Source of the DNA: an uncultured Gammaproteobacteria bacterium
GTDB lineage: Bacteria; Pseudomonadota; Gammaproteobacteria; JASBUN01
Length of the DNA stretch: 64,000 nt
NCBI GenBank assembly: GCA_963773585.1
Contig: CAVZBR010000001.1
Location: 366,298-430,297, forward strand
Direction of reading: 5' to 3'
The notes under the pieces are model-generated. The model made no database searches and was not told the DNA's origin. It worked only from the letters and a program-made list of their open reading frames with translations. This document shows positions 1 through 64,000 of the stretch, in pieces (within the stretch, counting starts at the first letter, position 1; the number at the start of each line of letters is the position of its first letter). The position numbers and the translations under genes were made by a program.

Positions 1-356
1 CCTGGGCAACGGATTCGGCACGGTTTGCAGTCAAATGGCCGCGATACCGCGCTATCCGAGTGCAGCAAGCAAACCGGTGTTTCTGTTCGCTGCCGGGGCG
101 CCGGATACCGCGCCTTTCGAAGCGATTGACGTCTGACTGATGCCGGTCTTGCGTCTGCGTGGCGCTCCGCTAGAATTCGGAGCGTCAGGACTGACGCCGC
201 CGACTCTCATCGAGCCCTCCGGGGCCAGCCCTTTTTCAAGGGTGCCGTTGGATCCATACCGTCTGATTCGTTCCCTTTGTCCGCACCCGACGTTTGATGC
301 TTTAGCGCGTTTTGCCAGCGACACCGGCGGCTTTGGGAACGCAGGAGGGACGAGTC

Positions 357-626
357 ATGCTTAAGTTTGCAATCACCATCATCGCACTTTCGTTGCCGAT
401 GGCAGCGTTAGCCGCGGACAACGCAGCCACCAAGGATTCCCAGGCACGGTTCCGCAGTCTGGACAAGGATCACAACGGTTACATCAGTCACGACGAAGCG
501 CGTAACCATCGCGTGTTCGGTTACTACCAGCGCGCCGATCGCAACTCCGATGGTGCCTTGGATCAATCGGAGTTCAGCGCCTTCGAGCAGGAAGTTCCCG
601 GCACAGGACAGTCGCCGCAGAACTGA
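357..626 (+). CDS. secreted EF-hand calcium-binding protein
   Basis: Lies in ORF 312..626. ATG at 357 follows an AGGAGGGA RBS. N-terminal signal peptide MLKFAITIIALSLPMAALA. Two canonical EF-hand loops (DKDHNGYISHDE, DRNSDGALDQSE). Paralogous to 52797..53120 and 53353..53664 (shared ...DQSEFSAFE motif). Confidence 0.7.
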   Translation: MLKFAITIIALSLPMAALAADNAATKDSQARFRSLDKDHNGYISHDEARNHRVFGYYQRADRNSDGALDQSEFSAFEQEVPGTGQSPQN

Positions 627-678
627 GGCGGGATCTGCTCGCAACACGCCCGTTCCGGGCTAAGCAGGGCCGGGCGCC

Positions 679-2118
679 TTAGCGCCCGCGCTTTTTTCCG
701 AGCAGCGATCCCATCAAGCCGCGCACCAGTTGCCGACCGAGGCTGCTGCCGATGGAACGCATGGCACTGCTTGTCATCGCCTCCAGCATCGTCTGACGCT
801 GACCGGCTCGGGCGGTTGGTTGCGGCGCCACTTGCTGAGCGGCGCTCGCGGCCCGGCTCTTGAGCACTTCATAGGCCGACTCCCGGTCCAATGAATTGTC
901 ATAGCGTCCCGCCAAAGGCGAGCGGTGCAAATGTTCGCTGCGCTCCGCGGCGCTCAACGGACCGATACGGGATTCCGGCGGTGCAATCAGTACGCGTTCG
1001 ACCGGCGTCGGCGCGCCTTTCTCATCCAACACTGACACCAAGGCTTCGCCGACGCCGAGTTCGGTGATGACCTGTTCGGTATCCAGCGCCGGATTTTCGC
1101 GAAATGTTTGCGCCGCGGCGCGCACCGCTTTCCGGTCCCGGGGCGTAAACGCGCGCAGCGCGTGCTGCACACGATTGCCCAGTTGTCCCAGTACGCTGTC
1201 GGGTACGTCCAAAGGGTTTTGGGTGACGAAATAAATTCCCACACCTTTGGAACGAATCAAGCGCACGACTTGTTCGATGCGCTCGAGTAGTGCCGCGGGT
1301 GCTTGGTCGAACAACAAATGCGCCTCATCGAAAAAGAACACCAGTCGCGGCTTGTCGGGGTCCCCGATTTCCGGCAGGTCTTCGAACAGCTCGGCGATCA
1401 GCCACAGCAGAAAGATTGCATAGAGCTTCGGGTGCGACATCAAAGCCGTGGCATCGAGAATGCTGATGACGCCATTGCCGGAAAAATCCGTGCGCATCAG
1501 ATCGCCGAGGTCCAACGCCGGTTCGCCGAGGAAGGCTGCGCCGCCTTCCGAGTCCAGGGACAACAGGCCACGCTGGATGGCGCCGACACTGGCATTGCTG
1601 ATATTGCCGTACTCGCCGCTCATTGACTTGGTGTTGTCTCCTACCCAGCTCAGAAGCGCGCGTAGATCTTTGAGATCGAGCAACAGCAATCCCTGATCGT
1701 CGGCGATCCGGAATGCCGCCTGCAGCACGGCGGTCTGAGTAGCGTTGAGTTGCAGCAGGCTTGCGAACAGCAGCGGTCCGACATCGGAGACCGTGGTGCG
1801 CAGTGGGTGTCCCTGTTTCCCGTATAGATCCCAAAGCACCACGGGATAGGCCCGGGGCTGATAGCCGTCCATGGCCAACTGTTCGACGCGCGCATGGATG
1901 CGCTCACCGGCGGCGTTTGCCTGGGCCAGGCCCGAAAGGTCGCCTTTGACATCGGCCATGAATACCGGCACGCCGCTGCGCGAGAACGCCTCTGCCAGCA
2001 CCTGCAAAGTGACTGTTTTGCCGGTGCCGGTGGCGCCCGCGATCAGGCCGTGGCGATTGGCCATCCGCAGGCGCAGTTCCACCTTGCCGCTTTCATTTCC
2101 GCCCAGTGGTAACCCCAT
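679..2118 (-). CDS. HerA-like ATPase, DUF853 family (YjgR-like)
   Basis: ORF 679..2160. Walker A GATGTGKT inside the conserved [22 protein letters not shown] block typical of E. coli YjgR/DUF853. Start probably at MGLPLGG (2118). Confidence 0.75.
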
Positions 2119-2202
2119 ATCGAACGACTCCCGGTTGGCGACGATTCCTTCAACGCGCACGCTTCCGGCAAGCCTAGTCCAAGCGCCCCCGAATCGACGG
2201 GC

Positions 2203-2236
2203 AAAAAAAAGCCCTCCGTCCCGGGGGGCGGAGGGC
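2203..2236 (-). terminator. Rho-independent terminator downstream of the chemoreceptor gene
   Basis: GC-rich hairpin gccctccg(2211-2218)/cggagggc(2229-2236). On the minus strand it is followed by an 8-nt U-run (the A8 run at 2203-2210 on the plus strand). Confidence 0.6.
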
Positions 2237-2253
2237 TTGGTCGGGCCTGGTCG

Positions 2254-3873
2254 TCAGACCTTGAACATGCTCGCCACTTCGTGCAGATGCTGGGCGACAC
2301 CAGCGAGGTTGACACTGCTCTGTGCCGATTCCGCGGAACTGGCAGCGCTCTCCTGACCGATCTGGTTGAGCCGCGCAATATTGTTGCTGATCTCTTCGGC
2401 CACCGCGCTTTGCTCCTCGGTGGCACTGGCGATCTGGGTGTTCATGTCATTGATCTGCTGCACCAGAGTGCGGATCTCGTTCAGTGCCACGGCCACCGAA
2501 TGTACCTGTTGGGCTCCCTGTTGCCCGGACTGCTGGGCGGTGTTCATCGCTTCGACGGCGCTGACCGAGCCGTTTTGCAGTTTCTCGATGATTTCGCGGA
2601 TCTCTTCGGTGGACTGCTGGGTGCGACCTGCGAGCGTGCGCACTTCGTCAGCGACCACGGCGAATCCGCGGCCTTGTTCGCCGGCGCGGGCGGCTTCGAT
2701 CGCCGCGTTCAAGGCCAGCAGGTTGGTCTGTTCCGCGATACCGCGGATGACTTCCAGAACGCTGCCGACCTGATCGGCGTCTTCGTTCAAGCGGTTGATG
2801 ACAGTCGCGGTATCCTCAATGCGGGTGACCAGGGTATTGATGTCCTTGACCGCCTGCTCGGTGGTGGAATGACCGCTTCGGGCCGAATCGTTCGCTTTCT
2901 GCGCCGCCTCGGCGGCGTTGGCTGTATTGCGCGCGACCTCGTGCACCGTGGAGGCCATCTCGGTGATGGCGGCAGCGACCGCACTGGTCTCGTGTTGTTG
3001 ATGCTCGATTCGGGATTCCGACTCCTGCATCATCACCGTCAATTCGCCTGCGGAACCGGAAAGGGTCTGGCTCGACTCGACCATGTCCTGCACCATGGCG
3101 CGCAACTTGCCCGTGAACTGATTGATGCCGGCGAGCAAAGCGGAGATCTCGTCTTGATTCGGCACCGGCAGTTGTACGGTGAGATCGCCTTCGCCACTGG
3201 CCAATTCGCGCATGAGACTGCTGCCATCGCGCAGCGGCTTGATGACCAGCTTGCGGAACAGCAGCATCAGCACGGCGATGACCAGAACCAGGGTCGCAAA
3301 CGCTGCGCTCAGATTGACGAACAGCAATTCGGAACCGACCTGTTCGCGTTTGTGGGTGATATCCGCGGCGAGTTTATCGATTTCGGCTTGGTTGGACTTT
3401 TCAAACGCCTCGTAGTCTGTTTTGGAGATGCCCACCGCGACTTTGCCGATGGTCTTGTCCTTTGATACCACATCGTAAGTCTTCTCGATCGAATTCGAGC
3501 GATCGGGTTGGGAGTCGGATTGCACCAACGGTGTCTTGCCGCCGGCGCCCAGGAACAACACATAGGCGATGCCGTTGGACTTGGCGTTCTTCTGTTGATT
3601 GGCCAACGCATCCTGGTCGTCGAAGAGAATGGGACCGACTGCCGATTTGCTCAGAAACTCGCCGATCAGATCGGCGCGCGCCTGGAGGGAATTCATGCGT
3701 TCCCGCTGCGCCACGATTTGCTCTTCGTGCAGGCGCTGCAAGGTGTCCGCCTGCTGTTCTTCCAGCTTGGCGCCGCTGCGGGAGTGGATCACCAACATGC
3801 CCACGCCCTGCGCGGCGAGCATGATCGCCAGCAATGGAATCATGAATTTGTATGCCAATCCCAGGTTCTTCAT
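2254..3873 (-). CDS. methyl-accepting chemotaxis protein (HAMP + MCP signalling domain)
   Basis: 539 aa. N-terminal TM, periplasmic sensor region, second TM, HAMP, and highly conserved MCP signalling core (..[35 protein letters not shown]..). Confidence 0.9.
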
Positions 3874-4011
3874 GTTTCTATCCTTCGTAGTTCGCTTGTG
3901 GTCCAGCTTCGTGCGCCCCTGCCCGATCAGATTCGCCTGTAGCGTTCGCGATCGGCCCGCCCCATACGCATCCCTGCGGTCAGACCACGCGCCTTGTGTC
4001 GCATCAGCGGA

Positions 4012-4314
4012 TCACTTGGCCGCGAGCTTGCGGCTGCAATATTTGAGCGCTGCCTTGTGCATGGCATCCGGGCTGCTGTACAGACCTTCGTCGACGGCGC
4101 GAATCAACATCGGATAGATGTTCGCTTCGTCGCTCGCGCCCCTCATCGCTTTTTTGGTCGACTCATAAGCCGCTTCGTTTTTTGCTGCTTTGGCGGCATA
4201 AAGGTCGGATGCGCGGTTGGCGGCGGTTTCGCAGTCAATGGCGTGGGCCGCGCCGGCTGCAACTACCATTGCAATGCCGCACGCGAGGTTGGTCAGTGCA
4301 GTGCGAGTCTTCAT
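4012..4314 (-). CDS. small secreted hypothetical protein
   Basis: Internal ATG (MKTRTALTNLACGIAMVVAAGAAHA signal peptide) at 4314, preceded by a GAGGGGGAA RBS. 100 aa. No recognisable family. Confidence 0.5.
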   Translation of the reverse strand: MKTRTALTNLACGIAMVVAAGAAHAIDCETAANRASDLYAAKAAKNEAAYESTKKAMRGASDEANIYPMLIRAVDEGLYSSPDAMHKAALKYCSRKLAAK

Positions 4315-4571
4315 CGCAAGTTCCCCCTCATCAGGTGCCGATTGGTATCGGGCCACTGCCGCCGGACGACGTCCGGCCACCGAACAGCGGCGTTCTGCCC
4401 GACATATCGGCAATTTCCATATTGACTTGAGCGAAACCATGGGGTAGAGCCGCAGCGAGCGGGAACCCAACCATGAGTATTTTCTTATATGCAGCAATGC
4501 TGTTTCGATCTGCTTGCCAGACGACAGTGCGTGCAGCACTATCGAACGCGGTCCGGCAGCGGAGATCACCC

Positions 4572-5000
4572 ATGGAGTTCTATGCCATCGCGCGTGCCGC
4601 CGCGCCGGCGTCGCTCTTGCAGCGCTACGTAACGGTCGGAAATCTTGCGCGTCTGTGCCCATCCATCGACAGGGTGCTGGCCGATGAAGGCGAACGCGGC
4701 GAGATCTATTGCGCCTGGGGTCAGTTCCGGATCACCCGTGAGGTGCTGCGTCACGGCGTGCGGTTTTCCCTGCCAAGCTGCGAGAGCGCACTGCAGTGGA
4801 GCATTACCGCGGCACGTCAGGAGACGGGTTGCGTGTTGGTCCATCTGGTTCTGAACCGCCGCGAGCTCGAGCCGGAATTCATCGAGGTATTGGAGCGGTT
4901 CGTGGACGACTGGCGTCTCGGGTTGGAGACGGAGCTGACCCAGCTGCGGGCCGCTTCCGCGCCGAAGCCGGGTCCGGCATGTATGCCCTGGTACGGATGA
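4572..5000 (+). CDS. hypothetical protein (uncertain)
   Basis: ATG at 4572 with GGAG 8 nt upstream. 142 aa with non-repetitive composition. Overlaps an R-rich antisense ORF judged to be an artefact. Region looks partly degraded. Confidence 0.3.
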   Translation: MEFYAIARAAAPASLLQRYVTVGNLARLCPSIDRVLADEGERGEIYCAWGQFRITREVLRHGVRFSLPSCESALQWSITAARQETGCVLVHLVLNRRELEPEFIEVLERFVDDWRLGLETELTQLRAASAPKPGPACMPWYG

Positions 5001-5035
5001 TCGATCGACATACTTTGCGCTAGCGACGTCCGCCG

Positions 5036-5720
5036 CTACGGCGTAAAGGCGATCCCACGCCGCCCACCTGCGTTTGAGCAATGCTTCTGGTATCCGGTCT
5101 TGGCAATCGAGACGATACCGAGCAATGCCGGCGCGCCAAGTTCGCGCGCTACGCGCAGTTCGGCCGAGATCCACCAGTAACCTCTCCCCGGGGACCTGGA
5201 GCCGGGCGCGCATAGCAGGATGTCTAAGCCGGGACATTGCGGTGACCCATTCCGGTTTAATGGTCTTGCCTCCGCGAACCTCCCACCAGACCAACAATAA
5301 ACCCATTGAATCCAAGCGCATCGACCCACTACGTGCCGCGTCACTAATTTCCCTGAGGCAACCACCTTTACACGCTCGCGCAATCCATATTCGCACAGCT
5401 TGTTCACCAGTAACGGAAAGCTCTCGCGCAAGGGCAAGCCCATATCAGCGACCAGCGGCATAGGGGCGGCGCCGGTGCCGCGGTCGGCACCATCTACGGT
5501 GGCGAAATCCGGGACGGATTCGACGCCGTGCTGGGACCTGATTGCGAGAAAGGCATCCAGTCAGCCGTATGCCACAGCGCGATGGAAGTGTCTTCTACAT
5601 AGATACTTGCGACCAGCGTCCGAAACGGCCCACGGGCTCTTTGTCGCCCGCAGATAGGTAAAAATACCTGGTCGAATAGAACACGTGCCAGTCCGAGATC
5701 CAATCTCCAGCTCTCCAAAT
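5036..5720 (-). pseudogene. remnant of FMN-binding glutamate-synthase-family (GltB domain 2-like) gene, frameshifted and truncated
   Basis: ORF 5036..5461 translates to ..GLPLRESFPLLVNKLCEYGLRERVKVVASGKLVTRHVV.., matching the conserved ..GLPwElGLaEthqtLvenGLRdRVrLrvDGGlkTGrDVv.. block of GltB-like proteins. The upstream motif (reverse complement of 5461-5500 gives DGADRGTGA, cf. GHDGGTGAS) is in a different frame. The downstream CHTNNCPVG region is unrecognisable. Confidence 0.5.
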
Positions 5721-5721
5721 C

Positions 5722-5816
5722 ACGTGTTAACGCGTATTTACGGTTTTATGCAGCAAGAATAGCGTTAAGGGCGAAATCAATTTGACGTTAGTCAGGCGTG
5801 TATTCAGAACGCGTTA
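5722..5816. promoter_or_regulatory. cluster of repeated ACGCGTTA-like motifs / imperfect palindrome upstream of the alkB-like gene
   Basis: acgtgttaacgcgta (5722-5736, palindromic around gttaac), gcgtta (5762-5767), acgtta (5785-5790) and acgcgtta (5809-5816) all fall within 100 bp upstream of the alkB-like start. Confidence 0.3.
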
Positions 5817-5881
5817 TGTCAGAGACCCGTTAGGGCGACTCGAAGCGCTATTCAACATTTGTACGGCTGGAGGTGATCGAC

Positions 5882-7036
5882 ATGAAGAAGTTTCTAGTCA
5901 ACGCGCGGTACTGGTTCGCGCCAATCCTGATCCTTGCATCGATGGTCGGCGTATTGGTAGGCGGCATGTTTTCGTGGTATGGGGTGCTGTTACTTGGCGT
6001 CGGTATCGTGATCGACACATTGCTCCGTTTTCAGACACCCGGGGCCGGTTACGACGATAACGGCGAAACCATGGGTATACCGTGGCTGCAGAATAGCGTC
6101 ATGTACTCGATGCTCGGTGTATTTGTGCTGCTGCAGGTGTCTCTGGCCTGGCGCATTTACCAATATGTCAACGGCGTGCCGATCAGCCAAGGGTTTGACC
6201 ACATGCTGTTCGGCATCCTGCCTTATCAGAACGGAATTTCAGGACTGAACCTGATCGGTGCCACTATATCGACCGGGATCTTCGCCGGTATCGGCATCAT
6301 CTATGGTCATGAACTGGCTCATACCAAAGGCGTTACTTTTGTCATCTCCCGGTGGATGATGGCGCTAAGCGGAAAAGCGCATTTCAGCTACGCGCACGTA
6401 TACAACCACCATCTTGAGCTTGGCCATGAGGACGATCCGGCAACGTCGCCTCGTGGTCGCAGCCTCTGGCAGCACTACCCGCTGGCGGGCATCGGCCAAT
6501 CGCGTTTCCTGTACCGCATGGAAAAGCAACGCCTCGAACGTCGCGGAAAGCCTTTCCTGACTTGGGAAAACCGCTGGCTGCGCGGATATGCCATGAGTTT
6601 GCCGACGCTGTTTTTGTTCTGGTATGCCGGAGCGTGGGTCGGAATCGGATGTCTTGCCATCGTCTGGTTTATCTCCAACTTCGAACTCGAAGCGCTCAAC
6701 TACATGGAGCACTACGGTTTGATCCGGGAAAAAGGTCAGCCCATCGACTACCGGCATTCCTGGGACAATTCCACGGCGTTTACAAGCTGGTTCTTCATCG
6801 AAATCGGTCGTCAGGCGGATCATCACGACCGTGGCGAAACCCACTTTTGGGAATTGGACGAAGTAGGTGCGCCCAACGTCGGTTGGGGCTACTTCACACT
6901 GTTCGCCGTGGCGCTGATGCCGCCGCTTTACCACGCCTACTACAAGAAGGAACTGGCGAGATGGGACGAACAATTTGCATCGGAAGGTGAGCGCCAGATC
7001 GCGGAACGCATCAATCGTCAGGTCGGTTACGCGTAA
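5882..7036 (+). CDS. alkB: AlkB-family integral-membrane di-iron alkane 1-monooxygenase / hydrocarbon hydroxylase
   Basis: ATG 5882 (alternative GTG 5873) with GGAGGTG RBS. Multiple TM helices. Histidine boxes HELAH, HVYNHHLELGHEDDPATSPRG, NYMEHYGL and RQADHH match the AlkB boxes (HELGHK, EHNRGHH..TPEDPATS, NYIEHYGL, LQRHSDHH). Confidence 0.85.
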   Translation: MKKFLVNARYWFAPILILASMVGVLVGGMFSWYGVLLLGVGIVIDTLLRFQTPGAGYDDNGETMGIPWLQNSVMYSMLGVFVLLQVSLAWRIYQYVNGVPISQGFDHMLFGILPYQNGISGLNLIGATISTGIFAGIGIIYGHELAHTKGVTFVISRWMMALSGKAHFSYAHVYNHHLELGHEDDPATSPRGRSLWQHYPLAGIGQSRFLYRMEKQRLERRGKPFLTWENRWLRGYAMSLPTLFLFWYAGAWVGIGCLAIVWFISNFELEALNYMEHYGLIREKGQPIDYRHSWDNSTAFTSWFFIEIGRQADHHDRGETHFWELDEVGAPNVGWGYFTLFAVALMPPLYHAYYKKELARWDEQFASEGERQIAERINRQVGYA

Positions 7037-7137
7037 ACGATCTTGTGTCGTGTGAGTGTACGCAAAGAGGGCGCCCCCTCGGGGAGGGGGCGGCGTTACC
7101 CGGATAGTCAAAGTCTACCCAAAGGAAGCATAAAACA

Positions 7138-7500
7138 ATGAACGAACAGACTCTTTACGAAAGGCTTGGTGGTTCGAAAGGCATTGCCGCAATAACGGAA
7201 GATATATGGTCGAATCATACCCAGAATCCGCTGGTCAGTAACCGATACGTGAATTCAGATCCGGAGAATGTCAAGCGATTGGTGCGTGAGATGTTTTGTG
7301 CGGGTACCGGCGGTACAGAGACATATACCGGCAAAGACATGCTGAGCGCACATACCGGAATGAATATCAACGATCAGGAGTTCAACGCAGTAATCGACGA
7401 TGTTTTAAAAGCGTTGAAATTGAACGATATCGGCAAGCGGGAAAGCGATGAGGTCCTGGCCATCCTGTGGTCGATGAAAGGCGAAATCGTTGGAGTTTGA
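7138..7500 (+). CDS. group-I truncated hemoglobin (trHbN-like)
   Basis: 120 aa beginning MNEQTLYERLGGSKGIAAITEDIWSNH, the typical trHb N-terminus. Length matches 2/2 hemoglobins. AAAGGAAGC RBS region upstream. Confidence 0.75.
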   Translation: MNEQTLYERLGGSKGIAAITEDIWSNHTQNPLVSNRYVNSDPENVKRLVREMFCAGTGGTETYTGKDMLSAHTGMNINDQEFNAVIDDVLKALKLNDIGKRESDEVLAILWSMKGEIVGV

Positions 7501-7543
7501 GAGTATTTGAGTCATCAGCCGATCTAGTGAAGGAGAAAAGGCT

Positions 7544-7726
7544 ATGAAAGTCACTTGGGATGAGAAGGTCTGTATCCATGCCGGGAAGTGTGTGGAAGGA
7601 AGTCCGGAAGTATTCAAAATTGAAAACGGAAAATTCGCGATCCATTTGGACGCCGGTGACGAGAATCAAGTTCGCTCCACGGTAGCGGCCTGTCCATCTG
7701 GTGCGTTGCAGATCCAAGAGCACTGA
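7544..7726 (+). CDS. small mono-cluster ferredoxin (divergent 4Fe-4S/3Fe-4S, Fer4_19-like)
   Basis: 60 aa. Cys at KVCIHAGKC and AACPSG (three Cys). AAGGAGAAAAGGCT RBS. Positioned between the monooxygenase and its reductase. Confidence 0.6.
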   Translation: MKVTWDEKVCIHAGKCVEGSPEVFKIENGKFAIHLDAGDENQVRSTVAACPSGALQIQEH

Positions 7727-7829
7727 ACAGCGCAATGTTCGGAACGTATTAAAGAACGGGTGCAAGCCGGTTTTCGAGCGAAAACAAGCCGGCGATGTAA
7801 CCAGCGAGATCTTGATCGAGGAGAACAGC

Positions 7830-8516
7830 ATGTTAGGCGATCGCTTGCAGAACAAAATGAAACTATACGGCAACCCGGCATGCCTGAATACAGCGAAGTG
7901 CTTGTTCACGGCTGCTGAAAAGGGCGTTGATATTGAGTCCCATTACGTGGGGCCAGACGGTCAGGGGGACGCAGCAGAAGCCGCGGTACTTTCGCCGCAC
8001 GGATCTCTTCCGGTACTCAGAGACGTGGACTTCGTTGTCTATGGTACCAATGCAATCATGTCGTATCTCGATGACAAAGGCTTCGGTCCTTCGCTGATTC
8101 CTCGGAACGCGACGGTGCGTACCGTCATGTATCAGTGGATTCACATCGCGTCTGAGTTGGCACAACCCGACGTCGCAGCCCTTATCAGTGGTGGCGGCAA
8201 TACCGATCTCGTTTCACATTGGTTCAGCGCGCTCAATGCGCACCTCGAGTCTAAGACCAAGGACGTCGCGCTGCGCGGAGACTATATCTGCGGCGCTTTC
8301 AGCCTCGCCGACATTCATTGGGCTGCCCTTGCGCAAGGTTGCGTACTTGCCGGCGCCGTCGACATCTTGAACTCGCAAGCGCAGGTGAAGAATTGGTGGC
8401 GTTTGATCAAAGAACATCCGAGTACGAGCAAAGAGAAAATCACGGCCTATGACATATTGCCAACTGCTAATGACATAAAGGGAAATAATCTTAGAGGCAT
8501 ACAGATAAACGCCTGA
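7830..8516 (+). CDS. glutathione S-transferase-like protein (paralog 1 of 3)
   Basis: GAGGAG RBS then ATG 7830. Thioredoxin-like N-domain (MKLYGNPACLNTAKCLFTAAEKGVDIE.., ..GSLPVLRDVDFVVYGTNAIMSYL) plus a helical C-domain. Paralogous to 9959..10672 and 10732..11523. Confidence 0.75.
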   Translation: MLGDRLQNKMKLYGNPACLNTAKCLFTAAEKGVDIESHYVGPDGQGDAAEAAVLSPHGSLPVLRDVDFVVYGTNAIMSYLDDKGFGPSLIPRNATVRTVMYQWIHIASELAQPDVAALISGGGNTDLVSHWFSALNAHLESKTKDVALRGDYICGAFSLADIHWAALAQGCVLAGAVDILNSQAQVKNWWRLIKEHPSTSKEKITAYDILPTANDIKGNNLRGIQINA

Positions 8517-8559
8517 AGTGTGCAATCGGCCCAGGCCGACCGACAGGAGTGATCGCCGG

Positions 8560-9645
8560 ATGTTCGGAGTATTCAAAAAGACCAAGCAGGCCTGGGCCGC
8601 GGAGGTTACTCCTTCCGGCAAGTCGATCACGGTGAAGGCGGGACAAAATCTGCTGAAGGCCGCATTGGACGCCGGGCTGCGGTGGCCCCACGACTGCCGA
8701 GTCGGCAGCTGCGGAACGTGCCGTTGCAAACTGAAGCAGGGGAAGGTGAAAGAGCTGTCTGACTTCGCTTATGTCCTGTCCCAGGAAGACCTGCAGTCGG
8801 GGATGATCCTTGCTTGTCAGTCTGCTTTGCGCAGCGATGTTTCGGTGGAAGTCGAGTTGCTGGAAGAAACGGCGCAAACCGTCAGCGTCACCTCGCACAA
8901 AGCCGTCATAGAGAGGGTAAACCCATTGACCCACGATATTGTCGAGTTGGTGATCAAGGCCGCTGACCAGTTTCCCCGTACGGCTGTAGCCGGACAATAC
9001 GCAGAACTGGAGATCGACGGTATCGCTGCGCCGAGGTCCTATTCGTTTGCCAAGGCCCCGGAGAACGAGTCCGATCACGAGATCACATTTTTCGTGCGTC
9101 GGGTTCCAGGCGGGGAGTGTACGGAGTGGTTGTTCAGCGAGGACCGGGCTGGAGAGCCCGTGACGGTCACCGGCCCCTACGGATCGTTCTGGTTGCGCCC
9201 TGGGAATTCACCGATCGTTTGCGTCGCAGGTGGCAGCGGCATGGCGCCCATCAAAGCGCTATTGGAAAGTGCGCTCAACAACGGCGCAAACAGGGACGTA
9301 TTGTTTCTGTTCGGGGCGCGCACGCAAAAGGATTTGTACTGTCTGGACGTCATGGACAGGCTACGTCAGGGTTGGAAGGGGAACTTCGAATTTGTGCCAG
9401 TTCTTTCCGAAGAGCCGGAAGACTCCGATTGGACAGGCGCTACGGGCTTTGTCACACACTATTTGGAAAGCGCATATATCGAGACGGGCAAGGTGGACGT
9501 GAAGAAAAGTCAGGGTTATTTGTGCGGGCCGCCGGCAATGGTTGACGCGGGCCAAGCTCTTCTGAGTTCCGCCGGAATGGCGAAGGAAGATATCCACTTC
9601 GACAAGTTTCTGGACGCGGCGACGATGCCCGCAGGCAGGAAATAG
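8560..9645 (+). CDS. XylA-type electron-transfer component: N-terminal plant-type [2Fe-2S] ferredoxin fused to FAD/NAD(P)H ferredoxin reductase
   Basis: ORF 8518..9645. ATG 8560 after CAGGAGTGA. CRVGSCGTCRC...LACQ 2Fe-2S motif, RSYSFA flavin-binding motif and GGSGMAPI NAD-binding motif. Confidence 0.85.
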   Translation: MFGVFKKTKQAWAAEVTPSGKSITVKAGQNLLKAALDAGLRWPHDCRVGSCGTCRCKLKQGKVKELSDFAYVLSQEDLQSGMILACQSALRSDVSVEVELLEETAQTVSVTSHKAVIERVNPLTHDIVELVIKAADQFPRTAVAGQYAELEIDGIAAPRSYSFAKAPENESDHEITFFVRRVPGGECTEWLFSEDRAGEPVTVTGPYGSFWLRPGNSPIVCVAGGSGMAPIKALLESALNNGANRDVLFLFGARTQKDLYCLDVMDRLRQGWKGNFEFVPVLSEEPEDSDWTGATGFVTHYLESAYIETGKVDVKKSQGYLCGPPAMVDAGQALLSSAGMAKEDIHFDKFLDAATMPAGRK

Positions 9646-9729
9646 AGTTTTCAGCAAGACGCGGCATTTGGAGTCTGAGGTCCCGGATGTATTCGGACTA
9701 GCAACGATTGTTTATTAGGAGATCAGAAC

Positions 9730-9939
9730 ATGGCGTCACTCAAGGCAATTTTTCTAATGATCGTATTTTCAGCGGCGGTCGCGTTCGGCATGAATGCGCT
9801 GGGACTTACGGAACACTTCCGCGAACCGGCCTATTCGTTGGCGGGCGCAGTTGTATTGCTCGTCGCGCTTATCGTGAACGTATGGCTCTATCTGAAAATT
9901 GCGGGGGAAACACCGTTTAAATGGTTCAAGGAAGACTAG
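9730..9939 (+). CDS. small two-TM membrane protein
   Basis: 69 aa. TTAGGAGATCAGAAC-ATG RBS. Two hydrophobic helices. Confidence 0.5.
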   Translation: MASLKAIFLMIVFSAAVAFGMNALGLTEHFREPAYSLAGAVVLLVALIVNVWLYLKIAGETPFKWFKED

Positions 9940-9958
9940 CCGACAGAGGAGCAGAGAC

Positions 9959-10672
9959 ATGGGGCTGTTTTCGCGAAAGAAGAAGTCTGGGCGCGGGATT
10001 CATCTGCGGGGGTTCCCCGGCGATTTGGATACATGCAAGTGCTTGTATCTGGCAGCCGAAAAGGGCATTCAAATGGACGTGGAGCTGGTGGACGTGACCG
10101 ACCGGGAACACGAAAATGCGGCGTTCCGCGCCTTGTCCCCCTTCGGGAAAGTTCCCTGCCTGGGTGAAGGCGGTTTAGTGATCTCCGGCGCCGCCGCCAT
10201 CCTGCCCTATCTCGACATCAAGGGTAGTGGTCCATCGCTAACCCCAAAAAAAGCCGCCCGCCTCGGAGACCAAAATTATTGGATTGAAGTCGGGCAATAC
10301 CGCGTGCTACCGCACGTTCACAATCTGGTCGACGAATACGTGCTGAAGCCAATGGTCTCATCGAGCCATACCCCTGATCCGGCGCAGATCGAACAGGCCG
10401 TGAACGCAGTAGAGCCTGTATTCGCGGTTGCAGACGAGTTCTTGGAAGGCAAAAACTATTTTGCGAGCGAATTTTCTTTTGCGGAAATTCACTGGGCGCC
10501 TTACCTGCACTTTTGGGTAATGACGGGCCAGGAGCAACGACTAGACGCGCATCCGAATCTCAAGCGTTGGTTCAGTCGCGTCCAAGCACGACAAAGTCAT
10601 GGCCGAAATACCTATGCGGTGTTACCGAGTCTGAAGCAGATTCAGGGTAAGGAGCTCAGGTATGTGGCCTGA
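9959..10672 (+). CDS. glutathione S-transferase-like protein (paralog 2 of 3)
   Basis: GAGGAGCAGAGAC-ATG. ..LRGFPGDLDTCKCLYLAAEKGIQMDVELVDV.. aligns with paralog 1. Conserved C-terminal ..FAEIHWAPYLHF.. block. Confidence 0.75.
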   Translation: MGLFSRKKKSGRGIHLRGFPGDLDTCKCLYLAAEKGIQMDVELVDVTDREHENAAFRALSPFGKVPCLGEGGLVISGAAAILPYLDIKGSGPSLTPKKAARLGDQNYWIEVGQYRVLPHVHNLVDEYVLKPMVSSSHTPDPAQIEQAVNAVEPVFAVADEFLEGKNYFASEFSFAEIHWAPYLHFWVMTGQEQRLDAHPNLKRWFSRVQARQSHGRNTYAVLPSLKQIQGKELRYVA

Positions 10673-10731
10673 CTTGAGCGGCCAACGGAAGACAGGCGCT
10701 TGCTTGGCGCCTGAAAATAGGGGAACTGACA

Positions 10732-11523
10732 ATGAACGAATTATTTGCGTTTGGTCGGTCTGCAGACGATGGTGCAAAGGACGCCCGCTATGGTTCAGCA
10801 GGAGATTTGAAAAAGACACAGTACGTTCTGCAGCTTTTGGGATTTCCGGCGCACGCGGATACATTGAAATGCCTAATCACCGCAGTCGAAATGGGCATGG
10901 AGACGGACGTCGGCGTGCTGGACATTCTCGAGGGGCAGGACGAAAGCAATGAATACCTGGCAGTGTCCCCGCTGGGTCTCGTGCCAGTGTTAAAAGAGGC
11001 CGAGTATTGCGTGGCGGGCGAAGCGGGAATCATGAGCTACATCGAGGCGCGAGGCCTGGGGAAACGGTTGCCACCGAAAAATGCCGCGCTGCTGGCGGAA
11101 CAGAATTATTGGTCCGATATTGCGTGCACGGAGGTGGGCCCGCACATCAAGGCACTGGTGAAAGAACATATCCTGGCGCCGATGGATGATTCCGTGTACA
11201 TGGTCAAATCGGCGGACATCGAGGCTTCGAGGAAGGCGCTCGCGGCGCCACTGGATGCGTTGAACGCTCAATTGGCAAACAATACGTTCATTATCGGCAA
11301 CTATTCCTTTGCGGATATTCATTGGACCGCTTACGTACATTTGCTGTACGAAGCTGGCGAGGGAGACCTTATAGACCAGCGTCCGAACGTCAAGGCATGG
11401 TTCGATCGGATCCGGACGCACAAGAGTTTCTCGGGGCAGAATATAGTTGCGTACGAGCTCTTGCCGAAGCTCGCGGATATCAAGAAAAAGAAACTTAATT
11501 CAATCGTAATAGACGATTATTGA
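10732..11523 (+). CDS. glutathione S-transferase-like protein (paralog 3 of 3, with 30-aa N-terminal extension)
   Basis: ..LLGFPAHADTLKCLITAVEMGMETDVGVLDI.. and ..FADIHWTAYVHL.. align with the other two paralogs. Confidence 0.7.
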   Translation: MNELFAFGRSADDGAKDARYGSAGDLKKTQYVLQLLGFPAHADTLKCLITAVEMGMETDVGVLDILEGQDESNEYLAVSPLGLVPVLKEAEYCVAGEAGIMSYIEARGLGKRLPPKNAALLAEQNYWSDIACTEVGPHIKALVKEHILAPMDDSVYMVKSADIEASRKALAAPLDALNAQLANNTFIIGNYSFADIHWTAYVHLLYEAGEGDLIDQRPNVKAWFDRIRTHKSFSGQNIVAYELLPKLADIKKKKLNSIVIDDY

Positions 11524-11957
11524 GAAGTGTGCTGGCAGGGAGAAGCGTGATGTTCTGGCGATTGAGTCGATCGGACAGCGAACTGGAAAGGGCAATGTCG
11601 ACATTGAACCCTTTTGTCTCAGACGCCTTGAGCGGGATAGACACACGGGAGCTTGAGCGGGGCGGCGCGCGAATGATGGCGGAGTGCTACGTGTACGGCG
11701 CCGTACGTTACCTGGCATCGTACGACGGCATGAGGGCCACCAATACTGGAATGTTGCTGGAACAAATGCTGGCAACACATTTCAGGGCGGATCACGAAGA
11801 AATCGGCCGCTGTCGGGCGCTATTTTCTGAAGTTGGAGCGAAAGACAGGGAGCAGGTATTCATGACAGAGGGAGCCAGCGCCATACGCCGTTGGCTGGTC
11901 AACGATGACCGGACGGTCGGAAGCCATCTAAAACAGTTGCTTGAGTCGGTGCACTGA
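11520..11957 (+). CDS. hypothetical protein (start uncertain)
   Basis: 145-aa ORF immediately after GST paralog 3. No recognisable domain. Could start at internal ATG 11550. Confidence 0.3.
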   Translation: MRSVLAGRSVMFWRLSRSDSELERAMSTLNPFVSDALSGIDTRELERGGARMMAECYVYGAVRYLASYDGMRATNTGMLLEQMLATHFRADHEEIGRCRALFSEVGAKDREQVFMTEGASAIRRWLVNDDRTVGSHLKQLLESVH

Positions 11958-12057
11958 TAGGCGCGCGGAAAGCGGTTTTGAGCGCAGTTGTCGCTTCAGG
12001 ATGACCAGAGTCGGATCGGCGGACAAACAGAGAGATCAAACGTAGGAGAGTATTAAC

Positions 12058-12171
12058 ATGTCTCAGAGTGGCGGAAACAATGCAATGGTGTTTGTAGGTG
12101 CGATAGCAGTTGGGGTCGCGATTATCGCGGTGACGCTGTATCTATCGGGTGCATTGAACGCGTTGTTTTAA
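12058..12171 (+). CDS. 37-aa hydrophobic micropeptide
   Basis: Not in the ORF track (<60 aa). GTAGGAGAGTATTAAC-ATG RBS. MSQSGGNNAMVFVGAIAVGVAIIAVTLYLSGALNALF, a single TM helix. Confidence 0.35.
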   Translation: MSQSGGNNAMVFVGAIAVGVAIIAVTLYLSGALNALF

Positions 12172-12933
12172 TCGGGTGAACATGATGCAAGAAGTCTAGG
12201 TGATCAGTTTACGGTAGATTTCACCGATGCGAAATGGAGCTTCTCGACCTGGTCTACTACGACAAAGTTATCGTGCCCGAACATATGGGGAAGGTAGTTC
12301 GGCGCATGGTCGTCGATCGTGATGCAAAACGGATGGATCCCCGCCTGGCGCGTCTACATGAGCGCCTTGCGCGTATAGGCACCTTGATAGCCGCTTTCGT
12401 CGTCAGACCGGCCGTCTGACAAGACGACCAATAAACGCTGTACGCGCTTCTCCAGCCAAGAGCTTCGCGCTGTGGTGGCGTATGGCGACTCCCATGCGCG
12501 TGAAGTGCTGCGGCATTGGATTCAGCGGTCACGGTTTGTTCTGTTAAGCGGCACCATCGCTCGCGATAGCATTGGCGCGCCTGATCCCATTCGTCATATG
12601 TAAACTCCGTGTCTGCTGAAGGCGCATCCGGCGTTGCAGGTGTAGGGAGTTCCTCGTCGCGGCTTCCGTGGGCCGCGGGCTCGGGTATCTCCTGAAAATC
12701 CGGAGAACGCATCGCTGTGTCGTGCTGGAGAAGTTTGTCTTGGTTTAATGCATTCAATACGACTGCGGGCTCCAGTGCGCCTTGATATTCGGCGGGAGGG
12801 GGATCGTTGTCCTCAGGATACACGCGTGCCAGCCAGCGCAGACTATCGCTGCTACGTCAAGTAGACGGACTGTTGCTGCCGCGCACCATGAGCGCGCAAA
12901 ACCGCTGTCGGCACTGTTTCATGGCCCGTAACG

Positions 12934-13740
12934 TTATGCGAAATACAGGTTCAGCCAGTACGCGCCCCAACCGAGCAAACCCAGGCCGCTGGCGAACCGA
13001 ACCCGGCGTGAAGCGGGCAAAATCTTTTCCATCAGTACGAATCCGGTGATCAGCGCCACCCAAAGCATATTCATGACACCGACGGCAAACAATATCAGCA
13101 TCAGCGCCCAACAGCAGCCCACGCAATAAATGCCGTGCCGAATCCCCATTAAGAGGGCTCCACGGGCCCCGTCTCTCCATTCCGTCATTAGAAAGCCCAA
13201 TGGACTGCGGCATTTCGTGAGGCAGGCGTCTTTCAGGGGCGTCCACTGGTAAAGCCCCGCCCCGATAAGGACCAAACCGCTCAACAGGTAACTGGCACTG
13301 TTCATCATAGGATTGAGCAAGCCCACTGTATGCAACGGCCACTGAGCGATGGCCGCCAAGACGCTAAATCCCGTCCACGCGATCAAATAACCGGCAACAA
13401 ATATGAAAGTCGGTGTATATGGCTGTTCGCGACGGCGCAGACTTCGGCTTACGGTCGCGAACATCGTCACCATCGGTAGAGACGACGGCGTCATCATGGC
13501 GACCATCATGATCGACCACATCACCAAAAGCATGAAAAAGTCGGTGGGTGACCAAATTGAGGAAGCAGACGGAGGCATCCACATCTCAAGCTGTCCCATG
13601 TTGCCCATGGCCCCCGCCATGTGGAACATGTACCCCCAACCCGCCAGTGTGATGGCAGCCAAACCGCCGCCGACGATCAAATGGTCTCGAGCGCTGAGCC
13701 GTGTGTGCACCGCATCCGGAAATGGAATGGATTTTGACAT
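12934..13740 (-). CDS. DUF2182-family predicted metal-binding integral membrane protein
   Basis: Internal ATG MSKSIPFP at 13740 with GAGAGGG RBS. Polytopic membrane protein rich in Met, His and Cys. Paired with DUF1326 as in other genomes. Confidence 0.6.
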   Translation of the reverse strand: MSKSIPFPDAVHTRLSARDHLIVGGGLAAITLAGWGYMFHMAGAMGNMGQLEMWMPPSASSIWSPTDFFMLLVMWSIMMVAMMTPSSLPMVTMFATVSRSLRRREQPYTPTFIFVAGYLIAWTGFSVLAAIAQWPLHTVGLLNPMMNSASYLLSGLVLIGAGLYQWTPLKDACLTKCRSPLGFLMTEWRDGARGALLMGIRHGIYCVGCCWALMLILFAVGVMNMLWVALITGFVLMEKILPASRRVRFASGLGLLGWGAYWLNLYFA

Positions 13741-14042
13741 AGCCCTCTCTCGTTGGCAGTAACGGTGCGCTCTATCAAAACATTCTGCACGTGGCGTTGC
13801 GCTAGGGAACGATGATGCGCCAGGCGCGCGGCACAGAAAACACGTAGTTTTGCGTATATATGAGGGAAATCCCAATGCCTAGTGTGAGAAGCGCGGATTG
13901 AGTTCCCGTTCGGGGGGTTCAATGCGTAGCGCGACACTTGATGATTAGTACCAGCGGGCCAGTTTGTAGTGAACGAGCATTGTCCTGGCGCGTTTGATGC
14001 TGTCATTTCACCACTCGAATACCAGAACGAGAGGACAAAGCG

Positions 14043-14651
14043 ATGGTGAATGAATCGGATTGGAGCCTTAAGGGTGACTATTTTGAGTCGTGCAACTGCG
14101 ACTTGGTATGTCCTTGTATTTTTTTACGCCCACCCACAGAGGGATTTTGCGAGGCATTCGTAGGGTGGCACGTGGAAAAGGGTCATATGGGCGATGTAAG
14201 CCTGGACGGTCTGAACGTAGCTGCTTGGCTGCACTCGCCGGGCGCGCTGACCGATGGCGGTTGGCGCCTAGCGTTGTACATAGATGAACGGGCTGACGAG
14301 GCACAGACTGCGGCGTTCACAAAGATATTCGGCGGGGAAGTGGGTGGACATCCCGCGGTTTTGGCGAGCTTGGTCGGCGAGCTGATGGGTGTTAAGAATG
14401 TGCCGATCGAATTCAAGAAAGAGAACGGCACACACGTCCTCGATATTCCGGGAATCGGCAAGAACGTGACTGAGGCGGTGGCGGGAGAAGATGGTGGAGC
14501 CGTCATGGTTTCCAACCATCCGCTGGCCGTTTCTCCGGGGAATCCGGTTCGGATTTCGGCTTCGACGCAGGCGCAATTCAAAGATTACGATGTGACTTGG
14601 ACGCAACACGACAAAGTGGGTTTGTCGGCACCATTTTCCTATCACCCGTGA
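14043..14651 (+). CDS. DUF1326-family protein
   Basis: 202 aa with N-terminal YFESCNCDLVCPC cysteine motif characteristic of DUF1326. Divergent from the DUF2182 gene. Confidence 0.65.
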   Translation: MVNESDWSLKGDYFESCNCDLVCPCIFLRPPTEGFCEAFVGWHVEKGHMGDVSLDGLNVAAWLHSPGALTDGGWRLALYIDERADEAQTAAFTKIFGGEVGGHPAVLASLVGELMGVKNVPIEFKKENGTHVLDIPGIGKNVTEAVAGEDGGAVMVSNHPLAVSPGNPVRISASTQAQFKDYDVTWTQHDKVGLSAPFSYHP

Positions 14652-14827
14652 ATTTGCGTGTTTTGGCATTGCGCCGCCAAGCGCACGGCTTACCCGTCAG
14701 GCGCTGAATCGGTACAACAGCCACCGAACGGACGGTGAGAGCGGCCGAGGATGCGGCGCGCAACGGGCTCGCCGCGCAGTGGCCGCCTCGAAAAGCGACG
14801 CGCCGTGCGGGCCGATGACGTAATTCT

Positions 14828-15214
14828 CTAGGCGCCGGAGCAAAAGTTCAGATATTGTTGGGCGTCCATGAGTCCAGCGAAATCGGCGGCGTCGTCCGGT
14901 TGTATTCGAAGCAGCCAACCCGCCTTATACGGGTCGCCATTGATAAGTTCAGGCCTATTCAGAAGTTCAGTATTGGTCGCGACTATCATGCCGCCCAACG
15001 GTAAAACCAATTCACTTACCACTTTGGCGGATTCGATAAGGCCGAACGTTTGACTCTTGGCGACAGTGTCACCGGGATCGGGAATTTCGACAAACAGAAT
15101 GTCACCGAGACTCTCCTGGGCAAAATTCGTGATGGCGATCAGATAGGTGCCTTCCTTGTCTTTTCGACACCCCAGGTGAGATTGGTTGCACAGGTAGCCA
15201 CCAGGGCATTGCAT
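14828..15214 (-). CDS. GcvH-family lipoyl-carrier protein (orphan, no gcvT/gcvP nearby)
   Basis: ..YLIAITNFAQESLGDILFVEIPDPGDTV..LIESAKVVSELVLPLGG..PELINGDPYKAGWL.. matches the GcvH fold, including the lipoyl-lysine in the ESAK motif. Start at MQCPGGY. Confidence 0.7.
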   Translation of the reverse strand: MQCPGGYLCNQSHLGCRKDKEGTYLIAITNFAQESLGDILFVEIPDPGDTVAKSQTFGLIESAKVVSELVLPLGGMIVATNTELLNRPELINGDPYKAGWLLRIQPDDAADFAGLMDAQQYLNFCSGA

Positions 15215-15356
15215 TGAATAGATCCTCACTTCGATAAAGGCGAATGGAGCAATTTCGCCGCCAATACGTATGGCCACGGAAATCCGATATGGGCGACGGG
15301 ACTAAACGGTGGGGCGGCGGCCTGGAATAATGACCAGGCCGCCGCGTTCACGTTGA

Positions 15357-16589
15357 TCAAAACGTCCAGCTCAGACCGGCGCCGAATTGCCAAGCGCTGG
15401 CTTCGACTTTTGTGCCGCCGATCTGTTCGCTTTCTTCCAAGGCGGTGGCAGCGTGAATGTCGATGCGAAAGTTGTTATTCACAGCATACCCAAGGCCTGC
15501 CGTGACTTGGTGCTTCCAGATAACCTCTGCATTGGTGGCTTGCAGATAGCGTACCAATGTCGGGTTGAGTTGCACGGTAGAGCCGCCAGCAACGAGGGAA
15601 GTGGCCTCACCGACACTTGAGCCGACGTTGCCTTTGATGGGGCTGTCGGCGTAGCTATAGCCTAACCGCCATTTGAATTTCCCTTGGGTGAGTTGCGCGC
15701 CCAGGCCAAAGACCGTCTGATTGTCATATATGTCCTGGTAGAAGTCGGCCTGTCCCCAGTTCTTCCAGGTGACATCGCCTTCGATCAGCAGATTGCCGCC
15801 CATTAGGGATGAGTTCGCGATGCCCAGCGCGAGTTCTTGCGGCTGCTCGACGGTAAGGTCATAGAAACCCGTGGCGGAATATTTGGTCGCGTTGTCGTAT
15901 TTGATGGAAAGCGGGCTGCGGTAATAGGCGCCAAAGGTGGTTGGACCAAGTTCATAGGTCGTGCCGAGGGTGGCACGTATCCCGTATCCGTGCACGGAGG
16001 AGCCGTTTTCCAGCAGACCGAGCTGTAGGTAACCGCTTCCGAGAGTCACCATGCCGCCCACATTCCAGTGGTCGTTGAGTTTGTACGCGAGCCCTGCGTT
16101 GGCGCCGAAGAGGATCAGCTCCGCCGTTGGACTCAGGCTTCCCGGTACCGACCGGAAATCGGATCCGATACCCGATACGGGTGTCAAGCCGACGCCGAGC
16201 GTCAGGCCATTGCCGAGAGGTTGGATAATGCTGACGTTCGGCAGCAGGTAATCACTCGCGTCGGAGTCGGCGGACCACGCCGTACCGGTTGCACTTCCAT
16301 CGTGGGTATCGGTGACCGCTGGGTGATAAAACGTGGCGCCGAACAGGAAATGCGTGCCGTAGTCATACTGACTCAGGGTGGCGGGGTTGCCGAATACTGC
16401 AGCGGAAGTGTCCTGCGGCCGTGCGATACCGACACCACCCATTCCGCCGGCGGCAGGCATCATGGTGAGGTTCAGGTCGGTCCCGTAGTTGGCCGCCTGG
16501 GCGCTCCCGGCTAATAGCGTCATCAAAGTTGCGTACAACACGCGCACTTTTGACCGTCCTGTGATGTGATGACTCAATGGATTGTTCAT
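15357..16589 (-). CDS. FadL/TodX/XylN-family outer-membrane hydrophobic-compound channel
   Basis: 410 aa. Signal peptide ending ..AGSAQA. Gly/Ser/Thr/Tyr-rich beta-barrel composition. C-terminal ..GLSWTF aromatic terminus typical of the FadL family. Confidence 0.75.
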   Translation of the reverse strand: MNNPLSHHITGRSKVRVLYATLMTLLAGSAQAANYGTDLNLTMMPAAGGMGGVGIARPQDTSAAVFGNPATLSQYDYGTHFLFGATFYHPAVTDTHDGSATGTAWSADSDASDYLLPNVSIIQPLGNGLTLGVGLTPVSGIGSDFRSVPGSLSPTAELILFGANAGLAYKLNDHWNVGGMVTLGSGYLQLGLLENGSSVHGYGIRATLGTTYELGPTTFGAYYRSPLSIKYDNATKYSATGFYDLTVEQPQELALGIANSSLMGGNLLIEGDVTWKNWGQADFYQDIYDNQTVFGLGAQLTQGKFKWRLGYSYADSPIKGNVGSSVGEATSLVAGGSTVQLNPTLVRYLQATNAEVIWKHQVTAGLGYAVNNNFRIDIHAATALEESEQIGGTKVEASAWQFGAGLSWTF

Positions 16590-16675
16590 CTCTTATCCTA
16601 TCTTGTTGCGGGGCCGAAAAGAGTGGCTCCCTGATCGTCCAGGTGGCGGCAAAAACCACCAGCCGACTGCGAGTG

Positions 16676-17230
16676 TCAGAGTTTTTCGCCGTTGAGCGTG
16701 ACGTTTCCGGTGACGGTCACTGCGCGGCAGATGGTATCCAGCACCGGACAGTGCGATTCGACGGTCTCAGCGAGTTTGCGAATGGTTTCGGCATCTGCCG
16801 GGCTGTCGATGAAAGTCTCATAACGAACGTTGTCGTATCCGGCAGGAATATTTTCGTCCATAGCGAACAAACCACGCAGGTCCAGATATCCTTTGACAGC
16901 GACTTTTACGCTGGTGAGCTCGACTCCCATTACTGACGCGTAAGCGGAGTACATGATCTCCTGGCACGTGCCGAGGGCGGCAAGAACGAGCTCGACCGGG
17001 TTCATACCGGCGTCTTCGCCGCCCAGCTCCGGCGGCTCGTCGATTGTCAGGAGCGGGAATTCGCGCACTTTCGCCGTGCAACGCACCCCGCTTTGGAGTT
17101 CGGTTTCCGAGCGGAATACCAGCTTGGCCGCCTGGGGGTTGGCCTGGATTCGTCCCATTGTCTTGGTCAGGGCGGCTTTGACACGATCGTTCGCGGAAGT
17201 TTGTGTTGTGCTCTCTGGCGTAGCGCTCAT
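16676..17230 (-). CDS. OsmC/Ohr-family peroxiredoxin-like protein
   Basis: 184 aa with ..GGEDAGMNPVELVLAALGTCQ.. and ..HCPV.. motifs of OsmC. Confidence 0.75.
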   Translation of the reverse strand: MSATPESTTQTSANDRVKAALTKTMGRIQANPQAAKLVFRSETELQSGVRCTAKVREFPLLTIDEPPELGGEDAGMNPVELVLAALGTCQEIMYSAYASVMGVELTSVKVAVKGYLDLRGLFAMDENIPAGYDNVRYETFIDSPADAETIRKLAETVESHCPVLDTICRAVTVTGNVTLNGEKL

Positions 17231-18004
17231 TGGTGACTCCTCGACTCGGGCAAGTATTGGATTGATTTCCCCGTTCGGCCTTCAGTGCCGGGCTTGGGTA
17301 TGCAGACAAGAGCAGGCTGCATGCCAGGCTGTGCAGCAGGGACGTTCGAGTTGCGTTGGCCGCAGTGTGTTCTGTTCAGGCTGAACCGTAACGGGATGAT
17401 TGTCCGCTGTTTTTTCAGTCGAATAAGCGATTTTAACAAGCCAATATTCGGACAGGGCGCAGTTTTTCGATTCAAGAAGCGCGCCCGTAGATGTCACGTG
17501 GATAGCTCACGATGTGACAACGCAGTTGCAGGAGATGAACACTGGAGGGGGTAACCGGCGAAATCGTTTCTATGTCGAGCGATTACAACGTACCGCAGGT
17601 CAGAATAGGCGTTGATCGCCGACGTCGATATCCACGCGGAGCACCATGTGCGGGCACCTGGAAGCGACGGATCTTTCAAATCGTTGAGATGGGATGTATT
17701 CGAAACAGGCGCAATATTCCGGCGTTGGTACGGTTTGGTCCGCGGCGCACGTGCCTGCCGCGATACCGAAGAGCCTAAGACGGAGCGCTGTACTGTGATA
17801 TTCGATCTGCGGTAGGGATTGTTGCGGTTATCTATGGACCGGCGATCGGTATCGCAGTGCATGATGTGCGCCGGCTCATTCGTAGCCCTCGATGCGCCGC
17901 TTTGTCCCCGTCTCCTCACGCGATCGAGCGACCTTCAATGGGTTCGGTGCGGATACCAGCACCGGTGCGATTCCCAGTTAAGATGGGAGGCCGGAAGCAG
18001 ATCT

Positions 18005-18535
18005 ATGCCACACGCGATCAACGTCCTGCTACTGAGTTTCGTACGCTATGGCCTCGGGGGGAACGCCCGTGCCGAGGTGCCCATGGTGCCGGTGCCCGGC
18101 AATCCACCGGCACCCGCTTTCAACCCACCGGGCGCTGACGGACAACGCCACGACCTGGCGGAATACGGGGGACGTTTGGTGCTGGTGAATTTCTGGGCCG
18201 ACTGGTGTGTGCCCTGTCGTCGCGAAATGGCCTCGCTGCAGCGATTGTACGATCGGCTGCAGACCGAAGGACTGGCAGTCGTGGCAATCCATGCGGGCCC
18301 GGTCAGCGATCAGCGCGCCGAGGTCGTGCGAATCAACGAATTGAGTTTTCCATTGCTGGTGGATGACAAGCTGGCCGTGGGTGACTGGCAGGTAAGCCGC
18401 CTACCTACCAGCGTGTTGGTGGACGCGCACGGCCGCATGATCTACCGCACCGCGGCACCTCGCAACTGGAACAGCTCGCAAATGTTCAAGTTTGTGCGCA
18501 GCCGATTACTGCCAACGGATGCTCCTTTACAATAA
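18005..18535 (+). CDS. TlpA-like periplasmic thiol:disulfide oxidoreductase
   Basis: Internal ATG 18005 (signal peptide MPHAINVLLLSFVRYGLGGNARA). WADWCVPC redoxin motif. Confidence 0.75.
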   Translation: MPHAINVLLLSFVRYGLGGNARAEVPMVPVPGNPPAPAFNPPGADGQRHDLAEYGGRLVLVNFWADWCVPCRREMASLQRLYDRLQTEGLAVVAIHAGPVSDQRAEVVRINELSFPLLVDDKLAVGDWQVSRLPTSVLVDAHGRMIYRTAAPRNWNSSQMFKFVRSRLLPTDAPLQ

Positions 18536-18760
18536 GGGGTCCCGACGCTGGCCGGCGCATTTGCGCAACGCATATCCTTTCTCGTCTTCGTAGCCGATGC
18601 GCGCCGATTGCCACGTTCTGCTACCGTGGACATAGGTAGTTTTACGTATGTACCGCCGCGCGACGTGTGTGTCATACGCATAGGCCAGCTATAGTTAAAA
18701 ATATCAGGGCCATGCCGCGCCCCGGGGCATGGAGTAAAACGCGTCCTGCGCGGCGGCACC

Positions 18761-19975
18761 ATGGGGGGCTATCAGATGAATGGTTCGGAGCGAGAAGCGC
18801 GCTTATCCGATCAATTACCTCGAGACCTGGACAGCATTTTGCGACGCACGCACCAGGTGGCCACCGAGATAGTTGCGCCAGACAGCGAACAGGTCGACCG
18901 TGAAGCCCGTTGGCCCCGAGAAGGTTTGCAGGCGTTGCAGGCGGCCGGTCTGGCAGGGTTGGTGATACCCGAATCAGCGGGCGGTCTCGGCCAAGGCCTG
19001 TACGCACTCGCACAAGTCTGTGAAATCCTCGGGCAGGAATGCGCCTCGACCGCTATGTGTTTCGGCATGCACTGCGTCGGCGCGGCGGTTCTGGCGGCCA
19101 AAGCAACGCCGGATCAGCAACGTCGCTACCTTGAGCCCATTGTCCAGGGACGTCATTTAACCACGCTGTCGCTGAGCGAACCGGGAACCGGCACCCATTT
19201 TTATCTTCCCCAGACCGAACTCCGTTCGCTCGGACCCGATCGCTATCAAGTCACAGGTACCAAGGCCTTCGTGACCAATGGTGGATGTGCCGATTCCTAT
19301 GTCGTCTCGGCGGTGGCGGCCGACGCCGGAGCGCCGCCAGGACAGTTCTCCTGTGTGGTGGTGCCGCAGGATGCCCCCGGTCTGAAATGGGGGGCGCCTT
19401 GGGACGGTATGGGTTTGCGCGGCAATTCCTCGCGGAGTCTGGAGCTGCAGGCGGTAGCGGTACCTCACCAGGACTTGCTGGGCGAAGAGGGCGATCAAAT
19501 CTGGTATGTATTCAATGTCATTACACCTTATTTTCTAACTGCGATGGCCGGCAGCTATCTGGGTGTGGCCAGCGCTGCCATTAACCAGGCGCGTGAGTGG
19601 ATGGTCCGTCGGCACTACACCAACAGCGGCTCATCACTGGCGCAACTCCCGGTGCTGCAGCATCAACTTGGTACGCTTTGGGGCGTTTTGGAAAGGACGC
19701 GGCGTCTGGTCTACTATGCCGCGCGCAGTTTTGATGCCGACGAGCCCGATGGTCTGGCCAGCCTGTTCACCGCAAAAGCGGAAATGGCTGATTGCGTCGT
19801 GCACGTGGTCAACGAAGCCATGACGCTTACTGGCGGCAGCGCGTACCGCAACAATTCTTTATTACACCGATTGATGCGCGATGCGCGCGCGGCCCATGTA
19901 ATGTCGCCGACCACCGATCTGCTGCGCATTTGGACCGGCCGCGCATTACTCGGCCAGCCTATTCTGGGTGACTGA
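18761..19975 (+). CDS. acyl-CoA dehydrogenase-family flavoprotein
   Basis: 404 aa with the ACAD N-terminal alpha-domain, middle beta-domain (..LSEPGTGTHF..) and C-terminal alpha-domain. Stop TGA at 19973-75 lies 2 nt before the kinase start. Confidence 0.8.
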   Translation: MGGYQMNGSEREARLSDQLPRDLDSILRRTHQVATEIVAPDSEQVDREARWPREGLQALQAAGLAGLVIPESAGGLGQGLYALAQVCEILGQECASTAMCFGMHCVGAAVLAAKATPDQQRRYLEPIVQGRHLTTLSLSEPGTGTHFYLPQTELRSLGPDRYQVTGTKAFVTNGGCADSYVVSAVAADAGAPPGQFSCVVVPQDAPGLKWGAPWDGMGLRGNSSRSLELQAVAVPHQDLLGEEGDQIWYVFNVITPYFLTAMAGSYLGVASAAINQAREWMVRRHYTNSGSSLAQLPVLQHQLGTLWGVLERTRRLVYYAARSFDADEPDGLASLFTAKAEMADCVVHVVNEAMTLTGGSAYRNNSLLHRLMRDARAAHVMSPTTDLLRIWTGRALLGQPILGD

Positions 19976-19977
19976 GA

Positions 19978-22275
19978 ATGGGCGGGCACGTCACCCTGGT
20001 GCGTGTGGACAACACCGTCTCTGACGTATTGTTGCGTGAACTCGAACAGGAGTTGAGTTTTCAAGGTGCGCTGCGCGAGGACGAGATGTTGTCGGTCCTA
20101 GCCCGCAATACACTCGATACCGACGCCATTGTGCTTGGCACGCGGCTCGAAAGGCCGGTGCAGTTCGCGCAGCAGATCTATTCGCTGGGCAAGGATTTGC
20201 CGATACTGATTCTAAGCCCGCAAGAGCGATTCGAGCAGTTGCGCAAGGCGGTGCAGTTCTCGCCTTTTCTGGGTAGTGAGACCCGGCCGTGGCCGGCTTC
20301 CGATGTTGAGGAATTGGCGCTCGAGTTACGCGAGTGCGTGACCCGTACGCAGCAACGGCGTCGCTACCGGGGAGCCATGGCTGCCGTGCAGGCGCGGCTG
20401 AATGGCGCGCCGCCAACGCGCCCCCAGGTCAGCCATTATCTGGACAGCTTGTTGGATCGCGCTCCGATCGGCGTGCTCAACCTGGATCCGCACGGCCGAA
20501 TCCTGACGCTCAACCGGCGTGCAGCGGCGATTCTGCAGCGCACCGGGCAGGCTATCGCTGGCACCAACTTTCTCAATTTATTCAATTCACCGGAACGAGA
20601 ACGCATCGATACGATGCTACGTCAATGCGTTCCGCCGTCCCGCGAACGGGCGCCGATGGTAGTGGAGATTCCGGGCGTCGAAAGAACTTATGCCGACATG
20701 ACCGCAGCCGCATTGGTTGACCCCACGGGTGAGTTGGTTACGACGGTAATTCTGCAGGACGTCACCGAGCACGTACGCGCCGAAGGCGAGCGCAAACGCG
20801 CCGAGCAGGATCTGTTGGCCAGCGAGCGTCGCTACCGCGAACTGCTGCTCACCATGAACGAGGCCGTGGCTGTGCTCGACGAGCGCTACGTTATAACCTA
20901 TGTCAACCGTCGCTTTTGTGACATATTCGGCTACCGGCAAGACGAGATCCTGGGACGAGCGCTTATCGAGTTCGTGCACGAAGACGACCGCGATCTGGTC
21001 AGCTCTCACATGGGCACCGTCCGGTGGGGTCAGCCGGTACGTTTTGAAAACGCATGGATTACGAAGTCGGGCGCTACGATCCATACGCTCACCTCACCCA
21101 AGCTGATCTTCGACGAGAAAGGCAACCATCGCGCTTGCCTGGGCGTATTCACCGACATTACCGAGCGTCGCCAGGCAGAGGAGGCCGTTCGCCAGAGCGA
21201 GAAGCAACTGCGATTGATTACAGAGGCCATTCCCGAGCTGGTCGGTTACCTGGACACGGACGGCCGCTATCGGTTCTGCAATAAGGCCTTTGAAACGTGG
21301 TTCGGCTGCAGCCGCACGGAGATACAGGACCTGAAGGTCGAGGACGTCATTGGCGCCGAAGCCTATCGTACGATCAAGCCCTATCTCGATGAGGGATTCG
21401 GGGGCGAAACCGCGCACTTCGAGGGTACGATCCCTTATGCCCGGGGTGGTCCCCGCTATTGTCGCGCCAGCTACATACCCGATCACGGTCCGGACGGCCG
21501 TGTACGCGGGCTGTTCCTACTGGTCGCCGATATCAGCCAGCACAAAGAAGCAGAAGAGCGCCAGCGTCAGCGTTTAATTGATCTATGCCATGCTTCACGC
21601 CTGACCACCCTGGGCGAGCTGAGCTCCCAGCTAGCACACGAACTTGCCCAGCCGCTGGCATCCATCGCTACTCATGCCCACGCTTGCGCGCGGCTCATGG
21701 ACCGGGGCGGCGATTTGACAAATATTCGCGACTCGTTGATCGACATAACCGACCAGGCACTTCGCGCCCGCGAAATCATGTCCCGTCTGCGTAAGCTCGC
21801 TCGCAAGGACTTCAGCCGTGGCAGATTGGACTTCAACGCACTGATCGATTCGGTACTGCACCTTACCGAGTCTCAAGCGCGAATGCAGAACGTTCACGTG
21901 GAGGTCGACCTGGGGCCCGATCTGCCGCCGCTGTTAGGTGATCAGATCCTGATCGAGCAGGCGCTGTTGAACCTGGTGCTCAATGCGATCGATGCGCTCG
22001 GTGGCGTATCGAGCGTGCAGCGCAGTCTCTCTGTCAGGACTTGCGAGCAGCCGGAAGGGGCGGTCCGCGTCGAAGTCTGCGACAACGGGCCGGGGCTCGA
22101 CAAGGAGCTGGAGCACCGGATCTTTGAACCTTTCTTCAGCACCAAAAGCGAAGGTATGGGTATGGGCCTTGCTATCACGAAATCGATTGTCGACAACCAT
22201 GGCGGCCGTATCGGTGCCGAGAACCTCAAGCCAGCGGGAACCCGCTTTTGGTTTTCTCTGCCGGCGGCCGACTGA
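19978..22275 (+). CDS. multi-PAS sensor histidine kinase with N-terminal pseudo-receiver-like domain
   Basis: 765 aa. Three PAS/PAC-like segments. HisKA H-box ..LSSQLAHELAQPL... HATPase N/G boxes ..LNLVLNAIDAL.., DNGPGL, GMGMGL. Confidence 0.85.
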   Translation: MGGHVTLVRVDNTVSDVLLRELEQELSFQGALREDEMLSVLARNTLDTDAIVLGTRLERPVQFAQQIYSLGKDLPILILSPQERFEQLRKAVQFSPFLGSETRPWPASDVEELALELRECVTRTQQRRRYRGAMAAVQARLNGAPPTRPQVSHYLDSLLDRAPIGVLNLDPHGRILTLNRRAAAILQRTGQAIAGTNFLNLFNSPERERIDTMLRQCVPPSRERAPMVVEIPGVERTYADMTAAALVDPTGELVTTVILQDVTEHVRAEGERKRAEQDLLASERRYRELLLTMNEAVAVLDERYVITYVNRRFCDIFGYRQDEILGRALIEFVHEDDRDLVSSHMGTVRWGQPVRFENAWITKSGATIHTLTSPKLIFDEKGNHRACLGVFTDITERRQAEEAVRQSEKQLRLITEAIPELVGYLDTDGRYRFCNKAFETWFGCSRTEIQDLKVEDVIGAEAYRTIKPYLDEGFGGETAHFEGTIPYARGGPRYCRASYIPDHGPDGRVRGLFLLVADISQHKEAEERQRQRLIDLCHASRLTTLGELSSQLAHELAQPLASIATHAHACARLMDRGGDLTNIRDSLIDITDQALRAREIMSRLRKLARKDFSRGRLDFNALIDSVLHLTESQARMQNVHVEVDLGPDLPPLLGDQILIEQALLNLVLNAIDALGGVSSVQRSLSVRTCEQPEGAVRVEVCDNGPGLDKELEHRIFEPFFSTKSEGMGMGLAITKSIVDNHGGRIGAENLKPAGTRFWFSLPAAD

Positions 22276-22284
22276 GGAGGCGCG

Positions 22285-22941
22285 GTGATGATGGACGGTC
22301 CGGTTTATATTGTGGACGACGAGGAGACCATGCGTCGTGCACTGAGCGTATTGCTGTGTTCGGCGGACATTCGCTGCCGCGACTTCGATTCTGCCAAGGC
22401 ATTTCTAGAGGCGCTGGACGAATTGGAACCCGGCTGCTTACTGCTCGATCTCTATATGGCTGGAATGACAGGTCTTGAACTGCAGGAAAAGCTTATAGAG
22501 CGCCAGTTCTCTATGCCAATTATCGTCATTACCGGTCACGGGGAGGTGGAAACTGCCGTACGAGCAATGAAACGCGGTGCGGTAGACTTCGTCCAAAAGC
22601 CATTCGATCCGGCTGAGTTGTTGGACCGGCTGCACCATAGCATGGTGGCATTTCACGCTCAGCGGGATGTGAACGAGGCGGCCGACAGAGCACTCGAGCG
22701 GGTCGCGATTTTGACGCCAAGAGAGCGCGAGATTGCCAATCAGTTTCTCGCGGGGAAACGTAACAAACAAGTCGCGCATGCCCTGTCCATTAGCGTTCGG
22801 ACGGTGGAGTTGCATAGAGCCAGCATTATTCGAAAACTGGATGCTAAAAGCATTGCGGACGCCGTGCACACCATTACCTTGGCCGAGAGCGCGGCCGGCG
22901 ATGCGGTCAACGGGAAAAGTACGCCACCTGGGAAGCGCTGA
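22285..22941 (+). CDS. FixJ/LuxR-family response regulator
   Basis: GGAGG RBS. REC domain (IVDDEE..D..MAGMTGLEL..) plus C-terminal LuxR-type HTH (..LTPREREIANQFLAGKRNKQVAHALSISVRTVELHR..). Confidence 0.85.
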   Translation: MMMDGPVYIVDDEETMRRALSVLLCSADIRCRDFDSAKAFLEALDELEPGCLLLDLYMAGMTGLELQEKLIERQFSMPIIVITGHGEVETAVRAMKRGAVDFVQKPFDPAELLDRLHHSMVAFHAQRDVNEAADRALERVAILTPREREIANQFLAGKRNKQVAHALSISVRTVELHRASIIRKLDAKSIADAVHTITLAESAAGDAVNGKSTPPGKR

Positions 22942-23460
22942 ACATGCATTTGGCACGTACGTAGAACTACGTGGTCGCCCGATGCCCCAGCGCATCACGG
23001 GACTGACATACCGGATTCACTGCTCCGTCATGCTCCGAATCCTCCTGCTTTAGCTCGCTAGCCCCTGGTTGCCGTGGACCCCTGACTTTACCGAAGCACG
23101 CATATTTGCGTATTTACCTACCCACTAGCCAGGTCTAAGTTTATTCGTTACTCGTGGCTCGCAACGCGCCTGACCTTTGCGTAACCGCGTTGCATATATC
23201 CAACGCCGTTGAGAAGTCGCGTGTTGGTCGCGCCAATCTGCGGGGGACTAAGACGCGTCTTCATGGGGAAACGCCAGATGGTTTGTAAGAGGTCTTGCGT
23301 TATCTCCGTTTGCGCGGCCCAGTGACCGACGGCTATCCGAGAAATCCAAGGCGACCGGGCACTTGGAAGACGACGGGATTGATCACGTCGTCCACCATGG
23401 AAACTTATCGTGCTCACGATGGGCGCACTGACCAGTAATGACATGGGGGATCGTGCGTTG

Positions 23461-25413
23461 ATGCATCAGCTGACAGTATCGGAACACGCTCGCTTGGTTT
23501 ATTCCGCGCTGGAAAAGCCCGATGCGATCACGAATGATGTTTCTCCTGAGGTGGCCCGCTCCTGGCGTCGATGCCTAATCGACTATCAGCTTGACCCTGT
23601 TCGCCGAGCAGAGCCAGCGGTAGTCGAAAGGACCGATTTACGGCAGCGCCAGGAGCAGCTGGCGCCCTTGCTTGAATTCGCCAAATCCGAGATGACCAGC
23701 CTCTATCAACAGGTCGCTGGATCCGGATACGCCATTCTGCTCACCGACATGGACGGGGTGATCTTGAACTACGTCGGAGATCCACAGTTCACCGACGCGG
23801 CGATGCGCAGCGGGCTGCACAACGGCTCGGTCTGGAGTGAGGCCGCTCAAGGCACCAACGGCATGGGGACTTGCATCGCCATGAAGAAGCCGCTGGTCGT
23901 ACATCAGCACGAGCACTTCCTCAGCCGCCACACCGGGTTGACATGTTCCGCGGCACCGATCCGGGACCCCAGTGGAGAAATGATGGCGGTGCTCGACGCC
24001 TCATCTGAATCGCGCCTGGCACAGCAACACACCATGGTATTGGTCAACATGGCGGCGCAAACGATTGAGAATCGCATGTTCTTGGCTGCCTTCCGGGAAC
24101 ATTTCTTGATCCGATTCCATTCGCGCCCGGAGTTTGTCAGTACACTGGGCGAAGGCGCTATCGCCCTCGACGAAATCGGCATCATCTGTGGCGCGAACCG
24201 CAGCGCGCTGTTTCAGCTCGGTATACGCTTGGACAACCTGATCGGCTGCCCGGTCGAGAAGGTATTCGACGGCTCAATGAACACCCTGATCAAGAGTGCT
24301 CGCAAGCATGCCTACCATCCGATGGCGATCCGCAGCGCTTGTGATGGGCGACGTTTTTACGGGGCTGTACAACCACCTATCGACATTCCTTGTAAGACGG
24401 GTTTAAGACGTTTGTGGCGAAACCCGATCCGTACGGACCGCGAGCCATATGGCGAATGCAGGCTCCAGCGTCTGGATCTTGGTGATCCTGCTATGGCGCG
24501 CAACGTCGATTGCGCGCGCAAACTGCTGAACCGCAATATACCGTTGCTGTTATATGGCGAGACCGGCACCGGAAAGGGGATATTCGCTAAGGCACTTCAC
24601 GATGAAAGCGAACGTTCCTCAAAGCCATTTGTGGCAGTAAACTGCGCCGCGATTCCAGAGGCGCTGATCGAGAGCGAATTGTTCGGATATCGGCCAGGTG
24701 CATTCACTGGCGCAAACCGAAACGGCAGCCGGGGGAAAATTTTGCAGGCGGATGGCGGTACGTTGTTTTTGGATGAGATTGGGGATATGTCTTTGCATCT
24801 GCAAGCTCGATTATTGCGTGTTCTGGAGGAAAAGGAGGTAGTTCCGCTCGGTGGAGAGTCACCCGAAAAAGTGAACTTGGCCGTAATTAGCGCCACACAT
24901 CGTGAGCTTACCACGTTGATTTCGGACGGCCGGTTTCGAGAAGACCTTTATTATCGCTTGCACGGCATGGCGCTGACGATGCCTCCGTTGCGAGAGCGGC
25001 AGGACCGAAGAGCACTAATGCATGCGATTGCGCAAAATGAAGCCGGTAACGAGGAAATAGAACTAAGCGAAGAGGCCCTGGATATCCTGGAAAGTCAGGC
25101 TTGGCCGGGAAACATCCGGCAATTGTGCAATACGCTGCGTACGGTCTTGGCTTTTTGCGATGGCGACGTGATCAAAGCGGATGATCTCCCGGATGACCTG
25201 TGTCATGGTCCATCCGGACGCAATGCCGCCGAGAATTCAACTGCGTCCCAAGGGCAATTACTCGATCCGCTCGCCGCGGCTGAGTGCCGCGCGCTGCTCA
25301 GAGAGCTCAACAAAACGCGTTGGAATGTGGCGCAGCTGGCTCGAAACCTCAATATCAGCCGCAATACGCTATATAGAAAAATGCGGCGTCATGGCATTTG
25401 TCCGCCGCGATGA
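23461..25413 (+). CDS. sigma-54-dependent transcriptional activator, AcoR-type (GAF sensor + AAA+ sigma-54 interaction + Fis-type HTH), copy A
   Basis: ORF 23410..25413. GAF-like N-domain. GAFTGA, Walker A GETGTGKG and ESELFGY motifs. C-terminal HTH ..ISRNTLYRKMRRHGI... Start probably MHQL at 23461. Confidence 0.85.
   Translation: MHQLTVSEHARLVYSALEKPDAITNDVSPEVARSWRRCLIDYQLDPVRRAEPAVVERTDLRQRQEQLAPLLEFAKSEMTSLYQQVAGSGYAILLTDMDGVILNYVGDPQFTDAAMRSGLHNGSVWSEAAQGTNGMGTCIAMKKPLVVHQHEHFLSRHTGLTCSAAPIRDPSGEMMAVLDASSESRLAQQHTMVLVNMAAQTIENRMFLAAFREHFLIRFHSRPEFVSTLGEGAIALDEIGIICGANRSALFQLGIRLDNLIGCPVEKVFDGSMNTLIKSARKHAYHPMAIRSACDGRRFYGAVQPPIDIPCKTGLRRLWRNPIRTDREPYGECRLQRLDLGDPAMARNVDCARKLLNRNIPLLLYGETGTGKGIFAKALHDESERSSKPFVAVNCAAIPEALIESELFGYRPGAFTGANRNGSRGKILQADGGTLFLDEIGDMSLHLQARLLRVLEEKEVVPLGGESPEKVNLAVISATHRELTTLISDGRFREDLYYRLHGMALTMPPLRERQDRRALMHAIAQNEAGNEEIELSEEALDILESQAWPGNIRQLCNTLRTVLAFCDGDVIKADDLPDDLCHGPSGRNAAENSTASQGQLLDPLAAAECRALLRELNKTRWNVAQLARNLNISRNTLYRKMRRHGICPPR
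23515..24310. repeat. about 0.8-kb segment near-identical (inverted) to 28607..29415
   Basis: The reverse complement of 29341-29415 and of ORFs 28747..29028 and 29001..29294 is identical or near-identical at the DNA and protein level to 23515-23590 and ORFs 23904..24185 and 23638..23931. Encoded residues 20-290 of the two activators differ at only about 4 positions. Confidence 0.8.
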
Positions 25414-25804
25414 GTACTGAGGGCATCTCGTTATCGATGAGCGTGGGCTGGAAATCGACAGATCTGGCGCGCCAGCACATCTAACTGTGTTCGATAGTGG
25501 GACGGGCGCCATTTTTGGCGACCGGAAATTCGGCTGCCGCAATGGCCCGGAAATCCTTCCCGTCCGCCGGGCAGTTCCACCCAGGTGGGCGTTCCCGCGG
25601 GCAAGAAAACGCCACGGACGCACGCCCGGTCACGTTACCTGCCGGTTTTCCCGGCCGACCGGCCGGAGGCGTCTTTGCAAAGGCCATCCAGAAAACAGAG
25701 TGACACTTTGTCCGCAATGCCCCAGGTTTGGCGCACCGGCAAAACCCTAGGGCGAGCCAAGGGCTGACGGGTCGTGCATTCACGCCCAGCAGTGCAATGG
25801 CACA

Positions 25805-25819
25805 CTAGTTGCTCATCTG
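25805..25819 (+). promoter_or_regulatory. sigma-54 (-24/-12) promoter
   Basis: TGGCAC-ACTAG-TTGCT is a near-perfect match to the TGGCACG-N4-TTGCW consensus. Oriented toward the ATP-grasp gene about 440 nt downstream. Confidence 0.6.
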
Positions 25820-26254
25820 AAGCCACGGATGTCTGCGGCCGTGCAAGCAGGCGCGGAGGGCGGTCCAAAGGTGAAGGTGCTCGCCAGGATCTCTTGCCAC
25901 TCAGCGGAGCTGTGCAGGCCGCTACGTAGGTGTTGATCTCATGCCGGGCGAGCCGCCGACAGGGTGGTTGGCCCTGGCGTGGAGAACGCGAAGTTGACTG
26001 GATGGAACCGCAACATCTAAAAATGGCCACGAATCTGAGTTGGGAATTGATTGTGCCGTGGAATCCGTCCGTTCATAACGGATCCGGTGGTGCAAGGCAG
26101 CGTCTTTGCCGCTTTTTTGCAGTTGCTGCGGAAGATAGGGCGTCGAAGCAGGTATCTGAACACATTTTCGAGTTCCGTCCATGGTGTCGCTAGGCGGCGG
26201 GTGCCGGTTGTTGCGTCGTACAAGCTTGACGGGAAACGACCTGGAGGTGCGTTC

Positions 26255-27268
26255 GTGCGAATCTTGGTGTTCGAGTATGAGACTGGCGGTGGGTTGCTCG
26301 GTAAACCATTGCATCCGGCTTTGGTTCAAGAGGGCGAACTCATGCTACACGCGCTGCTGCGCGACCTCGTTGAACTGCAAGAGATCGAAATCCTGAGCTT
26401 GCGCGACGGCCGACTTCCGCGTCTGGCGTTTCCGGCCAAGGTGCGCCAGTTGTATCACAGCCGCGAATTGGGGGCCCAGTTCAAGCGTGGTCTGGCGGAA
26501 TGTGACGCCGTGTGGCCGGTGGCACCGGACAGCAACGGAACCCTTGAACGGCTGTCCATCGAGACGTTGGAACACCATCGGGTGCTGATTGGCAGCCGTC
26601 CCGATGCGATTGCCGTCGCGGCGAGCGTACTGCGTACCGCTCGAACGCTGGAGCGGCACGGGATACCGGTAGTGCCCGCCGTAAGTGGTGCCGACGTACT
26701 TGCCGGGGCGGCACTCCAAGATCCGCCATGGCTCGTCAAGCCCGACGCCGGGACCAGTTACACGGGCGCGCGCCTTGTGCGCGGTGAACGGGAACTACTC
26801 GAGTTCCTGCAACAATCCCGTAACGCTGAAGAGTTGGTGGTGCAGCCCTACGTGGTCGGTACCCATGCCAGTTTGTCGGTACTGGCGGGAAATGGGATGT
26901 GCCAACTGCTCGCTTGCAACGCGCAGCGTATGGTTGTGGTGAATGATGAATTTCGGCTCGCCCGTTGCGTGGTGAACGGCATACAGTCCGATCGTCTGCA
27001 GTTCGAGGAACTAGCGCGCGCCGTTTCTTCCGTACTGCCCGGCTTGTGGGGCTACTTCGGAATCGACCTCATGCTGACGGAGGCTGGTCCCCGGATATTG
27101 GGCGTAAGTGCGCGCCTGAATACCTGCTACGCAGGAATCACACACGCGTTGGATCTCAATGTCGCCGGAGTGGTGCTTGGATTGTTGAAGGACAATGCGC
27201 AGGCGCCACACATCACGCAGTCCGCCCAGACGGTTGCGCTGGACATGGAGGCTGTGGATTTCGCGTGA
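26255..27268 (+). CDS. ATP-grasp domain protein (ATP-grasp_3/MfnD-like predicted carboligase)
   Basis: GTG 26255 follows a GGAGGTG RBS. N-terminal MRILVFEYETGGGL.. motif typical of this ATP-grasp subfamily. About 338 aa. The upstream part of ORF 26051.. lacks coding character. Confidence 0.55.
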   Translation: MRILVFEYETGGGLLGKPLHPALVQEGELMLHALLRDLVELQEIEILSLRDGRLPRLAFPAKVRQLYHSRELGAQFKRGLAECDAVWPVAPDSNGTLERLSIETLEHHRVLIGSRPDAIAVAASVLRTARTLERHGIPVVPAVSGADVLAGAALQDPPWLVKPDAGTSYTGARLVRGERELLEFLQQSRNAEELVVQPYVVGTHASLSVLAGNGMCQLLACNAQRMVVVNDEFRLARCVVNGIQSDRLQFEELARAVSSVLPGLWGYFGIDLMLTEAGPRILGVSARLNTCYAGITHALDLNVAGVVLGLLKDNAQAPHITQSAQTVALDMEAVDFA

Positions 27269-27506
27269 CACCGGCGGGTGGTCGGCTGGCGTGCGCCAGC
27301 ATGCCTCATGCGGTGAGCAGCGCTCTGGGAAGGATGCCAAGTGGATGCGCGGTCAACGTCGTGGCGATGACCGGAGAACTCGTGCGTCCGCTCGCCAGTC
27401 GAATGCGCGCCCATTCTGAATGCGGGTGAGTCTCAATCTTCGAACGTGCCGCTTCGTTGAGGCGACCACGCATTTCCGAGGCTCAGCGCTACGGTTGCAA
27501 GGACAT

Positions 27507-29471
27507 TCACCGTGGTGGTTGGATGTCGTAGCGCTTCATCTTGCGGTAGAGCGTATTACGGCTTAGGTTGAGTGCGCGCGCGACCTTCGCCACGTTCCAG
27601 CGCATCGTCTCAAGTTCATGCAGGAGCGCCGCGCGCTCGGCTTTTGCAAGCGGATCGCATGTGTGGGGCAGGGACGCGCCTTCCCCCGCCGCTGGCAACG
27701 TGGCAATTCTGCCCCTGCGGAACTCGTCGGGCAGGTCATCAACCTCGATGATCGTACGTTCGGACAGGGCCACTAGGGTGCGCAGCGTGTTGCAAAGTTG
27801 GCGTATGTTCCCCGGCCACTCGTATTGGCAAAGTAGATCGAGCGCTTCGTCACTTAGCTGGACATTTGGGCCATCGCGTGTTTCTTGTCGAACGATTTCG
27901 TGTATCAGTGTCCGACAGTCGCGGCGTTCGCGCAAAGGGGGAATGGTGATCGCGACACCGTGCAACCGGTAATAAAGATCGTCTCTAAAGTGGCCCTCGG
28001 CACTCAGCTGGGTAAGATTTTGGTGCGTGGCACTGATTACCGCGATGTCCACCTTTTCAGGAGTCTCCCCGCCAAGCGGAACCACCTCCTTTTCTTCCAG
28101 GACACGCAGCAAGCGCGCCTGCAGATGCAGGGGCATGTCGCCAATCTCGTCCAGGAACAAAGTGCCGCCATCAGCTTGTAGTATCTTTCCACGGCTGCCG
28201 CGCCGGTTTGCGCCAGTGAAGGCGCCGGGACGGTAGCCGAAGAGTTCGCTTTCAATCAGCGTCTCGGGGATTGAGGCGCAATTGACCGCGACGAAAGGTT
28301 TCGTGGCGCGCTCGCCGGCATCGTGAAAGGCTTTAGCGAAAACCCCTTTTCCGGTTCCGGTCTCACCGTACAGCAGCAACGGAATATTGCGATTCAACAG
28401 CTTGTGCGCGCGATGAATATTGCGCGCCATGGTCGGGTCTCCGAGATCAAGACGACTCAGGCGGCTGTGATCTGGAGCCGTACTACCGTCGGAGTTCGGC
28501 GTCGGGCGCGGCCTAATGGAAACGATTTTTCGAGTAACCTCCTCGGCGTGGGCGGGTAGTTGCACTACGGCGAAGAATCGTCTGCCATCAACGGCTCCGT
28601 GCAACGGCATAGGATGAAAACAATGCTTGCGAGCACTCTTGATCAGGGTGTTCATTGAGCCGTCGAATACCTTCTCGACCGGGCAGCCGATCAGGTTGTC
28701 CAAGCGTATACCGAGCTGAAACAGCGCGCTGCGGTTCGCGCCACAGATGATGCCGGTTTCGTCGAGGGCGATAGCGCCTTCGCCCAGTGTACTGACAAAC
28801 TCCGGGCGCGAATGGAATCGGATCAAGAAATGTTCCCGGAAGGCAGCCAAGAACATGCGATTCTCAATCGTTTGCGCCGCCATGTTGACCAATACTATGG
28901 TGTGTTGCTGTGCCAGGCGCGATTCGGATGAGGCGTCGAGCACCGCCATCATTTCTCCACTGGGGCCCCGGATCGGTGCCGCGGAACATGTCAACCCGGT
29001 GTGGCGGCTGAGGAAGTGCTCGTGCTGATGTACGACCAGCGGCTTCTTCATGGCGATGCAAGTCCCCATGCCGTTGGTGCCTTGAGCGGCCTCACTCCAG
29101 ACCGAGCCGTTGTGCAGCCCGCTGCGCATCGCCGCGTCGGTGAACTGTGGATCTCCGACGTAGTTCAAGATCACCCCGTCCATGTCGGTGAGCAGAATGG
29201 CGTATCCGGATCCAGCGACCTGTTGATAGAGGCTGGTCATCTCGGATTTGGCGAATTCAAGCAAGGGCGCCAGCTGCTCCTGGCGCTGCCGTAAATCGGT
29301 CCTTTCGACTACCGCTGGCTCTGCTCGGCGAACAGGGTCAAGCTGATAGTCGATTAGGCATCGACGCCAGGAGCGGGCCACCTCAGGAGAAACATCATTC
29401 GTGATCGCATCGGGCTTTTCCACGACCGACTGAACCAGTCGGGCATGTTCGGACGCTGTCGAATCGCGCAT
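27507..29471 (-). CDS. sigma-54-dependent transcriptional activator, AcoR-type, copy B
   Basis: 654 aa with the same architecture as copy A. The N-terminal roughly 290 aa are near-identical to copy A. The AAA+/HTH part is about 80-85% identical at the protein level, with many synonymous differences. Confidence 0.85.
   Translation of the reverse strand: MRDSTASEHARLVQSVVEKPDAITNDVSPEVARSWRRCLIDYQLDPVRRAEPAVVERTDLRQRQEQLAPLLEFAKSEMTSLYQQVAGSGYAILLTDMDGVILNYVGDPQFTDAAMRSGLHNGSVWSEAAQGTNGMGTCIAMKKPLVVHQHEHFLSRHTGLTCSAAPIRGPSGEMMAVLDASSESRLAQQHTIVLVNMAAQTIENRMFLAAFREHFLIRFHSRPEFVSTLGEGAIALDETGIICGANRSALFQLGIRLDNLIGCPVEKVFDGSMNTLIKSARKHCFHPMPLHGAVDGRRFFAVVQLPAHAEEVTRKIVSIRPRPTPNSDGSTAPDHSRLSRLDLGDPTMARNIHRAHKLLNRNIPLLLYGETGTGKGVFAKAFHDAGERATKPFVAVNCASIPETLIESELFGYRPGAFTGANRRGSRGKILQADGGTLFLDEIGDMPLHLQARLLRVLEEKEVVPLGGETPEKVDIAVISATHQNLTQLSAEGHFRDDLYYRLHGVAITIPPLRERRDCRTLIHEIVRQETRDGPNVQLSDEALDLLCQYEWPGNIRQLCNTLRTLVALSERTIIEVDDLPDEFRRGRIATLPAAGEGASLPHTCDPLAKAERAALLHELETMRWNVAKVARALNLSRNTLYRKMKRYDIQPPR
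28607..29415. repeat. inverted copy of 23515..24310
   Basis: See the partner repeat. Identity ends abruptly at ..cgcaagcat (24308 / 28611). Confidence 0.8.
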
Positions 29472-29799
29472 CGAGAATTCCCCCCTTCCGAGAGTGGAAC
29501 CGGCATTCTAGTTCTATAGCCACATGACCATACGTTCGGTGCGATGTCAAGCACCGCTGGTGACCTGATCGGCGGGAAATTTTCTCCGGAGATGTCCTCT
29601 GCCTTCAGTGAAAACTACGGAACGATGCCGGGAAAACGCTTCCAAGTACGTATCTTAAAGGCCAGTCTTGTACGCTCTGCCAGGCGCCCTTGTCTCCGCA
29701 GCTTGTCCCACGTGTTCTTGCGCTTTCAGCGGCGTTTGATTGACGCTGCTGTCCTTCACCGTTTTTTGCTGCAATGGGAGCGAGGCTCTGATATAAAAT

Positions 29800-29817
29800 C
29801 TAGAATACGGCTTCTAG
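29800..29817. promoter_or_regulatory. palindromic operator-like site CTAGAA-N6-TTCTAG upstream of the tetR-family gene
   Basis: Perfect 6-bp inverted repeat 14 nt upstream of ATG 29832. Adjacent tataaaat -10-like hexamer at 29792-29799. Confidence 0.45.
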
Positions 29818-29831
29818 TAGGATGAACGCAC

Positions 29832-30422
29832 ATGGGCATGGCGAGCGCAAAACAACGCAGGCCGAACACGCAGGATTTGATCCTGAATGCGGCTTTGCAT
29901 CTATTCACAGAGAGGGGTTACTTCAACACTTCGGTGCAGGATGTCGCGCGGGTCTCGGGCGCGAGCATCGGTTCCATTTATCACCACTTCAAAGACAAAG
30001 AAGATATCGCCCGCGCGCTGTATCAACATCACCTGGACTTCATGTCGGAAGCGATCGAAACGATCATCATTCGTCATGGCAGCGTGCAGGAGCGTTGTCG
30101 TGCAATTATGGCGATGTTATTCGAATTTACCGAGCGGCAACCGGCAGCGATGGCATTCATGCTCTATGCAAAGCACCGGGAGTTCCTGCCGGGCGCCCGG
30201 CCCGTGTGCTCATCGCGACCGTTCGAGCTCATGCGCAAGATCGTGGCCATGGGTATTGAAACCGGTGAGATTCGGGCGTTAGATCCGGTGATCGCTTCAT
30301 CTGCGATGTTCGGGGGTGCGCTGCGCCTCATCGCCGCGCGACTGGACGATGTTATCGATTGGCCGCTCGACGAACGCATCGACGAGGTGTGGTCATGCGC
30401 ATGGCGAGGAATAGAAGCCTGA
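29832..30422 (+). CDS. TetR/AcrR-family transcriptional regulator
   Basis: N-terminal HTH ..LILNAALHLFTERGYFNTSVQDVARVSGASIGSIYHHFKDKEDI.. 196 aa. Confidence 0.85.
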   Translation: MGMASAKQRRPNTQDLILNAALHLFTERGYFNTSVQDVARVSGASIGSIYHHFKDKEDIARALYQHHLDFMSEAIETIIIRHGSVQERCRAIMAMLFEFTERQPAAMAFMLYAKHREFLPGARPVCSSRPFELMRKIVAMGIETGEIRALDPVIASSAMFGGALRLIAARLDDVIDWPLDERIDEVWSCAWRGIEA

Positions 30423-30460
30423 TCCGCGAAAATGGCGCTATTCGGCCTATCTCTCCCGAT

Positions 30461-30988
30461 TCAGTTGTTAACGATGATTTTCTTGAGTTCGCGCCTGAAG
30501 TCCGCATCGTCCCAATCGCGTCCGCCATTGATTCTGTGTGTAATCCGGCCATTTTCGTCGATCAGAAACGTAGTAGGTAACCCGAGGACCTTCCAGCGTT
30601 CAATGGCGTTTGAATCCTGATCGAGCAATACGGGGAACTTGATGTCGAAGTTCTCCAGAAACGGGGCTACGGTGTCCCAGTTTTCCCCGACGTTGACGGC
30701 GAGGATCTCGAGTCCATCATTGTGCAACGCGTGGTAGGTATGCTGCATGGACGGTAGTTCTTTTCTGCACGGCGGGCACCATGTTGCCCAGAAATTGACT
30801 GCTACGACCTTGCCTTTGTAGTCGGATAAACGTTGCTGCTTGCCATCCAGGTCCTGCAGTACGAGCTCGGGTGCGTCGACGTTCGGTACGGCGGGTTGAA
30901 TCGTCTGCGGTGCACTGATCGACTTTGTCAGCGGCAGAGCGGCAAGTACTGCGGCGAGGCCGAGTACCGTCAAGCGTCGTCCAAGCAT
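30461..30988 (-). CDS. TlpA/ResA-like periplasmic thioredoxin-family protein
   Basis: Signal peptide. WATWCPPC motif. 175 aa. Confidence 0.8.
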   Translation of the reverse strand: MLGRRLTVLGLAAVLAALPLTKSISAPQTIQPAVPNVDAPELVLQDLDGKQQRLSDYKGKVVAVNFWATWCPPCRKELPSMQHTYHALHNDGLEILAVNVGENWDTVAPFLENFDIKFPVLLDQDSNAIERWKVLGLPTTFLIDENGRITHRINGGRDWDDADFRRELKKIIVNN

Positions 30989-30998
30989 GGGATTCTCC

Positions 30999-31652
30999 TT
31001 ATTTTATGAGCGTTCGATCGCGCGCGCATTGCAGATTACGCGCCATTGCCGTGTGCTGTTTACCGCCCTCGCGCCAGTGAATCACCAGATCGAATTTTGA
31101 CGTTGGCGGCACTTCGGCGGCGATCATGCCCTGGAACCAGTCTCCAGGAGCGTGATGCTGTACCGTGGGAAACTGCGACCATCGAAACGCGATGCGCGCG
31201 GTTTTCGAGACGCCGGAGGTTTTCCAACGGTCCAGCCATTGCTCGGTGAGCGTCAGCGGCCGTGTCGTACCATTTGCGCGGACTTTCCAGTCTTTCAGAT
31301 CGATCGAAAGCTCATGGTCTTGGCTACCATTTTTGACAATAGTCTGAAAGACGCAGGCAGTTGCGTAGCGGTCAGCCGTTTCTGCAGAGAAACCGCGGGC
31401 TAGATAAAAGGATCGGGTCTGGTCCGGGACCCGTTGAATGAACTCAAAGGTGACCCCGCTGGGGGCTTCGAGTGTCCAGTGATAGCTGCCGACGGCATCT
31501 TGCTGTTGGCTGCGGGTTTGCACCATGGGCGTATTGGCGTGCACCTCCGATATGACAAACATCTGAAATGCACACCATAGCGCCACCAGGGTCTTCACGG
31601 GCACACGAAATCGCTCGGCATGCCGGACGTTTCGTGACTGAAGCATAAACAT
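30999..31652 (-). CDS. secreted hypothetical protein
   Basis: 217 aa with an N-terminal hydrophobic signal-like segment. No recognisable family. Co-oriented and tightly spaced with its flanking genes. Confidence 0.45.
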   Translation of the reverse strand: MFMLQSRNVRHAERFRVPVKTLVALWCAFQMFVISEVHANTPMVQTRSQQQDAVGSYHWTLEAPSGVTFEFIQRVPDQTRSFYLARGFSAETADRYATACVFQTIVKNGSQDHELSIDLKDWKVRANGTTRPLTLTEQWLDRWKTSGVSKTARIAFRWSQFPTVQHHAPGDWFQGMIAAEVPPTSKFDLVIHWREGGKQHTAMARNLQCARDRTLIK

Positions 31653-31686
31653 GCGCGACGTTCCGTTTGTTTCTTGGCTTTCGATT

Positions 31687-32199
31687 CTAGCGTACCGGGA
31701 TCAGCGCATAGCCACGGTTTTGGTAACCCATGAGCGATATCCAGCTGTTTCCAACAACCTTTACGCCAGGATGTATCGTGTCGGGTTGGACGTGCAACAT
31801 CTTGGCGGCGACTCCGCACTGTTCGAGCGTGACATTGTTCATCTTGGACAGCTTGTCCAACACTTGTCCTATCTGGACTGAGACTTGCTTCTGCTCCGGG
31901 TTCAGTGCACTTCGATCCGTTGATATATACGGGGTCGCGGGGCCCCGGAATGCCAGCACGAATACCGGTTTGACGCCTTGCGACTGCACCGATTCCGCGG
32001 TTTCGGCTATCAAGTTGAGGTAAAACTTGAGTTTCTGCGGGTTTCCTGTGGTGATGTCAAAAACGGCGTGCGTTTCCGTCAGGCGGGTAAGTGCAGCGTG
32101 ATCATCTGCGGGAGCGTTCGCTGCCGATATGGTATGTACGAAACTTAAGCACGCCAACGCTACCACCGTATGGACGTATCGGATGGGCGATCGAAACAT
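31687..32199 (-). CDS. DsrE/DsrF/YchN-like (COG1416) periplasmic protein
   Basis: Signal peptide ..LACLSFVHTISA. C-terminal ..LEQCGVAAKMLHV..GVKVVGNSWISLMGYQNRGYALIPV resembles the COG1416 DsrE-like C-terminus. Confidence 0.5.
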   Translation of the reverse strand: MFRSPIRYVHTVVALACLSFVHTISAANAPADDHAALTRLTETHAVFDITTGNPQKLKFYLNLIAETAESVQSQGVKPVFVLAFRGPATPYISTDRSALNPEQKQVSVQIGQVLDKLSKMNNVTLEQCGVAAKMLHVQPDTIHPGVKVVGNSWISLMGYQNRGYALIPVR

Positions 32200-32794
32200 G
32201 GTGGCACCTCCAGAGGCTTATATTATTTTTGTGTACTAAAGGTCGAGCAATATCCGTGCCTGACGGGCGCGTTGGGGCTCGAGTGCCACGGGTAAGGCCG
32301 ATCGCCGGGCGCGTGCTGGAATTGCCGTTTTGGGTGTGCGTGTCAGCGGTCGCTAGGCGTTGCACGCATGTGTCGTTGTGTCCTATGAATGGCACATATC
32401 TCGCGTGACGCCGCGCCCGCAACAGTGGTGTCGGATGCTACTTGGACGGTTGCGCTATACGTCAGACGCGAAGCTGTAAGAGCGCTGGAACCGGCGCCAG
32501 CGCTATGGGTTCATCGATCGCGCAGCAAACGATTCGCACGAATGGTACCGGATGGCGAAAGAAGGGCCTTCCGGCACCAGGCCTGTCCCTATGCGACTCC
32601 TTGGGTGCAGGCATGGTCTGATTCGCAGCCCTCATCAGGCTGTATTTTCCCGGTCGTGTTCCACCGGCAGACTCTCTCGTTCCCACTCTGGATACCCATC
32701 GTGGAGGCGAGTGGCCTGACGGCCGTGGGCGCAAAGTGCGGCGACCGCATAATACTGGCTTCAGACTCTTCATCCCGGGCATCGGAGTAGAATT

Positions 32795-33010
32795 ATGGAC
32801 GGACCGACGGTCGGTAAGCTGGCAAAGCAGACCGGTGTGGCGGTCGAGACGCTACACTACTACGAGCGACGCGACCTGCTGCCCAGCGCAGCGCTTCGGG
32901 CTATCGCCTGTTCAAGCCGGACACGGCAGGACGCGGGTGGGGGTATTGCTCCATTCATCGCCGGTGCAAACTGCTGCATTGCTCTACACTGGCACGGCAA
33001 GGAGGAGTCA
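32795..33010 (+). pseudogene. remnant of MerR-family regulator (N-terminal HTH only, frameshifted, truncated by glgC)
   Basis: MDGPTVGKLAKQTGVAVETLHYYERRDLLP matches the MerR HTH. After a frameshift near 32890 the +2 frame reads ..RSASGYRLFKPD.. (the MerR ..SGYRLY.. signature) then terminates. Confidence 0.45.
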
Positions 33011-33011
33011 C

Positions 33012-34280
33012 ATGAAGGAGCGCAGACACGCCGAGCGCGTTGTTGCTTTTGTCATGGCGGGCGGCGAAGGTTCGCGCCTGCGGCCATTGACACTGGAGAG
33101 ATGCAAACCCGCGGTGCCGTTTGGCGCGCGCTATCGCATCGTCGATTTTGTCCTCAGTAACCTGGTCAATTCGGGCATTCGCTCGATTTACTTGTTGGTG
33201 CAGTACAAACCCCAGTCTCTGATCGAGCACGTGCGCAAAGCGTGGGTGGTGTCGCCGTTGCTACCGGACCAATTCGTAACCGTGGTGCCGCCGCAAATGC
33301 ACGAAGGCGCTTGGGCCTTTCAGGGTACTGCCGACGCGGTTTATCAAAGTCTGCGGCTGATTGAAATGCACCGCGCCGATATGGTGGTGGTGTTCGGCGC
33401 CGACCACGTGTACCGCATGGATGTGCGGCAAATGATTTGGCATCACCGTGAACACGGGGCCGATGTCACCGTGGCGGCGTTGCCCGTACCGTTACAGCAA
33501 GCCTCGGACTTCGGTGTGCTGGTCACGGATGACAACGGCCGTATCCGCGAATTCCAGGAAAAGCCGGACCAGCCCAAATCCATGCCTACCGACCCGACGC
33601 GGGCCTATGCGTCGATGGGCAATTATTTGTTCAACGCCGATGTTCTGGTGGAGGCCCTGCGCGAGGCGCAGGATAGCGGCGAAACCGATTTCGGCCACCA
33701 TGTGTTGCCCCGACTGGCAGCGACACACGACGTATTCGCCTACGACTTCGCCACCAACGATGTTCCGGGCATCAAAGAATACGAAGAGCCCGCATACTGG
33801 CGCGACGTCGGCAGCGTTGACGCCTATTTCGATGCGCACGGGGACGTACTCGGAGAACAACCGCGTTTCGATGCTTTCAATCCTCAATGGCCTATTTTTT
33901 CCAGCAATTATCAAGGACCGACGGCAAAGATTCTGGGCGGCGAAATCGAAAACAGCTTGTTCGGTGCGGCATGCATCGTCGAACGGGGCGCGCGATTGCG
34001 CAATTGTATCGTGCGTCGGGAGGCGGTGATCAGGGCCGGCGCGGAACTCGAAGACTGCGTAGTCATGGATTACACCTGCGTCGGGGAGAATGCAAAGCTG
34101 CGCAACGCCATAGTCGATCGCCACAATCATATTCCTAATGGGGCCGTGATCGGCCATGATCGAGGCGACGACCAAAGCAGGTTCACGGTCACGCCCGGCG
34201 GCCGGGTGGTGGTGCCCCGCGGGCTTGAAACGTTCTTCGCCCGTGATTCCCGCGGGGCCGGGACCGGCTACAATGAGTAG
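33012..34280 (+). CDS. glgC: glucose-1-phosphate adenylyltransferase
   Basis: GGAGGA RBS at 33001-33006, ATG 33012. VMAGGEGSRLRPLTLERCKPAVPFGARYRIVDFVLSNLVNSGI is the GlgC signature. 422 aa. Confidence 0.9.
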   Translation: MKERRHAERVVAFVMAGGEGSRLRPLTLERCKPAVPFGARYRIVDFVLSNLVNSGIRSIYLLVQYKPQSLIEHVRKAWVVSPLLPDQFVTVVPPQMHEGAWAFQGTADAVYQSLRLIEMHRADMVVVFGADHVYRMDVRQMIWHHREHGADVTVAALPVPLQQASDFGVLVTDDNGRIREFQEKPDQPKSMPTDPTRAYASMGNYLFNADVLVEALREAQDSGETDFGHHVLPRLAATHDVFAYDFATNDVPGIKEYEEPAYWRDVGSVDAYFDAHGDVLGEQPRFDAFNPQWPIFSSNYQGPTAKILGGEIENSLFGAACIVERGARLRNCIVRREAVIRAGAELEDCVVMDYTCVGENAKLRNAIVDRHNHIPNGAVIGHDRGDDQSRFTVTPGGRVVVPRGLETFFARDSRGAGTGYNE

Positions 34281-34337
34281 CGCGAGAGGTCTGCAGTCGG
34301 AGCAATTGTTGATCCATCCGCGCATGGAAAGTCGAGG

Positions 34338-34478
34338 ATGAAACGGTCCAAGCAAAATACACAGCCGGGCGGTCGCTTCATCGGCGGTATGAGCCGCTTG
34401 ATGGTGTCGCTGATGTGGGGGATCTTATTGGTCGTGGTGATTGCGGTGGTGATCCTGGCAACGCGGTTCTACGCGTAA
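34338..34478 (+). CDS. small single-TM membrane protein
   Basis: 46 aa (MKRSKQNTQPGGRFIGGMSRLMVSLMWGILLVVVIAVVILATRFYA). GAGG RBS. Not in the ORF track. Confidence 0.35.
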   Translation: MKRSKQNTQPGGRFIGGMSRLMVSLMWGILLVVVIAVVILATRFYA

Positions 34479-34481
34479 CGT

Positions 34482-35600
34482 TTACAGCGATTCACCCCCG
34501 ATGCGCGAACTGAAACTGAACGCCGGACCCAGCAAGGCGGCCACTGCAGCACATTCGATTCCGAACGGCAGATAGCCGGCATAACCCAGCAGCGGCATTT
34601 CGAATATCGTGTAGCGATGCACGTAGGGAATGCTGTAGATCCATTTGGCGCCGGCGTAGAAGTTCCACATCTCCCAGAACACGCCGCATTGCAGCGCTGC
34701 GAGCGCCGGCAGGTAGAGTTCCCGCCAGTCGCCGCGCGCCAGACCCTGCAAAATGGTCGGTTCTCCCGCGCTGCCTTGTAGTCCCAGCAGCAACAGCAAT
34801 GGCGCAACCCACAGCAGGCTGTAGAGTTCGTTCGGCCATACTCCTACGACGGCCAACGCGCCGCTTGCGGCTACCAGCGCCGCGGCCGCCATGGCGCGGC
34901 CTGACGGCCGCCGCACGTGCAGCGTTGCGCCACTGGACCCGGGCAGTAGCAGCGCATACAACCATTCGCTGGTACTGACCACCGCCGGCAGTACCGTTGC
35001 GTAGGCGAGGCTGGCGTGGAGCACGTAGGCAGCGCCGCTGAGATCGGTGATTCCCACGTAATGCCAGTTTTCGACGAAGCGGTTGAGATATTCGAAATAC
35101 CACCAGAACAGCGCGCTCAGCGGAAACAGTCCGAAAAAAAATCGCGGCCTCTGTACCAGCGGTGCGTGCCCGCCCAAAGCGTGGGTCATACCGTTGATGC
35201 TGATCACGTAGCCGAGCCATAGCGGCGGGAATATGAATTGCCGGATCGGAGCGAGCCACGGGATGTCGCTCCAGGCGATCGTCCAGCTGCCAAAAGTCAG
35301 CAACAACCCGAGCCAGCCCCACCACGGGAAGCGGCGTTGCGCCGCCGCTGGGTCGCGCCTGGCGAGTCCTTTGCCGAGCAGCGTGGTCGGGATTGCCAGC
35401 GCCACCGCTGCCAGCACGCTCAGAAAAGCGAACGCGGCCGGAGAAAACCCGGCGTGCCGCACCAGGCCGTGAACGGGTGGCATGTGTAGATAGGGCGCCG
35501 GCGATATCCCCGCGATCAGCAGGCCCAGTAAAGGCAGCGCGAGCAGGAGTACGCTCAACATCGCGAGTTTGGGCAGCAGCCGTGTCATCCGGCTCAGCAT
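34482..35600 (-). CDS. polytopic integral membrane protein, unknown function
   Basis: 372 aa with about 10 predicted TM segments, rich in Trp, Tyr and Leu. No recognised motif. Alternative-frame ORFs on the same strand were rejected. Confidence 0.55.
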   Translation of the reverse strand: MLSRMTRLLPKLAMLSVLLLALPLLGLLIAGISPAPYLHMPPVHGLVRHAGFSPAAFAFLSVLAAVALAIPTTLLGKGLARRDPAAAQRRFPWWGWLGLLLTFGSWTIAWSDIPWLAPIRQFIFPPLWLGYVISINGMTHALGGHAPLVQRPRFFFGLFPLSALFWWYFEYLNRFVENWHYVGITDLSGAAYVLHASLAYATVLPAVVSTSEWLYALLLPGSSGATLHVRRPSGRAMAAAALVAASGALAVVGVWPNELYSLLWVAPLLLLLGLQGSAGEPTILQGLARGDWRELYLPALAALQCGVFWEMWNFYAGAKWIYSIPYVHRYTIFEMPLLGYAGYLPFGIECAAVAALLGPAFSFSSRIGGESL

Positions 35601-35967
35601 GGTTGCAACGGCTGGCTGTTCAAACGCCGGGCCATAGCGGCGTTGTACTAAAGTTTCCCATGGCGGATGTCGTCAACATGTTTAGGCGTCAAGAGGAGGG
35701 CTTTCGCATGCACTATGTGTATCCCGAACCAGACGACGTAGGCGTGGAAATCCCGCCGAATCTCATCGAGGCGCGCTTCCGATCAGGATTTCTGCACGCG
35801 CTGCAGGGCGGCCAGATCACGCGCGCCGAGCAGTTGCGGAAATCGTTTCGCTTCGGTTTCCGGGCCGGCAAATTGCTTTGCCGCGATCTGCGCCGGCGTC
35901 AAGGCGTGAGCAATTTTCCGATGCAAGGGCGCGTACGAATCCGCACGCCACGCTAAGGCGGGCGGTA

Positions 35968-36543
35968 TCAGTCGTCCTCGGAGGACTCGTCGCGCAACAC
36001 GGGTGCCGCGCTGAGCCGTTGCGCGGGTAGCGCCACATATTGCCGCGGCCCGACGCCGAGCGCAGCCTCACCGGTATTGATGGGGCGGCGTCCTCGCTTG
36101 GGGCGCATCAAAACGACTTCGCTGGGGCGGGTGATGTCGATGTCGTGTTGCGTCAGCAAGTTACGGTGACGCCGATACACTTCTTCACCCTCGCGCCGCA
36201 GAAGGGCCGGAACGTCTTTGCCGCGCAGCCAATTGTATGCACTGCGGCGATAGGGCTGCGGAATCTCCATGATGCGCTCGATGAGTCGGTGCAGTCCCTC
36301 GCTGGCACCCGTTTCGCGGCTTTCCCGACTGCACAACTGGATCAGCCAGCGGTAACTTCCGGTATCGTGTTCCGCTGTATAACGCTCCGCTTGTTCCAGC
36401 GTGTCGAAGCGCAATGCGGAAGTCAGGGGGCCGAGCGCCCCGCCCGGATTGACGAAGCCGCCGGCGGCGCGGTCGTCTCCCCGCGGCACCCGGTCGCGCG
36501 ACTCCGCGCGCAGGATGTAGAATTCCTCGATATCGCTGCTCAT
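35968..36543 (-). CDS. hypothetical protein
   Basis: Internal ATG MSSDIEEFYIL.. at 36543. 191 aa. No recognised domain. Confidence 0.35.
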   Translation of the reverse strand: MSSDIEEFYILRAESRDRVPRGDDRAAGGFVNPGGALGPLTSALRFDTLEQAERYTAEHDTGSYRWLIQLCSRESRETGASEGLHRLIERIMEIPQPYRRSAYNWLRGKDVPALLRREGEEVYRRHRNLLTQHDIDITRPSEVVLMRPKRGRRPINTGEAALGVGPRQYVALPAQRLSAAPVLRDESSEDD

Positions 36544-36677
36544 AACTCTCAGTTGCACATAGTTTTTTTCAGGGATTTGGCTACGAAGACCAATTTTCCT
36601 ATAATAACGAGTCCTTCCGTCGGCGCATTCCACCCCGCGCCTCGTAAATGTCCTCACCAGAATAAATGTTGATTGTT

Positions 36678-36706
36678 TTGCTCAGGTATATAAAATAGCT
36701 GAGCAA
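36678..36706. promoter_or_regulatory. perfect 8-bp inverted repeat TTGCTCAG-N13-CTGAGCAA upstream of sufB
   Basis: ttgctcag(36678-85)-gtatataaaatag-ctgagcaa(36699-706). Contains a tataaaat -10-like hexamer. Sits about 95 bp upstream of sufB ATG 36800. Confidence 0.45.
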
Positions 36707-36799
36707 TGAAGTCGGGTATAGCCCGCAAGCGCGTTCCGACGCGATCTGCATGGTTTTCCAGGTTGGCGACCCGCCGCCTGCACAGGTTGGAGTGATTTC

Positions 36800-38245
36800 A
36801 TGAGTGCGACACCTGAAAATGTCGACAAACTGATCCGAGGCGGATACGAGCACGGGTTCGTGACCAATATCGAATCCGAGGTGGTGCCTCCCGGCCTCAA
36901 CGAAGACGTGGTCCGTCTGATCTCGGAGAAGAAAAACGAGCCCGAGTGGATGCTTGAGTTACGCCTGAAGGCGTTCAAGCACTGGCTGACCATGGCCGAA
37001 CCGGACTGGGCGAAGGTTCAGCATCCGCCGTTGGACTTCCAGTCCATCTCCTATTATGCGGCGCCGAAGAAAAAGAAACAGCTCAAGAGCCTGGACGAGG
37101 TGGATCCGGAATTGCTGGATACCTACAACAAGCTCGGCATCCCGCTGGAAGAGCAGAAAGCACTCGCCGGCGTGGCAGTCGATGCAGTGTTCGATAGCGT
37201 GTCCGTGGCGACCACGTTTCGGAAGCAGCTGGCGGAGGCGGGAGTCATATTCTGTTCCATTTCCGAGGCCGTGCACGACCACCCGGAGTTGGTGAAGCAG
37301 TACCTGGGTTCCGTGGTGCCGCACACCGATAATTTCTTTGCGTCGCTGAATGCGGCGGTGTTTTCCGACGGCACCTTCGTGTACATCCCCAAAGGGGTGC
37401 GCTGTCCGATGGAGCTGTCGACCTATTTCCGCATCAATGCCGCGAATACGGGGCAGTTCGAGCGCACCTTGATCGTCGCCGAGGAAGGCAGTTACGTGAG
37501 TTATCTGGAAGGCTGCACGGCGCCCATGCGCGATGAAAACCAGTTGCACGCCGCAGTCGTCGAACTGGTGGCCATGGACGATGCGCAGATCAAGTATTCC
37601 ACCGTGCAGAACTGGTACCCGGGCGACGCCGAGGGCCGCGGCGGCATTTACAACTTCGTCACCAAACGCGGTGACTGCCGTGGCGCGCGTTCGCACATTT
37701 CCTGGACCCAGGTGGAGACCGGTTCCGCGATCACGTGGAAATATCCGAGCTGCATCCTGCGCGGCGACGATTCCGTGGGCGAGTTCTATTCCGTGGCGGT
37801 GACCAAGGGTCGGCAGCAAGCCGACACCGGTACCAAGATGATTCACATCGGCCGCAACACGCGCTCGACCATCGTCTCCAAAGGTATCTCCGCGCAACGC
37901 GGCACCAACGCTTATCGCGGTCTGGTGCGCATCGCCCAGCGGGCCGAGAACGCGCGCAACCACACGCAATGCGACTCGCTGTTGATCGGCGACCGGTGTG
38001 CGGCGCATACCTACCCGTATATCGAAGTCAAGAACCCGACCGCCAAAGTCGAGCATGAGGCGACCACGTCGAAAGTCGGCGACGACCAGCTGTTCTACTG
38101 TCGCCAGCGCGGCATGTCGGAAGAGGACGCCGTGTCCATGATCGTCAACGGTTTCTGTAAGGAAGTGTTCAAGGAACTGCCGATGGAGTTTGCGGTCGAG
38201 GCGCAGAAACTGCTTTCCGTCAGTCTCGAAGGTGCGGTGGGCTGA
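36800..38245 (+). CDS. sufB: Fe-S cluster assembly protein SufB
   Basis: 481 aa with a typical SufB sequence throughout. Confidence 0.95.
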
Positions 38246-38269
38246 TTGCCGAACATTGATGCTTGAGGA

Positions 38270-39027
<758 letters not shown>

Positions 39028-39031
<4 letters not shown>

Positions 39032-40374
39032 GTTCAGCGGCCGGCAACTCGCCCGCTGCGGTCGAGCGCTACCAGGCGCTGATTCGCGATGCGCATGCCG
39101 GGCTTCCGGCCACCGATCAGGCGTGGCTGGAACAGAAGCGCAACAGCGCCAGCGAAGCGATGGCTCGCGGTGGATTCCCGAGCAAGAAGTCCGAGGCTTG
39201 GCGCTATACCGGGCTCGACTCGTTGCTGCAGACTGATTTCAACGTCAATCTGGAGCCGTTCACGGCGTTGATCCCGTCCGACCTCGACGACGTCACCATT
39301 GAGGGACTGGACGCCTATCGCCTGGTGTTCGCAAACGGCCGCTTGGTCGAGGCCTTGTCGCAGTTGGAAGGTTTGCCGGAGGGCGTACGTGTGCAGAGCC
39401 TGCGCGCGCTACTGGAGTCGGAACCGGAGCAGGCGGCGCAATGGCTGCACTCGGCTGCGAGCGACGAAGGCCATGTGTTCAACAATCTCAATACTGCGTT
39501 GATCAACGACGGTCTGGTGGTCATCATTCCGCGCGACATGCAGCTCGACAAGCCGATCGAAGCGCTGTTTCTCAGTGAAGGGCTCGAGGACGCCATCGTC
39601 GCTCAGCCGCGCAATCTCGTCGTCCTGGAAGAGGGTGCGCGGGCGACTCTGATTGAGCGGCAGGCGAGTTTCGGCCAGTCCATGTATTTCAACAACAGTG
39701 TCAGCGAGTTGTTGCTGGCGCCGCGGGCCGAGCTTACGCACTATCGGCTTCAGGAAGAAAGCACTGGCGCTTTCCACCTGAGCAGTTTGTTTCTGCGCCA
39801 GCAGGCCGGCAGCGTCTACCGTTCGACCAGCATCGCATTGGGCGGCGCGTGGTCGCGGACCGACTTCAATGTCGACTTCCAAGGCGAAGGCGCTAATTGC
39901 GAACTGGACGGACTGTATCTTGCCGGAGACCGGCAGCTGGTGGACTTCCATCTGAATGTCATGCACCACGTTCCCGGCTGCACCAGCCGCGAAAATTTCC
40001 GCGGAATTTTGCACGGCAAGGGACGGGCGGTATTCGACGGACGCATACTCGTCTCACAGGACGCGCAAAAGACCGATGCGCAACTGTCCAACAACAATCT
40101 GCTGTTGACGAGAAGTGCGGAAGTGGACACCAAGCCGCAACTGGAGATTTACGCGGACGACGTCAAGTGCAGCCATGGCACCACCGTCGGACAGCTCGAC
40201 CCGCAGCATCTGTTCTATCTGCGTTCGCGCGGCATCGAGGCGGGCGAGGCGCGCAAAATACTGTGCCTGGGTTTCGCCCGGGAGATTTTCGACAGCTGCG
40301 ACATCGAAGGCGTCCGCGAACGCGCTGAACGTCGTTTGCACGATGCACTTGAACATGTGGCGGTCGATATCTGA
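39028..40374 (+). CDS. sufD: Fe-S cluster assembly protein SufD
   Basis: 448 aa. Overlaps the sufC stop (ATGA). SufB/SufD-family C-terminus. Confidence 0.9.
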
Positions 40375-40758
40375 GTGGCACGGATCATGAGCAGCAGCAA
40401 ACCGGTCAATTTTCAACCCGATCTCAACCGCCCCGATGCGGCCGCGGAAGGCGGCACGCTGAAGGAACGGGTAATCGCGGCGTTGAAAACGGTTTACGAT
40501 CCGGAATTGCCGGTGAACATCTACGACTTGGGTTTGATCTACGAAACCGATGTCGATAATGAAACCGGCCGGGTCGAGATCAAAATGACCCTGACCGCTC
40601 CGGCCTGTCCGGTGGCCGGCACCATGCCCGGCATGGTGGCGCAGACGGTACGCAAAGTGGAAGGTGTGGCTGATGCCGACGTGGAACTGGTATGGGACCC
40701 GCCCTGGACCCAGGACCGGATGTCCGACGAAGCGCGGTTCATGCTGGATATGTTTTGA
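40375..40758 (+). CDS. DUF59/MIP18-family Fe-S assembly protein (SufT-like)
   Basis: ..VIAALKTVYDPELPVNIYDLGLIYE..LTAPACPVAG.. matches DUF59. GTG 40375 lies immediately after the sufD stop (alternative ATG 40386). Confidence 0.8.
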   Translation: MARIMSSSKPVNFQPDLNRPDAAAEGGTLKERVIAALKTVYDPELPVNIYDLGLIYETDVDNETGRVEIKMTLTAPACPVAGTMPGMVAQTVRKVEGVADADVELVWDPPWTQDRMSDEARFMLDMF

Positions 40759-40774
40759 TTGCAGGAGGTTTTGG

Positions 40775-41101
40775 ATGGCCATTCAGTTGACGGAAAACGC
40801 AGCCAACCACATTCAGCGCATGCTGGCAAAGCGCGGCAGCGGTATCGGGCTGCGCCTGGGCACGAAGAAAAGCGGCTGCAGCGGATTTGCCTATCTCGTG
40901 GATTATGCCGACGAGGTGGGTGAACAGGATGTGGTGTTCGAAGAGCACGGCGTCAAGGTGGTGGTCGACCGCGACAGCTTGCCGCGCCTCGACGGCATGG
41001 AACTCGATTACGTCAAGAGCAATATTCTCAACGAGGGTTTCGAATTTCGTAATCCCAACGTCAAGGATTCCTGCGGCTGCGGCGAGTCTTTCAGCGTGTA
41101 G
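40775..41101 (+). CDS. A-type Fe-S carrier (SufA/IscA/ErpA family)
   Basis: 108 aa with C..CGCG C-terminal motif (..KDSCGCGESFSV). Confidence 0.85.
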   Translation: MAIQLTENAANHIQRMLAKRGSGIGLRLGTKKSGCSGFAYLVDYADEVGEQDVVFEEHGVKVVVDRDSLPRLDGMELDYVKSNILNEGFEFRNPNVKDSCGCGESFSV

Positions 41102-41136
41102 TCAGCGCACTGCCTCAGGCTGCTGGAGAAGAACGG

Positions 41137-41571
41137 ATGCGAGAGTTGGACGAAATCGTCGAAACCTTCGACCTGCTGGGCGACTGGGACGCACGGTACC
41201 AGTATCTGGTGGAGTTGGGTGAACAAATGGAGCCCATGCCGGATGAGGAGAAATCCGAACGCAACCGGGTAAAGGGCTGTATGAGCCAGGTGTGGGTGCA
41301 GGCGTTCGTCGATTCCGCCGACCGCACCAAGCTGCGCTACCATGGCGATTGCGATACTGCGGTGATCAAGGGTGTGCTTGCACTGTTGATCAAGATGGCA
41401 TCGGGCAAGAGCATGCGGGACGTGGAAGCGCTCGACGTCGACGAGGTATTCGAGCGGCTCAATCTCGATGAGCATTTGTCGCCCAATCGACACGTTGGCG
41501 TATACGCGATCGTAGAACTGATGAAATCCCAGGCCCGGGAATTAGCGCGAAAACAATCCCAAGTCGCGTGA
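41137..41571 (+). CDS. sufE: SufE-like sulfur acceptor
   Basis: ..VKGCMSQVWV.. conserved Cys loop. 144 aa. Confidence 0.85.
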   Translation: MRELDEIVETFDLLGDWDARYQYLVELGEQMEPMPDEEKSERNRVKGCMSQVWVQAFVDSADRTKLRYHGDCDTAVIKGVLALLIKMASGKSMRDVEALDVDEVFERLNLDEHLSPNRHVGVYAIVELMKSQARELARKQSQVA

Positions 41572-41575
41572 ATCG

Positions 41576-42394
41576 TCAGGGCATCGCCCGTTTCTGGCTG
41601 GTAGTCTCTTCTTGACGAAGTCGTTCGAAGGCTGCCTGCACGGGGCCGCTGCCGTATTTGCGTTCCAGGCGCCTGATTGTGAAGTGGCCGCGGGCCACGT
41701 CCTGAAAGTGATCCAGGAACAAGACGTTCAACGCGGCGCCGGTTACGGCTCCGGCGACGGGCACTAGTTGCGCCGCTGCCTTATTTGAAACCACTACGCC
41801 ATAGCGCGCGGCCACGCTGCGCAGAAAATTGCTGGCTGCTGGTACGCCGAACCCGCCTCCGGATTTGATCACGTTGGTCAACTGCATGCTCAACGCCAGG
41901 CGCAGGCCGTAGTAACCGGATTCGGTGGCATCGTCATCGTGGGTGCGGCCGCCGAGGGCGAACACTTCCACGCACGCCATTCGCGCCTCCAGGCTGTCGA
42001 GATTCTCGCCCTGACAGCGGGCGACGTCGGCAATGGAGCGCAACATCAACCCTGTGGTGATCGGCAACTCAGCTGCCAGACCCATGGCGCCGAAGAACCC
42101 GCCCAGGGCGCCGCTACCGCCGGCAAGCAGCTTGTGTAAGCGGTCCTTGGGTTCGCCTTCGTAGGAAGGCGGCAGGGAACGGATGGCGGTTTCGGTGATG
42201 CGTCGCAGGCTGGATTCCGTCGCGCTCTGCACCACCTTTCTCCATTTTTCCGGCAGCATCCCCACGGCTTGTTCCATCGGAACTCCGATCAGGCTGCTCA
42301 GTTTTGCCGCGAAGGAAGGGTTTTCGAGATAGCGATACGCCCAGCGCAAATCGGCCAGGTCCCGGTCGTCCCAAGGTTTGGCGGCTGATTCCAT
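41576..42394 (-). CDS. EcsC-family protein
   Basis: About 272 aa. Gly-rich central segment ..LLAGGSGALGGFFGAMGLAAELPITTGLMLRSIADVA.. resembles EcsC-family proteins. Convergent with sufE with 4 bp between the stops. Confidence 0.45.
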   Translation of the reverse strand: MESAAKPWDDRDLADLRWAYRYLENPSFAAKLSSLIGVPMEQAVGMLPEKWRKVVQSATESSLRRITETAIRSLPPSYEGEPKDRLHKLLAGGSGALGGFFGAMGLAAELPITTGLMLRSIADVARCQGENLDSLEARMACVEVFALGGRTHDDDATESGYYGLRLALSMQLTNVIKSGGGFGVPAASNFLRSVAARYGVVVSNKAAAQLVPVAGAVTGAALNVLFLDHFQDVARGHFTIRRLERKYGSGPVQAAFERLRQEETTSQKRAMP

Positions 42395-42448
42395 GGCATT
42401 CCTGTGGGTGAGCACGTCGTCCCAGCTTAGAACAAGGTCGGCGGGCTG

Positions 42449-43798
42449 TCAGACCGGAAACATTTCCTCGTTGCCGAGCAGTTCCCGAATCAGGCGGTCG
42501 CGGTCCAGGTTGCGGCCGGTGTGGGCCGTGACCGACAGCGCGTCGCGATAGGCATTGCCCAGGCAGGTGGAGGCGCCCGGCGACGGGGTGAGATTGAAGA
42601 TGACGCCGGTGCCCGGGTTGATCGAGGCTTCGCCCAATTGCAGACGGGCGTTTTCCCGGTCGATGACCTGGGGCCGCAGACCGCCGTAACCCTTGGCGAA
42701 TTCCAGCTCCTGCAGGGTCAGTGACGGAATGATTTTGCGCACGTCCTTGAGGAACAATCGCCGCCGCACCAGCGGTACTTCGAACAGAATATTGCGCACG
42801 ATGTAATTGCGGATATCCCGATCCTTCAACAGATCCCAGAACACCCGTGCGACGCCCATGTCCGGCTTCAACACCTTGAAAAACTCACCGTAAGTGCCCG
42901 GGCGGTAGCGTTCCATCTTCGGCAACAGCAATGCCGTGGGACCGATCCGGGTGCGGTCCGGAATCGTCAGATCGGGGTCGGCATGCAGCGCCGCGAACGG
43001 CAGCTTCGGATTCTGCACCGTATACACTTTGCCATTGATGCGTTTAGGCACGAAATAGAAGCTGCCGGCCATCGGCAGAATGGAATACTGCAGGCCGTAG
43101 CCCATACGATGGGCGTAGAGCAGGCTGTGGGGTCCGGCGGAAATTACCAGCGAGCGTGCCTGCACCGAGCCGCGGTCAGTGGTGAGCAGAAATTCCCCGT
43201 CCCGCTCGACGATGGACTGCACTTTGGTGCCCAGGTGCAGATCGGTATGCTTGTTTTCGGCTTCGGCGTTGCGGACGAACGAACTCGATAACTTGCCGTA
43301 GTCCACGGCGCACACTTCGGTGGTCGTGCCGCTGGCGATAATGGGTTCCGGCCGCAGGCGTCCGTCCACCAGCGCCACTGCCGGTTCGAGTTCGGCGATG
43401 TGCTGCGCATTCCAAAGTTCCATGTAGGGGAACGCGTCTGCGAATTCGCCGTGCCGCCGGCGCATGGTTTCCACTTCCTGCTCGCCGACACCCAGCACCA
43501 TTTTCGGATACACGCGCATCGCTTCGCGGGCGTCGGGCATCAGTTCGCCGTAGCGCAATATCATGCCGGCAATCTGTTTGACTCTAATGGCCTTCTCGAG
43601 CGTGTAATTGGTCTCGATATCGCCGCAGTGCAACGTCTGGCTGTTCGCGCGCGCGCTTGAATTCAGCGGCGCAATGCTGTCGTATTTTTCGAACAACGCC
43701 ACCGACGCCACGTCGCTGTAGCGCGCCAAAGTAAAAAACAACGCGCAACCGGAAATGCCGCCGCCAATGATTGCTACTTCGTAGCGTCGGGGGCTCAT
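42449..43798 (-). CDS. FAD-dependent malate:quinone oxidoreductase (Mqo)-family protein
   Basis: N-terminal dinucleotide fold VAIIGGGISG. ..NSSARANSQTLHCGDIETNYT.. aligns with the Mqo NNAGTGHSALCELNYT signature. 449 aa. Confidence 0.5.
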   Translation of the reverse strand: MSPRRYEVAIIGGGISGCALFFTLARYSDVASVALFEKYDSIAPLNSSARANSQTLHCGDIETNYTLEKAIRVKQIAGMILRYGELMPDAREAMRVYPKMVLGVGEQEVETMRRRHGEFADAFPYMELWNAQHIAELEPAVALVDGRLRPEPIIASGTTTEVCAVDYGKLSSSFVRNAEAENKHTDLHLGTKVQSIVERDGEFLLTTDRGSVQARSLVISAGPHSLLYAHRMGYGLQYSILPMAGSFYFVPKRINGKVYTVQNPKLPFAALHADPDLTIPDRTRIGPTALLLPKMERYRPGTYGEFFKVLKPDMGVARVFWDLLKDRDIRNYIVRNILFEVPLVRRRLFLKDVRKIIPSLTLQELEFAKGYGGLRPQVIDRENARLQLGEASINPGTGVIFNLTPSPGASTCLGNAYRDALSVTAHTGRNLDRDRLIRELLGNEEMFPV

Positions 43799-43963
43799 GA
43801 AGGGATCAAATGGAATGGCTGCCGAGCGAGGAACATGTGGCTCGCGAGGTTACCGGAACCGCACAGATGATGCCATAGCCACGCCGCAGCGCGGTGCCAC
43901 GGCGCGCGTCCGATTAGCTGAATTTCCATGACTCGCTGGGCGTTGGATGCGGCACTGCCCGCG

Positions 43964-46900
43964 TCAATTGCGCCAGCCCCGTTCGTTGAGAAATTCTTTC
44001 AGGATGCGGGCGGTATGGGACTTCGACTTCGACGCCGCAACCTGCTCCGGCGGACCCTGCGCAACGATACGTCCGCCACCGTCGCCGCCCTCCGGTCCCA
44101 GATCGATCAGCCAGTCGGCTTCCGCCAGGACATCGAGGTTGTGTTCGATCACCACTACCGAGTGCCCGGCGTCCACCAGCCGGTGCAGCACCCGTATCAG
44201 CTTTTCCACATCGGCCATGTGCAGGCCCACGGTCGGTTCGTCCAGCACATACAACGTTTGCCGTCCGCTGCGCGGTTGCGCGTCGCCGGCGGCACGGGCA
44301 TCGTCCACCGGACGCGCTTTGGCAAGTTCGGTGACCAGCTTGATGCGTTGCGCTTCACCGCCGGACAAGGTCGGGCTCGGTTGGCCGAGGGTCAGATAGC
44401 CAAGGCCCACGTCCTGCAACAAGCGCAGTGAATGATGAATCGCCGGATGGGCCTGGAAAAAGGTCACCGCGTCGTCCACGTCCATGGCCAGCACTTCGGC
44501 AACGTTCTGGTCCTTATAGGTCACCGTCATGGTTTCGGCATTGAAACGCGCGCCGCCGCACACTTCGCAGGGCACCTTCACATCCGGCAGGAAACTCATT
44601 TCGATTTTCTTGAAGCCCTGACCTTCGCAGCCTTCACAGCGACCGCCGGAAGTGTTGAACGAGAAACGGCCGGGGCCGTAGGCGCGGATGCGCGCTTCCG
44701 GGGTCGCCGCGAACAACTTGCGCACCCGGTCCCAGATGCCGATGTAGGTGGCCGGGCAGGAGCGCGGCGTTTTGCCGATCGGCGTCTGGTCCACTTCCAG
44801 CACCCGATCAATATGTTCCGCACCCAGTAATTCACGACAACCGTGGAGTGCCGCGCGTTTTCGCCGCCTGCGCGCCACCTGTTGCTGCACGTTGTCGCGC
44901 AGCACGTCGCGCACCAGGGAACTTTTGCCGCTGCCGGACACGCCGCTGACGCATACCAGTCGCTGCAGTGGAAACTTGGCGTTGACGTTTTTCAGGTTGT
45001 GGAGGCTGGCGCCCACCACCGAGAGCGTGTCCACTGCGGCGGGTGCGGACTTCGCGCGCAACGAGGTCGGCCGCCGCGGCAGCATTGGATGCTGCAGGGG
45101 CTTGGCGAGGGCGCGGCCGGTGACCGAGTCGCGCGCCTGCATCAATTGGTGCACCGTGCCTTCCGCGACCACCCGACCGCCCTGTACGCCGGCGCCGGGT
45201 CCCAGGTCGACCACATGCTGGGCGCTGCGAATGGTGTCTTCGTCGTGTTCCACCACCACCACCGTATTGCCCTTGTCCTCCAGCTTGCGCAGGGTATCGA
45301 GCAGCATCCGGTTGTCCCGCGGATGCAGGCCAATGGTGGGTTCGTCGAGGATGTAACACACGCCGCGCAAGTTGGAACCCAATTGCGATGCGAGCCGGAT
45401 GCGTTGGGCTTCGCCGCCGGACAAGGTCGGTGCGGCGCGGTCCAGGCCCAGATACCCCAAGCCGACTTCATTCAAAAAACGCAACCGCGCCCGCAATTCC
45501 GCCAGCAAATCCCGGGCGATGTCGGCGTCCCGGCCGCGCAGACGCAGTTTGTCGAAATGTTTTTCCGCGGCAGCCACCGGCAGAGCTGCGTATTCGGCAA
45601 TGGAGCGGTCATGAAAGCGCACCGCAAGAGCTTCCGGCCGCAGGCGCCGGCCTTCGCACTCGGGACAGACATGCTCGGCGCCTTCGTACCAGTCGTTCCA
45701 CCAGATTTCCTCGCCGGTCTGCTCCTCGTCGAAATCCTGCAGTTCCATGCCGGTGCCGAAACACGACGGGCACCAGCCGTGCTTGGAGTTGTAGGAAAAC
45801 ATGCGCGGGTCCAGCTCGTCGAAGCTGGTGCCGCAACTGGGGCAGGCGCGCTCGGTGGAGAAGATGGTTTCCTTGTGTTTGCCTTTGCCCGTGGTCGCCA
45901 CCTGCACTCGGCCATTGCCGTATTCGAGCGCCTTGCGCAGCGCGTCGCGCAGCACTGTTTCATTGCGGCTTTGCACGCGCACTTCGCCCAAGGGCAGATC
46001 GATATTGTGTTCGGCGAAACGATCCAGCCTGGGCCACGGTTCGGTGGGCAGCAGTTCGCCGTCCACACGAAGCTGTTGGAAACCCTTGGCCGCAGCCCAT
46101 TTCGCCAGATCGGTGTAATACCCTTTGCGCGCCACTACCAGGGGTGCATACAACTGCACGGTGCGCTCGCGGAAGTTGCGCTGCAGTTGGGCGACGATCG
46201 CTTCCAGGGTCTGGGGCTCGATGGGTACGTCGCATTCAGGACAGTACTGGGTGCCGAGCTTGACGAACAGCAAGCGCAGGAAGTGATAGATCTCGGTCAT
46301 GGTGGCGACGGTGCTCTTGCGTCCGCCGCGGCTGGTGCGCTGCTCGATGGCGACCGTTGGCGGAATGCCGTACACGGCGTCCACATCGGGCCGCGCCGAC
46401 GGCTGCACGAACTGGCGCGCGTAGGCGTTCAACGACTCCAGATACCGGCGCTGACCTTCGTTGAACAGGATGTCGAAGGCCACGGTGCTTTTGCCGGAAC
46501 CGGAAACACCGGTGATCACCGTGAACTTGTCGCGGGGAATGCGGATGTCGACATTGCGCAGGTTGTGTTCGCGGGCGTGACGAATCTCGATCGCATCGTG
46601 GGCTTTCACTTTCTCGCGTGCGGCCGGTGCCGGCAGCAGTGCCTGCTGGCGCAGCGCGGCATTGTTGGCGGCGTAGTCGCGCAATGCTTTGCCGGTATGG
46701 CTCCCGCTATCGGCGGCGACCTGGGCCGGGGCGCCCGTGCACAAAATACGCCCGCCGCCGTCGCCGCCCTCGGGCCCCAGATCGATGATCCAGTCGCTGG
46801 CGGCGATGACGTCGAGGTTATGTTCGATCACTACCAGCGAGTGGCCTTCGGTCAACAATGCGCGGAAGGCGCGCAGCAAGGTCGCGATATCGTCGAAGTG

Positions 46901-49534
46901 CAATCCGGTGGTGGGCTCGTCGAACAGGAACAGGCGTGGACCGGACAGCGCGTTCTTACCGCTGCTCTTGGCTTTGGCGAGAAACCCGGCCAGCTTCAGA
47001 CGCTGCGCTTCGCCACCGGAAAGGGTCGGTACGGGTTGTCCCAGGCGCAGATAGCGCAGTCCCACCGCGGCCAAAGGCTCCAGGGCCGTCAGCACATCGC
47101 TTTGGCCGGCGAAGAAGTCGACGGCCTCCGACACCGTCATCGCCAGCACGTCGGCGATGGACTTGCCCGGCAGCAGTTTCACTTCCAGCACTTCCGGGCG
47201 ATAGCGCTTACCGTCGCAGTCCGGACAGCGGATGTAGACATCGGACAGGAATTGCATTTCCACGTGTTCGAAACCGGACCCGTTGCAGGTCGGGCAGCGG
47301 CCGGTGCCGGAATTGAAGCTGAACGTGCCTGGCGTGTAGCCCCGTTCCTTCGCCAGCGGCTCGGCGGCGAACAGTTTGCGGATGCCGTCGAAGGCGCCGA
47401 CATAGCTGGCGGGATTGGAGCGCGCCGTCTTGCCGATGGGCGATTGATCCACCAGCACCACGTCGTCGATGTATTGATCGCCGAAGATCGCATCGTGCTC
47501 GCCCGGTTGTTCCACCGGCTTGCCTTTGCGTTTGCGCAAGGCGTTGTAGAGTACGTCCTGGATCAGAGTGGATTTGCCCGAGCCGGACACGCCGGTGATT
47601 GCCACCAGGCGTTGCAGCGGAATCGCGGCATCGACGCTCTGCAGGTTATGTTCCCGCGCGCCCTTGATTTCCAGCCAACGGCTGTCGGCGTCGGGCGGAT
47701 TGGGCTGCGCGTCTTCGGCCACTGTCACATCGCCGCGCAGATAACGTGCGGTCAGCGAGCGCTTGTGGCCCAGCAGTTTCTGCGGCGTGCCGAAGAACAT
47801 CTTTTTGCCACCCCGTTCGCCCGGACCCGGACCGATGTCGAGAATGCGGTCGGCGGCCAGCATCACCTGGGGATCGTGCTCCACCACCAGCAGAGAGTTG
47901 CCGGCATCGCGCAGCTTGTGCATGACGCCGATCACCCGGTGCATGTCGCGCGGGTGCAGGCCGATGGACGGCTCGTCCAGCACGAACAAGGTATTCACCA
48001 GCGAAGTGCCGAGCGCCGTGGTGAGATTGATGCGCTGTACTTCACCGCCGGACAGGGTGCGCGACTGGCGGTCCAGGGTCAGGTAACCAAGGCCGACATC
48101 GGTGAGGTAACGCAGGCGGCTGCGAATCTCGCCCAGCAACAGGTCGGTGGCCTGGTCCAACGGTTGGGGCAAGTGCAGTTGATCGAACAATGCGCGGCAG
48201 CGATCCAGCGGCAGCAGCATCACATCGTGGATGGTCAGCCCGGGCAGGGCAGTGAAGGTCGCCTGATCCAGCTGCATGCGCGGCGGTCGGAAACGCTGCG
48301 TTTCGGGCAGGGCCTGCAAGGCATCGTTGCGGCTGCCCAGGCGCCACCACAAGGCTTCGTCCTTGAGCCGTGCGCCTTCGCAGTCGGGACAACGGTCGTA
48401 GGAGCGGTACTTGGATAGCAGCACGCGGATGTGCATCTTGTAGCTCTTGGATTCGAGCCAGTCGAAGAAGCGGCGCACGCCATACCAGACTTTTTCGTCC
48501 CAACCGCCGTCGCCTTCGATCACCCAGCGCCGTTGGCTTTCGTTCAGCTTGCGCCATGGCACGTCGGTGGGGATGCCGCGCTTGCGCGCATAGCGCATCA
48601 GATCGCCTTGCGACTCGATGTAGCTGTCGGTCTGGAACGGCTTCACCGCGCCTTCGGCCAGAGTCTTGCTCGGATCCGGGATCACCAGGTCGTAGTCGAT
48701 GCCCATGACCCGGCCGAAGCCGCGGCAGGTGTCGCACGCGCCCATCGGAGAATTGAACGAGAACAGATTGGGCAGCGGTTCGCGGTATTCGATGTCGCAT
48801 TCGGCGCAGTGCAGATGCGAAGAGAAACGCCATTGGCGTTTCGGCGCGCGTTGGTCATCGAGTTCGATGACACGCACGTGGCCGTCGCCGGTCTTCAGGG
48901 CGATCTCCAACGCTTCAGTGATGCGCGGGCGATTGTCATCGCTGAGGCGCAGCCGGTCCTGCACCACTTCCAGGGTGCCTTCGTGCTCGCTGTGAATGCG
49001 GGTGTAGCCTTGCTTTTCCAGCAACCTGCGTACTTCTTCGCTGCTGAAGTTGTGGGGCACCGACACCGGAAACACGATCAACGCCCGCGCGCCGGATTCG
49101 GCACGCTGCAACAGCGTCTGCAAGATGCTCTGCGCATCGTCCCGACGCACCGGCTCGCCGCAGCCGCGACAGTGCAGGGCGGCGGCGCGAGCGAACAGCA
49201 GTTTCAGATGATCGTTGAGCTCGGTCATGGTGCCGACCGTGGAGCGCGAGGTGCGCACGGGATTGGTCTGATCGATGGCGATGGCGGGCGGGATGCCGTC
49301 GATGCGATCCACCTGGGGCTTGTCCATTCGATCCAGGAACTGGCGCGCATAGGGCGAGAACGTTTCGACGTAGCGGCGCTGGCCCTCGGCATAGACTGTG
49401 TCGAACGCCAGGGACGACTTGCCGGAACCGGACACGCCGGTCACGACGATCAGTTCGTACAGCGGTAATTTCAGGGACAGGTCCTGCAGATTGTTCTGCC
49501 GGGCGCCCTCCACCAATATGCGGTCGTTGGCCAT
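43964..49534 (-). CDS. tandem-duplicated UvrA-like ABC ATPase (two complete UvrA units fused, four ABC cassettes)
   Basis: Single uninterrupted 1912-aa ORF (43964..49702). Likely start MANDRILVEGARQNNLQDL at 49534. Four Walker A GVSGSGKSS/T sites, each followed by an ABC signature LSGGE (first unit ..TLSGGEVQR.. / ..TLSGGEAQR..; second unit ..TLSGGEAQRI.. twice). UvrA Zn-module cysteine pairs are present in both halves. Confidence 0.85.
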   Translation of the reverse strand: MANDRILVEGARQNNLQDLSLKLPLYELIVVTGVSGSGKSSLAFDTVYAEGQRRYVETFSPYARQFLDRMDKPQVDRIDGIPPAIAIDQTNPVRTSRSTVGTMTELNDHLKLLFARAAALHCRGCGEPVRRDDAQSILQTLLQRAESGARALIVFPVSVPHNFSSEEVRRLLEKQGYTRIHSEHEGTLEVVQDRLRLSDDNRPRITEALEIALKTGDGHVRVIELDDQRAPKRQWRFSSHLHCAECDIEYREPLPNLFSFNSPMGACDTCRGFGRVMGIDYDLVIPDPSKTLAEGAVKPFQTDSYIESQGDLMRYARKRGIPTDVPWRKLNESQRRWVIEGDGGWDEKVWYGVRRFFDWLESKSYKMHIRVLLSKYRSYDRCPDCEGARLKDEALWWRLGSRNDALQALPETQRFRPPRMQLDQATFTALPGLTIHDVMLLPLDRCRALFDQLHLPQPLDQATDLLLGEIRSRLRYLTDVGLGYLTLDRQSRTLSGGEVQRINLTTALGTSLVNTLFVLDEPSIGLHPRDMHRVIGVMHKLRDAGNSLLVVEHDPQVMLAADRILDIGPGPGERGGKKMFFGTPQKLLGHKRSLTARYLRGDVTVAEDAQPNPPDADSRWLEIKGAREHNLQSVDAAIPLQRLVAITGVSGSGKSTLIQDVLYNALRKRKGKPVEQPGEHDAIFGDQYIDDVVLVDQSPIGKTARSNPASYVGAFDGIRKLFAAEPLAKERGYTPGTFSFNSGTGRCPTCNGSGFEHVEMQFLSDVYIRCPDCDGKRYRPEVLEVKLLPGKSIADVLAMTVSEAVDFFAGQSDVLTALEPLAAVGLRYLRLGQPVPTLSGGEAQRLKLAGFLAKAKSSGKNALSGPRLFLFDEPTTGLHFDDIATLLRAFRALLTEGHSLVVIEHNLDVIAASDWIIDLGPEGGDGGGRILCTGAPAQVAADSGSHTGKALRDYAANNAALRQQALLPAPAAREKVKAHDAIEIRHAREHNLRNVDIRIPRDKFTVITGVSGSGKSTVAFDILFNEGQRRYLESLNAYARQFVQPSARPDVDAVYGIPPTVAIEQRTSRGGRKSTVATMTEIYHFLRLLFVKLGTQYCPECDVPIEPQTLEAIVAQLQRNFRERTVQLYAPLVVARKGYYTDLAKWAAAKGFQQLRVDGELLPTEPWPRLDRFAEHNIDLPLGEVRVQSRNETVLRDALRKALEYGNGRVQVATTGKGKHKETIFSTERACPSCGTSFDELDPRMFSYNSKHGWCPSCFGTGMELQDFDEEQTGEEIWWNDWYEGAEHVCPECEGRRLRPEALAVRFHDRSIAEYAALPVAAAEKHFDKLRLRGRDADIARDLLAELRARLRFLNEVGLGYLGLDRAAPTLSGGEAQRIRLASQLGSNLRGVCYILDEPTIGLHPRDNRMLLDTLRKLEDKGNTVVVVEHDEDTIRSAQHVVDLGPGAGVQGGRVVAEGTVHQLMQARDSVTGRALAKPLQHPMLPRRPTSLRAKSAPAAVDTLSVVGASLHNLKNVNAKFPLQRLVCVSGVSGSGKSSLVRDVLRDNVQQQVARRRRKRAALHGCRELLGAEHIDRVLEVDQTPIGKTPRSCPATYIGIWDRVRKLFAATPEARIRAYGPGRFSFNTSGGRCEGCEGQGFKKIEMSFLPDVKVPCEVCGGARFNAETMTVTYKDQNVAEVLAMDVDDAVTFFQAHPAIHHSLRLLQDVGLGYLTLGQPSPTLSGGEAQRIKLVTELAKARPVDDARAAGDAQPRSGRQTLYVLDEPTVGLHMADVEKLIRVLHRLVDAGHSVVVIEHNLDVLAEADWLIDLGPEGGDGGGRIVAQGPPEQVAASKSKSHTARILKEFLNERGWRN

Positions 49535-49544
49535 AGGAACCGTA

Positions 49545-49562
49545 CGCGACCCGGTCGGGTCG
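49545..49562. promoter_or_regulatory. GC-rich palindrome GCGACCCG-GT-CGGGTCGC in the 5' leader of the uvrA-like gene
   Basis: 8-bp perfect arms lying 11-28 nt upstream of the proposed start codon (minus-strand gene). Confidence 0.35.
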
Positions 49563-49623
49563 CGATCAAAGAGATTGGCTACAGGAAGCCGGCATTTTAC
49601 CCTAAGCCGCCCTTTGGTTTCTG

Positions 49624-49692
49624 CCGCGGGCGCGGTATGGATATCATGGGCGGTGGCGCCGGCCCGGGGATATTCCCGCGGGCGCGGTATGG
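49624..49692. repeat. two direct copies of CCGCGGGCGCGGTATGG, 52 bp apart, upstream of the uvrA-like gene
   Basis: Exact 17-nt repeat at 49624-49640 and 49676-49692, each followed by G(G/T)ATAT-like sequence. Confidence 0.4.
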
Positions 49693-49715
49693 TCGAAGCC
49701 AACGAGAGGATTTGT

Positions 49716-49931
49716 ATGCGCTATCGTATTGATCAGGCGGCCCAACAGGCTGCTGGTACCAGCACCGAGTCGTTCGTTGTCGGATCGGTCTTTCTGGGTC
49801 TGATCATCGGCGTCATACTGGTGTTGGTAGGTATGCGTGGCCGACAATACTGGATCGCTGTTTGGGGCGGTTCACTGGTGGTCGCCAGCGTTTTGTACCT
49901 GGGGGCCGCCGCATTGGGACTTACTGGCTGA
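49716..49931 (+). CDS. small two-TM membrane protein
   Basis: GAGAGGA RBS then ATG 49716. 71 aa (MRYRIDQAAQQAAGTSTESFVVGSVFLGLIIGVILVLVGMRGRQYWIAVWGGSLVVASVLYLGAAALGLTG). Confidence 0.4.
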   Translation: MRYRIDQAAQQAAGTSTESFVVGSVFLGLIIGVILVLVGMRGRQYWIAVWGGSLVVASVLYLGAAALGLTG

Positions 49932-49946
49932 CGAGCGAGGTGCGCT

Positions 49947-50327
49947 ATGGTCGATCAACTCGCGTGTTGGAAATGCGGCAATACGCTGGCGTTCCTGTCC
50001 TTGGCGCTGCGCGACGAATGTCCCGCCTGCGCCGCCGAACTGCACGTATGCCGCATGTGCCGGTTCTACGATCCCCGAGTCTCGCAGGCGTGCACCGAGC
50101 CGGTTGCCGAACCGGTGCTGGACAAGGAGCGGGCGAACTTTTGCGGCTACTTTGAACCGACCCCGAATGCCTTCAGGCCGGAGGACCAAGCGGCATTGCG
50201 CGCCCGGCGGGAACTCGAGGCGTTGTTCGGTCCTGCATCCGGCGGAGACTCGAGCCTGGCCAACACTTCGGACAGCGCCCGGGAGGCACTCGACAGCTTG
50301 TTCGGCGCCCCCGGTTCCAAGCCGTGA
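49947..50327 (+). CDS. small Cys-rich (zinc-ribbon-like) protein
   Basis: 126 aa with CWKC..CPAC..CRMC..C cysteine pairs. Confidence 0.45.
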   Translation: MVDQLACWKCGNTLAFLSLALRDECPACAAELHVCRMCRFYDPRVSQACTEPVAEPVLDKERANFCGYFEPTPNAFRPEDQAALRARRELEALFGPASGGDSSLANTSDSAREALDSLFGAPGSKP

Positions 50328-50351
50328 TGGAATCGACCATCGTGCCAGTGC

Positions 50352-51127
50352 TCAGACAAGCAGCCGCCGCCGCACCATGACCACGGCTAAGTAGTAGCTG
50401 ACGACCGCGTACGCCGCGAGTACTCCGACGTGCAGCAAAGGTTGCGTCAACGGCAGTCCCGCAAGCAACGGGCGGCACAGTGCTACGGCGTGGGTGAGGG
50501 GCAGCACCTGCACCACACCTTGAACCACGGCCGGAAGGGTTGAGATGGGATAGAACACGCCCGAAAGCAGCAGCATGGGTGTGATCACCAGGACGAAGTA
50601 GTAGTTGAAGAAATCATAGTTCGAAGCCACCGCGCTCATGATCATCGCCGGTCCGGCGAAACAAAGCCCGGTGAGAAACACCGCCGGCAATACCCACAAC
50701 GCCTGCCAGCCATGTACCACCCCCAGGATGCTGGCGACGATATAAATCGCAATACCGCTGAACAGGCTCTTGGTGGCGCACCAGACCATTTCGCCGGCGA
50801 GAATGTCATCCACTTCGATTGGAGTTGCGAGCAGCGCCTCATAGGTGCGCTGGGGCACCATGCGCGTGAACACGGAGTACATGCCCTCGAAGGTCGCCGT
50901 GGTCATGGCCGAGGAAGCGATGATGCCGGAGGCGAGGAATGTCAGGTAGGGCATCTCCCCCATGGTGCGAATGAAGAAGCCGAGCCCGTAGCCGAGTCCC
51001 AGCAGGTACAGAGTCGGCTCGCCGAAGTTCATGACGATCGCCGGGCCCAGCAATTTGCGCCACACGCGCACATTGCGATGCCAGACGGCGAAAGCGCCGC
51101 GCCTGGCCCGCGGTAAGCGCCACCGGT

Positions 51128-51131
<4 letters not shown>
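50352..51131 (-). CDS. ABC-2 type transporter permease (NodJ-like)
   Basis: Six-TM ABC-2 permease sequence (..FGEPTLYLLGLGYGLG..). Start uncertain, probably TTG 51131 overlapping the ATPase stop. ORF-track N-terminal extension to 51437 rejected. Confidence 0.7.
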
Positions 51132-52078
<947 letters not shown>

Positions 52079-52087
52079 CGCCGGCCC

Positions 52088-52651
52088 TCAAACACGGGAA
52101 ATGAATTCGCCGGTGAGGGTGTTGACCTTGACCTGCTCCCCGGCTGCCAGGTATTCAGGCACCTGCACCACCAGACCGGTGTTGAGCGTGGCCGGCTTGT
52201 TGCGGGCGGAAGCGGTTGCGCCTTTCATGGCCGGCGACGTGTCGACGACTTCCAGGATCACGGTAGCGGGCAGTTCGATGCCAAGCACGACGCCATCGGC
52301 GATCAAGGCGTAAATGTTTTCGAGGCCGTCGACCAGGTAAGGACGTTCGTCGGCCACGGCGTCGTCAGCGAGACTGTACTGCTCGTAGGTCTCGGCATCC
52401 ATAAACGTACAGCCGTCGGTATCCTGAAACAGATATTGCACCGGCCGGCGTTCGAACTCCACCGACTGCAGCATGTCGTCGCCCTTGAAGCTGCGCTCGA
52501 ATTTCTGCTTGCTGGCGACATCCTGGCCGCGGGCCTTGTACAAGGTATTGCCACTGCGGGAGGAAGCGGTTTGCACTTGCACTTCTTTGATGTAGATGCT
52601 GCGGCCGTCGAGCTGGATTACGTGGCCTTTTTTCAATTCACTGGCTTTCAT
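52088..52651 (-). CDS. efpL: elongation factor P-like protein EfpL (YeiP family)
   Basis: ..[26 protein letters not shown].. is near-identical to E. coli YeiP ..[26 protein letters not shown]... 187 aa. Confidence 0.85.
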   Translation of the reverse strand: [187 protein letters not shown]

Positions 52652-52745
52652 GGGATGGTTGCCGCTGGGCGTTGGGGAACAGGGTCGCTATTGTAGCGGC
52701 TGGGGCAAACGGCGGCCACGAACCATGATCGGTGAACGAAAAAAA

Positions 52746-52765
52746 GCCCGGCCGAAGGCCGGGCT
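52746..52765 (-). terminator. Rho-independent terminator after EF-hand gene 52797..53120
   Basis: gcccggcc-gaag-ggccgggc hairpin followed on the minus strand by a U7 run (plus-strand A7 at 52739-52745). Confidence 0.6.
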
Positions 52766-52796
52766 CTGCGGTCAACACCGGCCGATTAGAGCGACA

Positions 52797-53120
52797 TCAA
52801 TCGCTGCCGGCTTTGGCAGGTTTGTCGCTCGGCGCGGAACTCGAGTGCGACATACTCGACTTCTTGGTGTGGCGCCCAACCTCGAAAGCGCTGAATTCGG
52901 ACTTGGTGATCGTGCCGTCGCTGTCGGCGTCCGCGGCGCTCCAGTCTTTCTTCAGAGTCTTGTTGGCTTTGGCTTCGTCCTTGCTGATCTTGCCGTCGTG
53001 GTTCTTATCCAATTTGTTGAACTGTTTGTCGTACTTCGTGCTGCTGTCCATGCTGTCTGCGGCGACCGATGCAGTCGCAAACACACTGGCCGCGATCAAA
53101 ACCATCAAACGCTTGTTCAT
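52797..53120 (-). CDS. secreted EF-hand calcium-binding protein
   Basis: ATG 53120 after a GGAGGA RBS. Signal peptide MNKRLMVLIAASVFATASVAA. EF loops DKNHDGKISKDE and DADSDGTITKSE. Confidence 0.7.
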   Translation of the reverse strand: MNKRLMVLIAASVFATASVAADSMDSSTKYDKQFNKLDKNHDGKISKDEAKANKTLKKDWSAADADSDGTITKSEFSAFEVGRHTKKSSMSHSSSAPSDKPAKAGSD

Positions 53121-53303
53121 TACTGTTTCCTCCGCGGAGAAAAAATGGTCACGGGCCGGAGCCCTGAAGCTTCTGTCCGCCGACTTTGCGACGGTGGCGA
53201 CAGTGTAGTCTTTCGCCGTCCGTGGACTAGTGGCGCGCACGCGATTCTACGTCGTCTTTTGACGTCATCGTTTTCAACGTCGTAAAAGGATCAAAAGCCG
53301 AAT

Positions 53304-53329
53304 GCGCGGGACCCGTAGCGGGTCCCGCG
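53304..53329 (-). terminator. putative terminator hairpin after EF-hand gene 53353..53664
   Basis: Perfect 11-bp stem gcgcgggaccc/gggtcccgcgc with U-rich sequence a few nt downstream on the minus strand. Confidence 0.4.
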
Positions 53330-53352
53330 AACCGTATCGAGACTTGCAGTTT

Positions 53353-53664
53353 CTACTTTTCGCCGGAAGCGTCGCCGCCGCTAGCCGGCGCAGCGGCGCC
53401 CGGGTTTTCAGCTTCGAATGCGCTGAACTCGGATTGGTCGATACTGCCGTCGGCATTGGCGTCGGCCTTGCTCCAGTTGGCCTTCAATTCGCCCTGTGCT
53501 TCCTCTTTGCTGATCTTGCCGTCACCGTTGCTGTCCAGGCTGCTGAACTGGTCGCCGCTGTTTCCCATAGCCGAGCCCGAACCGGTATCCTTCGACATGC
53601 CGGCCGCGCCGGCGCTGGCGGCGAACGCCGTGGCGGCAAGAAATACGAAGATTCGCTTGTCCAT
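53353..53664 (-). CDS. secreted EF-hand calcium-binding protein
   Basis: Signal peptide MDKRIFVFLAATAFAASAGAA. EF loops DSNGDGKISKEE and DANADGSIDQSE. Confidence 0.7.
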   Translation of the reverse strand: MDKRIFVFLAATAFAASAGAAGMSKDTGSGSAMGNSGDQFSSLDSNGDGKISKEEAQGELKANWSKADANADGSIDQSEFSAFEAENPGAAAPASGGDASGEK

Positions 53665-53965
53665 AGCTACAACTCCTCACGTGGAGAATGATGTTGGCCC
53701 CAGCGCGCCGAAACGCGTCGTGGCGGCCCTCTTGCCCGCCGTAGGAATGTCGGCGGTGGAGGAAGTGTAGGGGAGCCGTGATAGCCTGCAAGGACGCCTA
53801 AGTTGCCTCCCGGCTTGGCCCGGTTTAGCGTGACGGGAGTGTTACTGCTGATGCATTCGGCCCATGCAATGAACATATTTTCAACGCCCCAAAACGGTGA
53901 TGATCGGACACGACCTTGCGGATGATTGCGATGACAGAATGGTGCAGTGCAATCGGCGGCGAGCC

Positions 53966-54517
53966 ATGTTGATTGCGGGCATGGTGTTGTTTTTCGCGAC
54001 GCACATGTTGCCCTGGTTGCCGCCGTTGCGGGCCGCAATGATCCGGGGCCTGGGGGAGCGCGCCTATCAAGGCGCGTTTGCGCTGCTATCGCTGGCGGGA
54101 TTCGTGATGATGATCGCCGGTTTCGGCCGCGCGCCTTTCGTACCGGTGTACGCGCCACCGCCTTGGGGCGCGCATCTGGCGTTGGCGCTGATGTTGCCGG
54201 CATCGGTTTTATTGGCCGCGGCCTATGCTCCGGGCAACGTACGCCGTTTCACGCGCCACCCGATGCTGTGGGGTGTCACGTTGTGGGCGCTGGCGCATCT
54301 GCTCGCCAACGGCGATCGCGCCGCGCTGTTGTTGTTCGGCGGCTTTGGGGTCTACGCCTTGCTGGACATGTTGTCGGCGAATTTACGCGGCACTCAGAAA
54401 TCCACAGCGCACGTCCCATGGTCGCGGGACGCATTCAACGTGATCATCGGTCTCGTGGTCTATGGCGGTCTGCTGCGTTTGCATCCGATTTTGTTCGGCG
54501 TGTCGCCATTGCATTGA
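53966..54517 (+). CDS. NnrU-family membrane protein
   Basis: Start MLIAGMVLFFATHMLPW... About 183 aa with 5-6 TM segments and an NnrU-like pattern of conserved His and Trp. Stop overlaps the start of the downstream ABC ATPase. Confidence 0.5.
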   Translation: MLIAGMVLFFATHMLPWLPPLRAAMIRGLGERAYQGAFALLSLAGFVMMIAGFGRAPFVPVYAPPPWGAHLALALMLPASVLLAAAYAPGNVRRFTRHPMLWGVTLWALAHLLANGDRAALLLFGGFGVYALLDMLSANLRGTQKSTAHVPWSRDAFNVIIGLVVYGGLLRLHPILFGVSPLH

Positions 54518-55236
54518 ACGTGGATACGCTTCCGCCGGAAACCGAGTCTCCGCTGCTGCAGGTGCGCGACCTGCAGCGTGCGTTTCGAGAGGGCGACCGT
54601 ACGCGCAGCGTCCTGCGCGGTGTCGACCTGCAAGTGCAGCGTGGCCGGATCGTCGCCCTGTTGGGACGCAGCGGCTCTGGTAAATCCACGCTCCTCAATC
54701 TGCTCAGCGGCATCGATTACCCCGACGAAGGTTCGATTCATATCGACGGTATCGAGATCAGCGCATTATCGGAGCGCGAGCGCACTTTGTTCCGGCGCCG
54801 TCACATCGGGTTCATCTATCAGTTCTTCAATCTGATCCCGACCCTGAGCGTGGTCGAGAACGTGCGCCTGCCGCTGGAACTCATCGGCCGACGCCGGGAC
54901 TCGGCAGCCGAAGCACTGCGGTTGCTGGCCGAAGTGGCGTTGGCCGATCGCGCCGACGCGTTTCCGGACCGCCTGTCCGGCGGCGAACAACAACGGGTCG
55001 CCATTGCCCGGGCACTGGTGCATGAACCGGTCCTGGTGCTCGCGGACGAACCCACCGGTAACTTGGATGCCGAAAGCGGTCGCCGGGTGCTGGCGCTGCT
55101 GCAACGTCTGGTTCGGGAGCGCGGCCAGACGTTGATCGTGGTCACCCATTCCAGGGAAGTGGCGGCGATCGCCGACCAAGTGCTGGTGTTGCAGGACGGC
55201 CGTCCTGCAGGCATGGAGGAACAGCAGGGATGGTGA
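54514..55236 (+). CDS. ABC transporter ATP-binding protein (LolD/MacB-type, AttE-like)
   Basis: Walker A GRSGSGKST. Signature LSGGEQQRVAIARAL. TTG 54514 or GTG 54520 start. Confidence 0.85.
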   Translation: MNVDTLPPETESPLLQVRDLQRAFREGDRTRSVLRGVDLQVQRGRIVALLGRSGSGKSTLLNLLSGIDYPDEGSIHIDGIEISALSERERTLFRRRHIGFIYQFFNLIPTLSVVENVRLPLELIGRRRDSAAEALRLLAEVALADRADAFPDRLSGGEQQRVAIARALVHEPVLVLADEPTGNLDAESGRRVLALLQRLVRERGQTLIVVTHSREVAAIADQVLVLQDGRPAGMEEQQGW

Positions 55237-57767
55237 GTCTCGCCCAGCGCGCCGGTTGGCGATTCCTGTGGCGCCATCCCTGGCAGGTGGCGCTGGCGGT
55301 GCTGGGGGTGGCGCTCGGGGTAGCGGTGGTGGTGGCCGTGGATCTGGCCAATACCAGCGCCGCACGCGCCTTCGACCTTTCCATGTCCGAACTGTATGGT
55401 CACGCGAGCGATCAAATCCTGGGCGGACCGGCGGGCGTCGACGAGCAGCTTTATGTGCGTTTGCAGCGCCGGGCCGGCGCACCGCCTGCCGCGCCCGTGG
55501 TGGAAGCCTATGGAACATTGGACCAACAGCCGGTGCATCTGCTGGGCGTCGATCCGTTTGCCGAGCGCCGTTTTCGCGATCTGCTGGCGGACACCGCCGC
55601 CGCTGATCGCGGCGCGCAGGCCGCACGCCTTTTGACCGAGGCCAATGCCGTGCTGTTGGCGGCGCCGACCGCACAGCGTCTCGGTCTGCGCACCGGCGAC
55701 GACGCCGGTCTGATGATCGGCGGTCGTCAGCGACAAGTACATATCGTCGGCCTGCTCCATGCTGGCAGCGGCGGCGCGGCCGCTGTGGAAGGGCTGGTGG
55801 TGGCCGACATCGCCACGGCCCAGGAATTGGCGGGCATGGTCGGGCGCCTGAGCCGTATCGATTTGATTTTGACCCCGGCACAGCGCATGCAGCTGGCGAA
55901 AGACCTGCCTGCGGACGTGCAACTGCTGAGCGCGGCAGGACGCAGCCGTACCACCGAGCAGATGACCGATGCATTCACCACCAACCTCACCGCCATGAGC
56001 TTGCTGGCGATGGTGGTGGCCATGTTCCTGATCTACAACAGCGTCACTTTCATGGTGCTGCAGCGGCGTCGGCTGCTGGGTACGTTACGGGCTCTGGGCG
56101 TCACCGGTGCCGAGGCGTTCCGGCTGGTGCTGATCGAAGCGCTGGCGCTCGGCATTGTCGGCACCTTGTTCGGTCTGGTGGCCGGCACGTTGCTGGGCGA
56201 AGCGCTGTTGCAGCTGGTGACCCGTACCATCAATGACCACTATTTCGTGCTCACCGTGACCGAGTATCTGCTGACACCGGCGCCGTTGTGGAAGGGCGCA
56301 CTGCTGGGCCTGGGCGCGACCTTGCTGGCGGCGACTGCGCCGGCGTTGGAAGCGGCCAACACCTCACCCCATGCCGCCTTGCAACGCTCGCAACTGGAGG
56401 CGCGCAGTCATTGGCTGGCGCCCCGGCTGGCATTTCTTGGCTTGCTGCTGGCGGGCGCCGGACTGGCGCTGTTGTGGGCGAGTGAACGCAGTCTGCTGGC
56501 GGGATTCGGCGCCTTGTTTCTGTTGCTGGTCGGCATTGCCGCGGCAACGCCCTATGCGGTGTATTGGATGGTGCGTGTGACCGCGCCGCTGGCGTCGCAC
56601 CTTGGCATCGAAGCGCGTTTGCTGTTGCAGGGAATCGCCGCGTCCCTGAGCCGGACCGGTGTGGCCATCGCCGCATTGACCCTGGCGGTCGCCACGACCG
56701 TCGGCGTCGGCGTCATGGTGGAAAGTTTTCGCGACAGCGTCGCCCGCTGGCTGGAGACAAGCCTGCAGGCGGACATCTACGTCTCGGTGAACACTTTACG
56801 CGCCGGCCACAGTCGCGGCGATCTGCCGCCGCCATTGATCGACGAACTGGCGGCACTACCGGGCGTGTCCGGAATTTCGCGGGGCAGGAGCGTAACCCTG
56901 ACCACGTCCGAGGGCCTGACGGACGTGTTTGCCCTTGGACTGAGCGATCATCTGACGCCCCGTTATCCGCTGGTGCAGGGGGAACCCGACGCGGTCTGGC
57001 AGCGCTTTCGCAGCGGTGACGCCGTACTGGTGTCGGAGCCGTTGGCCTGGCGGCGCAAACTGCATGCAGGCGATACCGTCAGCTTGCCGACCGAGCGCGG
57101 ACCGCAGTCATTTGCGATCGCGGCAGTGTATTACGACTATGGTTCCGAACAAGGCGAAGTGCTGATGTCGCGGCAATTGTACTTGCGCTATTTCGACGAT
57201 CCCGGCGTCGGCGGCATCGGCTTGTATCTGGCACCGAAGGCGTCGTTAGAGGACATGCTGACACAAGTGCGCGCCCGAGTGGCCCAGTGGGCGCCGAAGC
57301 AGGCCATCGTGATTCGCTCCAACGCCCAGCTGCGGGCTTTGTCTCTCGATATTTTCGACCGTACCTTCGTCATCACCAACGTGTTGCGCACCCTTGCCGT
57401 GCTGGTTGCATTCGTCGGCATTCTCAGCGCGCTGATGGCGCTGCAATTGGAGCGGGCGAAGGAAATGGCGGTGCTGCGCGCCACCGGCTTCACCCCCGGT
57501 CAGGTGTTGACCATGGTGACCGCGCAGACCGGGTGCATGGGGTTGGCGGCGGGTGTCCTGGCGGTGCCGACGGGACTGGTGCTGGCGGCATTGCTGACAC
57601 ACGTCATCAATCGCCGCGCCTTCGGCTGGTCCATGGACATGGCGATCGAACCGCACCTGTTGTTGCAGGGTGTGGGGCTGGCGCTGCTGGCGGCGTTGCT
57701 GGCCGGCCTCTGGCCCGGCTGGCGCATGGCGCGCACTTCGCCGGCGGCCGCGTTGCGCGAAGAATGA
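55230..57767 (+). CDS. FtsX-family ABC permease with duplicated FtsX domains (AttF/AttG-like)
   Basis: 845 aa. Two 4-TM FtsX modules, each preceded by a large periplasmic domain. Start overlaps the ATPase stop. Confidence 0.85.
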   Translation: MVSLAQRAGWRFLWRHPWQVALAVLGVALGVAVVVAVDLANTSAARAFDLSMSELYGHASDQILGGPAGVDEQLYVRLQRRAGAPPAAPVVEAYGTLDQQPVHLLGVDPFAERRFRDLLADTAAADRGAQAARLLTEANAVLLAAPTAQRLGLRTGDDAGLMIGGRQRQVHIVGLLHAGSGGAAAVEGLVVADIATAQELAGMVGRLSRIDLILTPAQRMQLAKDLPADVQLLSAAGRSRTTEQMTDAFTTNLTAMSLLAMVVAMFLIYNSVTFMVLQRRRLLGTLRALGVTGAEAFRLVLIEALALGIVGTLFGLVAGTLLGEALLQLVTRTINDHYFVLTVTEYLLTPAPLWKGALLGLGATLLAATAPALEAANTSPHAALQRSQLEARSHWLAPRLAFLGLLLAGAGLALLWASERSLLAGFGALFLLLVGIAAATPYAVYWMVRVTAPLASHLGIEARLLLQGIAASLSRTGVAIAALTLAVATTVGVGVMVESFRDSVARWLETSLQADIYVSVNTLRAGHSRGDLPPPLIDELAALPGVSGISRGRSVTLTTSEGLTDVFALGLSDHLTPRYPLVQGEPDAVWQRFRSGDAVLVSEPLAWRRKLHAGDTVSLPTERGPQSFAIAAVYYDYGSEQGEVLMSRQLYLRYFDDPGVGGIGLYLAPKASLEDMLTQVRARVAQWAPKQAIVIRSNAQLRALSLDIFDRTFVITNVLRTLAVLVAFVGILSALMALQLERAKEMAVLRATGFTPGQVLTMVTAQTGCMGLAAGVLAVPTGLVLAALLTHVINRRAFGWSMDMAIEPHLLLQGVGLALLAALLAGLWPGWRMARTSPAAALREE

Positions 57768-58894
57768 ACCGCTACCTCGTTGCGCTCTCGGTGTCGTTGG
57801 CGGTCTTGCTCGGCGCCTGCGATCAGCCGCAGTCCGCACCACAGGCGAAGGCGCTGCGACTCGGTGACGTATTGGGCGAAACGTCGGCAACAGGCTTCGC
57901 TCGCGCAGAGCGGGTACGCACATTCGAGTTTCCCGCCGATCACGGACCGCATCCGCGCTTTCGCAGCGAGTGGTGGTATTTCACCGGCAATCTGCAAACC
58001 GCCGATGGCCGGCACTTCGGTTATCAATGGACTTTGTTTCGCTTCGCATTGGCGCCGCAACGGCCGCAACGCGCTTCCAATTGGGCAACCAACCAAATGT
58101 ACATGGCGCACTTCACCATTACCGACGCGCAGGCGCAGCGGTTTCAGTGGTCCGAAAAAGTCGAGCGCGGCGCATTGGGACTGGCCGGCGCCGAAGGGCA
58201 GCCGTTGCGCTTGTGGATCGACGACTGGAAACTGGATTCCGCGGGCGGGTACTGGAAACTACATGCCCAAGGCGATGACGGCAGCCGCCTCGATCTGTCG
58301 CTGACGCCAGTCAAACCCATCGTTCTGCAGGGCGATGCGGGCCTGAGCCGCAAAAGCGATGCTCCGGGCAACGCATCGTATTACTACTCCATTCCGCGGT
58401 TGCGCAGCAAAGGCGAATTGACCATCGGCGGCCAGCGCTATGCGGTGCAGGGCGATTCGTGGATGGATCGGGAATGGAGTACCAGCGCCCTCGGTCCGCA
58501 ACAAAGCGGTTGGGACTGGTTCTCGCTGCATCTGGACGACGGTTACGATCTCATGTTCTATCGATTGCGGCGCGAGGACGGCACCGTCGACGCGCATAGC
58601 AACGGCACGCTGATCGATGCCCAGGGCGACGTGGTGCACCTGAATCGCGAACAGGTGCGGACCGAAGTGCTCAGCCACTGGCGTAGTTCGGATGGCGTCG
58701 ATTATCCTGCGCGATGGCGCATTAAAATTCCAAGCGCACAACTCGACGTGCAGGTGCAGCCGACCGTTGCAGATCAGGAGTTGCACGGTTCCGTGCGCTA
58801 TTGGGAAGGCGCAGTAGAAGTACAGGGCAGGCATCGCGGACAAAGCGTGCAAGGCCGCGGCTATATGGAGTTGGCCGGTTACGACAAAGACTGA
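57764..58894 (+). CDS. AttH-like lipoprotein (lipocalin-like / CrtC hydroxyneurosporene-synthase-like domain)
   Basis: ATG overlaps the permease stop (ATGA). Lipobox LAVLLGAC. ..HGPHPRFRSEWWYFTGNL.. and W-rich beta-barrel core typical of the CrtC/AttH family. Confidence 0.7.
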   Translation: MNRYLVALSVSLAVLLGACDQPQSAPQAKALRLGDVLGETSATGFARAERVRTFEFPADHGPHPRFRSEWWYFTGNLQTADGRHFGYQWTLFRFALAPQRPQRASNWATNQMYMAHFTITDAQAQRFQWSEKVERGALGLAGAEGQPLRLWIDDWKLDSAGGYWKLHAQGDDGSRLDLSLTPVKPIVLQGDAGLSRKSDAPGNASYYYSIPRLRSKGELTIGGQRYAVQGDSWMDREWSTSALGPQQSGWDWFSLHLDDGYDLMFYRLRREDGTVDAHSNGTLIDAQGDVVHLNREQVRTEVLSHWRSSDGVDYPARWRIKIPSAQLDVQVQPTVADQELHGSVRYWEGAVEVQGRHRGQSVQGRGYMELAGYDKD

Positions 58895-59084
58895 CGGATC
58901 GGTCTATTGGCCGCCGTGTCGGGCATAGCCCGACCGATGTAACCAGAGACGTGTGGGCCGCTTCGCCAACCGGCGACCAGCAACCGTTTGCACGCGTTGA
59001 CCCAACGTGGATGAATGGTGGCTCTTCGCTCGGACGTCTCCATAGGTCGGCCTGTTGGCCGACTTTGCCAGCCGATCGCCGGCC

Positions 59085-59420
59085 TCAGCGCAGTGGACAT
59101 ACTTCGCGCCCCGCCTGCTCCGCCTGCACGGTGCGAATATCGGCATTGCGGCGCAGCCGTTCGACCACGCCCGTATACGCCGCCGGCGTGACCGACTCGG
59201 CGAACTTGATCACCACGACACCGTTCTTATGCACGCGATACGACGCGCGTTGGGTCAGATCCTCTTCAAACAGAATCGACGCTACCTGGTTGTCCGCGGC
59301 GCTCTGCAATTGCCGTTCCCGTTCCGTCAGTGTGTTTTCCGGCGTACACGCGCCCGCAAACAACAATGCGCAGATGCTCAATGTCGACATGGTTCGCAAC
59401 ACAATGTGTTTCTTCATCAC
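59085..59420 (-). CDS. small lipoprotein, unknown function
   Basis: MMKKHIVLRTMSTLSICALLFAGAC lipobox. 111 aa. Confidence 0.45.
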   Translation of the reverse strand: MMKKHIVLRTMSTLSICALLFAGACTPENTLTERERQLQSAADNQVASILFEEDLTQRASYRVHKNGVVVIKFAESVTPAAYTGVVERLRRNADIRTVQAEQAGREVCPLR

Positions 59421-59517
59421 CTTGCTGGCCCCCTGCTTGATCGGCGAATGCCGGAGCCACCTGCGACCGCTGCTTTCGCACCCGCAGCCACGGATGCAAG
59501 TTTCAACTGCGCTGCGG

Positions 59518-61278
59518 TTACAACCGATAGCCGCGCTCGATATCCTCGTTCAACAACACACCGTATACGCGCACCACCCCCGGTACAGTATGGCGCGTCA
59601 CGTACAATGCTTCCGCCCCCGTCTCCTGCATGACCTGACGCGCCTCCTGCAGATTCGCCTGCATATCGATGGGCGCAGCCTGCAGCCGCGCGCCGGGAAG
59701 TTCACGTAGATCGAAAGACGCGTCGTCGGGATTTTCCTTCAATGCGCGCACCAGATCCACCGCGGCCAGAAGCACGTCCGGCTGGTCCGGATCGCGCACC
59801 AGCAGCCATTTTTGATTGTCTGCCAGGCTCTGCTCGGCCCGCGCCCGCTCGACTTGGCCCGACAAGGTGGCGACTCCGCGTTCCATGACCCCGGCGACGC
59901 CGACCCGGCGCAGACTTTGGGCGAGCGCGTCATTGCGGTAGTCGATGCCGCGGATGTGCATGCCCGTGCGGAATATTGACTCGCGCCGAAACAACATGCC
60001 GTAGGCGATGGTCGCCGTGATCACAGCCAGCATGCCCGGCAGCAGCACCTGCGGATGGCCGGTGAGTTCGAGCATGGCGACCAGCCCCGTCAGCGGTGCC
60101 TGCAAGGTTCCAGCCATCATCGCGCCCATGCCGATCAAGGCATACATGCCGACTGCGCCCGGCGGCGCGAGGCCGGCCGCGGCCGCCGACGCCCCCAGCA
60201 AGGCCCCGGTAGCTGCGCCCAACACCAGGCTCGGACCGATTACGCCGCCGGGAATGCCCAGCCCCAAGGCGGCGCTGCTGGCGATGAACTTGAGTGCAAG
60301 CAGGGTGAGCAGGAACACGATTTCCAGATGCCCGTCGAGGGCACGGGTGATAGCCTGGTCGCCAATGCCGAGCACTGCAGGTTGCAGCAGGCCGCAGATG
60401 CCGACGATCAGGCCCGCCAGACTCAGGCCCAGCCATACCGGTATGCGCATCCCGGCGCGCGCCAGCAGTTCCATGACCCGTCCAAATCCCGCGCCCAACG
60501 CGCCCACCGCGATGCCCAGCACAACGATGTACGGCAATTGCAGCAACGAACCCAGTTGCAGCAGCGGGACTTGAAAGGCCAGGTTCTCGCCGAACACCAA
60601 CCGCGTGAGGAAAGTTGCGCTCACCGAAGCCAGGATCACCGGCGCGAATCCGGCGACGGTGTATTCCATCATCAACACTTCCATGGCGAACACGGTGCCT
60701 GCCAACGGGATGTTGAACGACGCGGCAATTCCGGCTGCGGCGCCGCACGCAAGCATGACCCGCAAACTGTTGTTGGGTAGTTGCAGCGCCTGGGCGGGTA
60801 GGTTGCTGCTGGCGGCGCCCAGATGCGCACTCGGACCTTCACGGCCGATGGATTGGCCGCTGACGATGGCCGCGACGCCACCGAGAAACTGCGCCAGTGC
60901 ATTGCGCCACGGCAAGTGGCCCTGGTGATAGGCCAAGCGCTCCATGATGTGCAAGACGCCGACCCGGCGTTGGCCGTCGGAAAGAAACTGAAACCCTACA
61001 CCCAACAGCACGCCGCCGCCCAAAGGCAGCAGCAGCCGCCACAGCGCGGGCATCTGTTCGTAGTGTTCGACGCCGAAGCCGGCGCCCGGCACCCAAGCAA
61101 TCCGGATCCACTGCACCGTGAGCCGAAAGGCGATGATGGTCAGGCCCGCGAGCACGCCGCTGATCACGCCCAGCAGCGCCAGTTGCGGCAGGGCGTCCGG
61201 GCGCGAGACCCGAAGCCGGAAATTGTCCAGGGCGCGCACCCAGGCGATGCGCCAGCGATGGCCGAAAGATCGTTGCAT
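59518..61278 (-). CDS. ClC-family chloride channel / H+-Cl- antiporter with C-terminal CBS pair
   Basis: GREGP, GIPGG and GxFxP-type selectivity motifs (..QSIGREGPSAHLGA.., ..GLGIPGGVIGPSLVLGA..). C-terminal CBS domains. Start codon uncertain (61278 chosen). Confidence 0.85.
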   Translation of the reverse strand: MQRSFGHRWRIAWVRALDNFRLRVSRPDALPQLALLGVISGVLAGLTIIAFRLTVQWIRIAWVPGAGFGVEHYEQMPALWRLLLPLGGGVLLGVGFQFLSDGQRRVGVLHIMERLAYHQGHLPWRNALAQFLGGVAAIVSGQSIGREGPSAHLGAASSNLPAQALQLPNNSLRVMLACGAAAGIAASFNIPLAGTVFAMEVLMMEYTVAGFAPVILASVSATFLTRLVFGENLAFQVPLLQLGSLLQLPYIVVLGIAVGALGAGFGRVMELLARAGMRIPVWLGLSLAGLIVGICGLLQPAVLGIGDQAITRALDGHLEIVFLLTLLALKFIASSAALGLGIPGGVIGPSLVLGAATGALLGASAAAAGLAPPGAVGMYALIGMGAMMAGTLQAPLTGLVAMLELTGHPQVLLPGMLAVITATIAYGMLFRRESIFRTGMHIRGIDYRNDALAQSLRRVGVAGVMERGVATLSGQVERARAEQSLADNQKWLLVRDPDQPDVLLAAVDLVRALKENPDDASFDLRELPGARLQAAPIDMQANLQEARQVMQETGAEALYVTRHTVPGVVRVYGVLLNEDIERGYRL

Positions 61279-61649
61279 GGCGTCAGATAGCGATGCGTAC
61301 ATGCGGAATGATTGGCCCATAGTACGGCGCGCGGCGACAGTAATCGACCGTCGGCGCTTGCGCGCGCCAGCCCGGACGCCGAGCCACGACCGCGCGATAC
61401 CAAGTGATAGCAATCGATCGATCGGGCGGGCTATTTGCCCGCCGTCGCGATGATTCGGCCTCCACGCAGGGGTTCACCTGAGGGGCACATAGGGCGGACT
61501 GTTTGCCCGCCGCAGTATGAAACCGTGTCGGCGCGCAAAACGCCCCCTATGATGCGCTGGGAAGGTCAGCCGTAGGGCGGTCTGCCGGCCGCCGTGCACC
61601 GCAGCCGCGCCCTGCATACAGTGATGCCGCGAGCCGTCTCATCCCAGTC

Positions 61650-61961
61650 TCAACCGAGATGCCCGGTTTCCAACACCGGTGTGATCCAATAGCGGACCGG
61701 TGCGCGCGGGAACGCTCGGCGCAATTGCGCGCACACATCTCGGGCGTCTTCCACCGACAATTGCACCTGTACCGATAATCGCTGTTGCCGGCCGGTGACC
61801 TGCTCGGCGGTATCCAACTGCGTATGCGACAGGCCGTGGCAGCTCACCGGTTGGCTGGTAAACACCAGTTCGGCGTGGTAATCGAGCAGCCAATCGGTGA
61901 GCGCGTCTTCGATCTCCCGCAACACGATCAGCGTCAGTACGCATTCATTCATGTTGGCCAC
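61650..61961 (-). CDS. DUF3240-family protein (commonly downstream of czcA-type genes)
   Basis: About 100 aa. Overlaps the stop of the upstream RND gene. Confidence 0.5.
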   Translation of the reverse strand: MANMNECVLTLIVLREIEDALTDWLLDYHAELVFTSQPVSCHGLSHTQLDTAEQVTGRQQRLSVQVQLSVEDARDVCAQLRRAFPRAPVRYWITPVLETGHLG

Positions 61962-64000
61962 CTTCGCGGTTGGTTCCCGCTTCGCCGAAACGTCGATAGA
62001 GTACCGGCAGCAGTACCAGGGTCAGCAGAGTAGAGGTCACCAGCCCGCCGATCACCACCACTGCCAGCGGCCGCTGGATCTCGGAACCTGGTCCACTGGC
62101 GAACAGCAAGGGCACCAGGCCAAAGGCGGCGATGCTGGCGGTCATCATCACCGGCCGCAGGCGGCGCTTCGCGCCTTCGACGACGACTTCCGCCAATGGC
62201 ATCCCAAACGCCCGCAGCTGATTGAAGTAGGTCAACATGACCACGCCATTGAGCACCGCGATGCCGAGCAGCGCAATGAAGCCCACCGACGCCGGCACGG
62301 ACAGGTATTCGCCGGAAATCCACAACGCGAACACTCCGCCGATCATTGCGAAGGGAATGTTCAGCAGCACCAAGACCGCCTGCGTCACCGACCGGAAAGT
62401 GGTGAACAGCAGCAGAAAGATCAGTCCAATCGACACGGGTACGACAATGGACAGTCGTTTTGCGGCGCGCTGCTGGTTTTCGAACTCGCCGCTCCATTCC
62501 AGGTAGTAGCCCGCTGGGAGCTTGAGTTGTTCGGCAGCCTTGCGCTGGGCTTCTTCGACGAAACCGACCAAATCCCGGCCGCCGACATTGGCTGCGACCA
62601 CTGCCATGCGCTGGGCGAGTTCACGCTCTACTTTTACCTCTTCTTCCACACGCTGCAATTTCGCGACCGCGCGCACGGGCAGCAGGCCGCCGTTGTCCAG
62701 CGGGATGCGCAAGGATGCGAATTCGCTGGGGGAACGTCGTAGCACGTCGGAGCCACGAATCAGCAAGGGCGTCCGCCGAATGCCTTCGTAGACGGTGCCG
62801 CCAGCAGTGCCCTCGAGCTGGGCGCGCAGCATTTCTTCCAGTGTGTCCACCGACAGGCCAACTCGACCTGCGGCGAGGCGGTCGATATCGACCTTGAGAT
62901 ACTGCACCCCTTCATTCCGCGTATAGATGACTTCCTGGGCGCCGTCGATGGACTCCAGCAACGTCGCGAGCTCCGTCGCCTGTGCGTTGAGGGCGTTCAA
63001 ATCCGTGCCGATGATTTTCACAGCGACGTCGCCGCGAACGCCGGTAAGCATTTCCGAAACGCGCATCTGAATCGGTTGCGTGAACGCGAAATTTACGCCG
63101 GCAAAACCTTGCATGACCTTGCGCAATGAAGTCAGTAGCTCTTCCTTGCTTTTTGCCTGCCACTGGTCCCGCGGTTTGAGGCGCAGAAACATATCGGTCT
63201 CGTTCAGGCCCATGGGATCCATGCCGAGTTCGTCCGACCCGGTGCGCGCGACAATATCCTCGACGTCCGGCACCGCAGCTTTCAGCGCGGCGGCGATGCG
63301 TTGGTCGATTGCCAGGGATTCCTCGAGGCTGATCGAGGGCAGCTTTTCGGTCTGGATCACCACCGTGCCTTCATCCATGGTCGGCATAAAAGTTTTGCCG
63401 ATCTGGGTGAACACGACGCCGGTGGCGACCAGTGCCACTACGGCTATCACGATCACCGTGCGCCCGTGGGCAAGACTCCAGCTCAGGGCCGGTTCGTAGA
63501 CCCGGCGTATGGCCCGCACGGTGATCGGCTCTTTGTGGCTCACCTTGCCGATCAGGATGCTGGACAGTACCGGGATCGCCGTCAAAGACAACAGCAACGA
63601 TCCAGCCAGCGCGAACACGATGGTCAGCGCCACCGGGATGAACAACTTTCCTTCCAGCCCCTGCAGGGTCAGCAGCGGCAGGAACACGATGATGATGATC
63701 AGGATGCCCGAGGTGACCGGCACCGCCACCTCCCGTACGGCCCGCTGGATGATATGCAGGCGCGGCAGGCGGCTGCCGCCGGCGGCCTCCAGCTGGGCGA
63801 CGACGTTCTCCACCACCACCACCGCGGCGTCCACCAGCATGCCGATGGCGATGGCCAGCCCGCCGAGGCTCATCAGATTGGCGGACAGCCCGAACTGGCG
63901 CATCAGGATGAAGGTGATCAACGCCGAGAACGGCAGAATCAGTGCGACGGTCAGCGCCGCGCGCAGATTGCCGAGCAGCAGCACCAGCAGTATCAGCACC
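61945..64000 (-). CDS. CusA/CzcA-family heavy-metal efflux RND transporter (C-terminal about 684 aa; N-terminus lies beyond the window)
   Basis: ORF open to the window edge. RND TM7-12 and periplasmic-loop sequence. Overlap with the DUF3240 gene is typical of HME-RND loci. Confidence 0.85.
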   Translation of the reverse strand, partial: VLILLVLLLGNLRAALTVALILPFSALITFILMRQFGLSANLMSLGGLAIAIGMLVDAAVVVVENVVAQLEAAGGSRLPRLHIIQRAVREVAVPVTSGILIIIIVFLPLLTLQGLEGKLFIPVALTIVFALAGSLLLSLTAIPVLSSILIGKVSHKEPITVRAIRRVYEPALSWSLAHGRTVIVIAVVALVATGVVFTQIGKTFMPTMDEGTVVIQTEKLPSISLEESLAIDQRIAAALKAAVPDVEDIVARTGSDELGMDPMGLNETDMFLRLKPRDQWQAKSKEELLTSLRKVMQGFAGVNFAFTQPIQMRVSEMLTGVRGDVAVKIIGTDLNALNAQATELATLLESIDGAQEVIYTRNEGVQYLKVDIDRLAAGRVGLSVDTLEEMLRAQLEGTAGGTVYEGIRRTPLLIRGSDVLRRSPSEFASLRIPLDNGGLLPVRAVAKLQRVEEEVKVERELAQRMAVVAANVGGRDLVGFVEEAQRKAAEQLKLPAGYYLEWSGEFENQQRAAKRLSIVVPVSIGLIFLLLFTTFRSVTQAVLVLLNIPFAMIGGVFALWISGEYLSVPASVGFIALLGIAVLNGVVMLTYFNQLRAFGMPLAEVVVEGAKRRLRPVMMTASIAAFGLVPLLFASGPGSEIQRPLAVVVIGGLVTSTLLTLVLLPVLYRRFGEAGTNREGGQHE

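What the first reader, a model, noticed from the sequence alone, without database searches (positions are those of the whole stretch)
5650..12250. Lower-G+C island: AlkB-type monooxygenase wired to a ferredoxin/XylA-type reductase, a truncated hemoglobin and three GST paralogs
Nine same-strand, tightly spaced genes between about 5.7 and 12.2 kb, in this order: AlkB-family di-iron hydroxylase; group-I truncated hemoglobin; 3-Cys mini-ferredoxin; GST-like 1; [2Fe-2S]Fd-FNR fusion reductase; 69-aa membrane peptide; GST-like 2; GST-like 3; hypothetical plus 37-aa micropeptide. Third-codon positions are visibly more A/T-rich here than in flanking genes (MCP, uvrA-like). The left border is a decayed GltB-like pseudogene. 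Both observations indicate horizontal acquisition. I know of no characterised alkB operon with this composition. Canonical AlkB uses rubredoxin plus rubredoxin reductase and has no GSTs or globin. A parallel exists in isoprene and alkene monooxygenase clusters, where GSTs (IsoI/IsoJ-type) conjugate the epoxide product. That suggests this module oxidises an alkene or halo-alkane and detoxifies a reactive product through glutathione.
Basis: partly seen in the sequence, partly recalled or inferred. Interest (0 to 1): 0.8.

Follow-up and report, generated by a model that had tools for sequence, protein, structure and literature searches.

The report
AlkB-like monooxygenase operon linked to dimethylsulfide
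This is a real ten-gene operon for a membrane iron monooxygenase with its own electron-supply proteins; it belongs to a widespread, unstudied enzyme family whose relatives sit beside, and are switched on with, the genes that bacteria use to eat the climate-active gas dimethylsulfide, so it is a candidate for that pathway's missing first enzyme and probably not an oil- or alkene-degrading system.

Summary
Ten tightly spaced same-strand genes (5882-12171) encode an AlkB-fold di-iron hydroxylase, a TrHbN-2 truncated globin, a Fer4_19 ferredoxin, a [2Fe-2S]-FNR reductase, three paralogous GST-fold proteins, two membrane peptides and one unknown protein. GC3 is low, but equally low out to about 34 kb. 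Decayed genes flank both sides.

The alkene/haloalkane-plus-GST-detoxification reading is not supported. Across 80 genomes the conserved core is hydroxylase-globin-reductase. The GSTs are lineage-specific add-ons: GST1 has a conserved Cys, which is not the conjugating type, and GST2 and GST3 lack a catalytic residue.

Hosts are sulfur oxidisers and C1/DMS degraders (Thiobacillus, Hyphomicrobium, Methylophaga, Methylobacillus). The methanethiol oxidase operon lies within 10 kb in 8 loci from three proteobacterial classes. In published transcriptomes the matching genes are induced 30-130-fold on DMS (M. thiooxydans) and co-induced with mtoX (H. denitrificans).

Best reading (confidence about 0.5): a new clade of XylMA/AlkB-type monooxygenase acting on DMS or a related methyl-sulfur volatile. 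It is a candidate for the unidentified dmoA-independent DMS-to-methanethiol enzyme. No biochemical test exists, and the window holds no mtoX.

The parts
5720..5738 (+). Conserved operator-like element TCACGTGTTAACGCGTATT, about 150 bp upstream of the hydroxylase start codon. Collinearity with related genomes begins exactly here.
   Evidence: It is invariant in the five-genome upstream alignment. A yCACGT-N6-(A/C)ACGT element lies 139 to 196 bp upstream (plus further sites at 326, 354 and 731 bp) in 13 related loci, including Thiobacillus. The homology break at 5720 is shown. Other matches in the window are not above chance. A role as the response-regulator binding site is inferred.
5882..7036 (+). 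A: membrane di-iron hydroxylase of the AlkB/XylM superfamily (384 aa; an alternative GTG start lies at 5873).
   Evidence: PF00487. Matches PDB AlkB 8f6t/8sbb at E 5e-26 and 3e-24. The AF2 model (pLDDT 77.6, pTM 0.83) gives TM 0.66-0.70 to FtAlkB. Eight of the nine AlkB His ligands are invariant; the first His of box 3 is an invariant Gln314 (RQADHH). Identity is 26% to XylM and 28-31% to AlkB. No NCBIfam hit.
7138..7500 (+). B: group 1 truncated haemoglobin of the TrHbN-2 clade (120 aa).
   Evidence: PF01152. E 1e-34 to Shewanella benthica HbN structures 7tt9/8ugz. That protein does not bind O2 reversibly (PMC11904497). B follows A directly in 39 of 68 loci.
7544..7726 (+). C: small Fer4_19 iron-sulfur ferredoxin (60 aa; Cys10, Cys16, Cys50, plus His12).
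   Evidence: PF06902, E 4e-16. Present in 19 of 68 loci. A copy also sits between mauG and the sensor module in Thiobacillus.
7857..8516 (+). D: GST-fold protein 1, Cys-type (219 aa).
   Evidence: GST_N domains. The catalytic-position Cys (YGNPAC) is conserved in 31 of 34 orthologs, and the cis-Pro in 34 of 34. Best PDB match is 4kdu, E 2e-10.
8560..9645 (+). E: NAD(P)H-dependent reductase with an N-terminal plant-type [2Fe-2S] ferredoxin fused to an FNR module (361 aa).
   Evidence: Fer2+FAD_binding_6+NAD_binding_1. BenC/AntC/MmoC-like in NCBIfam, below cut-offs. PDB 5ogx, 1krh and 4wqm at E 6e-48 to 3e-32. Present in 48 of 68 loci.
9730..9939 (+). F: conserved 69-aa peptide with two transmembrane helices.
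   Evidence: Two hydrophobic segments. tblastn homologs lie directly after the reductase in 37 of 68 loci at 26-91% identity. No family hit.
9959..10672 (+). G: GST-fold paralog 2 (237 aa) with no canonical catalytic residue.
   Evidence: GST_N+GST_C. The catalytic position is H/D/N in 15 orthologs. It is 31-36% identical to D and H.
10732..11523 (+). H: GST-fold paralog 3 (263 aa) with no canonical catalytic residue.
   Evidence: GST_C+GST_N. The catalytic position is D/H/Q in 16 orthologs.
11595..11957 (+). I: conserved hypothetical protein (120 aa; an alternative start lies at 11550), predicted all-helical.
   Evidence: Conserved in 14 loci at 35-72% identity. No Pfam, NCBIfam or PDB hit. 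The single-sequence AF2 model has pLDDT 47 and is unusable.
12058..12171 (+). J: conserved 37-aa single-transmembrane micropeptide.
   Evidence: One hydrophobic segment. tblastn homologs occur in 13 loci at 47-91% identity.
5036..5509 (-). Left border: decayed fragment of a GltB-like (glutamate synthase FMN domain) gene.
   Evidence: Pfam Glu_synthase at E 3.7e-10, covering only 61 residues (profile positions 230-290 of 369). The frame is lost afterwards.
12199..12847 (-). Right border: fragments of a VWA-domain gene that is intact (653 aa) in relatives.
   Evidence: tblastn of L001 16351-18312 matches only residues 287-397 and 546-653, in different frames. The intact protein carries a VWA domain.
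12934..14651 (.). Divergent pair: PpoB2/DUF2182 metal-chaperone-like membrane protein (12934-13875, -) and DUF1326 (14043-14651, +). The pair recurs with the cluster.
   Evidence: Pfam. Collinear in L001 and L002. It lies inside the cluster in L085 and is also present in L013 and L046.
14828..18535 (.). Recurrent accessory genes: GcvH-type lipoyl carrier (14828-15277, -), FadL/TodX-type outer-membrane channel (15357-16589, -), OsmC-type peroxidase (16676-17230, -) and an AhpC/TSA redoxin (17819-18535, +).
   Evidence: Pfam and NCBIfam. TodX is near A in 20 loci, OsmC in 12 and GcvH in 13. A TodX-type gene and a dihydrolipoamide dehydrogenase are DMS-induced in M. thiooxydans.
18761..22941 (+). 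Putative sensor/regulator module: ACAD-fold flavoprotein (18761-19975), PAS histidine kinase (19978-22275) and LuxR-type response regulator (22285-22941).
   Evidence: Pfam. The trio lies within 10 kb of A in 35 of 80 loci, usually directly upstream, and sits between the mtoX operon and A-B-E in Thiobacillus. The ACAD protein is 57-71% identical where A is about 54%. The regulatory role is inferred.

Best explanation
The region is one operon for a multicomponent membrane di-iron monooxygenase. It belongs to a distinct, widespread and uncharacterised clade of the AlkB/XylM superfamily. The mechanism below is inferred from the families involved. The reductase E takes electrons from NAD(P)H through FAD to its [2Fe-2S] centre and passes them to the di-iron site of hydroxylase A, either directly or via the small ferredoxin C and/or the haem protein B. 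Hydroxylase A activates O2 and hydroxylates a small hydrophobic substrate that enters through a FadL/TodX-type channel. The most likely physiological substrate is dimethylsulfide or a closely related methylated sulfur volatile. Hydroxylation of a methyl C-H next to sulfur gives a hemithioacetal that falls apart to methanethiol plus formaldehyde. That is the 'DMS monooxygenase' reaction, whose gene is unknown in Methylophaga, Thiobacillus, Methylophilaceae and H. denitrificans. The TrHbN-2 globin is an integral partner of unknown role (electron relay, O2 or peroxide handling, or thiol/sulfide binding). The Cys-type GST1 and the degenerate GST2 and GST3, with I and J, form a lineage-specific extension. 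It most plausibly handles thiol or disulfide products, or formaldehyde-glutathione chemistry, and is unlikely to conjugate epoxides. Expression is probably controlled by the ACAD-PAS kinase-LuxR module through the conserved upstream element. Shown here: the gene content, fold, ligand motifs, synteny and linkage to mtoX. Taken from published data: co-induction on DMS or with mtoX. Inferred: the substrate, the reaction and the accessory-protein roles.
For: (1) Enzyme type. AlkB fold (TM 0.66-0.70), with conserved HxxxH, HxxxHH, NYxEHYGL and xxxHH ligands, and a XylA-type reductase.
(2) Conserved core. The A-B-E core is conserved across alpha-, beta- and gammaproteobacteria.
(3) Hosts. They are sulfur oxidisers and DMS/C1 degraders: Thiobacillus thioparus and T. 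denitrificans, Hyphomicrobium, Methylophaga sulfidovorans, Methylobacillus, Chromatiales and sponge symbionts. No classic alkane degrader is among the 80.
(4) Physical linkage. mtoX-SCO1-mauG (checked by Pfam) lies within 10 kb of A in 8 of 80 loci, in at least four different arrangements and three classes. In Thiobacillus the order is mtoX operon, sensor module, A-B-E.
(5) Expression in M. thiooxydans on DMS versus methanol (PMC6548844 Table S6): 'FA desaturase domain protein' 1359 vs 10, 'oxidoreductase NAD-binding' 618 vs 12, glbN 601 vs 21, 'aromatic hydrocarbon degradation membrane protein' 1469 vs 18, mtoX 17350 vs 37.
(6) Expression in H. denitrificans. Hden_0732 (FA desaturase), 0733 (group 1 trHb) and 0734 (2Fe-2S protein) are co-induced with mtoX Hden_0743 (PMC12423496 supplement). 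The gene order matches locus L072.
(7) The gap in the field. dmoA is absent from DMS-degrading Methylophaga, Methylophilaceae and Thiobacillus populations. The gene was still 'unidentified' in 2022, and a June 2026 review lists no AlkB-type enzyme.
(8) Sulfur context. Sulfur-handling neighbours (PDO-like MBL, DUF442-PNDR, SulP, Cys/Met PLP enzyme) flank the cluster in a sea-ice MAG.
(9) Chemistry (own knowledge). AlkB-type enzymes hydroxylate methyl groups, O-demethylate methyl ethers and oxidise thioethers.
Against: There is no biochemical or genetic test of any family member. The window (64 kb) has no mtoX. Orthology of the M. thiooxydans DMS-induced genes rests on matching annotations and on the cluster in sister Methylophaga genomes, because the sequences could not be retrieved. 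Boden et al. 2010, as cited in PMC6548844, found no NADH-dependent DMS monooxygenase activity in M. thiooxydans extracts and proposed a methyltransferase. In H. denitrificans the induction was by thiosulfate, so it may reflect a general sulfur or oxidative-stress response. Most loci (72 of 80) show no mtoX within 10 kb. Nine loci have a solitary hydroxylase gene, and nine sponge-symbiont-type loci lack B, C and E nearby. The roles proposed for the globin and the GSTs are speculative.
Confidence: 0.5

Rival explanations
1. One reading: the monooxygenase epoxidises an alkene or oxidises a haloalkane, and the three GSTs conjugate the reactive product with glutathione, as IsoI/IsoJ do in isoprene degradation.
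For: A monooxygenase and GST-fold genes share one operon. A FadL/TodX-type channel for hydrophobic compounds lies nearby. Hyphomicrobium sp. GJ21, which carries the core, is known as a dichloromethane degrader (own knowledge; locus).
Against: GSTs are missing from the commonest form of the cluster (B-E only in 21 loci). GST1 has Cys at the catalytic position, which is the thiol-transferase/deglutathionylating type. GST2 and GST3 have no conserved nucleophile, and none of the three keeps the Glu-Ser motif. The hydroxylase is a membrane AlkB-type enzyme, not a soluble di-iron alkene monooxygenase. No IsoG/IsoH-type, epoxide hydrolase or dehalogenase genes appear in the window's annotated flanks. 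The hosts and neighbours point to sulfur and C1 metabolism.
Confidence: 0.08
2. A membrane-lipid desaturase or hydroxylase used for membrane repair or remodelling under oxidative or sulfide stress. The globin and peroxidases detoxify ROS or NO. This is the interpretation given for the M. thiooxydans gene by Kroeber and Schaefer.
For: The Pfam family is FA_desaturase. The third His box is QxxHH, as in front-end lipid desaturases (own knowledge). The cluster is co-located with peroxiredoxin, OsmC, AhpC and AzoR-type genes. It is induced in conditions where MtoX makes H2O2. SbHbN chemistry hints at peroxide handling.
Against: Over its full length the protein matches AlkB and XylM hydroxylases in sequence (NYxEHYGL motif; E 1e-26) and in fold (TM 0.7), and these were the only significant PDB matches. 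It has a dedicated reductase and an adjacent outer-membrane channel for small hydrophobic molecules, which a lipid-modifying enzyme would not need. It is physically linked to a catabolic operon (mtoX) in several lineages. Two or three copies occur in small marine genomes, which suggests a catabolic role.
Confidence: 0.15
3. An ordinary alkane (or alkyl-aromatic) hydroxylase for hydrocarbon catabolism, simply wired to a different reductase. This is the reading implied by the database labels 'alkane 1-monooxygenase' and K00496.
For: AlkB fold and ligand motifs. JGI and UniRef labels. A TodX/FadL channel. A Zn-ADH-family gene is nearby in M. sulfidovorans. Methylophaga was reported to take up hexadecane carbon in SIP studies (own knowledge).
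Against: Identity to AlkB or XylM is only 26-31%, and no NCBIfam model is reached. There is no rubredoxin or rubredoxin reductase. No aldehyde dehydrogenase, acyl-CoA synthetase or beta-oxidation set accompanies the core. The hosts are obligate methylotrophs and autotrophic sulfur oxidisers. In M. thiooxydans induction was by DMS with no hydrocarbon present.
Confidence: 0.1
4. An organosulfur monooxygenase with a different reaction: S-oxygenation of DMS to DMSO, or oxidation of methanethiol or dimethyl disulfide, with the Cys-type GST resolving sulfenic or mixed-disulfide products.
For: The same sulfur-linked context as the best explanation. AlkB-type enzymes can sulfoxidise thioethers (own knowledge). 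A Cys-GST fits thiol-disulfide chemistry.
Against: Linkage and co-induction with methanethiol oxidase fit production of methanethiol better than production of DMSO. No DMSO or DMSO2-processing genes (sfn/msu type) were seen next to the cluster in the loci examined.
Confidence: 0.12

Closest known systems
Xylene monooxygenase XylM/XylA (TOL plasmid) and relatives (CymA, NtnM)
   Same: A membrane AlkB-superfamily di-iron hydroxylase is served by a single reductase carrying an N-terminal plant-type [2Fe-2S] ferredoxin fused to an FNR module. No rubredoxin is involved. The full-length alignment of A to XylM covers 97-98% of the protein.
   Different: Identity is only about 26%. The third His box is QxxHH. 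A truncated globin is inserted between the hydroxylase and reductase genes, and there is an additional Fer4_19 ferredoxin and a 69-aa membrane peptide. No xylB/xylC-type dehydrogenases are present. The hosts and gene context are sulfur/C1, not aromatic.
Alkane hydroxylase AlkB with rubredoxin AlkG and rubredoxin reductase AlkT (structures 8f6t, 8sbb)
   Same: The same fold (TM 0.66-0.70). Eight of the nine His ligands and the NYxEHYGL motif are conserved.
   Different: Identity over the catalytic core is 28-31%. The first His of box 3 is invariably Gln. Rubredoxin partners are replaced by the Fd-FNR reductase (plus globin and Fer4_19). No NCBIfam family is reached. The family is not found in classic alkane degraders among the 80 loci.
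DMS monooxygenase DmoAB of Hyphomicrobium sulfonivorans (EC 1.14.13.131)
   Same: The proposed reaction is the same (DMS + O2 + NADH gives methanethiol + formaldehyde), and so is the pathway position upstream of MtoX. This is a functional analogy only.
   Different: DmoA is a soluble FMNH2-dependent luciferase-family enzyme with a flavin reductase. Nothing in this operon is homologous to it. The present system would be a non-homologous, membrane-bound iron enzyme.
Eukaryotic front-end desaturase / cytochrome b5 / NADH-cytochrome b5 reductase chain
   Same: A membrane di-iron enzyme with a QxxHH third box, a small haem protein and an FNR-family NADH reductase (own knowledge of desaturases).
   Different: The haem protein here is a 2-on-2 globin, not cytochrome b5. 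The hydroxylase is AlkB/XylM-like, not a lipid desaturase. The reductase carries its own [2Fe-2S] domain. The resemblance is a lead for the globin's role and is not evidence of membership.
Isoprene monooxygenase cluster with IsoI/IsoJ glutathione transferases
   Same: A monooxygenase and GST-fold genes share one operon.
   Different: The oxygenase there is a soluble six-component di-iron enzyme, and its GSTs are conjugating enzymes accompanied by IsoG/IsoH. Here the GSTs are a Cys-type enzyme plus two degenerate paralogs, and they are dispensable to the family core.
Shewanella benthica TrHbN-2 (SbHbN; PDB 7tt9, 8ugz)
   Same: The globin B is a close homolog (E 1e-34 over 114 residues).
   Different: SbHbN was studied in isolation, and its paper gives no genomic or physiological context. 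Here the globin is embedded in a monooxygenase operon.

Membership tests
AlkB alkane 1-monooxygenase (EC 1.14.15.3) | AlkB fold: a transmembrane helix bundle capped by a cytosolic di-iron domain. | tested here: met
   The AF2 model (pLDDT 77.6, pTM 0.83) matches FtAlkB 8sbb/8f6t at TM 0.66-0.70 over about 380 columns, and these are the only significant PDB hits.
AlkB alkane 1-monooxygenase (EC 1.14.15.3) | Complete histidine ligand set: HxxxH, HxxxHH, HxxHH, plus the His of NYxEHYGL. | tested here: not met
   H146, H150, H175, H179, H180, H280, H317 and H318 are invariant in 78 of 78 sequences. The first His of the third box is an invariant Gln314 (RQADHH against AlkB RHSDHH).
AlkB alkane 1-monooxygenase (EC 1.14.15.3) | Rubredoxin and rubredoxin reductase as electron donors. 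| tested here: not met
   None of the ten operon products has a rubredoxin domain. The donors are a Fer2-FNR fusion and a Fer4_19 ferredoxin.
AlkB alkane 1-monooxygenase (EC 1.14.15.3) | Recognition by a curated family model, or close sequence identity to characterised AlkBs. | tested here: not met
   No NCBIfam family at E <= 0.01. Identity to annotated plasmid alkB genes is 28-31% over 58-69% of the protein.
AlkB alkane 1-monooxygenase (EC 1.14.15.3) | Terminal hydroxylation of n-alkanes. | not testable with these tools
   This needs an enzyme assay.
XylM/XylA-type two-component membrane monooxygenase | Reductase with an N-terminal plant-type [2Fe-2S] domain fused to FAD/NAD(P)H-binding FNR domains. 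| tested here: met
   Fer2 (residues 30-104), FAD_binding_6 and NAD_binding_1. BenC, T4moF and CarAd reductases are the best PDB matches.
XylM/XylA-type two-component membrane monooxygenase | Hydroxylase orthologous to XylM. | tested here: inconclusive
   The full-length alignment shows only 25.7-26.0% identity (E 5e-26). This is homology at superfamily level, in a separate clade.
XylM/XylA-type two-component membrane monooxygenase | Operon partners for benzylic oxidation (xylB/xylC-type alcohol and aldehyde dehydrogenases). | tested here: not met
   None are among the ten operon products or the annotated flanks.
Isoprene/alkene monooxygenase with IsoI/IsoJ GST detoxification | Soluble multicomponent di-iron monooxygenase (SDIMO) as the oxygenase. 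| tested here: not met
   The oxygenase is a membrane AlkB-fold protein. No SDIMO subunits are present in the window's annotated genes.
Isoprene/alkene monooxygenase with IsoI/IsoJ GST detoxification | Conjugating GSTs with a conserved catalytic residue and a glutathione-binding site. | tested here: not met
   GST1 has Cys (31 of 34 orthologs). GST2 has H/D/N and GST3 has D/H/Q at that position. The Glu of the Glu-Ser motif is Gly in all 65 sequences.
DMS monooxygenase DmoAB | Luciferase-family FMNH2-dependent oxygenase with a flavin reductase. | tested here: not met
   No such domain occurs in the operon. Any relation is one of function only.
Group 1 truncated haemoglobin, TrHbN-2 subgroup | 2-on-2 globin domain closely related to a verified TrHbN-2 member. 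| tested here: met
   PF01152. E 1e-34 to SbHbN, which its authors assign to TrHbN-2. The proximal His context (AH) is aligned.
Cytosolic GST superfamily | Thioredoxin-like N-domain with cis-Pro, plus an all-helical C-domain. | tested here: met
   GST_N/GST_C Pfam hits above cut-off for all three proteins. The cis-Pro is conserved in 65 of 65 sequences.
SspA/FzlA-type non-catalytic GST-fold regulators | Score above the curated equivalog cut-off. | tested here: not met
   SspA scores 35-40 bits against a cut-off of 314, and FzlA scores 27-33 against 300. These are weak fold-level matches only.

The most novel reading that the evidence does not exclude
This clade (hydroxylase + TrHbN-2 globin + Fd-FNR reductase) is the long-sought dmoA-independent DMS monooxygenase of Methylophaga, Thiobacillus, Methylophilaceae, Hyphomicrobium denitrificans and abundant uncultured marine and sponge-associated Gammaproteobacteria. 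It would be a membrane di-iron enzyme that cleaves DMS to methanethiol and formaldehyde and that needs a truncated haemoglobin as an obligate redox or ligand-handling partner. A corollary follows: part of the 'alkB' (K00496) signal in ocean metagenomes would report DMS oxidisers, not oil degraders.
Probability: 0.4. Interest if true: 0.88.

Novelty: new variant of a known kind. Interest (0 to 1): 0.72.

Why it matters
DMS is the main biogenic sulfur gas reaching the atmosphere. Yet the enzyme that starts DMS breakdown to methanethiol is genetically unknown in most cultured DMS-degrading methylotrophs and sulfur oxidisers. dmoA is absent from them, and a postulated methyltransferase was never found.

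A concrete, widespread candidate with a defined gene set makes that question directly testable by knock-out in H. denitrificans and by heterologous expression. If confirmed, it would supply a new marker gene for DMS sinks.

It would also give the first physiological role to a TrHbN-2 globin and add a third functional branch to the AlkB/XylM superfamily. It warns, too, that sequences labelled alkane 1-monooxygenase/K00496 in marine and sponge metagenomes may not indicate hydrocarbon degradation.

If the DMS link fails, the finding is still a well-defined, conserved and uncharacterised monooxygenase system with an unusual partner set.

Tried and rejected
(1) Exact-sequence look-ups of the window's own hydroxylase and globin, to get annotated context. 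Neither is on record, so the flanks were annotated by hand.

(2) Direct confirmation that M. thiooxydans MDMS009_226, _61, _199 and _906 are orthologs. The supplementary sequence file is truncated. Cluster-member names and a second homolog search did not name M. thiooxydans. One look-up failed for lack of a slot, and its retry returned a sea-ice MAG. Orthology therefore remains inferred.

(3) Koch and Dahl 2018 (DMS pathway of H. denitrificans) is not held, so what those authors call the 'putative DMS monooxygenase' could not be checked.

(4) The ACAD-fold protein as a DszC/SfnB-type flavin monooxygenase acting on DMS. It was rejected as the primary reading because the protein matches genuine short-chain acyl-CoA dehydrogenases and the Rv1679 family far better (E 1e-41 and 4e-76, against 6e-19 for DszC). 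Its position next to the kinase suggests a sensory or accessory role.

(5) The globin as a simple O2 store. This is disfavoured because the closest solved homolog does not bind O2 reversibly.

(6) Searching the window for more copies of the upstream element to define a regulon. Six matches were found against 3.3 +/- 1.9 expected, which is not significant.

(7) The sigma-70 promoter and terminator scans were uninformative.

(8) The single-sequence structure prediction of protein I gave pLDDT 47 and is unusable. PDB and Pfam searches for I, F and J found nothing.

(9) Recent horizontal acquisition of the 6.6-kb operon alone was rejected, because the operon is collinear with relatives and the low-GC3 zone is about 28 kb.

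(10) The third homolog search and the representative-library search were left unused, because no remaining question justified their cost.

Full report
OBSERVATION. The ORF scan and Pfam/NCBIfam scans confirm ten same-strand genes between 5.88 and 12.17 kb:
- A: FA_desaturase/AlkB-superfamily hydroxylase, 5882-7036.
- B: bacterial globin, 7138-7500.
- C: Fer4_19 ferredoxin, 7544-7726.
- D: GST-fold protein 1, 7857-8516.
- E: Fer2+FAD_binding_6+NAD_binding_1 reductase, 8560-9645.
- F: 69-aa peptide with two transmembrane helices, 9730-9939.
- G: GST-fold protein 2, 9959-10672.
- H: GST-fold protein 3, 10732-11523.
- I: hypothetical protein, 11595-11957.
- J: 37-aa single-transmembrane peptide, 12058-12171.

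Gaps are 19-130 bp, and each start is preceded by a GGAG-type ribosome-binding site. Promoter-like and terminator-like matches inside the region are no more frequent than in shuffled sequence. This is what a single transcription unit would look like, although transcription itself was not tested.

COMPOSITION AND BORDERS. The window averages 59.8% G+C, and 6-16 kb averages 53-56%. Cluster GC3 (mean 0.635) is well below the rest of the window (0.750; p = 7e-6). Genes from 12.9 to 34.3 kb are just as low (0.653; p = 0.38 against the cluster). The anomaly is therefore about 28 kb long, not a 6.6-kb island.

The left border holds a real GltB-like remnant: Pfam Glu_synthase at E 3.7e-10, but only 61 residues of a 369-position profile, after which the frame is lost. 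The stretch 12199-12847 (-) carries two out-of-frame fragments of a 653-aa VWA-domain gene that is intact in related genomes.

Against two related MAG species, the window is collinear from 5720 to about 15.5 kb at 80-86% nucleotide identity, while nothing left of 5720 matches. One relative has kinase genes there and the other has an IS-type transposase. The operon is thus inherited within this lineage, and only its left junction is rearranged. The wide, patchy distribution of the family (below) does imply old lateral transfers between classes.

THE HYDROXYLASE. A matches the two solved AlkB structures at E 5e-26 and 3e-24. An AlphaFold model built from 31 family members (pLDDT 77.6, pTM 0.83) superposes on FtAlkB at TM 0.66-0.70 over its whole length, with no other significant PDB match.

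In an alignment of 79 family members, the ligand histidines of HELAH, HxxxHH, NYMEHYGL and xxDHH are invariant. The first His of the third box (AlkB RHSDHH) is an invariant Gln (RQADHH). From my own knowledge this QxxHH variant occurs in front-end lipid desaturases. I have not seen it described for AlkB or XylM.

A is 26% identical to annotated XylM over 97-98% of its length, and 28-31% identical to annotated AlkBs over the catalytic core. No NCBIfam model is reached. It is therefore a separate clade of the AlkB/XylM superfamily. The reductase has the XylA/BenC architecture, and there is no rubredoxin.

CONSERVATION. The family is large. More than 1,100 clusters at 90% identity score E <= 1e-100, and many come from marine and Tara Oceans data, labelled 'fatty acid desaturase', 'alkane 1-monooxygenase' or K00496.

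Eighty loci from species-representative genomes were fetched and compared with every window protein. Of the 68 loci with at least 3 kb downstream of A:
- E follows in 48, B in 39, F in 37, D in 31 and C in 19.
- G, H, I and J each follow in 13-14.

The commonest pattern is A-B-E alone (21 loci: Thiobacillus, Hyphomicrobium, Methylobacillus, Acidihalobacter, Methylibium and others). A-B-C-D-E-F typifies Methylophaga-like genomes. The full A-J set occurs only in the window and four relatives (two uncultured gammaproteobacteria, Cocleimonas and Thiogranum). Nine loci of sponge-symbiont type carry A-D-F-G-H-I-J without B, C or E nearby.

An ACAD-fold protein, a PAS histidine kinase and a LuxR-type response regulator accompany A in 35 of 80 loci, normally directly upstream. 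In the window the same trio sits at 18761-22941. FadL/TodX-type channels (20 loci), OsmC, GcvH-type lipoyl carriers, AhpC-type redoxins and the PpoB2/DUF1326 pair also recur, and all of them are present in the window between 12.9 and 18.5 kb.

A conserved element, TCACGTGTTAACGCGTATT, lies about 150 bp upstream of A. Related elements occur at a similar distance in gammaproteobacterial relatives and in Thiobacillus. It is a plausible regulator-binding site, which is inferred. Further copies in the window are not above chance.

WHAT THE CONTEXT SAYS. None of the 80 hosts is a classic alkane degrader. They are sulfur oxidisers, methylotrophs and known DMS degraders.

The methanethiol oxidase operon mtoX-SCO1-mauG was verified by Pfam in Hyphomicrobium sp. 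GJ21. It lies within 10 kb of A in 8 loci: four Thiobacillus, a Burkholderiaceae MAG, an uncultured betaproteobacterium, Hyphomicrobium and a Methylophaga MAG. Two further loci have partial hits at their ends. The arrangements differ in at least four ways. In Thiobacillus the order is mtoX operon, Fer4_19, two small proteins, ACAD-kinase-regulator, A-B-E. With one or two mtoX genes per genome, fewer than one such coincidence would be expected among 80 loci; this is my own estimate.

A sea-ice MAG flanks the cluster with a PDO-like metallo-beta-lactamase, a DUF442-disulfide-reductase fusion, a SulP transporter and a Cys/Met PLP enzyme. Methylophaga-type loci add a divergent NorQ/NorD-like CbbQ+VWA pair, a second globin and an NMO-family protein.

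PUBLISHED EXPRESSION DATA. In M. thiooxydans grown on DMS versus methanol (PMC6548844, Table S6), transcripts rose as follows:
- 'fatty acid desaturase domain protein': 10 to 1359.
- 'oxidoreductase, NAD-binding domain': 12 to 618.
- glbN truncated haemoglobin: 21 to 601.
- 'aromatic hydrocarbon degradation membrane protein': 18 to 1469.
- mtoX: 37 to 17350.
- dihydrolipoamide dehydrogenase: 15 to 1007.

The authors read the desaturase as membrane repair and noted that the first enzyme of DMS degradation was missing. These four annotations match A, E, B and TodX of the M. sulfidovorans cluster. I could not retrieve the sequences to prove orthology.

In H. denitrificans, Hden_0732 (fatty acid desaturase), Hden_0733 (group 1 truncated haemoglobin) and Hden_0734 (2Fe-2S protein) rise about four-fold together with mtoX Hden_0743 on thiosulfate exposure. 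The authors say the region includes 'a putative DMS monooxygenase' (PMC12423496). The annotated order Hden_0730-0743 matches locus L072 gene for gene.

DMS-assimilating Methylophilaceae and Thiobacillus populations lack dmoA (PMC4611497). The Methylophaga enzyme was still unidentified in 2022 (PMC9563715). A June 2026 review lists only DmoA, DdhA, DsoB and Tmm as DMS-consuming enzymes (PMC13360808). Full-text searches found no paper linking an AlkB-type enzyme to DMS.

MECHANISM (INFERRED). NAD(P)H reduces FAD and the [2Fe-2S] centre of E. Electrons reach the di-iron site of A directly, as in XylA/XylM, or via C and/or B. A then activates O2.

For DMS, hydroxylation of a methyl C-H next to sulfur gives CH3-S-CH2OH, which decomposes to methanethiol and formaldehyde. 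Methanethiol goes to MtoX where that enzyme is present. The H2O2 from MtoX would explain the OsmC/GcvH/AhpC set. From my own knowledge, AlkB-type enzymes hydroxylate methyl groups, demethylate methyl ethers and oxidise thioethers, so the chemistry is plausible. Sulfoxidation to DMSO is the main chemical alternative.

[quoted passage not shown] That protein does not bind O2 reversibly and reacts with peroxide (PMC11904497). An O2-store role is therefore unlikely. Electron relay (by analogy with cytochrome b5 and QxxHH desaturases), peroxide handling and thiol/sulfide binding all remain possible.

THE GSTs. D, G and H are true paralogs (31-36% identity) and members of the GST fold. D has Cys at the canonical catalytic position in 31 of 34 orthologs. 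G has H/D/N and H has D/H/Q there. All 65 sequences have Gly in place of the Glu of the Glu-Ser glutathione-binding motif. Matches to SspA and FzlA are weak and far below cut-off.

In known GSTs a catalytic Cys goes with thiol transfer or deglutathionylation and not conjugation (own knowledge). Together with their absence from the family core, this removes the basis for the IsoI/IsoJ analogy. What the G-H-I-J extension does in the window's lineage is unknown. Thiol/disulfide or formaldehyde-glutathione chemistry is a guess.

VERDICT. The 'island' is larger than described, and the operon is conserved within its lineage. The alkene/haloalkane-GST model is not supported.

The best-supported reading is a new, widespread variant of the XylMA/AlkB-type monooxygenase with a truncated-globin partner. 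Gene linkage and published expression tie it to DMS/methanethiol catabolism, making it a candidate for the missing DMS monooxygenase (confidence about 0.5).

The main weaknesses are these. There is no experimental test. The window has no mtoX. Orthology to the M. thiooxydans genes is unproven. An older report found no NADH-dependent DMS monooxygenase activity in that organism's extracts. A stress-response role for the cluster remains possible.

Noticed in passing
window 12199-12847 (-): Fragments of a 653-aa VWA-domain gene that is intact in relatives (L001 16351-18312). Only residues 287-397 and 546-653 survive, in different frames. Methylophaga-type loci have a NorD/NorQ-like VWA+CbbQ pair divergent from the hydroxylase, which could be a metal-insertion chaperone that this genome has lost.
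   Followed up: partly
window 5720-5738: The conserved element TCACGTGTTAACGCGTATT upstream of the hydroxylase is shared with distant relatives (CCACGTATTTCCACGT in Thiobacillus). The breakpoint of synteny with related genomes falls exactly at its 5' edge.
   Followed up: partly
window 18761-22941 (+): An ACAD-fold protein (Rv1679-family-like), a PAS histidine kinase and a LuxR-type regulator form a trio found next to the hydroxylase in 35 of 80 loci. The ACAD protein is better conserved (57-71%) than the hydroxylase in the same genomes. An acyl-CoA-dehydrogenase-like protein coupled to a two-component system is unusual and unexplained.
   Followed up: partly
window 14828-18535: A GcvH-type lipoyl carrier, a FadL/TodX channel, OsmC and an AhpC-like redoxin recur with the cluster. 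With the DMS-induced dihydrolipoamide dehydrogenase of M. thiooxydans, this resembles a lipoyl-dependent OsmC/Ohr peroxidase system.
   Followed up: partly
window 12934-14651: A divergent PpoB2 (DUF2182, annotated as copper chaperone) and DUF1326 pair travels with the cluster in at least six genomes, and in L085 it sits inside the cluster. Which metal centre it serves is unknown.
   Followed up: no
window 23410-25413 (+) and 27507-29471 (-): Two paralogous GAF-sigma54-HTH (AcoR-like) activators flank an ATP-grasp gene (26051-27268). Similar activators lie upstream of the ACAD-kinase-regulator module in L014, L017, L062 and L065.
   Followed up: no
window 43964-49702 (-): The 'uvrA-like' flank gene is a single 1912-aa ORF, about twice the length of a normal UvrA, with a UvrA-type N-terminus. 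It may be a duplicated or fused UvrA paralog.
   Followed up: no
L021/L035/L037 (OX044353.1); L018/L025 (OZ243040.1); L086/L087: Small-genome (1.6-2.8 Mb) uncultured marine Gammaproteobacteria carry two or three copies of the hydroxylase. In one genome two copies are identical in protein sequence, one solitary and one with C-D-E-F. Multiple copies suggest a central catabolic role.
   Followed up: no
L004-L012 (sponge-associated and related MAGs): The cluster variant A-D-F-G-H-I-J plus TodX lacks the globin, ferredoxin and reductase nearby, so the hydroxylase there must draw electrons from elsewhere.
   Followed up: no
L043-L046, L050, L051 (Rhodobiaceae, Porticoccaceae): In these loci the match to the reductase covers only about 330 nt, corresponding to the [2Fe-2S] ferredoxin domain. 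They therefore appear to have A, globin, a stand-alone ferredoxin and F, with no FNR module adjacent.
   Followed up: no
protein hits P0262, P0196, P0255: Family members in Tara Oceans and other marine data carry the alkB orthology label K00496 or 'alkane 1-monooxygenase'. Surveys that count alkB by KO may include this non-canonical clade.
   Followed up: no

Follow-up and report, generated by a model that had tools for sequence, protein, structure and literature searches.

A conserved marine operon encodes a divergent AlkB/XylM-type hydroxylase together with a XylA-type reductase and a stand-alone mini-ferredoxin

The described systems closest to the locus analysed here feed electrons to their oxygenases through different sets of partners. 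In AlkB-AlkG-AlkT (P. putida GPo1; FtAlkBG, 8f6t), a rubredoxin serves as the small soluble one-electron iron-sulfur carrier that docks on the membrane hydroxylase, and a Pyr_redox_2 protein serves as the reductase. XylMA of the TOL plasmid pWW0 consists of a membrane hydroxylase of the AlkB superfamily and a reductase that carries its own ferredoxin domain, works without rubredoxin, and is accompanied by the channel XylN in the xyl operon. In the ferr_ferrR_AlkB proteins of Limnobacter, Polaromonas and Leptospira, ferredoxin, reductase and hydroxylase are fused into one chain, and such fused proteins are active without rubredoxin (Nie 2014; Williams and Austin 2022). They come without an additional ferredoxin, GST or globin, they keep all nine His ligands of the di-iron site, and genes for alcohol and aldehyde oxidation follow them. 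Longer chains are found in other oxygenases: the four-component toluene monooxygenase has a reductase with its own plant-type 2Fe-2S cluster (T4moF) as well as a ferredoxin (T4moC), and the chain of the class III Rieske oxygenases is made up of CarAd and CarAc. The separate ferredoxin in these chains is of the Rieske type, and the oxygenase is soluble, with either a carboxylate-bridged di-iron or a Rieske centre.

Within the window, by which we mean the whole 64-kb stretch of DNA that was analysed, nine genes on the plus strand at 5882-11957 form a single operon (the first nine rows of Table 1, in their order). The intergenic gaps across the nine genes are 19-103 nt, each gene has a Shine-Dalgarno site upstream, and we found no convincing terminator inside the operon. 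The core of this arrangement (hydroxylase, optional globin, mini-ferredoxin, GST-like protein 1, reductase and a small membrane protein) is present in about 25 loci, with hydroxylase identity down to 70% and in differing chromosomal contexts, and its carriers include the cultured bacterium Methylophaga sulfidovorans. The operon is real and widely conserved in marine bacteria. What is new is a conserved cassette of hydroxylase, GST-like protein 1 (GST1) and small membrane protein, to which mini-ferredoxin, reductase and globin may or may not be added. A preliminary description of this DNA had named an AlkB-type hydroxylase, a 60-aa three-cysteine ferredoxin and a XylA-architecture reductase; the domain, motif and fold evidence given below bears out all three, and the ferredoxin and reductase genes lie exactly where it had placed them.

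Table 1. Genes of the operon and of its surroundings in the window.
Feature	Position	Strand	Basis
AlkB/XylM-superfamily di-iron hydroxylase, 384 aa, integral-membrane	5882..7036	+	PF00487, His-box motifs, fold
Group 1 (N) truncated haemoglobin, subgroup 2 type, 120 aa	7138..7500	+	PF01152, PDB matches
Fer4_19 mini-ferredoxin, stand-alone, 60 aa	7544..7726	+	PF06902, motif, AF2 fold
GST-like protein 1, 228 aa	7830..8516	+	GST_N_3, GST_N_2, GST_N
XylA-type reductase, 361 aa	8560..9645	+	Fer2, FAD_binding_6, NAD_binding_1
Small hydrophobic protein, 69 aa, no family	9730..9939	+	conserved in cassettes
GST-like protein 2, 237 aa	9959..10672	+	GST_N, GST_C
GST-like protein 3, 263 aa	10732..11523	+	GST_C, GST_N
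Conserved ORF, about 120-145 aa, start uncertain	11520..11957	+	cluster 17, 15 loci
DUF2182/PpoB2 ('copper chaperone' family)	12934-13875	-	Pfam
DUF1326	14043-14651	+	Pfam
GcvH-like lipoyl-carrier protein	14828-15277	-	Pfam
FadL/TodX-type outer-membrane channel	15357-16589	-	Pfam
OsmC-like protein	16676-17230	-	Pfam
Acyl-CoA-dehydrogenase-like flavoprotein	18761-19975	+	Pfam
PAS histidine kinase	19978-22275	+	Pfam
LuxR-type response regulator	22285-22941	+	Pfam

The hydroxylase matches PF00487 (FA_desaturase) with 95 bits (gathering cut-off 29.7, E 8e-27) and, by sequence, FtAlkB (8f6t) with an E value of 4e-26. The motifs HELAH, AHVYNHH, NYMEHYGL and ADHH are all present, and the AF2 model (pLDDT 93.3) has significant fold matches only to 8f6t and 8sbb (TM 0.78), so that fold, His-box motifs and the Glu ligand are shared with AlkB. 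The full AlkB-type set (HExxH, (E/A)HxxxHH, NYxEHYG and HxxHH, with nine His and one Glu) is nevertheless not complete. When the published list of AlkB iron ligands (PMC10113152) is followed through 83 homologues of our protein, the Glu and eight of the nine His ligands are invariant, whereas an invariant Gln stands in place of the ninth, which is the Fe2 ligand His311 in FtAlkB. His is retained at this position in all 20 of the nearest outgroup proteins and in XylM. The replacement marks the hydroxylase as a divergent, non-canonical member of the AlkB/XylM superfamily, within which it forms a tight and separate clade: clustering at 50% identity leaves a single full-length representative, and no relative outside the clade exceeds 41% identity. 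At 25.7% identity the protein is not an orthologue of XylM. The ferr_ferrR_AlkB fusions, which are 29% identical to it and rank among its best matches in the plasmid collection, belong to the same branch of the superfamily, and the nearest relatives include both N- and C-terminal Fd-FNR fusions. Because these relatives use XylA-type reductases, either separate or fused, a path that bypasses rubredoxin is already known for this branch. Judging from sequence, hydroxylation of alkanes or methyl-aromatics is a putative activity of the clade.

The reductase has the same architecture as XylA. In its 375-aa open reading frame, a plant-type 2Fe-2S domain (Fer2, residues 30-104) is followed by FAD_binding_6 (132-224) and NAD_binding_1 (236-344) domains. 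Its identity to pWW0 XylA is 44% over 333 aa, that to the reductase portion of the Polaromonas CJ2 ferredoxin/reductase/AlkB fusion is 45%, and the protein also resembles BenC, AntC and MmoC. Its best PDB matches include 5ogx, 1krh, 7c3a and 4wqm, the last two of which are CarAd and T4moF. A six-frame search for the rubredoxin motif CxxCG...CxxC, with a pattern validated on the rubredoxin of C. pasteurianum, found none near the locus; within the window, the pattern picks up only UvrA-type zinc fingers and, at 49965, a zinc-ribbon-like stretch. Among the window ORFs scanned against Pfam there is no AlkT-type (Pyr_redox_2) protein, the other flavoenzymes being a DAO/Mqo-type oxidoreductase (42449-43798) and the acyl-CoA dehydrogenase-like protein. 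The earlier statement that rubredoxin and AlkT are absent is thus supported for the window. One might still suppose that the hydroxylase is really served by a rubredoxin and a rubredoxin reductase from another part of the genome and that the neighbouring reductase and mini-ferredoxin serve something else, since rubA and rubB are unlinked to alkB in many bacteria (PMC8918992) and our view of the genome is 64 kb wide. We consider this highly improbable: about 95 related loci contain no rubredoxin motif within 8 kb or so, the reductase encoded in the operon is an orthologue-level relative of XylA, and Fd-FNR partners, often in fused form, are the rule throughout the surrounding branch of the superfamily.

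The mini-ferredoxin gene, which has the Shine-Dalgarno sequence GGAG, encodes a protein that matches Pfam family Fer4_19 (PF06902) with 59.1 bits against a cut-off of 24. It contains exactly three cysteines (C10, C16 and C50) and His12 in the motif CxHx3Cx33CP, and C10, H12, C16, C50 and P51 are invariant among 48 homologues. A dN/dS ratio of 0.18 across 24 orthologues indicates purifying selection. Foldseek matches of the AF2 model (pLDDT 96.3) include 1vjw, 1siz, 4id8, 1fxr and 8amp (TM 0.70-0.82), which places the fold closest to monocluster [3Fe-4S]/[4Fe-4S] carriers, P450 redox partners among them. By motif, predicted fold and purifying selection, the protein is a bona fide ferredoxin. 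E. coli YjdI and a domain of the class E flavodiiron protein (FDP) of Syntrophomonas wolfei belong to the same Pfam family and share the motif, which is defined as CxHx3Cx32-33CP (bioRxiv 10.1101/2024.04.03.587993). According to the same preprint, the FDP is a natural fusion of a Fer4_19 domain to a di-iron enzyme, and this C-terminal domain is a [3Fe-4S] centre with a potential of +70 mV in which the His is not a ligand. The mini-ferredoxin is shorter than YjdI, stands alone and lacks the N-terminal extension described for YjdI; its proposed partner, unlike that of the FDP domain, is a membrane oxygenase. By extrapolation from the FDP domain, the one characterised relative, the mini-ferredoxin is predicted to hold a [3Fe-4S] cluster of similar potential.

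The distribution of genes among cassettes ties the mini-ferredoxin to the reductase. GST1 is encoded in all 35 type-A cassettes. The mini-ferredoxin is encoded in 24 of the 25 cassettes that have the reductase (the exception is locus L014) and in none of the ten that lack it, a co-occurrence that rests on few independent events because the ten reductase-less cassettes come from two lineages only. An HMM re-check of the cassettes without mini-ferredoxin and reductase revealed no gene remnants. The two genes are not adjacent, GST1 lying between them, and their joint absence therefore needs two separate events. Fifteen of the 24 mini-ferredoxin cassettes encode the globin, and the other nine keep the mini-ferredoxin without it. 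These counts indicate that the mini-ferredoxin is part of the reductase chain rather than a carrier dedicated to the globin. The suggestion in the preliminary description that the neighbouring globin is a second electron acceptor consequently fails as a general explanation, while a side role of the mini-ferredoxin in keeping the globin reduced is conceivable where a globin is present.

The reading that we favour, with about an even chance of being correct, is that of a multi-component membrane di-iron monooxygenase supplied with electrons via the reductase and then the mini-ferredoxin. NAD(P)H would reduce the FAD of the reductase, from which single electrons would pass to its own plant-type [2Fe-2S] cluster and on to the predicted [3Fe-4S] cluster of the mini-ferredoxin. 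The latter would act as a diffusible one-electron shuttle to the di-iron site, taking the part that AlkG plays for AlkB and T4moC for toluene 4-monooxygenase. A potential of +70 mV is rubredoxin-like and lies downhill from a plant-type 2Fe-2S cluster. The hydroxylase would work together with its invariant partners, the 69-aa membrane protein and the Cys-type GST-like protein, the FadL/TodX channel would import a small hydrophobic substrate, and the truncated globin may be an optional accessory for dealing with O2 or reactive oxygen species.

The proposed succession of an FNR-type reductase with its own 2Fe-2S cluster, a separate small ferredoxin and an oxygenase is that of T4moF/T4moC and CarAd/CarAc, and both of these reductases are sequence relatives of ours. 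Here, however, the separate ferredoxin is a three-Cys Fer4_19 protein and the oxygenase is a His-ligated membrane enzyme. The preliminary description had called two ferredoxin carriers for one hydroxylase unusual; this is apt for AlkB/XylM-type systems, none of which we found described in the literature with an extra stand-alone ferredoxin, but it does not apply in general, as two carriers are normal in four-component toluene monooxygenases and class III Rieske oxygenases. Like XylMA, the locus combines a membrane hydroxylase with a reductase of identical architecture, dispenses with rubredoxin and has a FadL/TodX-type channel in or beside the operon. Relative to XylMA, the cassette adds the mini-ferredoxin, the Cys-type GST, the small membrane protein and the globin, and it lacks alcohol or aldehyde dehydrogenase genes. 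It differs from the ferr_ferrR_AlkB proteins in that its components are encoded by separate genes, and from AlkBGT in that the small carrier proposed to dock on the hydroxylase has a ferredoxin fold.

Several observations speak against an obligatory mini-ferredoxin step. XylA and the fused ferredoxin/reductase/AlkB proteins reduce hydroxylases without an extra ferredoxin, so the 2Fe-2S domain of the reductase could suffice here too, and L014 encodes the reductase without a mini-ferredoxin. Close homologues of the mini-ferredoxin are also encoded away from any hydroxylase (L097, L093 and L094), none of 126 homologues has Fer4_19 fused to a hydroxylase, reductase or GST, and the net charge of the reductase ferredoxin domain is the same in systems with and without the mini-ferredoxin. 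The first two points would equally suit a branching chain, in which the reductase serves the hydroxylase directly, as in XylMA, and the mini-ferredoxin serves a second acceptor; candidates are the globin (kept ferrous, or cycling as a peroxidase or NO dioxygenase), the Cys-type GST and another enzyme. The globin, whose dN/dS is 0.08, has its best PDB matches in 'Group 1 truncated hemoglobin' structures (7tt9, 8ugz and 8uzu, E 1e-34), of which 7tt9 is SbHbN of Shewanella benthica (PMC11904497). It keeps the 'RY' of SbHbN (in 'NRYVNSD') and has Tyr at CD1, the features of group N subgroup 2. Globins of the SbHbN type are redox-reactive, show no reversible O2 binding and were reduced in vitro by an Fd/FNR system (PMC11904497). 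In L092, moreover, the mini-ferredoxin gene lies in a neighbouring operon, apart from alkB-globin-FNR. We nonetheless regard the branching chain as rather doubtful. The nine globin-less cassettes keep the mini-ferredoxin, GST1 persists where mini-ferredoxin and reductase are both lost and is therefore independent of the mini-ferredoxin, and the minimal six-gene cassette, flanked by housekeeping genes, contains no other obvious conserved acceptor.

Alternatively, the mini-ferredoxin may carry no electrons for this enzyme and merely be co-transcribed with it, acting as a sensor of redox state or iron or helping the altered di-iron site to mature. E. coli YjdI and most Fer4_19 proteins have no assigned function, and the close homologues in unrelated contexts would fit such a role. 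NorQ/NorD-like AAA+/VWA pairs are metal-insertion chaperones in other systems, and one such pair adjoins the Methylophaga cassette, so maturation factors can be linked to it. We judge this alternative improbable, since the mini-ferredoxin follows the reductase and not the hydroxylase, in fold and size it matches diffusible carriers, P450 partners among them, and the fused Fer4_19 domain of the class E FDP is treated in the preprint as a redox centre of its enzyme.

Methylophaga offers a possible indication of the substrate. In Methylophaga thiooxydans supplied with dimethylsulfide (DMS) as opposed to methanol, four transcripts are up 29-136-fold alongside methanethiol oxidase (PMC6548844, Table S6). 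The four induced genes were matched to cassette genes by annotation. Exactly these four gene types form one operon, the cassette, in M. sulfidovorans, the other Methylophaga that has methanethiol oxidase. The literature states that the initial enzyme of DMS catabolism is not yet identified. We tentatively propose, as a possibility that may well prove wrong, that the cassette encodes the enzyme for this first step, both in Methylophaga and in many marine Gammaproteobacteria that oxidise sulfur or live as symbionts. An AlkB-like DMS (methyl-sulfur) monooxygenase would hydroxylate a methyl group to yield methanethiol and formaldehyde, with electrons supplied by the XylA-type reductase and the mini-ferredoxin, and the Cys-type GST and the globin might deal with thiol and peroxide by-products. 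If this is correct, the long-sought initial enzyme of DMS breakdown has been found. Against this, previous assays of extracts showed no DMS monooxygenase activity. Distant homologues of the mini-ferredoxin adjoin an SBP56 (methanethiol-oxidase family) gene and an SQR-like gene, and we count both toward the DMS proposal.

The authors of the M. thiooxydans study, Kroeber and Schaefer, themselves proposed lipid repair for the induced 'fatty acid desaturase' (PMC6548844), and the cassette could accordingly be a system that modifies or repairs membrane lipids under oxidative or light stress and has no imported catabolic substrate. The hydroxylase gene has a second copy, identical at the DNA level, that adjoins fabA and a MerR/B12-binding regulator of the light-sensor type, an arrangement seen in about 40 loci, and OsmC, the GcvH-like lipoyl protein, MsrB, the Cys-type GST and the reactive globin occur in the neighbourhood. 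On the other hand, the NYxEHYG motif and the AlkB fold group the protein with hydroxylases and not with acyl-lipid desaturases, at 15 loci the operon includes a gene for a FadL/TodX channel, just as the xyl operon includes XylN, and the reported 136-fold induction by DMS is comparable in magnitude to the induction of methanethiol oxidase (PMC6548844). A role in membrane lipids seems to us fairly unlikely.

Of the remaining proteins, GST1 has PDB matches to 4kdu, phi-class GSTs and SspA. At the catalytic position, each of the GST1 variants listed carries a Cys ('P-A/S-C') that aligns with the Ser of 'PMS' or 'PTS' in phi-type GSTs, and GST1 is therefore a putative Cys-type GST. Its N-terminal domain matches exceed the cut-offs, there is no GST_C match, and the non-enzymatic proteins SspA and FzlA are comparably similar, so that catalysis and GSH binding are putative. 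By motif comparison, GST-like proteins 2 and 3 have no Cys at the catalytic position; GST-like protein 2 is present in the clade of the window and in L005-L013. The 69-aa membrane protein (dN/dS 0.24) is found in 34 of the 35 type-A cassettes by ORF clustering (cluster 7) and in all 35 by HMM, and it is a candidate membrane subunit of the hydroxylase. The last ORF of the operon, which has no Pfam or NCBIfam match, closes the operon in 15 loci and likewise has a dN/dS of 0.24.

Outside the operon, the FadL/TodX channel is the analogue of XylN/AlkL, and a FadL/TodX gene directly follows the cassette in 15 loci, Methylophaga among them. DUF2182/PpoB2, which also adjoins the cassette in L001, L002 and L014, and DUF1326, also present in L014, are a putative metal-handling pair loosely tied to the cassette. 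The acyl-CoA dehydrogenase-like gene is found near the cassette in L003, L004, L015, L042 and Methylophaga, and in L092 a PAS kinase and a LuxR regulator abut the alkB-like gene; these three are recurrent neighbours and candidate regulators.

Nine genes on the plus strand (5882-11957), with gaps of 19-103 nt, form an operon that begins with the AlkB-like hydroxylase, and a GGAG/GAGG-type ribosome-binding site lies ahead of every one of them. For the mini-ferredoxin and the reductase, the coordinates given in the preliminary description are those that make biological sense. Its claim that rubredoxin and an AlkT-type reductase are missing was borne out for the window: a six-frame regular-expression scan detected no rubredoxin motif in the vicinity of the locus and matched, in the whole 64 kb, only UvrA zinc fingers and a zinc-ribbon-like stretch at 49965, and no Pyr_redox_2 (AlkT-type) reductase turned up in Pfam scans that covered 37 ORFs of the window. 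The same expression, which recognises genuine rubredoxin (pattern control), found no such motif in about 95 related loci. Scans of the operon for sigma-70 promoters and terminators gave matches at or under chance level.

Features of the operon and its surroundings in the window
Feature	Coordinates	Strand	Family match
AlkB-like hydroxylase, 384 aa	5882-7036	+	PF00487, E 8e-27
Gln311 codon of the hydroxylase	6812-6814	+	
Truncated globin	7138-7500	+	PF01152
60-aa ferredoxin (mini-ferredoxin)	7544-7726	+	PF06902 Fer4_19, 59 bits vs cut-off 24
GST-like protein 1 (GST1)	7830-8516	+	GST_N matches
Reductase, Fer2 / FAD_binding_6 / NAD_binding_1	8560-9645	+	Pfam
69-aa hydrophobic protein	9730-9939	+	no family
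GST-like protein 2 (GST2)	9959-10672	+	GST_N + GST_C matches
GST-like protein 3 (GST3)	10732-11523	+	GST_C + GST_N matches
ORF of no assigned family (orf145)	11520-11957	+	no match
DUF2182/DUF1326 pair and following trio	12934-17230		
FadL/TodX channel	15357-16589	-	
Two sigma-54 activator paralogues	23410-29471		GAF / AAA+ / HTH
Sensor-domain halves of the activators	23472-24377; 28555-29460		
Perfect TGGCAC-N5-TTGC site	25798		
ATP-grasp gene	26051-27268		

The reductase has the domain order of XylA and shares 44% identity over 333 residues with XylA of pWW0; the core of the preliminary description, a XylA-type reductase and no rubredoxin, was right. With the reductase half of the Polaromonas fusion its identity is 45%, and its best solved relatives are a GcoB-type P450 reductase, BenC, CarAd (carbazole dioxygenase) and T4moF (toluene 4-monooxygenase). 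A XylA-like reductase in place of rubredoxin is already known for this branch of the superfamily, because the nearest sequence neighbors of the hydroxylase carry a ferredoxin-reductase module fused N- or C-terminally or occur as separate reductase and hydroxylase pairs, and the fused ferredoxin/reductase/AlkB type has been shown to be active (PMC8918992). What is new is a conserved, undescribed cassette in which a Fer4_19 ferredoxin is tied to the reductase, together with an invariant, putatively Cys-type GST, a small membrane protein and an optional reactive globin, and a hydroxylase clade with an altered Fe2 ligand. We found no published description of this cassette in the literature.

The cassette was delineated by fetching 80 genomic loci with relatives of the hydroxylase, clustering all of their ORFs and tabulating the resulting architectures.

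Gene architectures around hydroxylase relatives (Fd, mini-ferredoxin; FNR, reductase; TM, 69-aa hydrophobic protein)
Architecture	Loci
alkB-globin-Fd-GST1-FNR-TM, with or without GST2-GST3-orf145 or FadL	15
alkB-Fd-GST1-FNR-TM, without globin	9
alkB-GST1-FNR-TM (locus L014)	1
alkB-GST1-TM..., without Fd, FNR and globin	10
alkB-like gene by fabA and a MerR/B12-binding regulator, without cassette	~40

In all cassette architectures the hydroxylase is accompanied by GST1 and the small membrane protein. The mini-ferredoxin is present in 24 of the 25 reductase-bearing cassettes and in none of the 10 reductase-less ones, counts that overstate the statistics of co-occurrence because the ten reductase-less cassettes come from two lineages only. 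GST1 separates the two genes, so their joint absence takes two events, and an HMM search found no remnants. The mini-ferredoxin is also kept in cassettes without a globin.

The cassette occurs frequently among marine sulfur oxidisers and methylotrophs and in MAGs placed in Candidatus Porisulfidus, and it occupies unrelated chromosomal contexts, for example between pnp-msrB and gluQ-xseA. Synteny between the window and its 96%-identical relatives sets in abruptly at position 5720, which is 160 nt ahead of alkB; nothing is shared further upstream, where a HerA-like ATPase, an MCP and two unannotated ORFs are encoded. G+C content is 53-55% at about 5720-16000 and about 60% in the flanks. By these compositional and positional signs, the region looks horizontally acquired, which fits a mobile module.

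In at least 10 genomes the alkB-like gene occurs twice, as a cassette copy and as a copy next to fabA and the MerR/B12-binding regulator (paired loci L016/L017, L018/L020, L026/L025, L028/L029, L031/L030, L032/L033, L035/L022, L040/L038, L041/L039 and L060/L058; about 7990-9145 in each). The two copies are 99.4-100% identical in DNA from about 10 nt before the start codon to at most about 90 nt past the stop, with unrelated flanks, and copies from different genomes differ by 25-30%. This pattern indicates either gene conversion that is still going on or repeated duplication with ORF precision. About 2 kb upstream of the fabA-linked copy, a two-domain CDGSH iron-sulfur protein of 133 aa is encoded in locus L023 (5805-6206) and in 11 other loci of this type, and it is a possible alternative redox partner of that copy.

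The hydroxylase aligns with FtAlkB, the AlkB structure reference (8f6t), with an E value of 4e-26, and the two FtAlkB structures are the only matches of its AF2 model (pLDDT 93.3; TM 0.78). XylM, canonical AlkBs and the fused ferredoxin/reductase/AlkB of Polaromonas CJ2 share 26-30% identity with it. Close homologs (68-96% identical) belong to uncultured marine Gammaproteobacteria, and their sources include Thiotrichales, Thiogranum, Cocleimonas, Thiothrix, Methylophaga and the Candidatus Porisulfidus MAGs, whose name derives from sponges. Clustering of a library at 50% identity leaves the family with one full-length representative and with next relatives that are at most 41% identical, which, judged by sequence, makes it a discrete clade.

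In FtAlkB the two irons are held by nine His and one Glu. Fe2, the iron that lies closest to the substrate, has among its ligands His311, the first His in 'LQRH311SDHH' (PMC10113152). The corresponding stretch of the window hydroxylase reads 'IGRQ311ADHH'. Gln311, the other eight His and the Glu are found without exception in the 83 family members, and Gln311 is kept in a 55%-identical outlier; XylM, the fused AlkB proteins and the 20 nearest outgroup representatives keep His. Four further His (H167, H198, H292, H321) are invariant in the clade. The exchange of His311 for Gln is a family-defining change at the catalytic metal site, and the clade represents a natural His-to-Gln active-site variant at the iron site thought to activate C-H bonds.

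The mini-ferredoxin carries the Fer4_19 signature C10-x-H12-x3-C16-x33-C50-P51, invariant in 48 homologs. Aligned over its full length with the ferredoxin of Thermotoga (60 aa), it has Ala at the place of the second cluster Cys. Its AF2 model (pLDDT 96.3) has a ferredoxin fold and comes closest to carriers with a single [3Fe-4S] or [4Fe-4S] cluster, among them the P450 partners 4id8 and 8amp, and a dN/dS of 0.18 corresponds to purifying selection. A preprint describes in detail the C-terminal Fer4_19 domain of a class E flavodiiron protein as holding a [3Fe-4S]1+/0 cluster at +70 mV, of which the conserved His is no ligand, and cites spectroscopy of E. coli YjdI (bioRxiv 10.1101/2024.04.03.587993). 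As described there, this domain provides a precedent for a Fer4_19 module in the service of a di-iron enzyme. A potential of +70 mV is rubredoxin-like and lies downhill from a plant-type 2Fe-2S cluster.

The best-supported model of the electron path, which we give about an even chance of being correct, is a linear chain. Electrons would pass from NAD(P)H to FAD, to the [2Fe-2S] cluster of the reductase, to the [3Fe-4S] mini-ferredoxin and finally to the di-iron site, with the mini-ferredoxin taking the role of AlkG. The same wiring operates in four-component toluene monooxygenases (T4moF, T4moC and hydroxylase) and in class III Rieske oxygenases, whose reductases are relatives of the window reductase and whose logic the linear chain resembles. 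Its main rival, a branched chain in which electrons go straight from the reductase to the hydroxylase, as with XylA, and the mini-ferredoxin feeds another acceptor, appears unlikely to us; it draws support from L014, which has no mini-ferredoxin, and from locus L092, in which the mini-ferredoxin gene sits in a neighboring operon. The truncated globin, suggested in the preliminary description as a possible second acceptor, is not supported as a general explanation, since nine cassettes with the mini-ferredoxin have no globin. The linear chain would add a third electron supply for AlkB, a 2Fe-2S reductase with a separate three-Cys Fer4_19 ferredoxin, to rubredoxin/AlkT and to XylA-type or fused ferredoxin-reductases, and Fer4_19, a largely uncharacterised family, would gain a physiological role. 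Hydrocarbon turnover depends centrally on AlkB-type enzymes, whose use in biocatalysis is limited by how they are supplied with electrons.

Several other lines of evidence on redox partners were examined and set aside. Net charge of the ferredoxin domain of the reductase (-5 to +3) fails to separate mini-ferredoxin systems from XylA, the fusion and L014, and among 126 Fer4_19 homologs (49-87 aa) there is no fusion to any hydroxylase, reductase or GST. In L092 a Pyr_redox_2 gene adjoins the mini-ferredoxin; it was dropped as an AlkT/ferredoxin-reductase partner because the N-terminal 'YYQPAWTLVGGG' motif of its product resembles that of sulfide:quinone oxidoreductases (SQR). The mini-ferredoxin homolog of L092 is one of the more distant ones, and at 3942-6177 of this locus the order is cupin, SQR-like flavoprotein and Fer4_19, 2.3 kb from an operon of alkB-like, globin, reductase and hydrolase genes with PAS-kinase and LuxR regulators. 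In another locus, L094 (5690-7191), another distant mini-ferredoxin homolog stands in the order TetR, SCO4226-like, Fer4_19 and SBP56 (methanethiol-oxidase family).

The globin is a subgroup-2 TrHbN (E 1e-34 to SbHbN). Reversible O2 binding is not seen in SbHbN, in which haem d forms readily (PMC11904497); for the globin of the operon, ROS or O2 chemistry is a likelier role than oxygen delivery. In Shewanella (L089-L091) the structurally characterised globins of the SbHbN type are stand-alone genes without a hydroxylase cassette, so this subgroup is not exclusive to the cassette but was drawn into it, and their genomic context was rejected as a clue to globin partners. GST1 has a Cys exactly at the position of the catalytic Ser of phi-type GSTs, present in every GST1 variant listed and lacking in GST2 and GST3. 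GSTs with a catalytic Cys work as thiol transferases, as deglutathionylating enzymes or as reductases. In the cassettes, this putatively Cys-type GST and the tiny membrane protein always accompany the hydroxylase.

The FadL/TodX channel gene near the operon, a counterpart of which directly follows the cassette in 15 loci, points to an imported small hydrophobic substrate; XylN has the same arrangement in the xyl operon. The minimal cassette has no alcohol or aldehyde dehydrogenase. The strongest lead to the substrate is indirect and comes from transcripts of Methylophaga thiooxydans induced by dimethylsulfide (DMS). Compared with growth on methanol, growth on DMS raises four transcripts 29- to 136-fold, with methanethiol oxidase rising as well; they are annotated as 'fatty acid desaturase domain protein', 'oxidoreductase, NAD-binding domain', 'HbN' and 'aromatic hydrocarbon degradation membrane protein' (Kroeber and Schaefer, PMC6548844, Table S6). 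In Methylophaga sulfidovorans, the other Methylophaga with methanethiol oxidase, the same four gene types form one operon, which is the cassette; the M. thiooxydans genes (MDMS009_226, _61, _199 and _906 of strain DMS010) match it by annotation and are absent from the 90% clusters of M. sulfidovorans proteins. Their adjacency in M. thiooxydans is possible, since its locus-tag numbers are not positional. Further hints are mini-ferredoxins of 53% and 55% identity that adjoin, respectively, an SBP56 (methanethiol-oxidase family) gene and an SQR-like gene; tblastn detected neither methanethiol oxidase nor SQR nor Sox genes, be it in the window or at the cassette loci. The authors of the M. thiooxydans study explain the induction by lipid repair under H2O2 stress (PMC6548844), a rival reading that we consider unlikely but that is favored by the fabA and light-regulator context of the second hydroxylase copy and by OsmC, GcvH-like and MsrB neighbors. 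The cassette offers a testable link to DMS catabolism, and if it encodes the DMS-to-methanethiol enzyme, a gap in the marine sulfur cycle would be closed and a functional marker gene gained.

In M. sulfidovorans (FOSH01000001, locus L083), divergent genes for a CbbQ/NorQ-type AAA+ protein and a VWA protein lie ahead of the cassette (3616-6514), and FadL/TodX, a second, longer globin, an SCO4226-like protein and an NMO-family protein follow it (10791-14002). Such AAA+/VWA pairs act as metal-insertion or activase chaperones elsewhere.

Sigma-54 control of the operon was rejected: no TGGCAC-N5-TTGC site was found upstream of alkB, and the sole perfect one precedes the ATP-grasp gene between the two activator paralogues, which are in inverted orientation and 95% identical over 906 nt in their sensor-domain halves. 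Downstream of the operon, a DUF2182/PpoB2 ('copper chaperone') and DUF1326 pair, which also follows the cassette in L014, precedes a minus-strand trio of OsmC-like, FadL/TodX and GcvH-like lipoyl-carrier genes. OsmC/Ohr enzymes can take lipoylated proteins as reductants, and the trio may therefore be a hydroperoxide-detoxifying unit.

Follow-up and report, generated by a model that had tools for sequence, protein, structure and literature searches.

The XylM/XylA and AlkB systems share with the locus described here a di-iron hydroxylase of the FA_desaturase family, with AlkB-type His boxes, and a XylA-type 2Fe-2S/FAD/NAD reductase. Unlike those systems, the module in our window (the whole 64-kb stretch of DNA analysed) has no rubredoxin and adds a Fer4_19 ferredoxin, a truncated globin, a GST-fold protein and a small membrane protein. 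A review of the electron-transfer proteins of AlkB mentions no GST partner. Multiple GST genes within an oxygenase cluster are known from the degradation of isoprene (IsoI/IsoJ), styrene (StyI/StyJ) and biphenyl (BphK), clusters that the window resembles in gene context. However, these encode soluble di-iron, flavin or Rieske oxygenases, and their GSTs conjugate epoxides or dechlorinate, whereas the oxygenase of the window is a membrane AlkB-like protein, its GSTs lack the Ser/Tyr chemistry and the downstream pathway genes are absent.

DmoAB of Hyphomicrobium sulfonivorans carries out the overall reaction that we propose for the module, in which dimethylsulfide (DMS), O2 and NADH give methanethiol and formaldehyde; both the DmoAB reaction and the proposed one stand upstream of methanethiol oxidase. 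DmoA, however, is a soluble, FMNH2-dependent enzyme of the luciferase family, unrelated to the module hydroxylase in sequence and cofactor.

The monooxygenase module and its GST-fold genes

The genes of the module and its surroundings, in positions of the window, are as follows.

5882..7036, plus strand: AlkB/XylM-like membrane di-iron hydroxylase (384 aa; Pfam FA_desaturase, 95 bits)
7138..7500, plus strand: truncated (group I-like) globin (120 aa; Pfam Bac_globin, 39.7 bits)
7544..7726, plus strand: small ferredoxin (60 aa; Pfam Fer4_19, 59 bits)
7830..8516, plus strand: GST1, core GST-fold protein (228 aa; Pfam GST match), with Cys18 at the catalytic position, K23-C24-L25 in alpha-1, cis-Pro61, and Y71-G72-T73 replacing x-Glu-Ser
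8560..9645, plus strand: NADH:ferredoxin-type reductase, XylA/BenC/MmoC-like (361 aa; Pfam Fer2, FAD_binding_6, NAD_binding_1)
9730..9939, plus strand: small membrane protein of 69 aa with two hydrophobic stretches; public contigs have it as a called gene
9959..10672, plus strand: GST2, accessory GST-fold paralogue (237 aa; Pfam GST match), with Asp22 at the catalytic position, C26-x-C28 in alpha-1, and Cys67 immediately after cis-Pro66
10732..11523, plus strand: GST3, accessory GST-fold paralogue (263 aa; Pfam GST_C), with His41 at the catalytic position and a conserved 32-aa N-terminal extension, predicted to be disordered
11595..11957, plus strand: 120-aa protein, start codon uncertain (alternative TTG at 11520)
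12934..13875, minus strand: PpoB2, copper-chaperone family (Pfam)
14043..14651, plus strand: DUF1326 protein (Pfam)
15357..16589, minus strand: FadL/TodX-type outer-membrane channel for hydrophobic compounds (Pfam Toluene_X)
18761..19975, plus strand: acyl-CoA-dehydrogenase-like flavoprotein (Pfam), first of a co-conserved trio
19978..22275, plus strand: PAS histidine kinase (Pfam), second of the trio
22285..22941, plus strand: LuxR-type response regulator (Pfam), third of the trio

The only PDB sequence matches of the hydroxylase were the alkane 1-monooxygenases 8f6t and 8sbb (E 5e-26). Its translation contains the His boxes HELAH, NHHLELGH, NYMEHYGL and ADHH, and its start at 5882 was confirmed by an identical 384-aa database protein. 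In the reductase an N-terminal plant-type 2Fe-2S domain precedes the FAD and NAD domains; its best NCBIfam match was BenC, at 240 bits and under the cut-off. The small membrane protein of the window gave no Pfam match, and its orthologue in Methylophaga thiooxydans is labelled DUF1145 in UniRef. Neither Pfam nor NCBIfam matched the 120-aa protein, for which dN/dS was 0.29-0.37. The cluster also contains sigma-54 activators, one with a MimR_N-type N-terminal domain in the Thiodiazotropha orthologue.

The initial annotation had described three tandem GST-like paralogues within a monooxygenase island. Pfam matches, BLASTP, and AlphaFold2 models of GST1 and GST3 agree with three GST-fold proteins inside such an island, but the genes are not strictly tandem: the reductase and the small membrane protein separate GST1 from GST2, and only GST2 and GST3 are adjacent, with a gap of 59 nt. 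GST_N and/or GST_C scored above the Pfam gathering threshold in each protein. In GST3 only the C-terminal domain passed, with GST_N just below (20.3 against a cut-off of 20.9), while the models of GST1 (pLDDT 93) and GST3 (pLDDT 88.6) both show a complete GST fold. Public gene calls contain identical GST1, GST2 and GST3 proteins with the same starts.

The fold of the three proteins is closest to that of plant Phi-class GSTs. Enzymes of this class, such as poplar GSTF1/F7/F8, Arabidopsis GSTF2/F9 and maize GST-I/III, were the best PDB matches both by sequence (20-26% identity) and by Foldseek (TM-score normalised to the target, 0.75-0.88). Both groups have the two-domain fold with its cis-Pro loop, a His after the N-capping box of alpha-6, and about the same length. 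In contrast to the plant enzymes, the window proteins are bacterial, are encoded in a monooxygenase operon, and carry N-terminal extensions and an extra conserved C-terminal tail (A-Y-x-x-L-P...D-I-K).

The N-terminal motif noticed at the outset, KCL(F/Y/I)..(E)(K/M)G, was found in all three proteins and corresponds to helix alpha-1. The C-terminal motif, FA(D/E)IHW..Y(L/V)H, occurs in GST2 and GST3 but not in GST1, which has LADIHWAALAQ. This stretch is an S-x-x-D N-capping box that opens helix alpha-6, then H-W, and it aligns with 'LADLHH' of the Phi GSTs. The N-terminal extensions, first given as 9, 14 and 30 aa, came out close to those values, with 9 (GST1), about 13 (GST2) and 32 aa (GST3) before strand beta-1. 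Those of GST2 and GST3 are conserved yet predicted to be disordered.

Age of the paralogues and their active sites

Pairwise BLASTP among the three GSTs gave identities of 31% (E 2e-31), 32% (3e-38) and 36% (3e-54), in keeping with the earlier description of them as only moderately similar overall. At the DNA level the copies share only stretches of 20-52 nt at 65-80% identity, under the conserved motifs, and an assembly duplication is therefore ruled out. The best 120 database matches fell into separate orthologue groups of 70 (GST1), 50 (GST2) and 8 (GST3), whose members match their own window copy at 46-91% identity and the other two at only 25-41%. In a neighbour-joining tree, the GST1 clade had 100% support and GST2 and GST3 were sisters. 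Values of dN/dS for the three genes were 0.08-0.13, compared with 0.06 for the reductase. Since every copy has orthologues of its own across many Gammaproteobacteria and all three genes evolve under purifying selection, we conclude that the triplication is old, as had been proposed together with its local origin and divergence, and that the three copies are functional. They are ancient paralogues of a bacterial Phi-like GST-fold protein, GST2 and GST3 having arisen from the same stock as GST1.

A search for the catalytic Ser, Cys or Tyr, as suggested in the initial annotation, found a Cys in GST1 and no Ser or Tyr in any of the three. In HMMER alignments to PtGSTF7 and ZmGST-III, Cys18 of GST1 and His41 of GST3 fall on the catalytic Ser, which is replaced by Asp in GST2, and a Gly falls on the Glu of the Glu-Ser pair. 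Previous work on poplar GSTF1 has shown that Glu68, Ser69 and Arg70 bind the glutamyl group of glutathione (PMC4274894); this Glu is Gly in GST1, GST2 and GST3. With the Glu-Ser pair lost, glutathione binding by any of the three is only putative.

The residue at the catalytic position is largely conserved within each orthologue group: Cys in 53/70 and Asp in 15/70 GST1 proteins, His in 40/50 GST2 proteins (80%) and His in 7/8 GST3 proteins. Where Cys18 is missing from GST1, a Cys is present instead at position 71, in the beta4-alpha3 turn, in 15 of 17 proteins, and 68 of the 70 have a Cys at one position or the other. Among the GST2 orthologues, 88-94% have a Cys at each of alignment positions 22, 24 and 62. 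Of the aligned Phi GSTs only PtGSTF7 has an alpha-1 Cys, at a column other than that of Cys24 of GST1.

The Cys of GST1 at the N-terminus of alpha-1 stands where the Cys-type GSTs (Omega, Lambda, DHAR and bacterial Beta) have their catalytic Cys. In a Phi protein a single change at this position suffices to switch the activity: the engineered poplar GSTF1 S13C, to which we liken GST1, lost conjugation and gained deglutathionylation activity (PMC4274894). Nevertheless, GST1 is closest to none of these classes by sequence, the rest of its glutathione site is altered, about one quarter of its orthologues have the Cys at position 71 instead, and GST2 and GST3 have no such Cys.

Conservation of the module and its link to dimethylsulfide

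With GST1 as query we retrieved 80 species-level loci, and the module was counted in the 56 that extend at least 6 kb on either side of GST1. A small membrane protein lies within 3.5 kb of GST1 in 53/56 loci, the reductase is present in 48, the Fer4_19 ferredoxin adjoins GST1 in 45, and an AlkB-like gene is present in 38. A homologous globin was found within the searched flanks in 20/56, a FadL/TodX-type channel near the module in 18, and homologues of the 120-aa protein after it in 13. GST1 is a core gene of this widely conserved module, almost always accompanied by the ferredoxin, the reductase and the small membrane protein, and usually by the AlkB-like hydroxylase and the truncated globin. 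As an optional accessory pair of the module, GST2 and GST3 occur only together, in 17/56 loci (~30% of lineages).

Reduced genomes keep the AlkB-like gene, GST1, the small membrane protein, GST2 and GST3 without the reductase. In Porisulfidus sponge symbionts no AlkB-like gene lies within 10 kb of the unit formed by the ferredoxin, GST1, the reductase and the small membrane protein, and GST1 may therefore serve the electron-transfer proteins rather than the hydroxylase. The flavoprotein, PAS kinase and LuxR trio also borders the module in loci of Thiodiazotropha, Thiogranum, Cocleimonas and Methylophaga. PpoB2 and DUF1326 adjoin it only in the clade of the window and in two further loci (L005 and L014), which makes their membership of the module doubtful.

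In M. thiooxydans the order of genes is mtoX ... AlkB-like, globin, Fer4_19, GST1, reductase, small membrane protein, FadL, globin. Published RNA-seq of this species reports values on DMS and on methanol of 1359 and 10 for a 'fatty acid desaturase domain protein' (MDMS009_226), 618 and 12 for an 'oxidoreductase NAD-binding' (MDMS009_61), and 601 and 21 for glbN (MDMS009_199) (PMC6548844, Table S6). The EEF accession equals the tag number plus 81008 throughout, which maps these tags to EEF81234, EEF81069 and EEF81207, all of them genes of the M. thiooxydans module locus. Three module genes of one cultured species are thus induced 29-136-fold by DMS. GST1, whose predicted tag is MDMS009_208, is not among the transcripts in the published extract. 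The authors of that study interpret the induced 'desaturase' as membrane-lipid repair (PMC6548844), and the induction could also reflect methanethiol, sulfide or peroxide stress. In an earlier study, no DMS monooxygenase activity was detected when extracts of M. thiooxydans grown on DMS were assayed. For Methylophaga no DMS-cleaving enzyme is known, and the genomes lack dmoA.

Methanethiol oxidase and genes of the glutathione-dependent formaldehyde pathway lie near the module in a few, partly related, lineages. Methanethiol oxidase (NCBIfam MtoX, cut-off 650, matched at 717 bits) adjoins it in locus L086 and lies within 10 kb in L056, L079, L081 and L088. In L093 the genes that directly follow it encode S-(hydroxymethyl)glutathione dehydrogenase, S-formylglutathione hydrolase and Gfa, each scoring over its NCBIfam cut-off, and FrmA and FghA are also present in L081. 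None of mtoX, frmA, fghA and gfa was found in the 64-kb window.

Possible roles of the GST-fold proteins

Since three module genes of the marine M. thiooxydans are induced by the climate gas DMS, the GST copies are probably helpers of a still undescribed DMS-oxidising enzyme, not ordinary detoxification enzymes. We favor, with moderate confidence, the idea that GST1-3 assist a candidate membrane DMS monooxygenase as accessory proteins of thiol/redox type and are not classical conjugating GSTs. The most likely substrate of the module would be DMS or a similarly small methylated compound. The reductase would take electrons from NADH and pass them, perhaps via the ferredoxin, to the AlkB-like di-iron site, where hydroxylation of a methyl group would give a hemithioacetal and then methanethiol and formaldehyde. 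GST1, with its active-site Cys, would most likely be a Cys-type thiol transferase or oxidoreductase working on reactive sulfur or C1 products; it might resolve methylthio mixed disulfides or transfer a hydroxymethyl group onto a thiol. GST2 and GST3, in which His or Asp occupies the catalytic position, may be specialised helpers. Against this reading, a hydrocarbon substrate would suit the FadL channel and the sigma-54 activators of the cluster just as well.

It is also conceivable, if unlikely, that the GSTs are non-catalytic scaffolds or regulators, close to the regulatory role first considered for them. GST1, alone or as a hetero-oligomer with GST2 and GST3, would use the small membrane protein as a docking site, where it would tether the ferredoxin and reductase to the membrane hydroxylase or gate them there, as GST-like domains assemble other complexes. 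The degraded glutathione site, the near-constant presence of the small membrane protein beside GST1, the reduced genomes that keep GSTs, membrane protein and hydroxylase without a clustered reductase gene, and the conserved N-terminal peptides of predicted disorder in GST2 and GST3 are consistent with this, as are SspA and FzlA as best NCBIfam matches, although these are weak (27-40 bits against cut-offs of 300-314). However, dN/dS of the GSTs is as low as for the module enzymes, and a non-catalytic role fits poorly with the catalytic position, where Cys or His is conserved, and with the Cys that moves between positions 18 and 71 in GST1 orthologues; both features suggest that the active-site cleft carries out chemistry.

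AlkB-family enzymes can epoxidise alkenes. In a classical detoxification role, the AlkB-like enzyme could epoxidise or otherwise activate a hydrocarbon, with the three GSTs conjugating glutathione to different reactive intermediates as in the IsoI/IsoJ and StyI/StyJ pathways. The GST_N and GST_C domains and a cluster with a hydrocarbon-type hydroxylase, a FadL/TodX channel and sigma-54 activators would suit this role, which the initial annotation had also proposed. We nevertheless consider it improbable: the catalytic Ser/Tyr and the Glu-Ser pair are lost, a Cys at the catalytic position of a Phi GST abolishes conjugation (PMC4274894), no IsoH-like dehydrogenase or IsoG-like CoA-transferase gene follows the GSTs in the window, and three module genes respond to DMS in Methylophaga, a methylotroph.

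Metal or iron-sulfur handling, in which putative His/Cys constellations (the catalytic-position His, alpha-1 C-x-C and Cys after the cis-Pro of GST2; the active-site Cys of GST1) would bind a metal or cluster and load or repair the di-iron site or carry electrons, seems very unlikely. In its favor, C, H and D are typical metal ligands, the GST2 cysteines are well conserved, ferredoxin and reductase accompany GST1, and PpoB2 and DUF1326 are neighbours in some lineages. Against it, the ligand set differs among the three paralogues, position 18 varies within orthologue groups (C/D, H/D), and Cys24 of GST1 lies in helix alpha-1 at a column not shared with the PtGSTF7 Cys.

Cluster organization and the three GST-fold paralogues

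Between 5.8 and 12 kb, the plus strand of the window carries nine consecutive genes, including three whose products have GST domains.

Genes of the cluster (window coordinates, strand, product)
5882-7036, +, AlkB-like hydroxylase of the FA_desaturase family
7138-7500, +, truncated globin
7544-7726, +, Fer4_19 ferredoxin, 60 aa
7830-8516, +, GST1, 228 aa, Pfam GST domains
8560-9645, +, Fer2/FAD/NAD reductase
9730-9939, +, small membrane protein, 69 aa
9959-10672, +, GST2, 237 aa, Pfam GST domains
10732-11523, +, GST3, 263 aa, Pfam GST domains
11595-11957, +, protein without assigned family, 120 aa

The public gene calls for GST1, GST2, and GST3 are identical to the ORFs of the window. The initial annotation had described the three as tandem GST-like paralogues of moderate similarity, and the Pfam domains, together with pairwise identities of 31%, 32%, and 36% (E-values 2e-31 to 3e-54), bear out the similarity. 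The word tandem fits GST2 and GST3 but not GST1, since two further genes lie between it and that pair. At the DNA level, likeness among the three is confined to motif-coding stretches of 20-52 nt with 65-80% identity, indicating that they are real diverged paralogues. Identical DNA, which the annotation had named as grounds for rejecting paralogy, occurs nowhere, and duplication during assembly is ruled out as the origin of the copies.

The best 120 database relatives split cleanly into three orthologue groups. In a neighbour-joining tree rooted with Phi GSTs, the GST1 clade has 100% support and GST2 and GST3 are sisters. Comparison with the closest two genomes gave dN/dS values of 0.08-0.09 for GST1, 0.11-0.13 for GST2, and 0.08-0.12 for GST3, compared with 0.06 for the reductase and 0.08 for the globin; these values of 0.08-0.13 rule out pseudogenes or decaying copies. 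The groups and the tree thus uphold the earlier proposal of an old local triplication followed by divergence.

As in AlkB/XylM systems, the hydroxylase belongs to the FA_desaturase family and has the AlkB His boxes, including NYxEHYG, and a XylA-type Fer2/FAD/NAD reductase is available as electron donor. A rubredoxin gene was not found in the cluster, and a Pfam search returned no DUF1145 match for the small membrane protein. The gene content differs from that of the IsoI/StyI alkene-pathway clusters, which combine an epoxide-forming oxygenase with downstream dehydrogenase and CoA-transferase genes: no such downstream genes were found at 5-23 kb of the window or in the related loci inspected. 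Neither IsoI nor StyI came up in the PDB and NCBIfam searches.

No sigma-54 promoter with two or fewer mismatches was found before the AlkB-like operon (window 4273-8846), and scans for sigma-70 promoters and terminators gave results at or below chance. The sole perfect match to the sigma-54 consensus, TGGCACACTAGTTGCT, lies at 25798-25813 (+), upstream of an ATP-grasp gene, and is flanked by two GAF-domain sigma-54 activators (genes of this area: 23410-25413, +; 26051-27268, +; 27507-29471, -). Elsewhere in the window, an ordinary-looking set of SUF iron-sulfur assembly genes (sufB, a sufC-like ABC ATPase, and sufD) occupies 36800-40374 on the plus strand, and a 1912-aa ORF at 43964-49702 (-) has UvrA interaction and DNA-binding domains with several ABC ATPase modules, about twice the length of an ordinary UvrA.

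Fold, class, and active site of GST1, GST2, and GST3

All three proteins score above the cut-offs of Pfam GST_N and/or GST_C. AlphaFold2 models built from family alignments are confident GST folds (pLDDT 93 for GST1 and 88.6 for GST3), in which a beta-alpha-beta-alpha-beta-beta-alpha domain is followed by helices; the thioredoxin-like N-domain, whose absence would have spoken against a GST fold, is therefore present. Foldseek matched both models to many GSTs with a probability of 1.00, and the conserved cis-Pro of the GST N-domain is invariant in 128 homologues. The N- and C-terminal motifs reported earlier as common to the three proteins correspond to real structural elements: K-C-L is part of helix alpha-1, and (S)-x-A-(D/E)-I-H-W is the alpha-6 N-capping box (S/T-x-x-D) plus a His that Phi GSTs also carry. 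The boxes read S-L-A-D in GST1, S-F-A-E in GST2, and S-F-A-D in GST3, and line up with SLAD in Phi GSTs. By both sequence search and Foldseek, the top PDB matches are plant Phi-class GSTs (target-normalised TM-score 0.75-0.88, 20-26% identity). Membership of the SspA or FzlA type is ruled out by scores far below the NCBIfam cut-offs (SspA, 35-40 bits against 314; FzlA, 27-33 bits against 300), and the match to MaiA is likewise far below threshold.

None of the three proteins has the catalytic Ser of the Phi class (Ser13 in poplar GSTF1). When aligned by HMMER with poplar GSTF7 and maize GST-III, GST1 has Cys18 and GST3 has His41 at this position; GST2 carries Asp22 there. Among orthologues, the residue is Cys in 53 and Asp in 15 for GST1, His in 40 and Asp in nine for GST2, and His in seven and Asp in one for GST3. 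The Phi Glu-Ser(-Arg) at the beta4-alpha3 turn is also replaced, by Gly-Thr-Asn in GST1, Gly-Ala-Ala in GST2, and Gly-Glu-Ala in GST3, and the Gly in place of Glu is invariant in 128 homologues. In poplar GSTF1, Glu68, Ser69, and Arg70 bind the glutamyl group of glutathione (PMC4274894). With the active site non-canonical in this way, classical conjugation, one of the roles proposed in the initial annotation, is unlikely.

Cys-type GSTs have a Cys at the N-terminus of alpha-1. The window's GST1 carries one at this position, as do 53 of 70 GST1 orthologues; GST2 and GST3 do not. The Ser13Cys variant of poplar GSTF1 loses conjugation and peroxidase activity and gains deglutathionylation activity (PMC4274894), so that the natural Cys of GST1 would point to thiol chemistry of the Cys type rather than to conjugation. 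Positions 18 and 71 of GST1 clearly covary: orthologues with Cys18 have Tyr or Phe at position 71, 15 of the 17 without Cys18 have Cys71, and in total 68 of 70 have a Cys at one or other of these active-site positions. Judged from the alignment, the cysteine appears to have been relocated rather than lost, suggesting that it is used. In GST2 orthologues, alpha-1 contains a C-x-C and the cis-Pro is immediately followed by a Cys; each feature occurs in 88-94% of the sequences.

On these sequence comparisons, we class the three proteins as a compact, Phi-like subfamily of bacterial GSTs whose active site carries Cys, His, or Asp and which forms part of an AlkB-type monooxygenase module. The replacement of Ser by these residues, with an apparent shift of the Cys inside the active site, bears on the evolution of GST chemistry. 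We infer, as the most economical reading, that GST1 is a Cys-type thiol transferase or oxidoreductase, which at the enzyme would handle reactive products (sulfur or C1 compounds) or else would keep one of the enzyme's components reduced, with GST2 and GST3 probably acting as lineage-specific helpers. The functional roles proposed in the initial annotation thus find only partial support. As an alternative to the thiol chemistry of GST1, the GST-like proteins might form a non-catalytic scaffold held by the small membrane protein. As another alternative, they might bind a metal or cluster.

Distribution and conserved context of the module

A profile scan with GST1 over one genome per GTDB species yielded 158 relatives, and the analysis covered the best 80 of their loci. 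Carriers among these belong to Thiogranum, Cocleimonas, Arenicellales, Methylophaga (including the cultured M. sulfidovorans DSM 11578), and many further Gammaproteobacteria, and include Candidatus Thiodiazotropha from lucinid clams as well as Candidatus Porisulfidus and other sponge symbionts. The module is thus found in at least 80 species-level genomes, cultured strains among them. Within the same best 80 of 158, the closest module-carrying relatives of the window's organism are the metagenome genomes L006 and L021 (91% GST1 identity), followed by Thiogranum (78%). Neighbours were counted at the 56 loci with at least 6 kb on each side of GST1.

Genes found near GST1 (loci out of 56)
Small membrane protein, 53/56
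Reductase, 48/56
Ferredoxin, 45/56
AlkB-like hydroxylase, 38/56
Globin, 20/56
FadL/TodX channel, 18/56
GST2 and GST3 together, 17/56

GST2 and GST3 occur as a pair, with a single exception at a rearranged locus end. From the conserved neighbours, we conclude that GST1 is a core part of the module and that GST2 and GST3 are an optional extension. Two groups carry reduced versions. A small-genome clade (L091 4996-15353; also L012-L020) has the AlkB-like gene, GST1, the small membrane protein, GST2, GST3, and an unassigned gene, and neither ferredoxin nor reductase was found in its cluster; an MbnB_TglH_ChrH and HvfC_N gene pair lies about 4 kb downstream, preceded by several small ORFs. In Porisulfidus (L022-L038, e.g., L026 9700-12909), only ferredoxin, GST1, reductase, and small membrane protein are present, in a unit with the PNPase gene on one side and a hydroxyacylglutathione-hydrolase-like gene on the other. 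These loci have no AlkB-like gene within 10 kb, and so the partner of GST1 may be one different from the hydroxylase.

The G+C content of window 6000-16000 is 0.53-0.557, compared to about 0.59-0.65 in the rest of the window. Taken with the patchy occurrence over several gammaproteobacterial orders and the very high conservation of the hydroxylase (68-85% identity over the best 120 clusters), this suggests horizontal spread.

At 18761-22941, the window also contains an acyl-CoA-dehydrogenase-like flavoprotein, a multi-PAS histidine kinase, and a LuxR-type response regulator. This trio accompanies the module, in constant order, at six other loci (L003, L005, L007, L008, L010, and L088). The NCBIfam matches of the flavoprotein are sub-threshold (Rv1679 family, 257 bits; SfnB, 113 bits), and an SfnB- or DszC-like identity was dropped for this reason; the flavoprotein might be part of a sensor.

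A possible link to dimethylsulfide oxidation

Bacterial breakdown controls how much dimethylsulfide (DMS), the main biogenic sulfur gas, escapes from the ocean. For its first step, no enzyme is known in Methylophaga or in most marine Gammaproteobacteria, and the module offers a testable candidate with a defined parts list.

In M. thiooxydans DMS010, the locus consists of mtoX (methanethiol oxidase), unrelated genes, and then the AlkB-like gene, globin, Fer4_19 ferredoxin, GST1, reductase, small membrane protein, FadL, and a second globin. Krober and Schafer compared this strain grown on DMS and on methanol (PMC6548844). Among the transcripts most strongly induced by DMS, their Table S6 lists a fatty acid desaturase domain protein, MDMS009_226, at 1359 on DMS versus 10 on methanol; an oxidoreductase with NAD-binding domain, MDMS009_61, at 618 versus 12; glbN, MDMS009_199, at 601 versus 21; and the methanethiol oxidase MtoX, MDMS009_768, at 17350 versus 37 (PMC6548844). 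The protein accessions at the locus, EEF81234, EEF81069, and EEF81207, each equal 81008 plus the locus-tag number, and this constant offset identifies the DMS-induced _226, _61, and _199 as the module's hydroxylase, reductase, and second globin. For other genes of this locus (GG657883.1 236304-256990), the predicted tags are MDMS009_208 (GST1), _214 (first globin), _306 (small membrane protein), and _172 (FadL). The authors read the induction of these genes as lipid repair; they found neither dmoA nor ddh, so that the enzyme starting DMS breakdown was missing, and a hypothetical 'methyltransferase' was never found (PMC6548844). GST1 peptides do not appear in the published supplementary tables of that paper, which are extracts (PMC6548844). 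In an earlier study, no DMS monooxygenase activity was detected in extracts of M. thiooxydans.

A Methylophaga-like metagenome genome has mtoX (NCBIfam MtoX, 717 bits; cut-off, 650) and its SCO1/MauG partner directly beside the module, and MtoX is encoded within 10 kb of it at three further loci. At L093, the module is followed by three genes whose products exceed the NCBIfam cut-offs for S-(hydroxymethyl)glutathione dehydrogenase, S-formylglutathione hydrolase, and Gfa, respectively, and at L081, frmA, fghA, and mtoX adjoin it; none of mtoX, frmA, fghA, and gfa is present in the 64-kb window. The few loci with genes of glutathione-dependent formaldehyde metabolism beside the module (L010, L081, and L093) all carry GST2 and GST3, an association that amounts to a hint, as these loci represent only two independent lineages. 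Methanethiol and formaldehyde are the products expected from hydroxylation of a DMS methyl group. Together with the three DMS-induced genes, the mtoX and frmA/fghA/gfa neighbourhood is therefore indirect evidence, short of proof, that makes the module a candidate for a membrane DMS monooxygenase. In the literature searched, we found no AlkB-plus-GST system or AlkB-like DMS monooxygenase already described; a preprint on lucinids refers to a 'multicomponent DMS monooxygenase' with a route via DMSO, which need not be this module.

A broader reading joins these lines, and we put it forward only tentatively, considering it rather doubtful as a whole. The module would be the enzyme, long missing, by which Methylophaga and many marine sulfur-oxidising Gammaproteobacteria, symbionts of lucinid clams and sponges among them, degrade DMS. 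The GST-fold proteins would be its obligatory partners with a new non-Ser/non-Tyr chemistry, in which an active-site Cys (GST1) or His (GST2 and GST3) would capture what is released at the membrane enzyme, be it hemithioacetal, methanethiol, or formaldehyde. If this reading is true, the enzyme would be the first membrane di-iron monooxygenase to need GST-like subunits; if the DMS link fails, the module is still an AlkB-type system that is widespread and strongly conserved and whose obligatory partners are unusual. The finding is valuable mainly because the connection between the module and DMS oxidation can be tested.

The second truncated globin of Methylophaga, which corresponds to the DMS-induced glbN MDMS009_199, follows the FadL gene (L088 13403-13894; L067 11978-12520). 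Its N-terminus is a signal-peptide-like stretch, MMKSTFKTLLASAILTTPMLFGSVQA, followed by HD, and an exported truncated globin, if that is what this stretch specifies, would be unusual.
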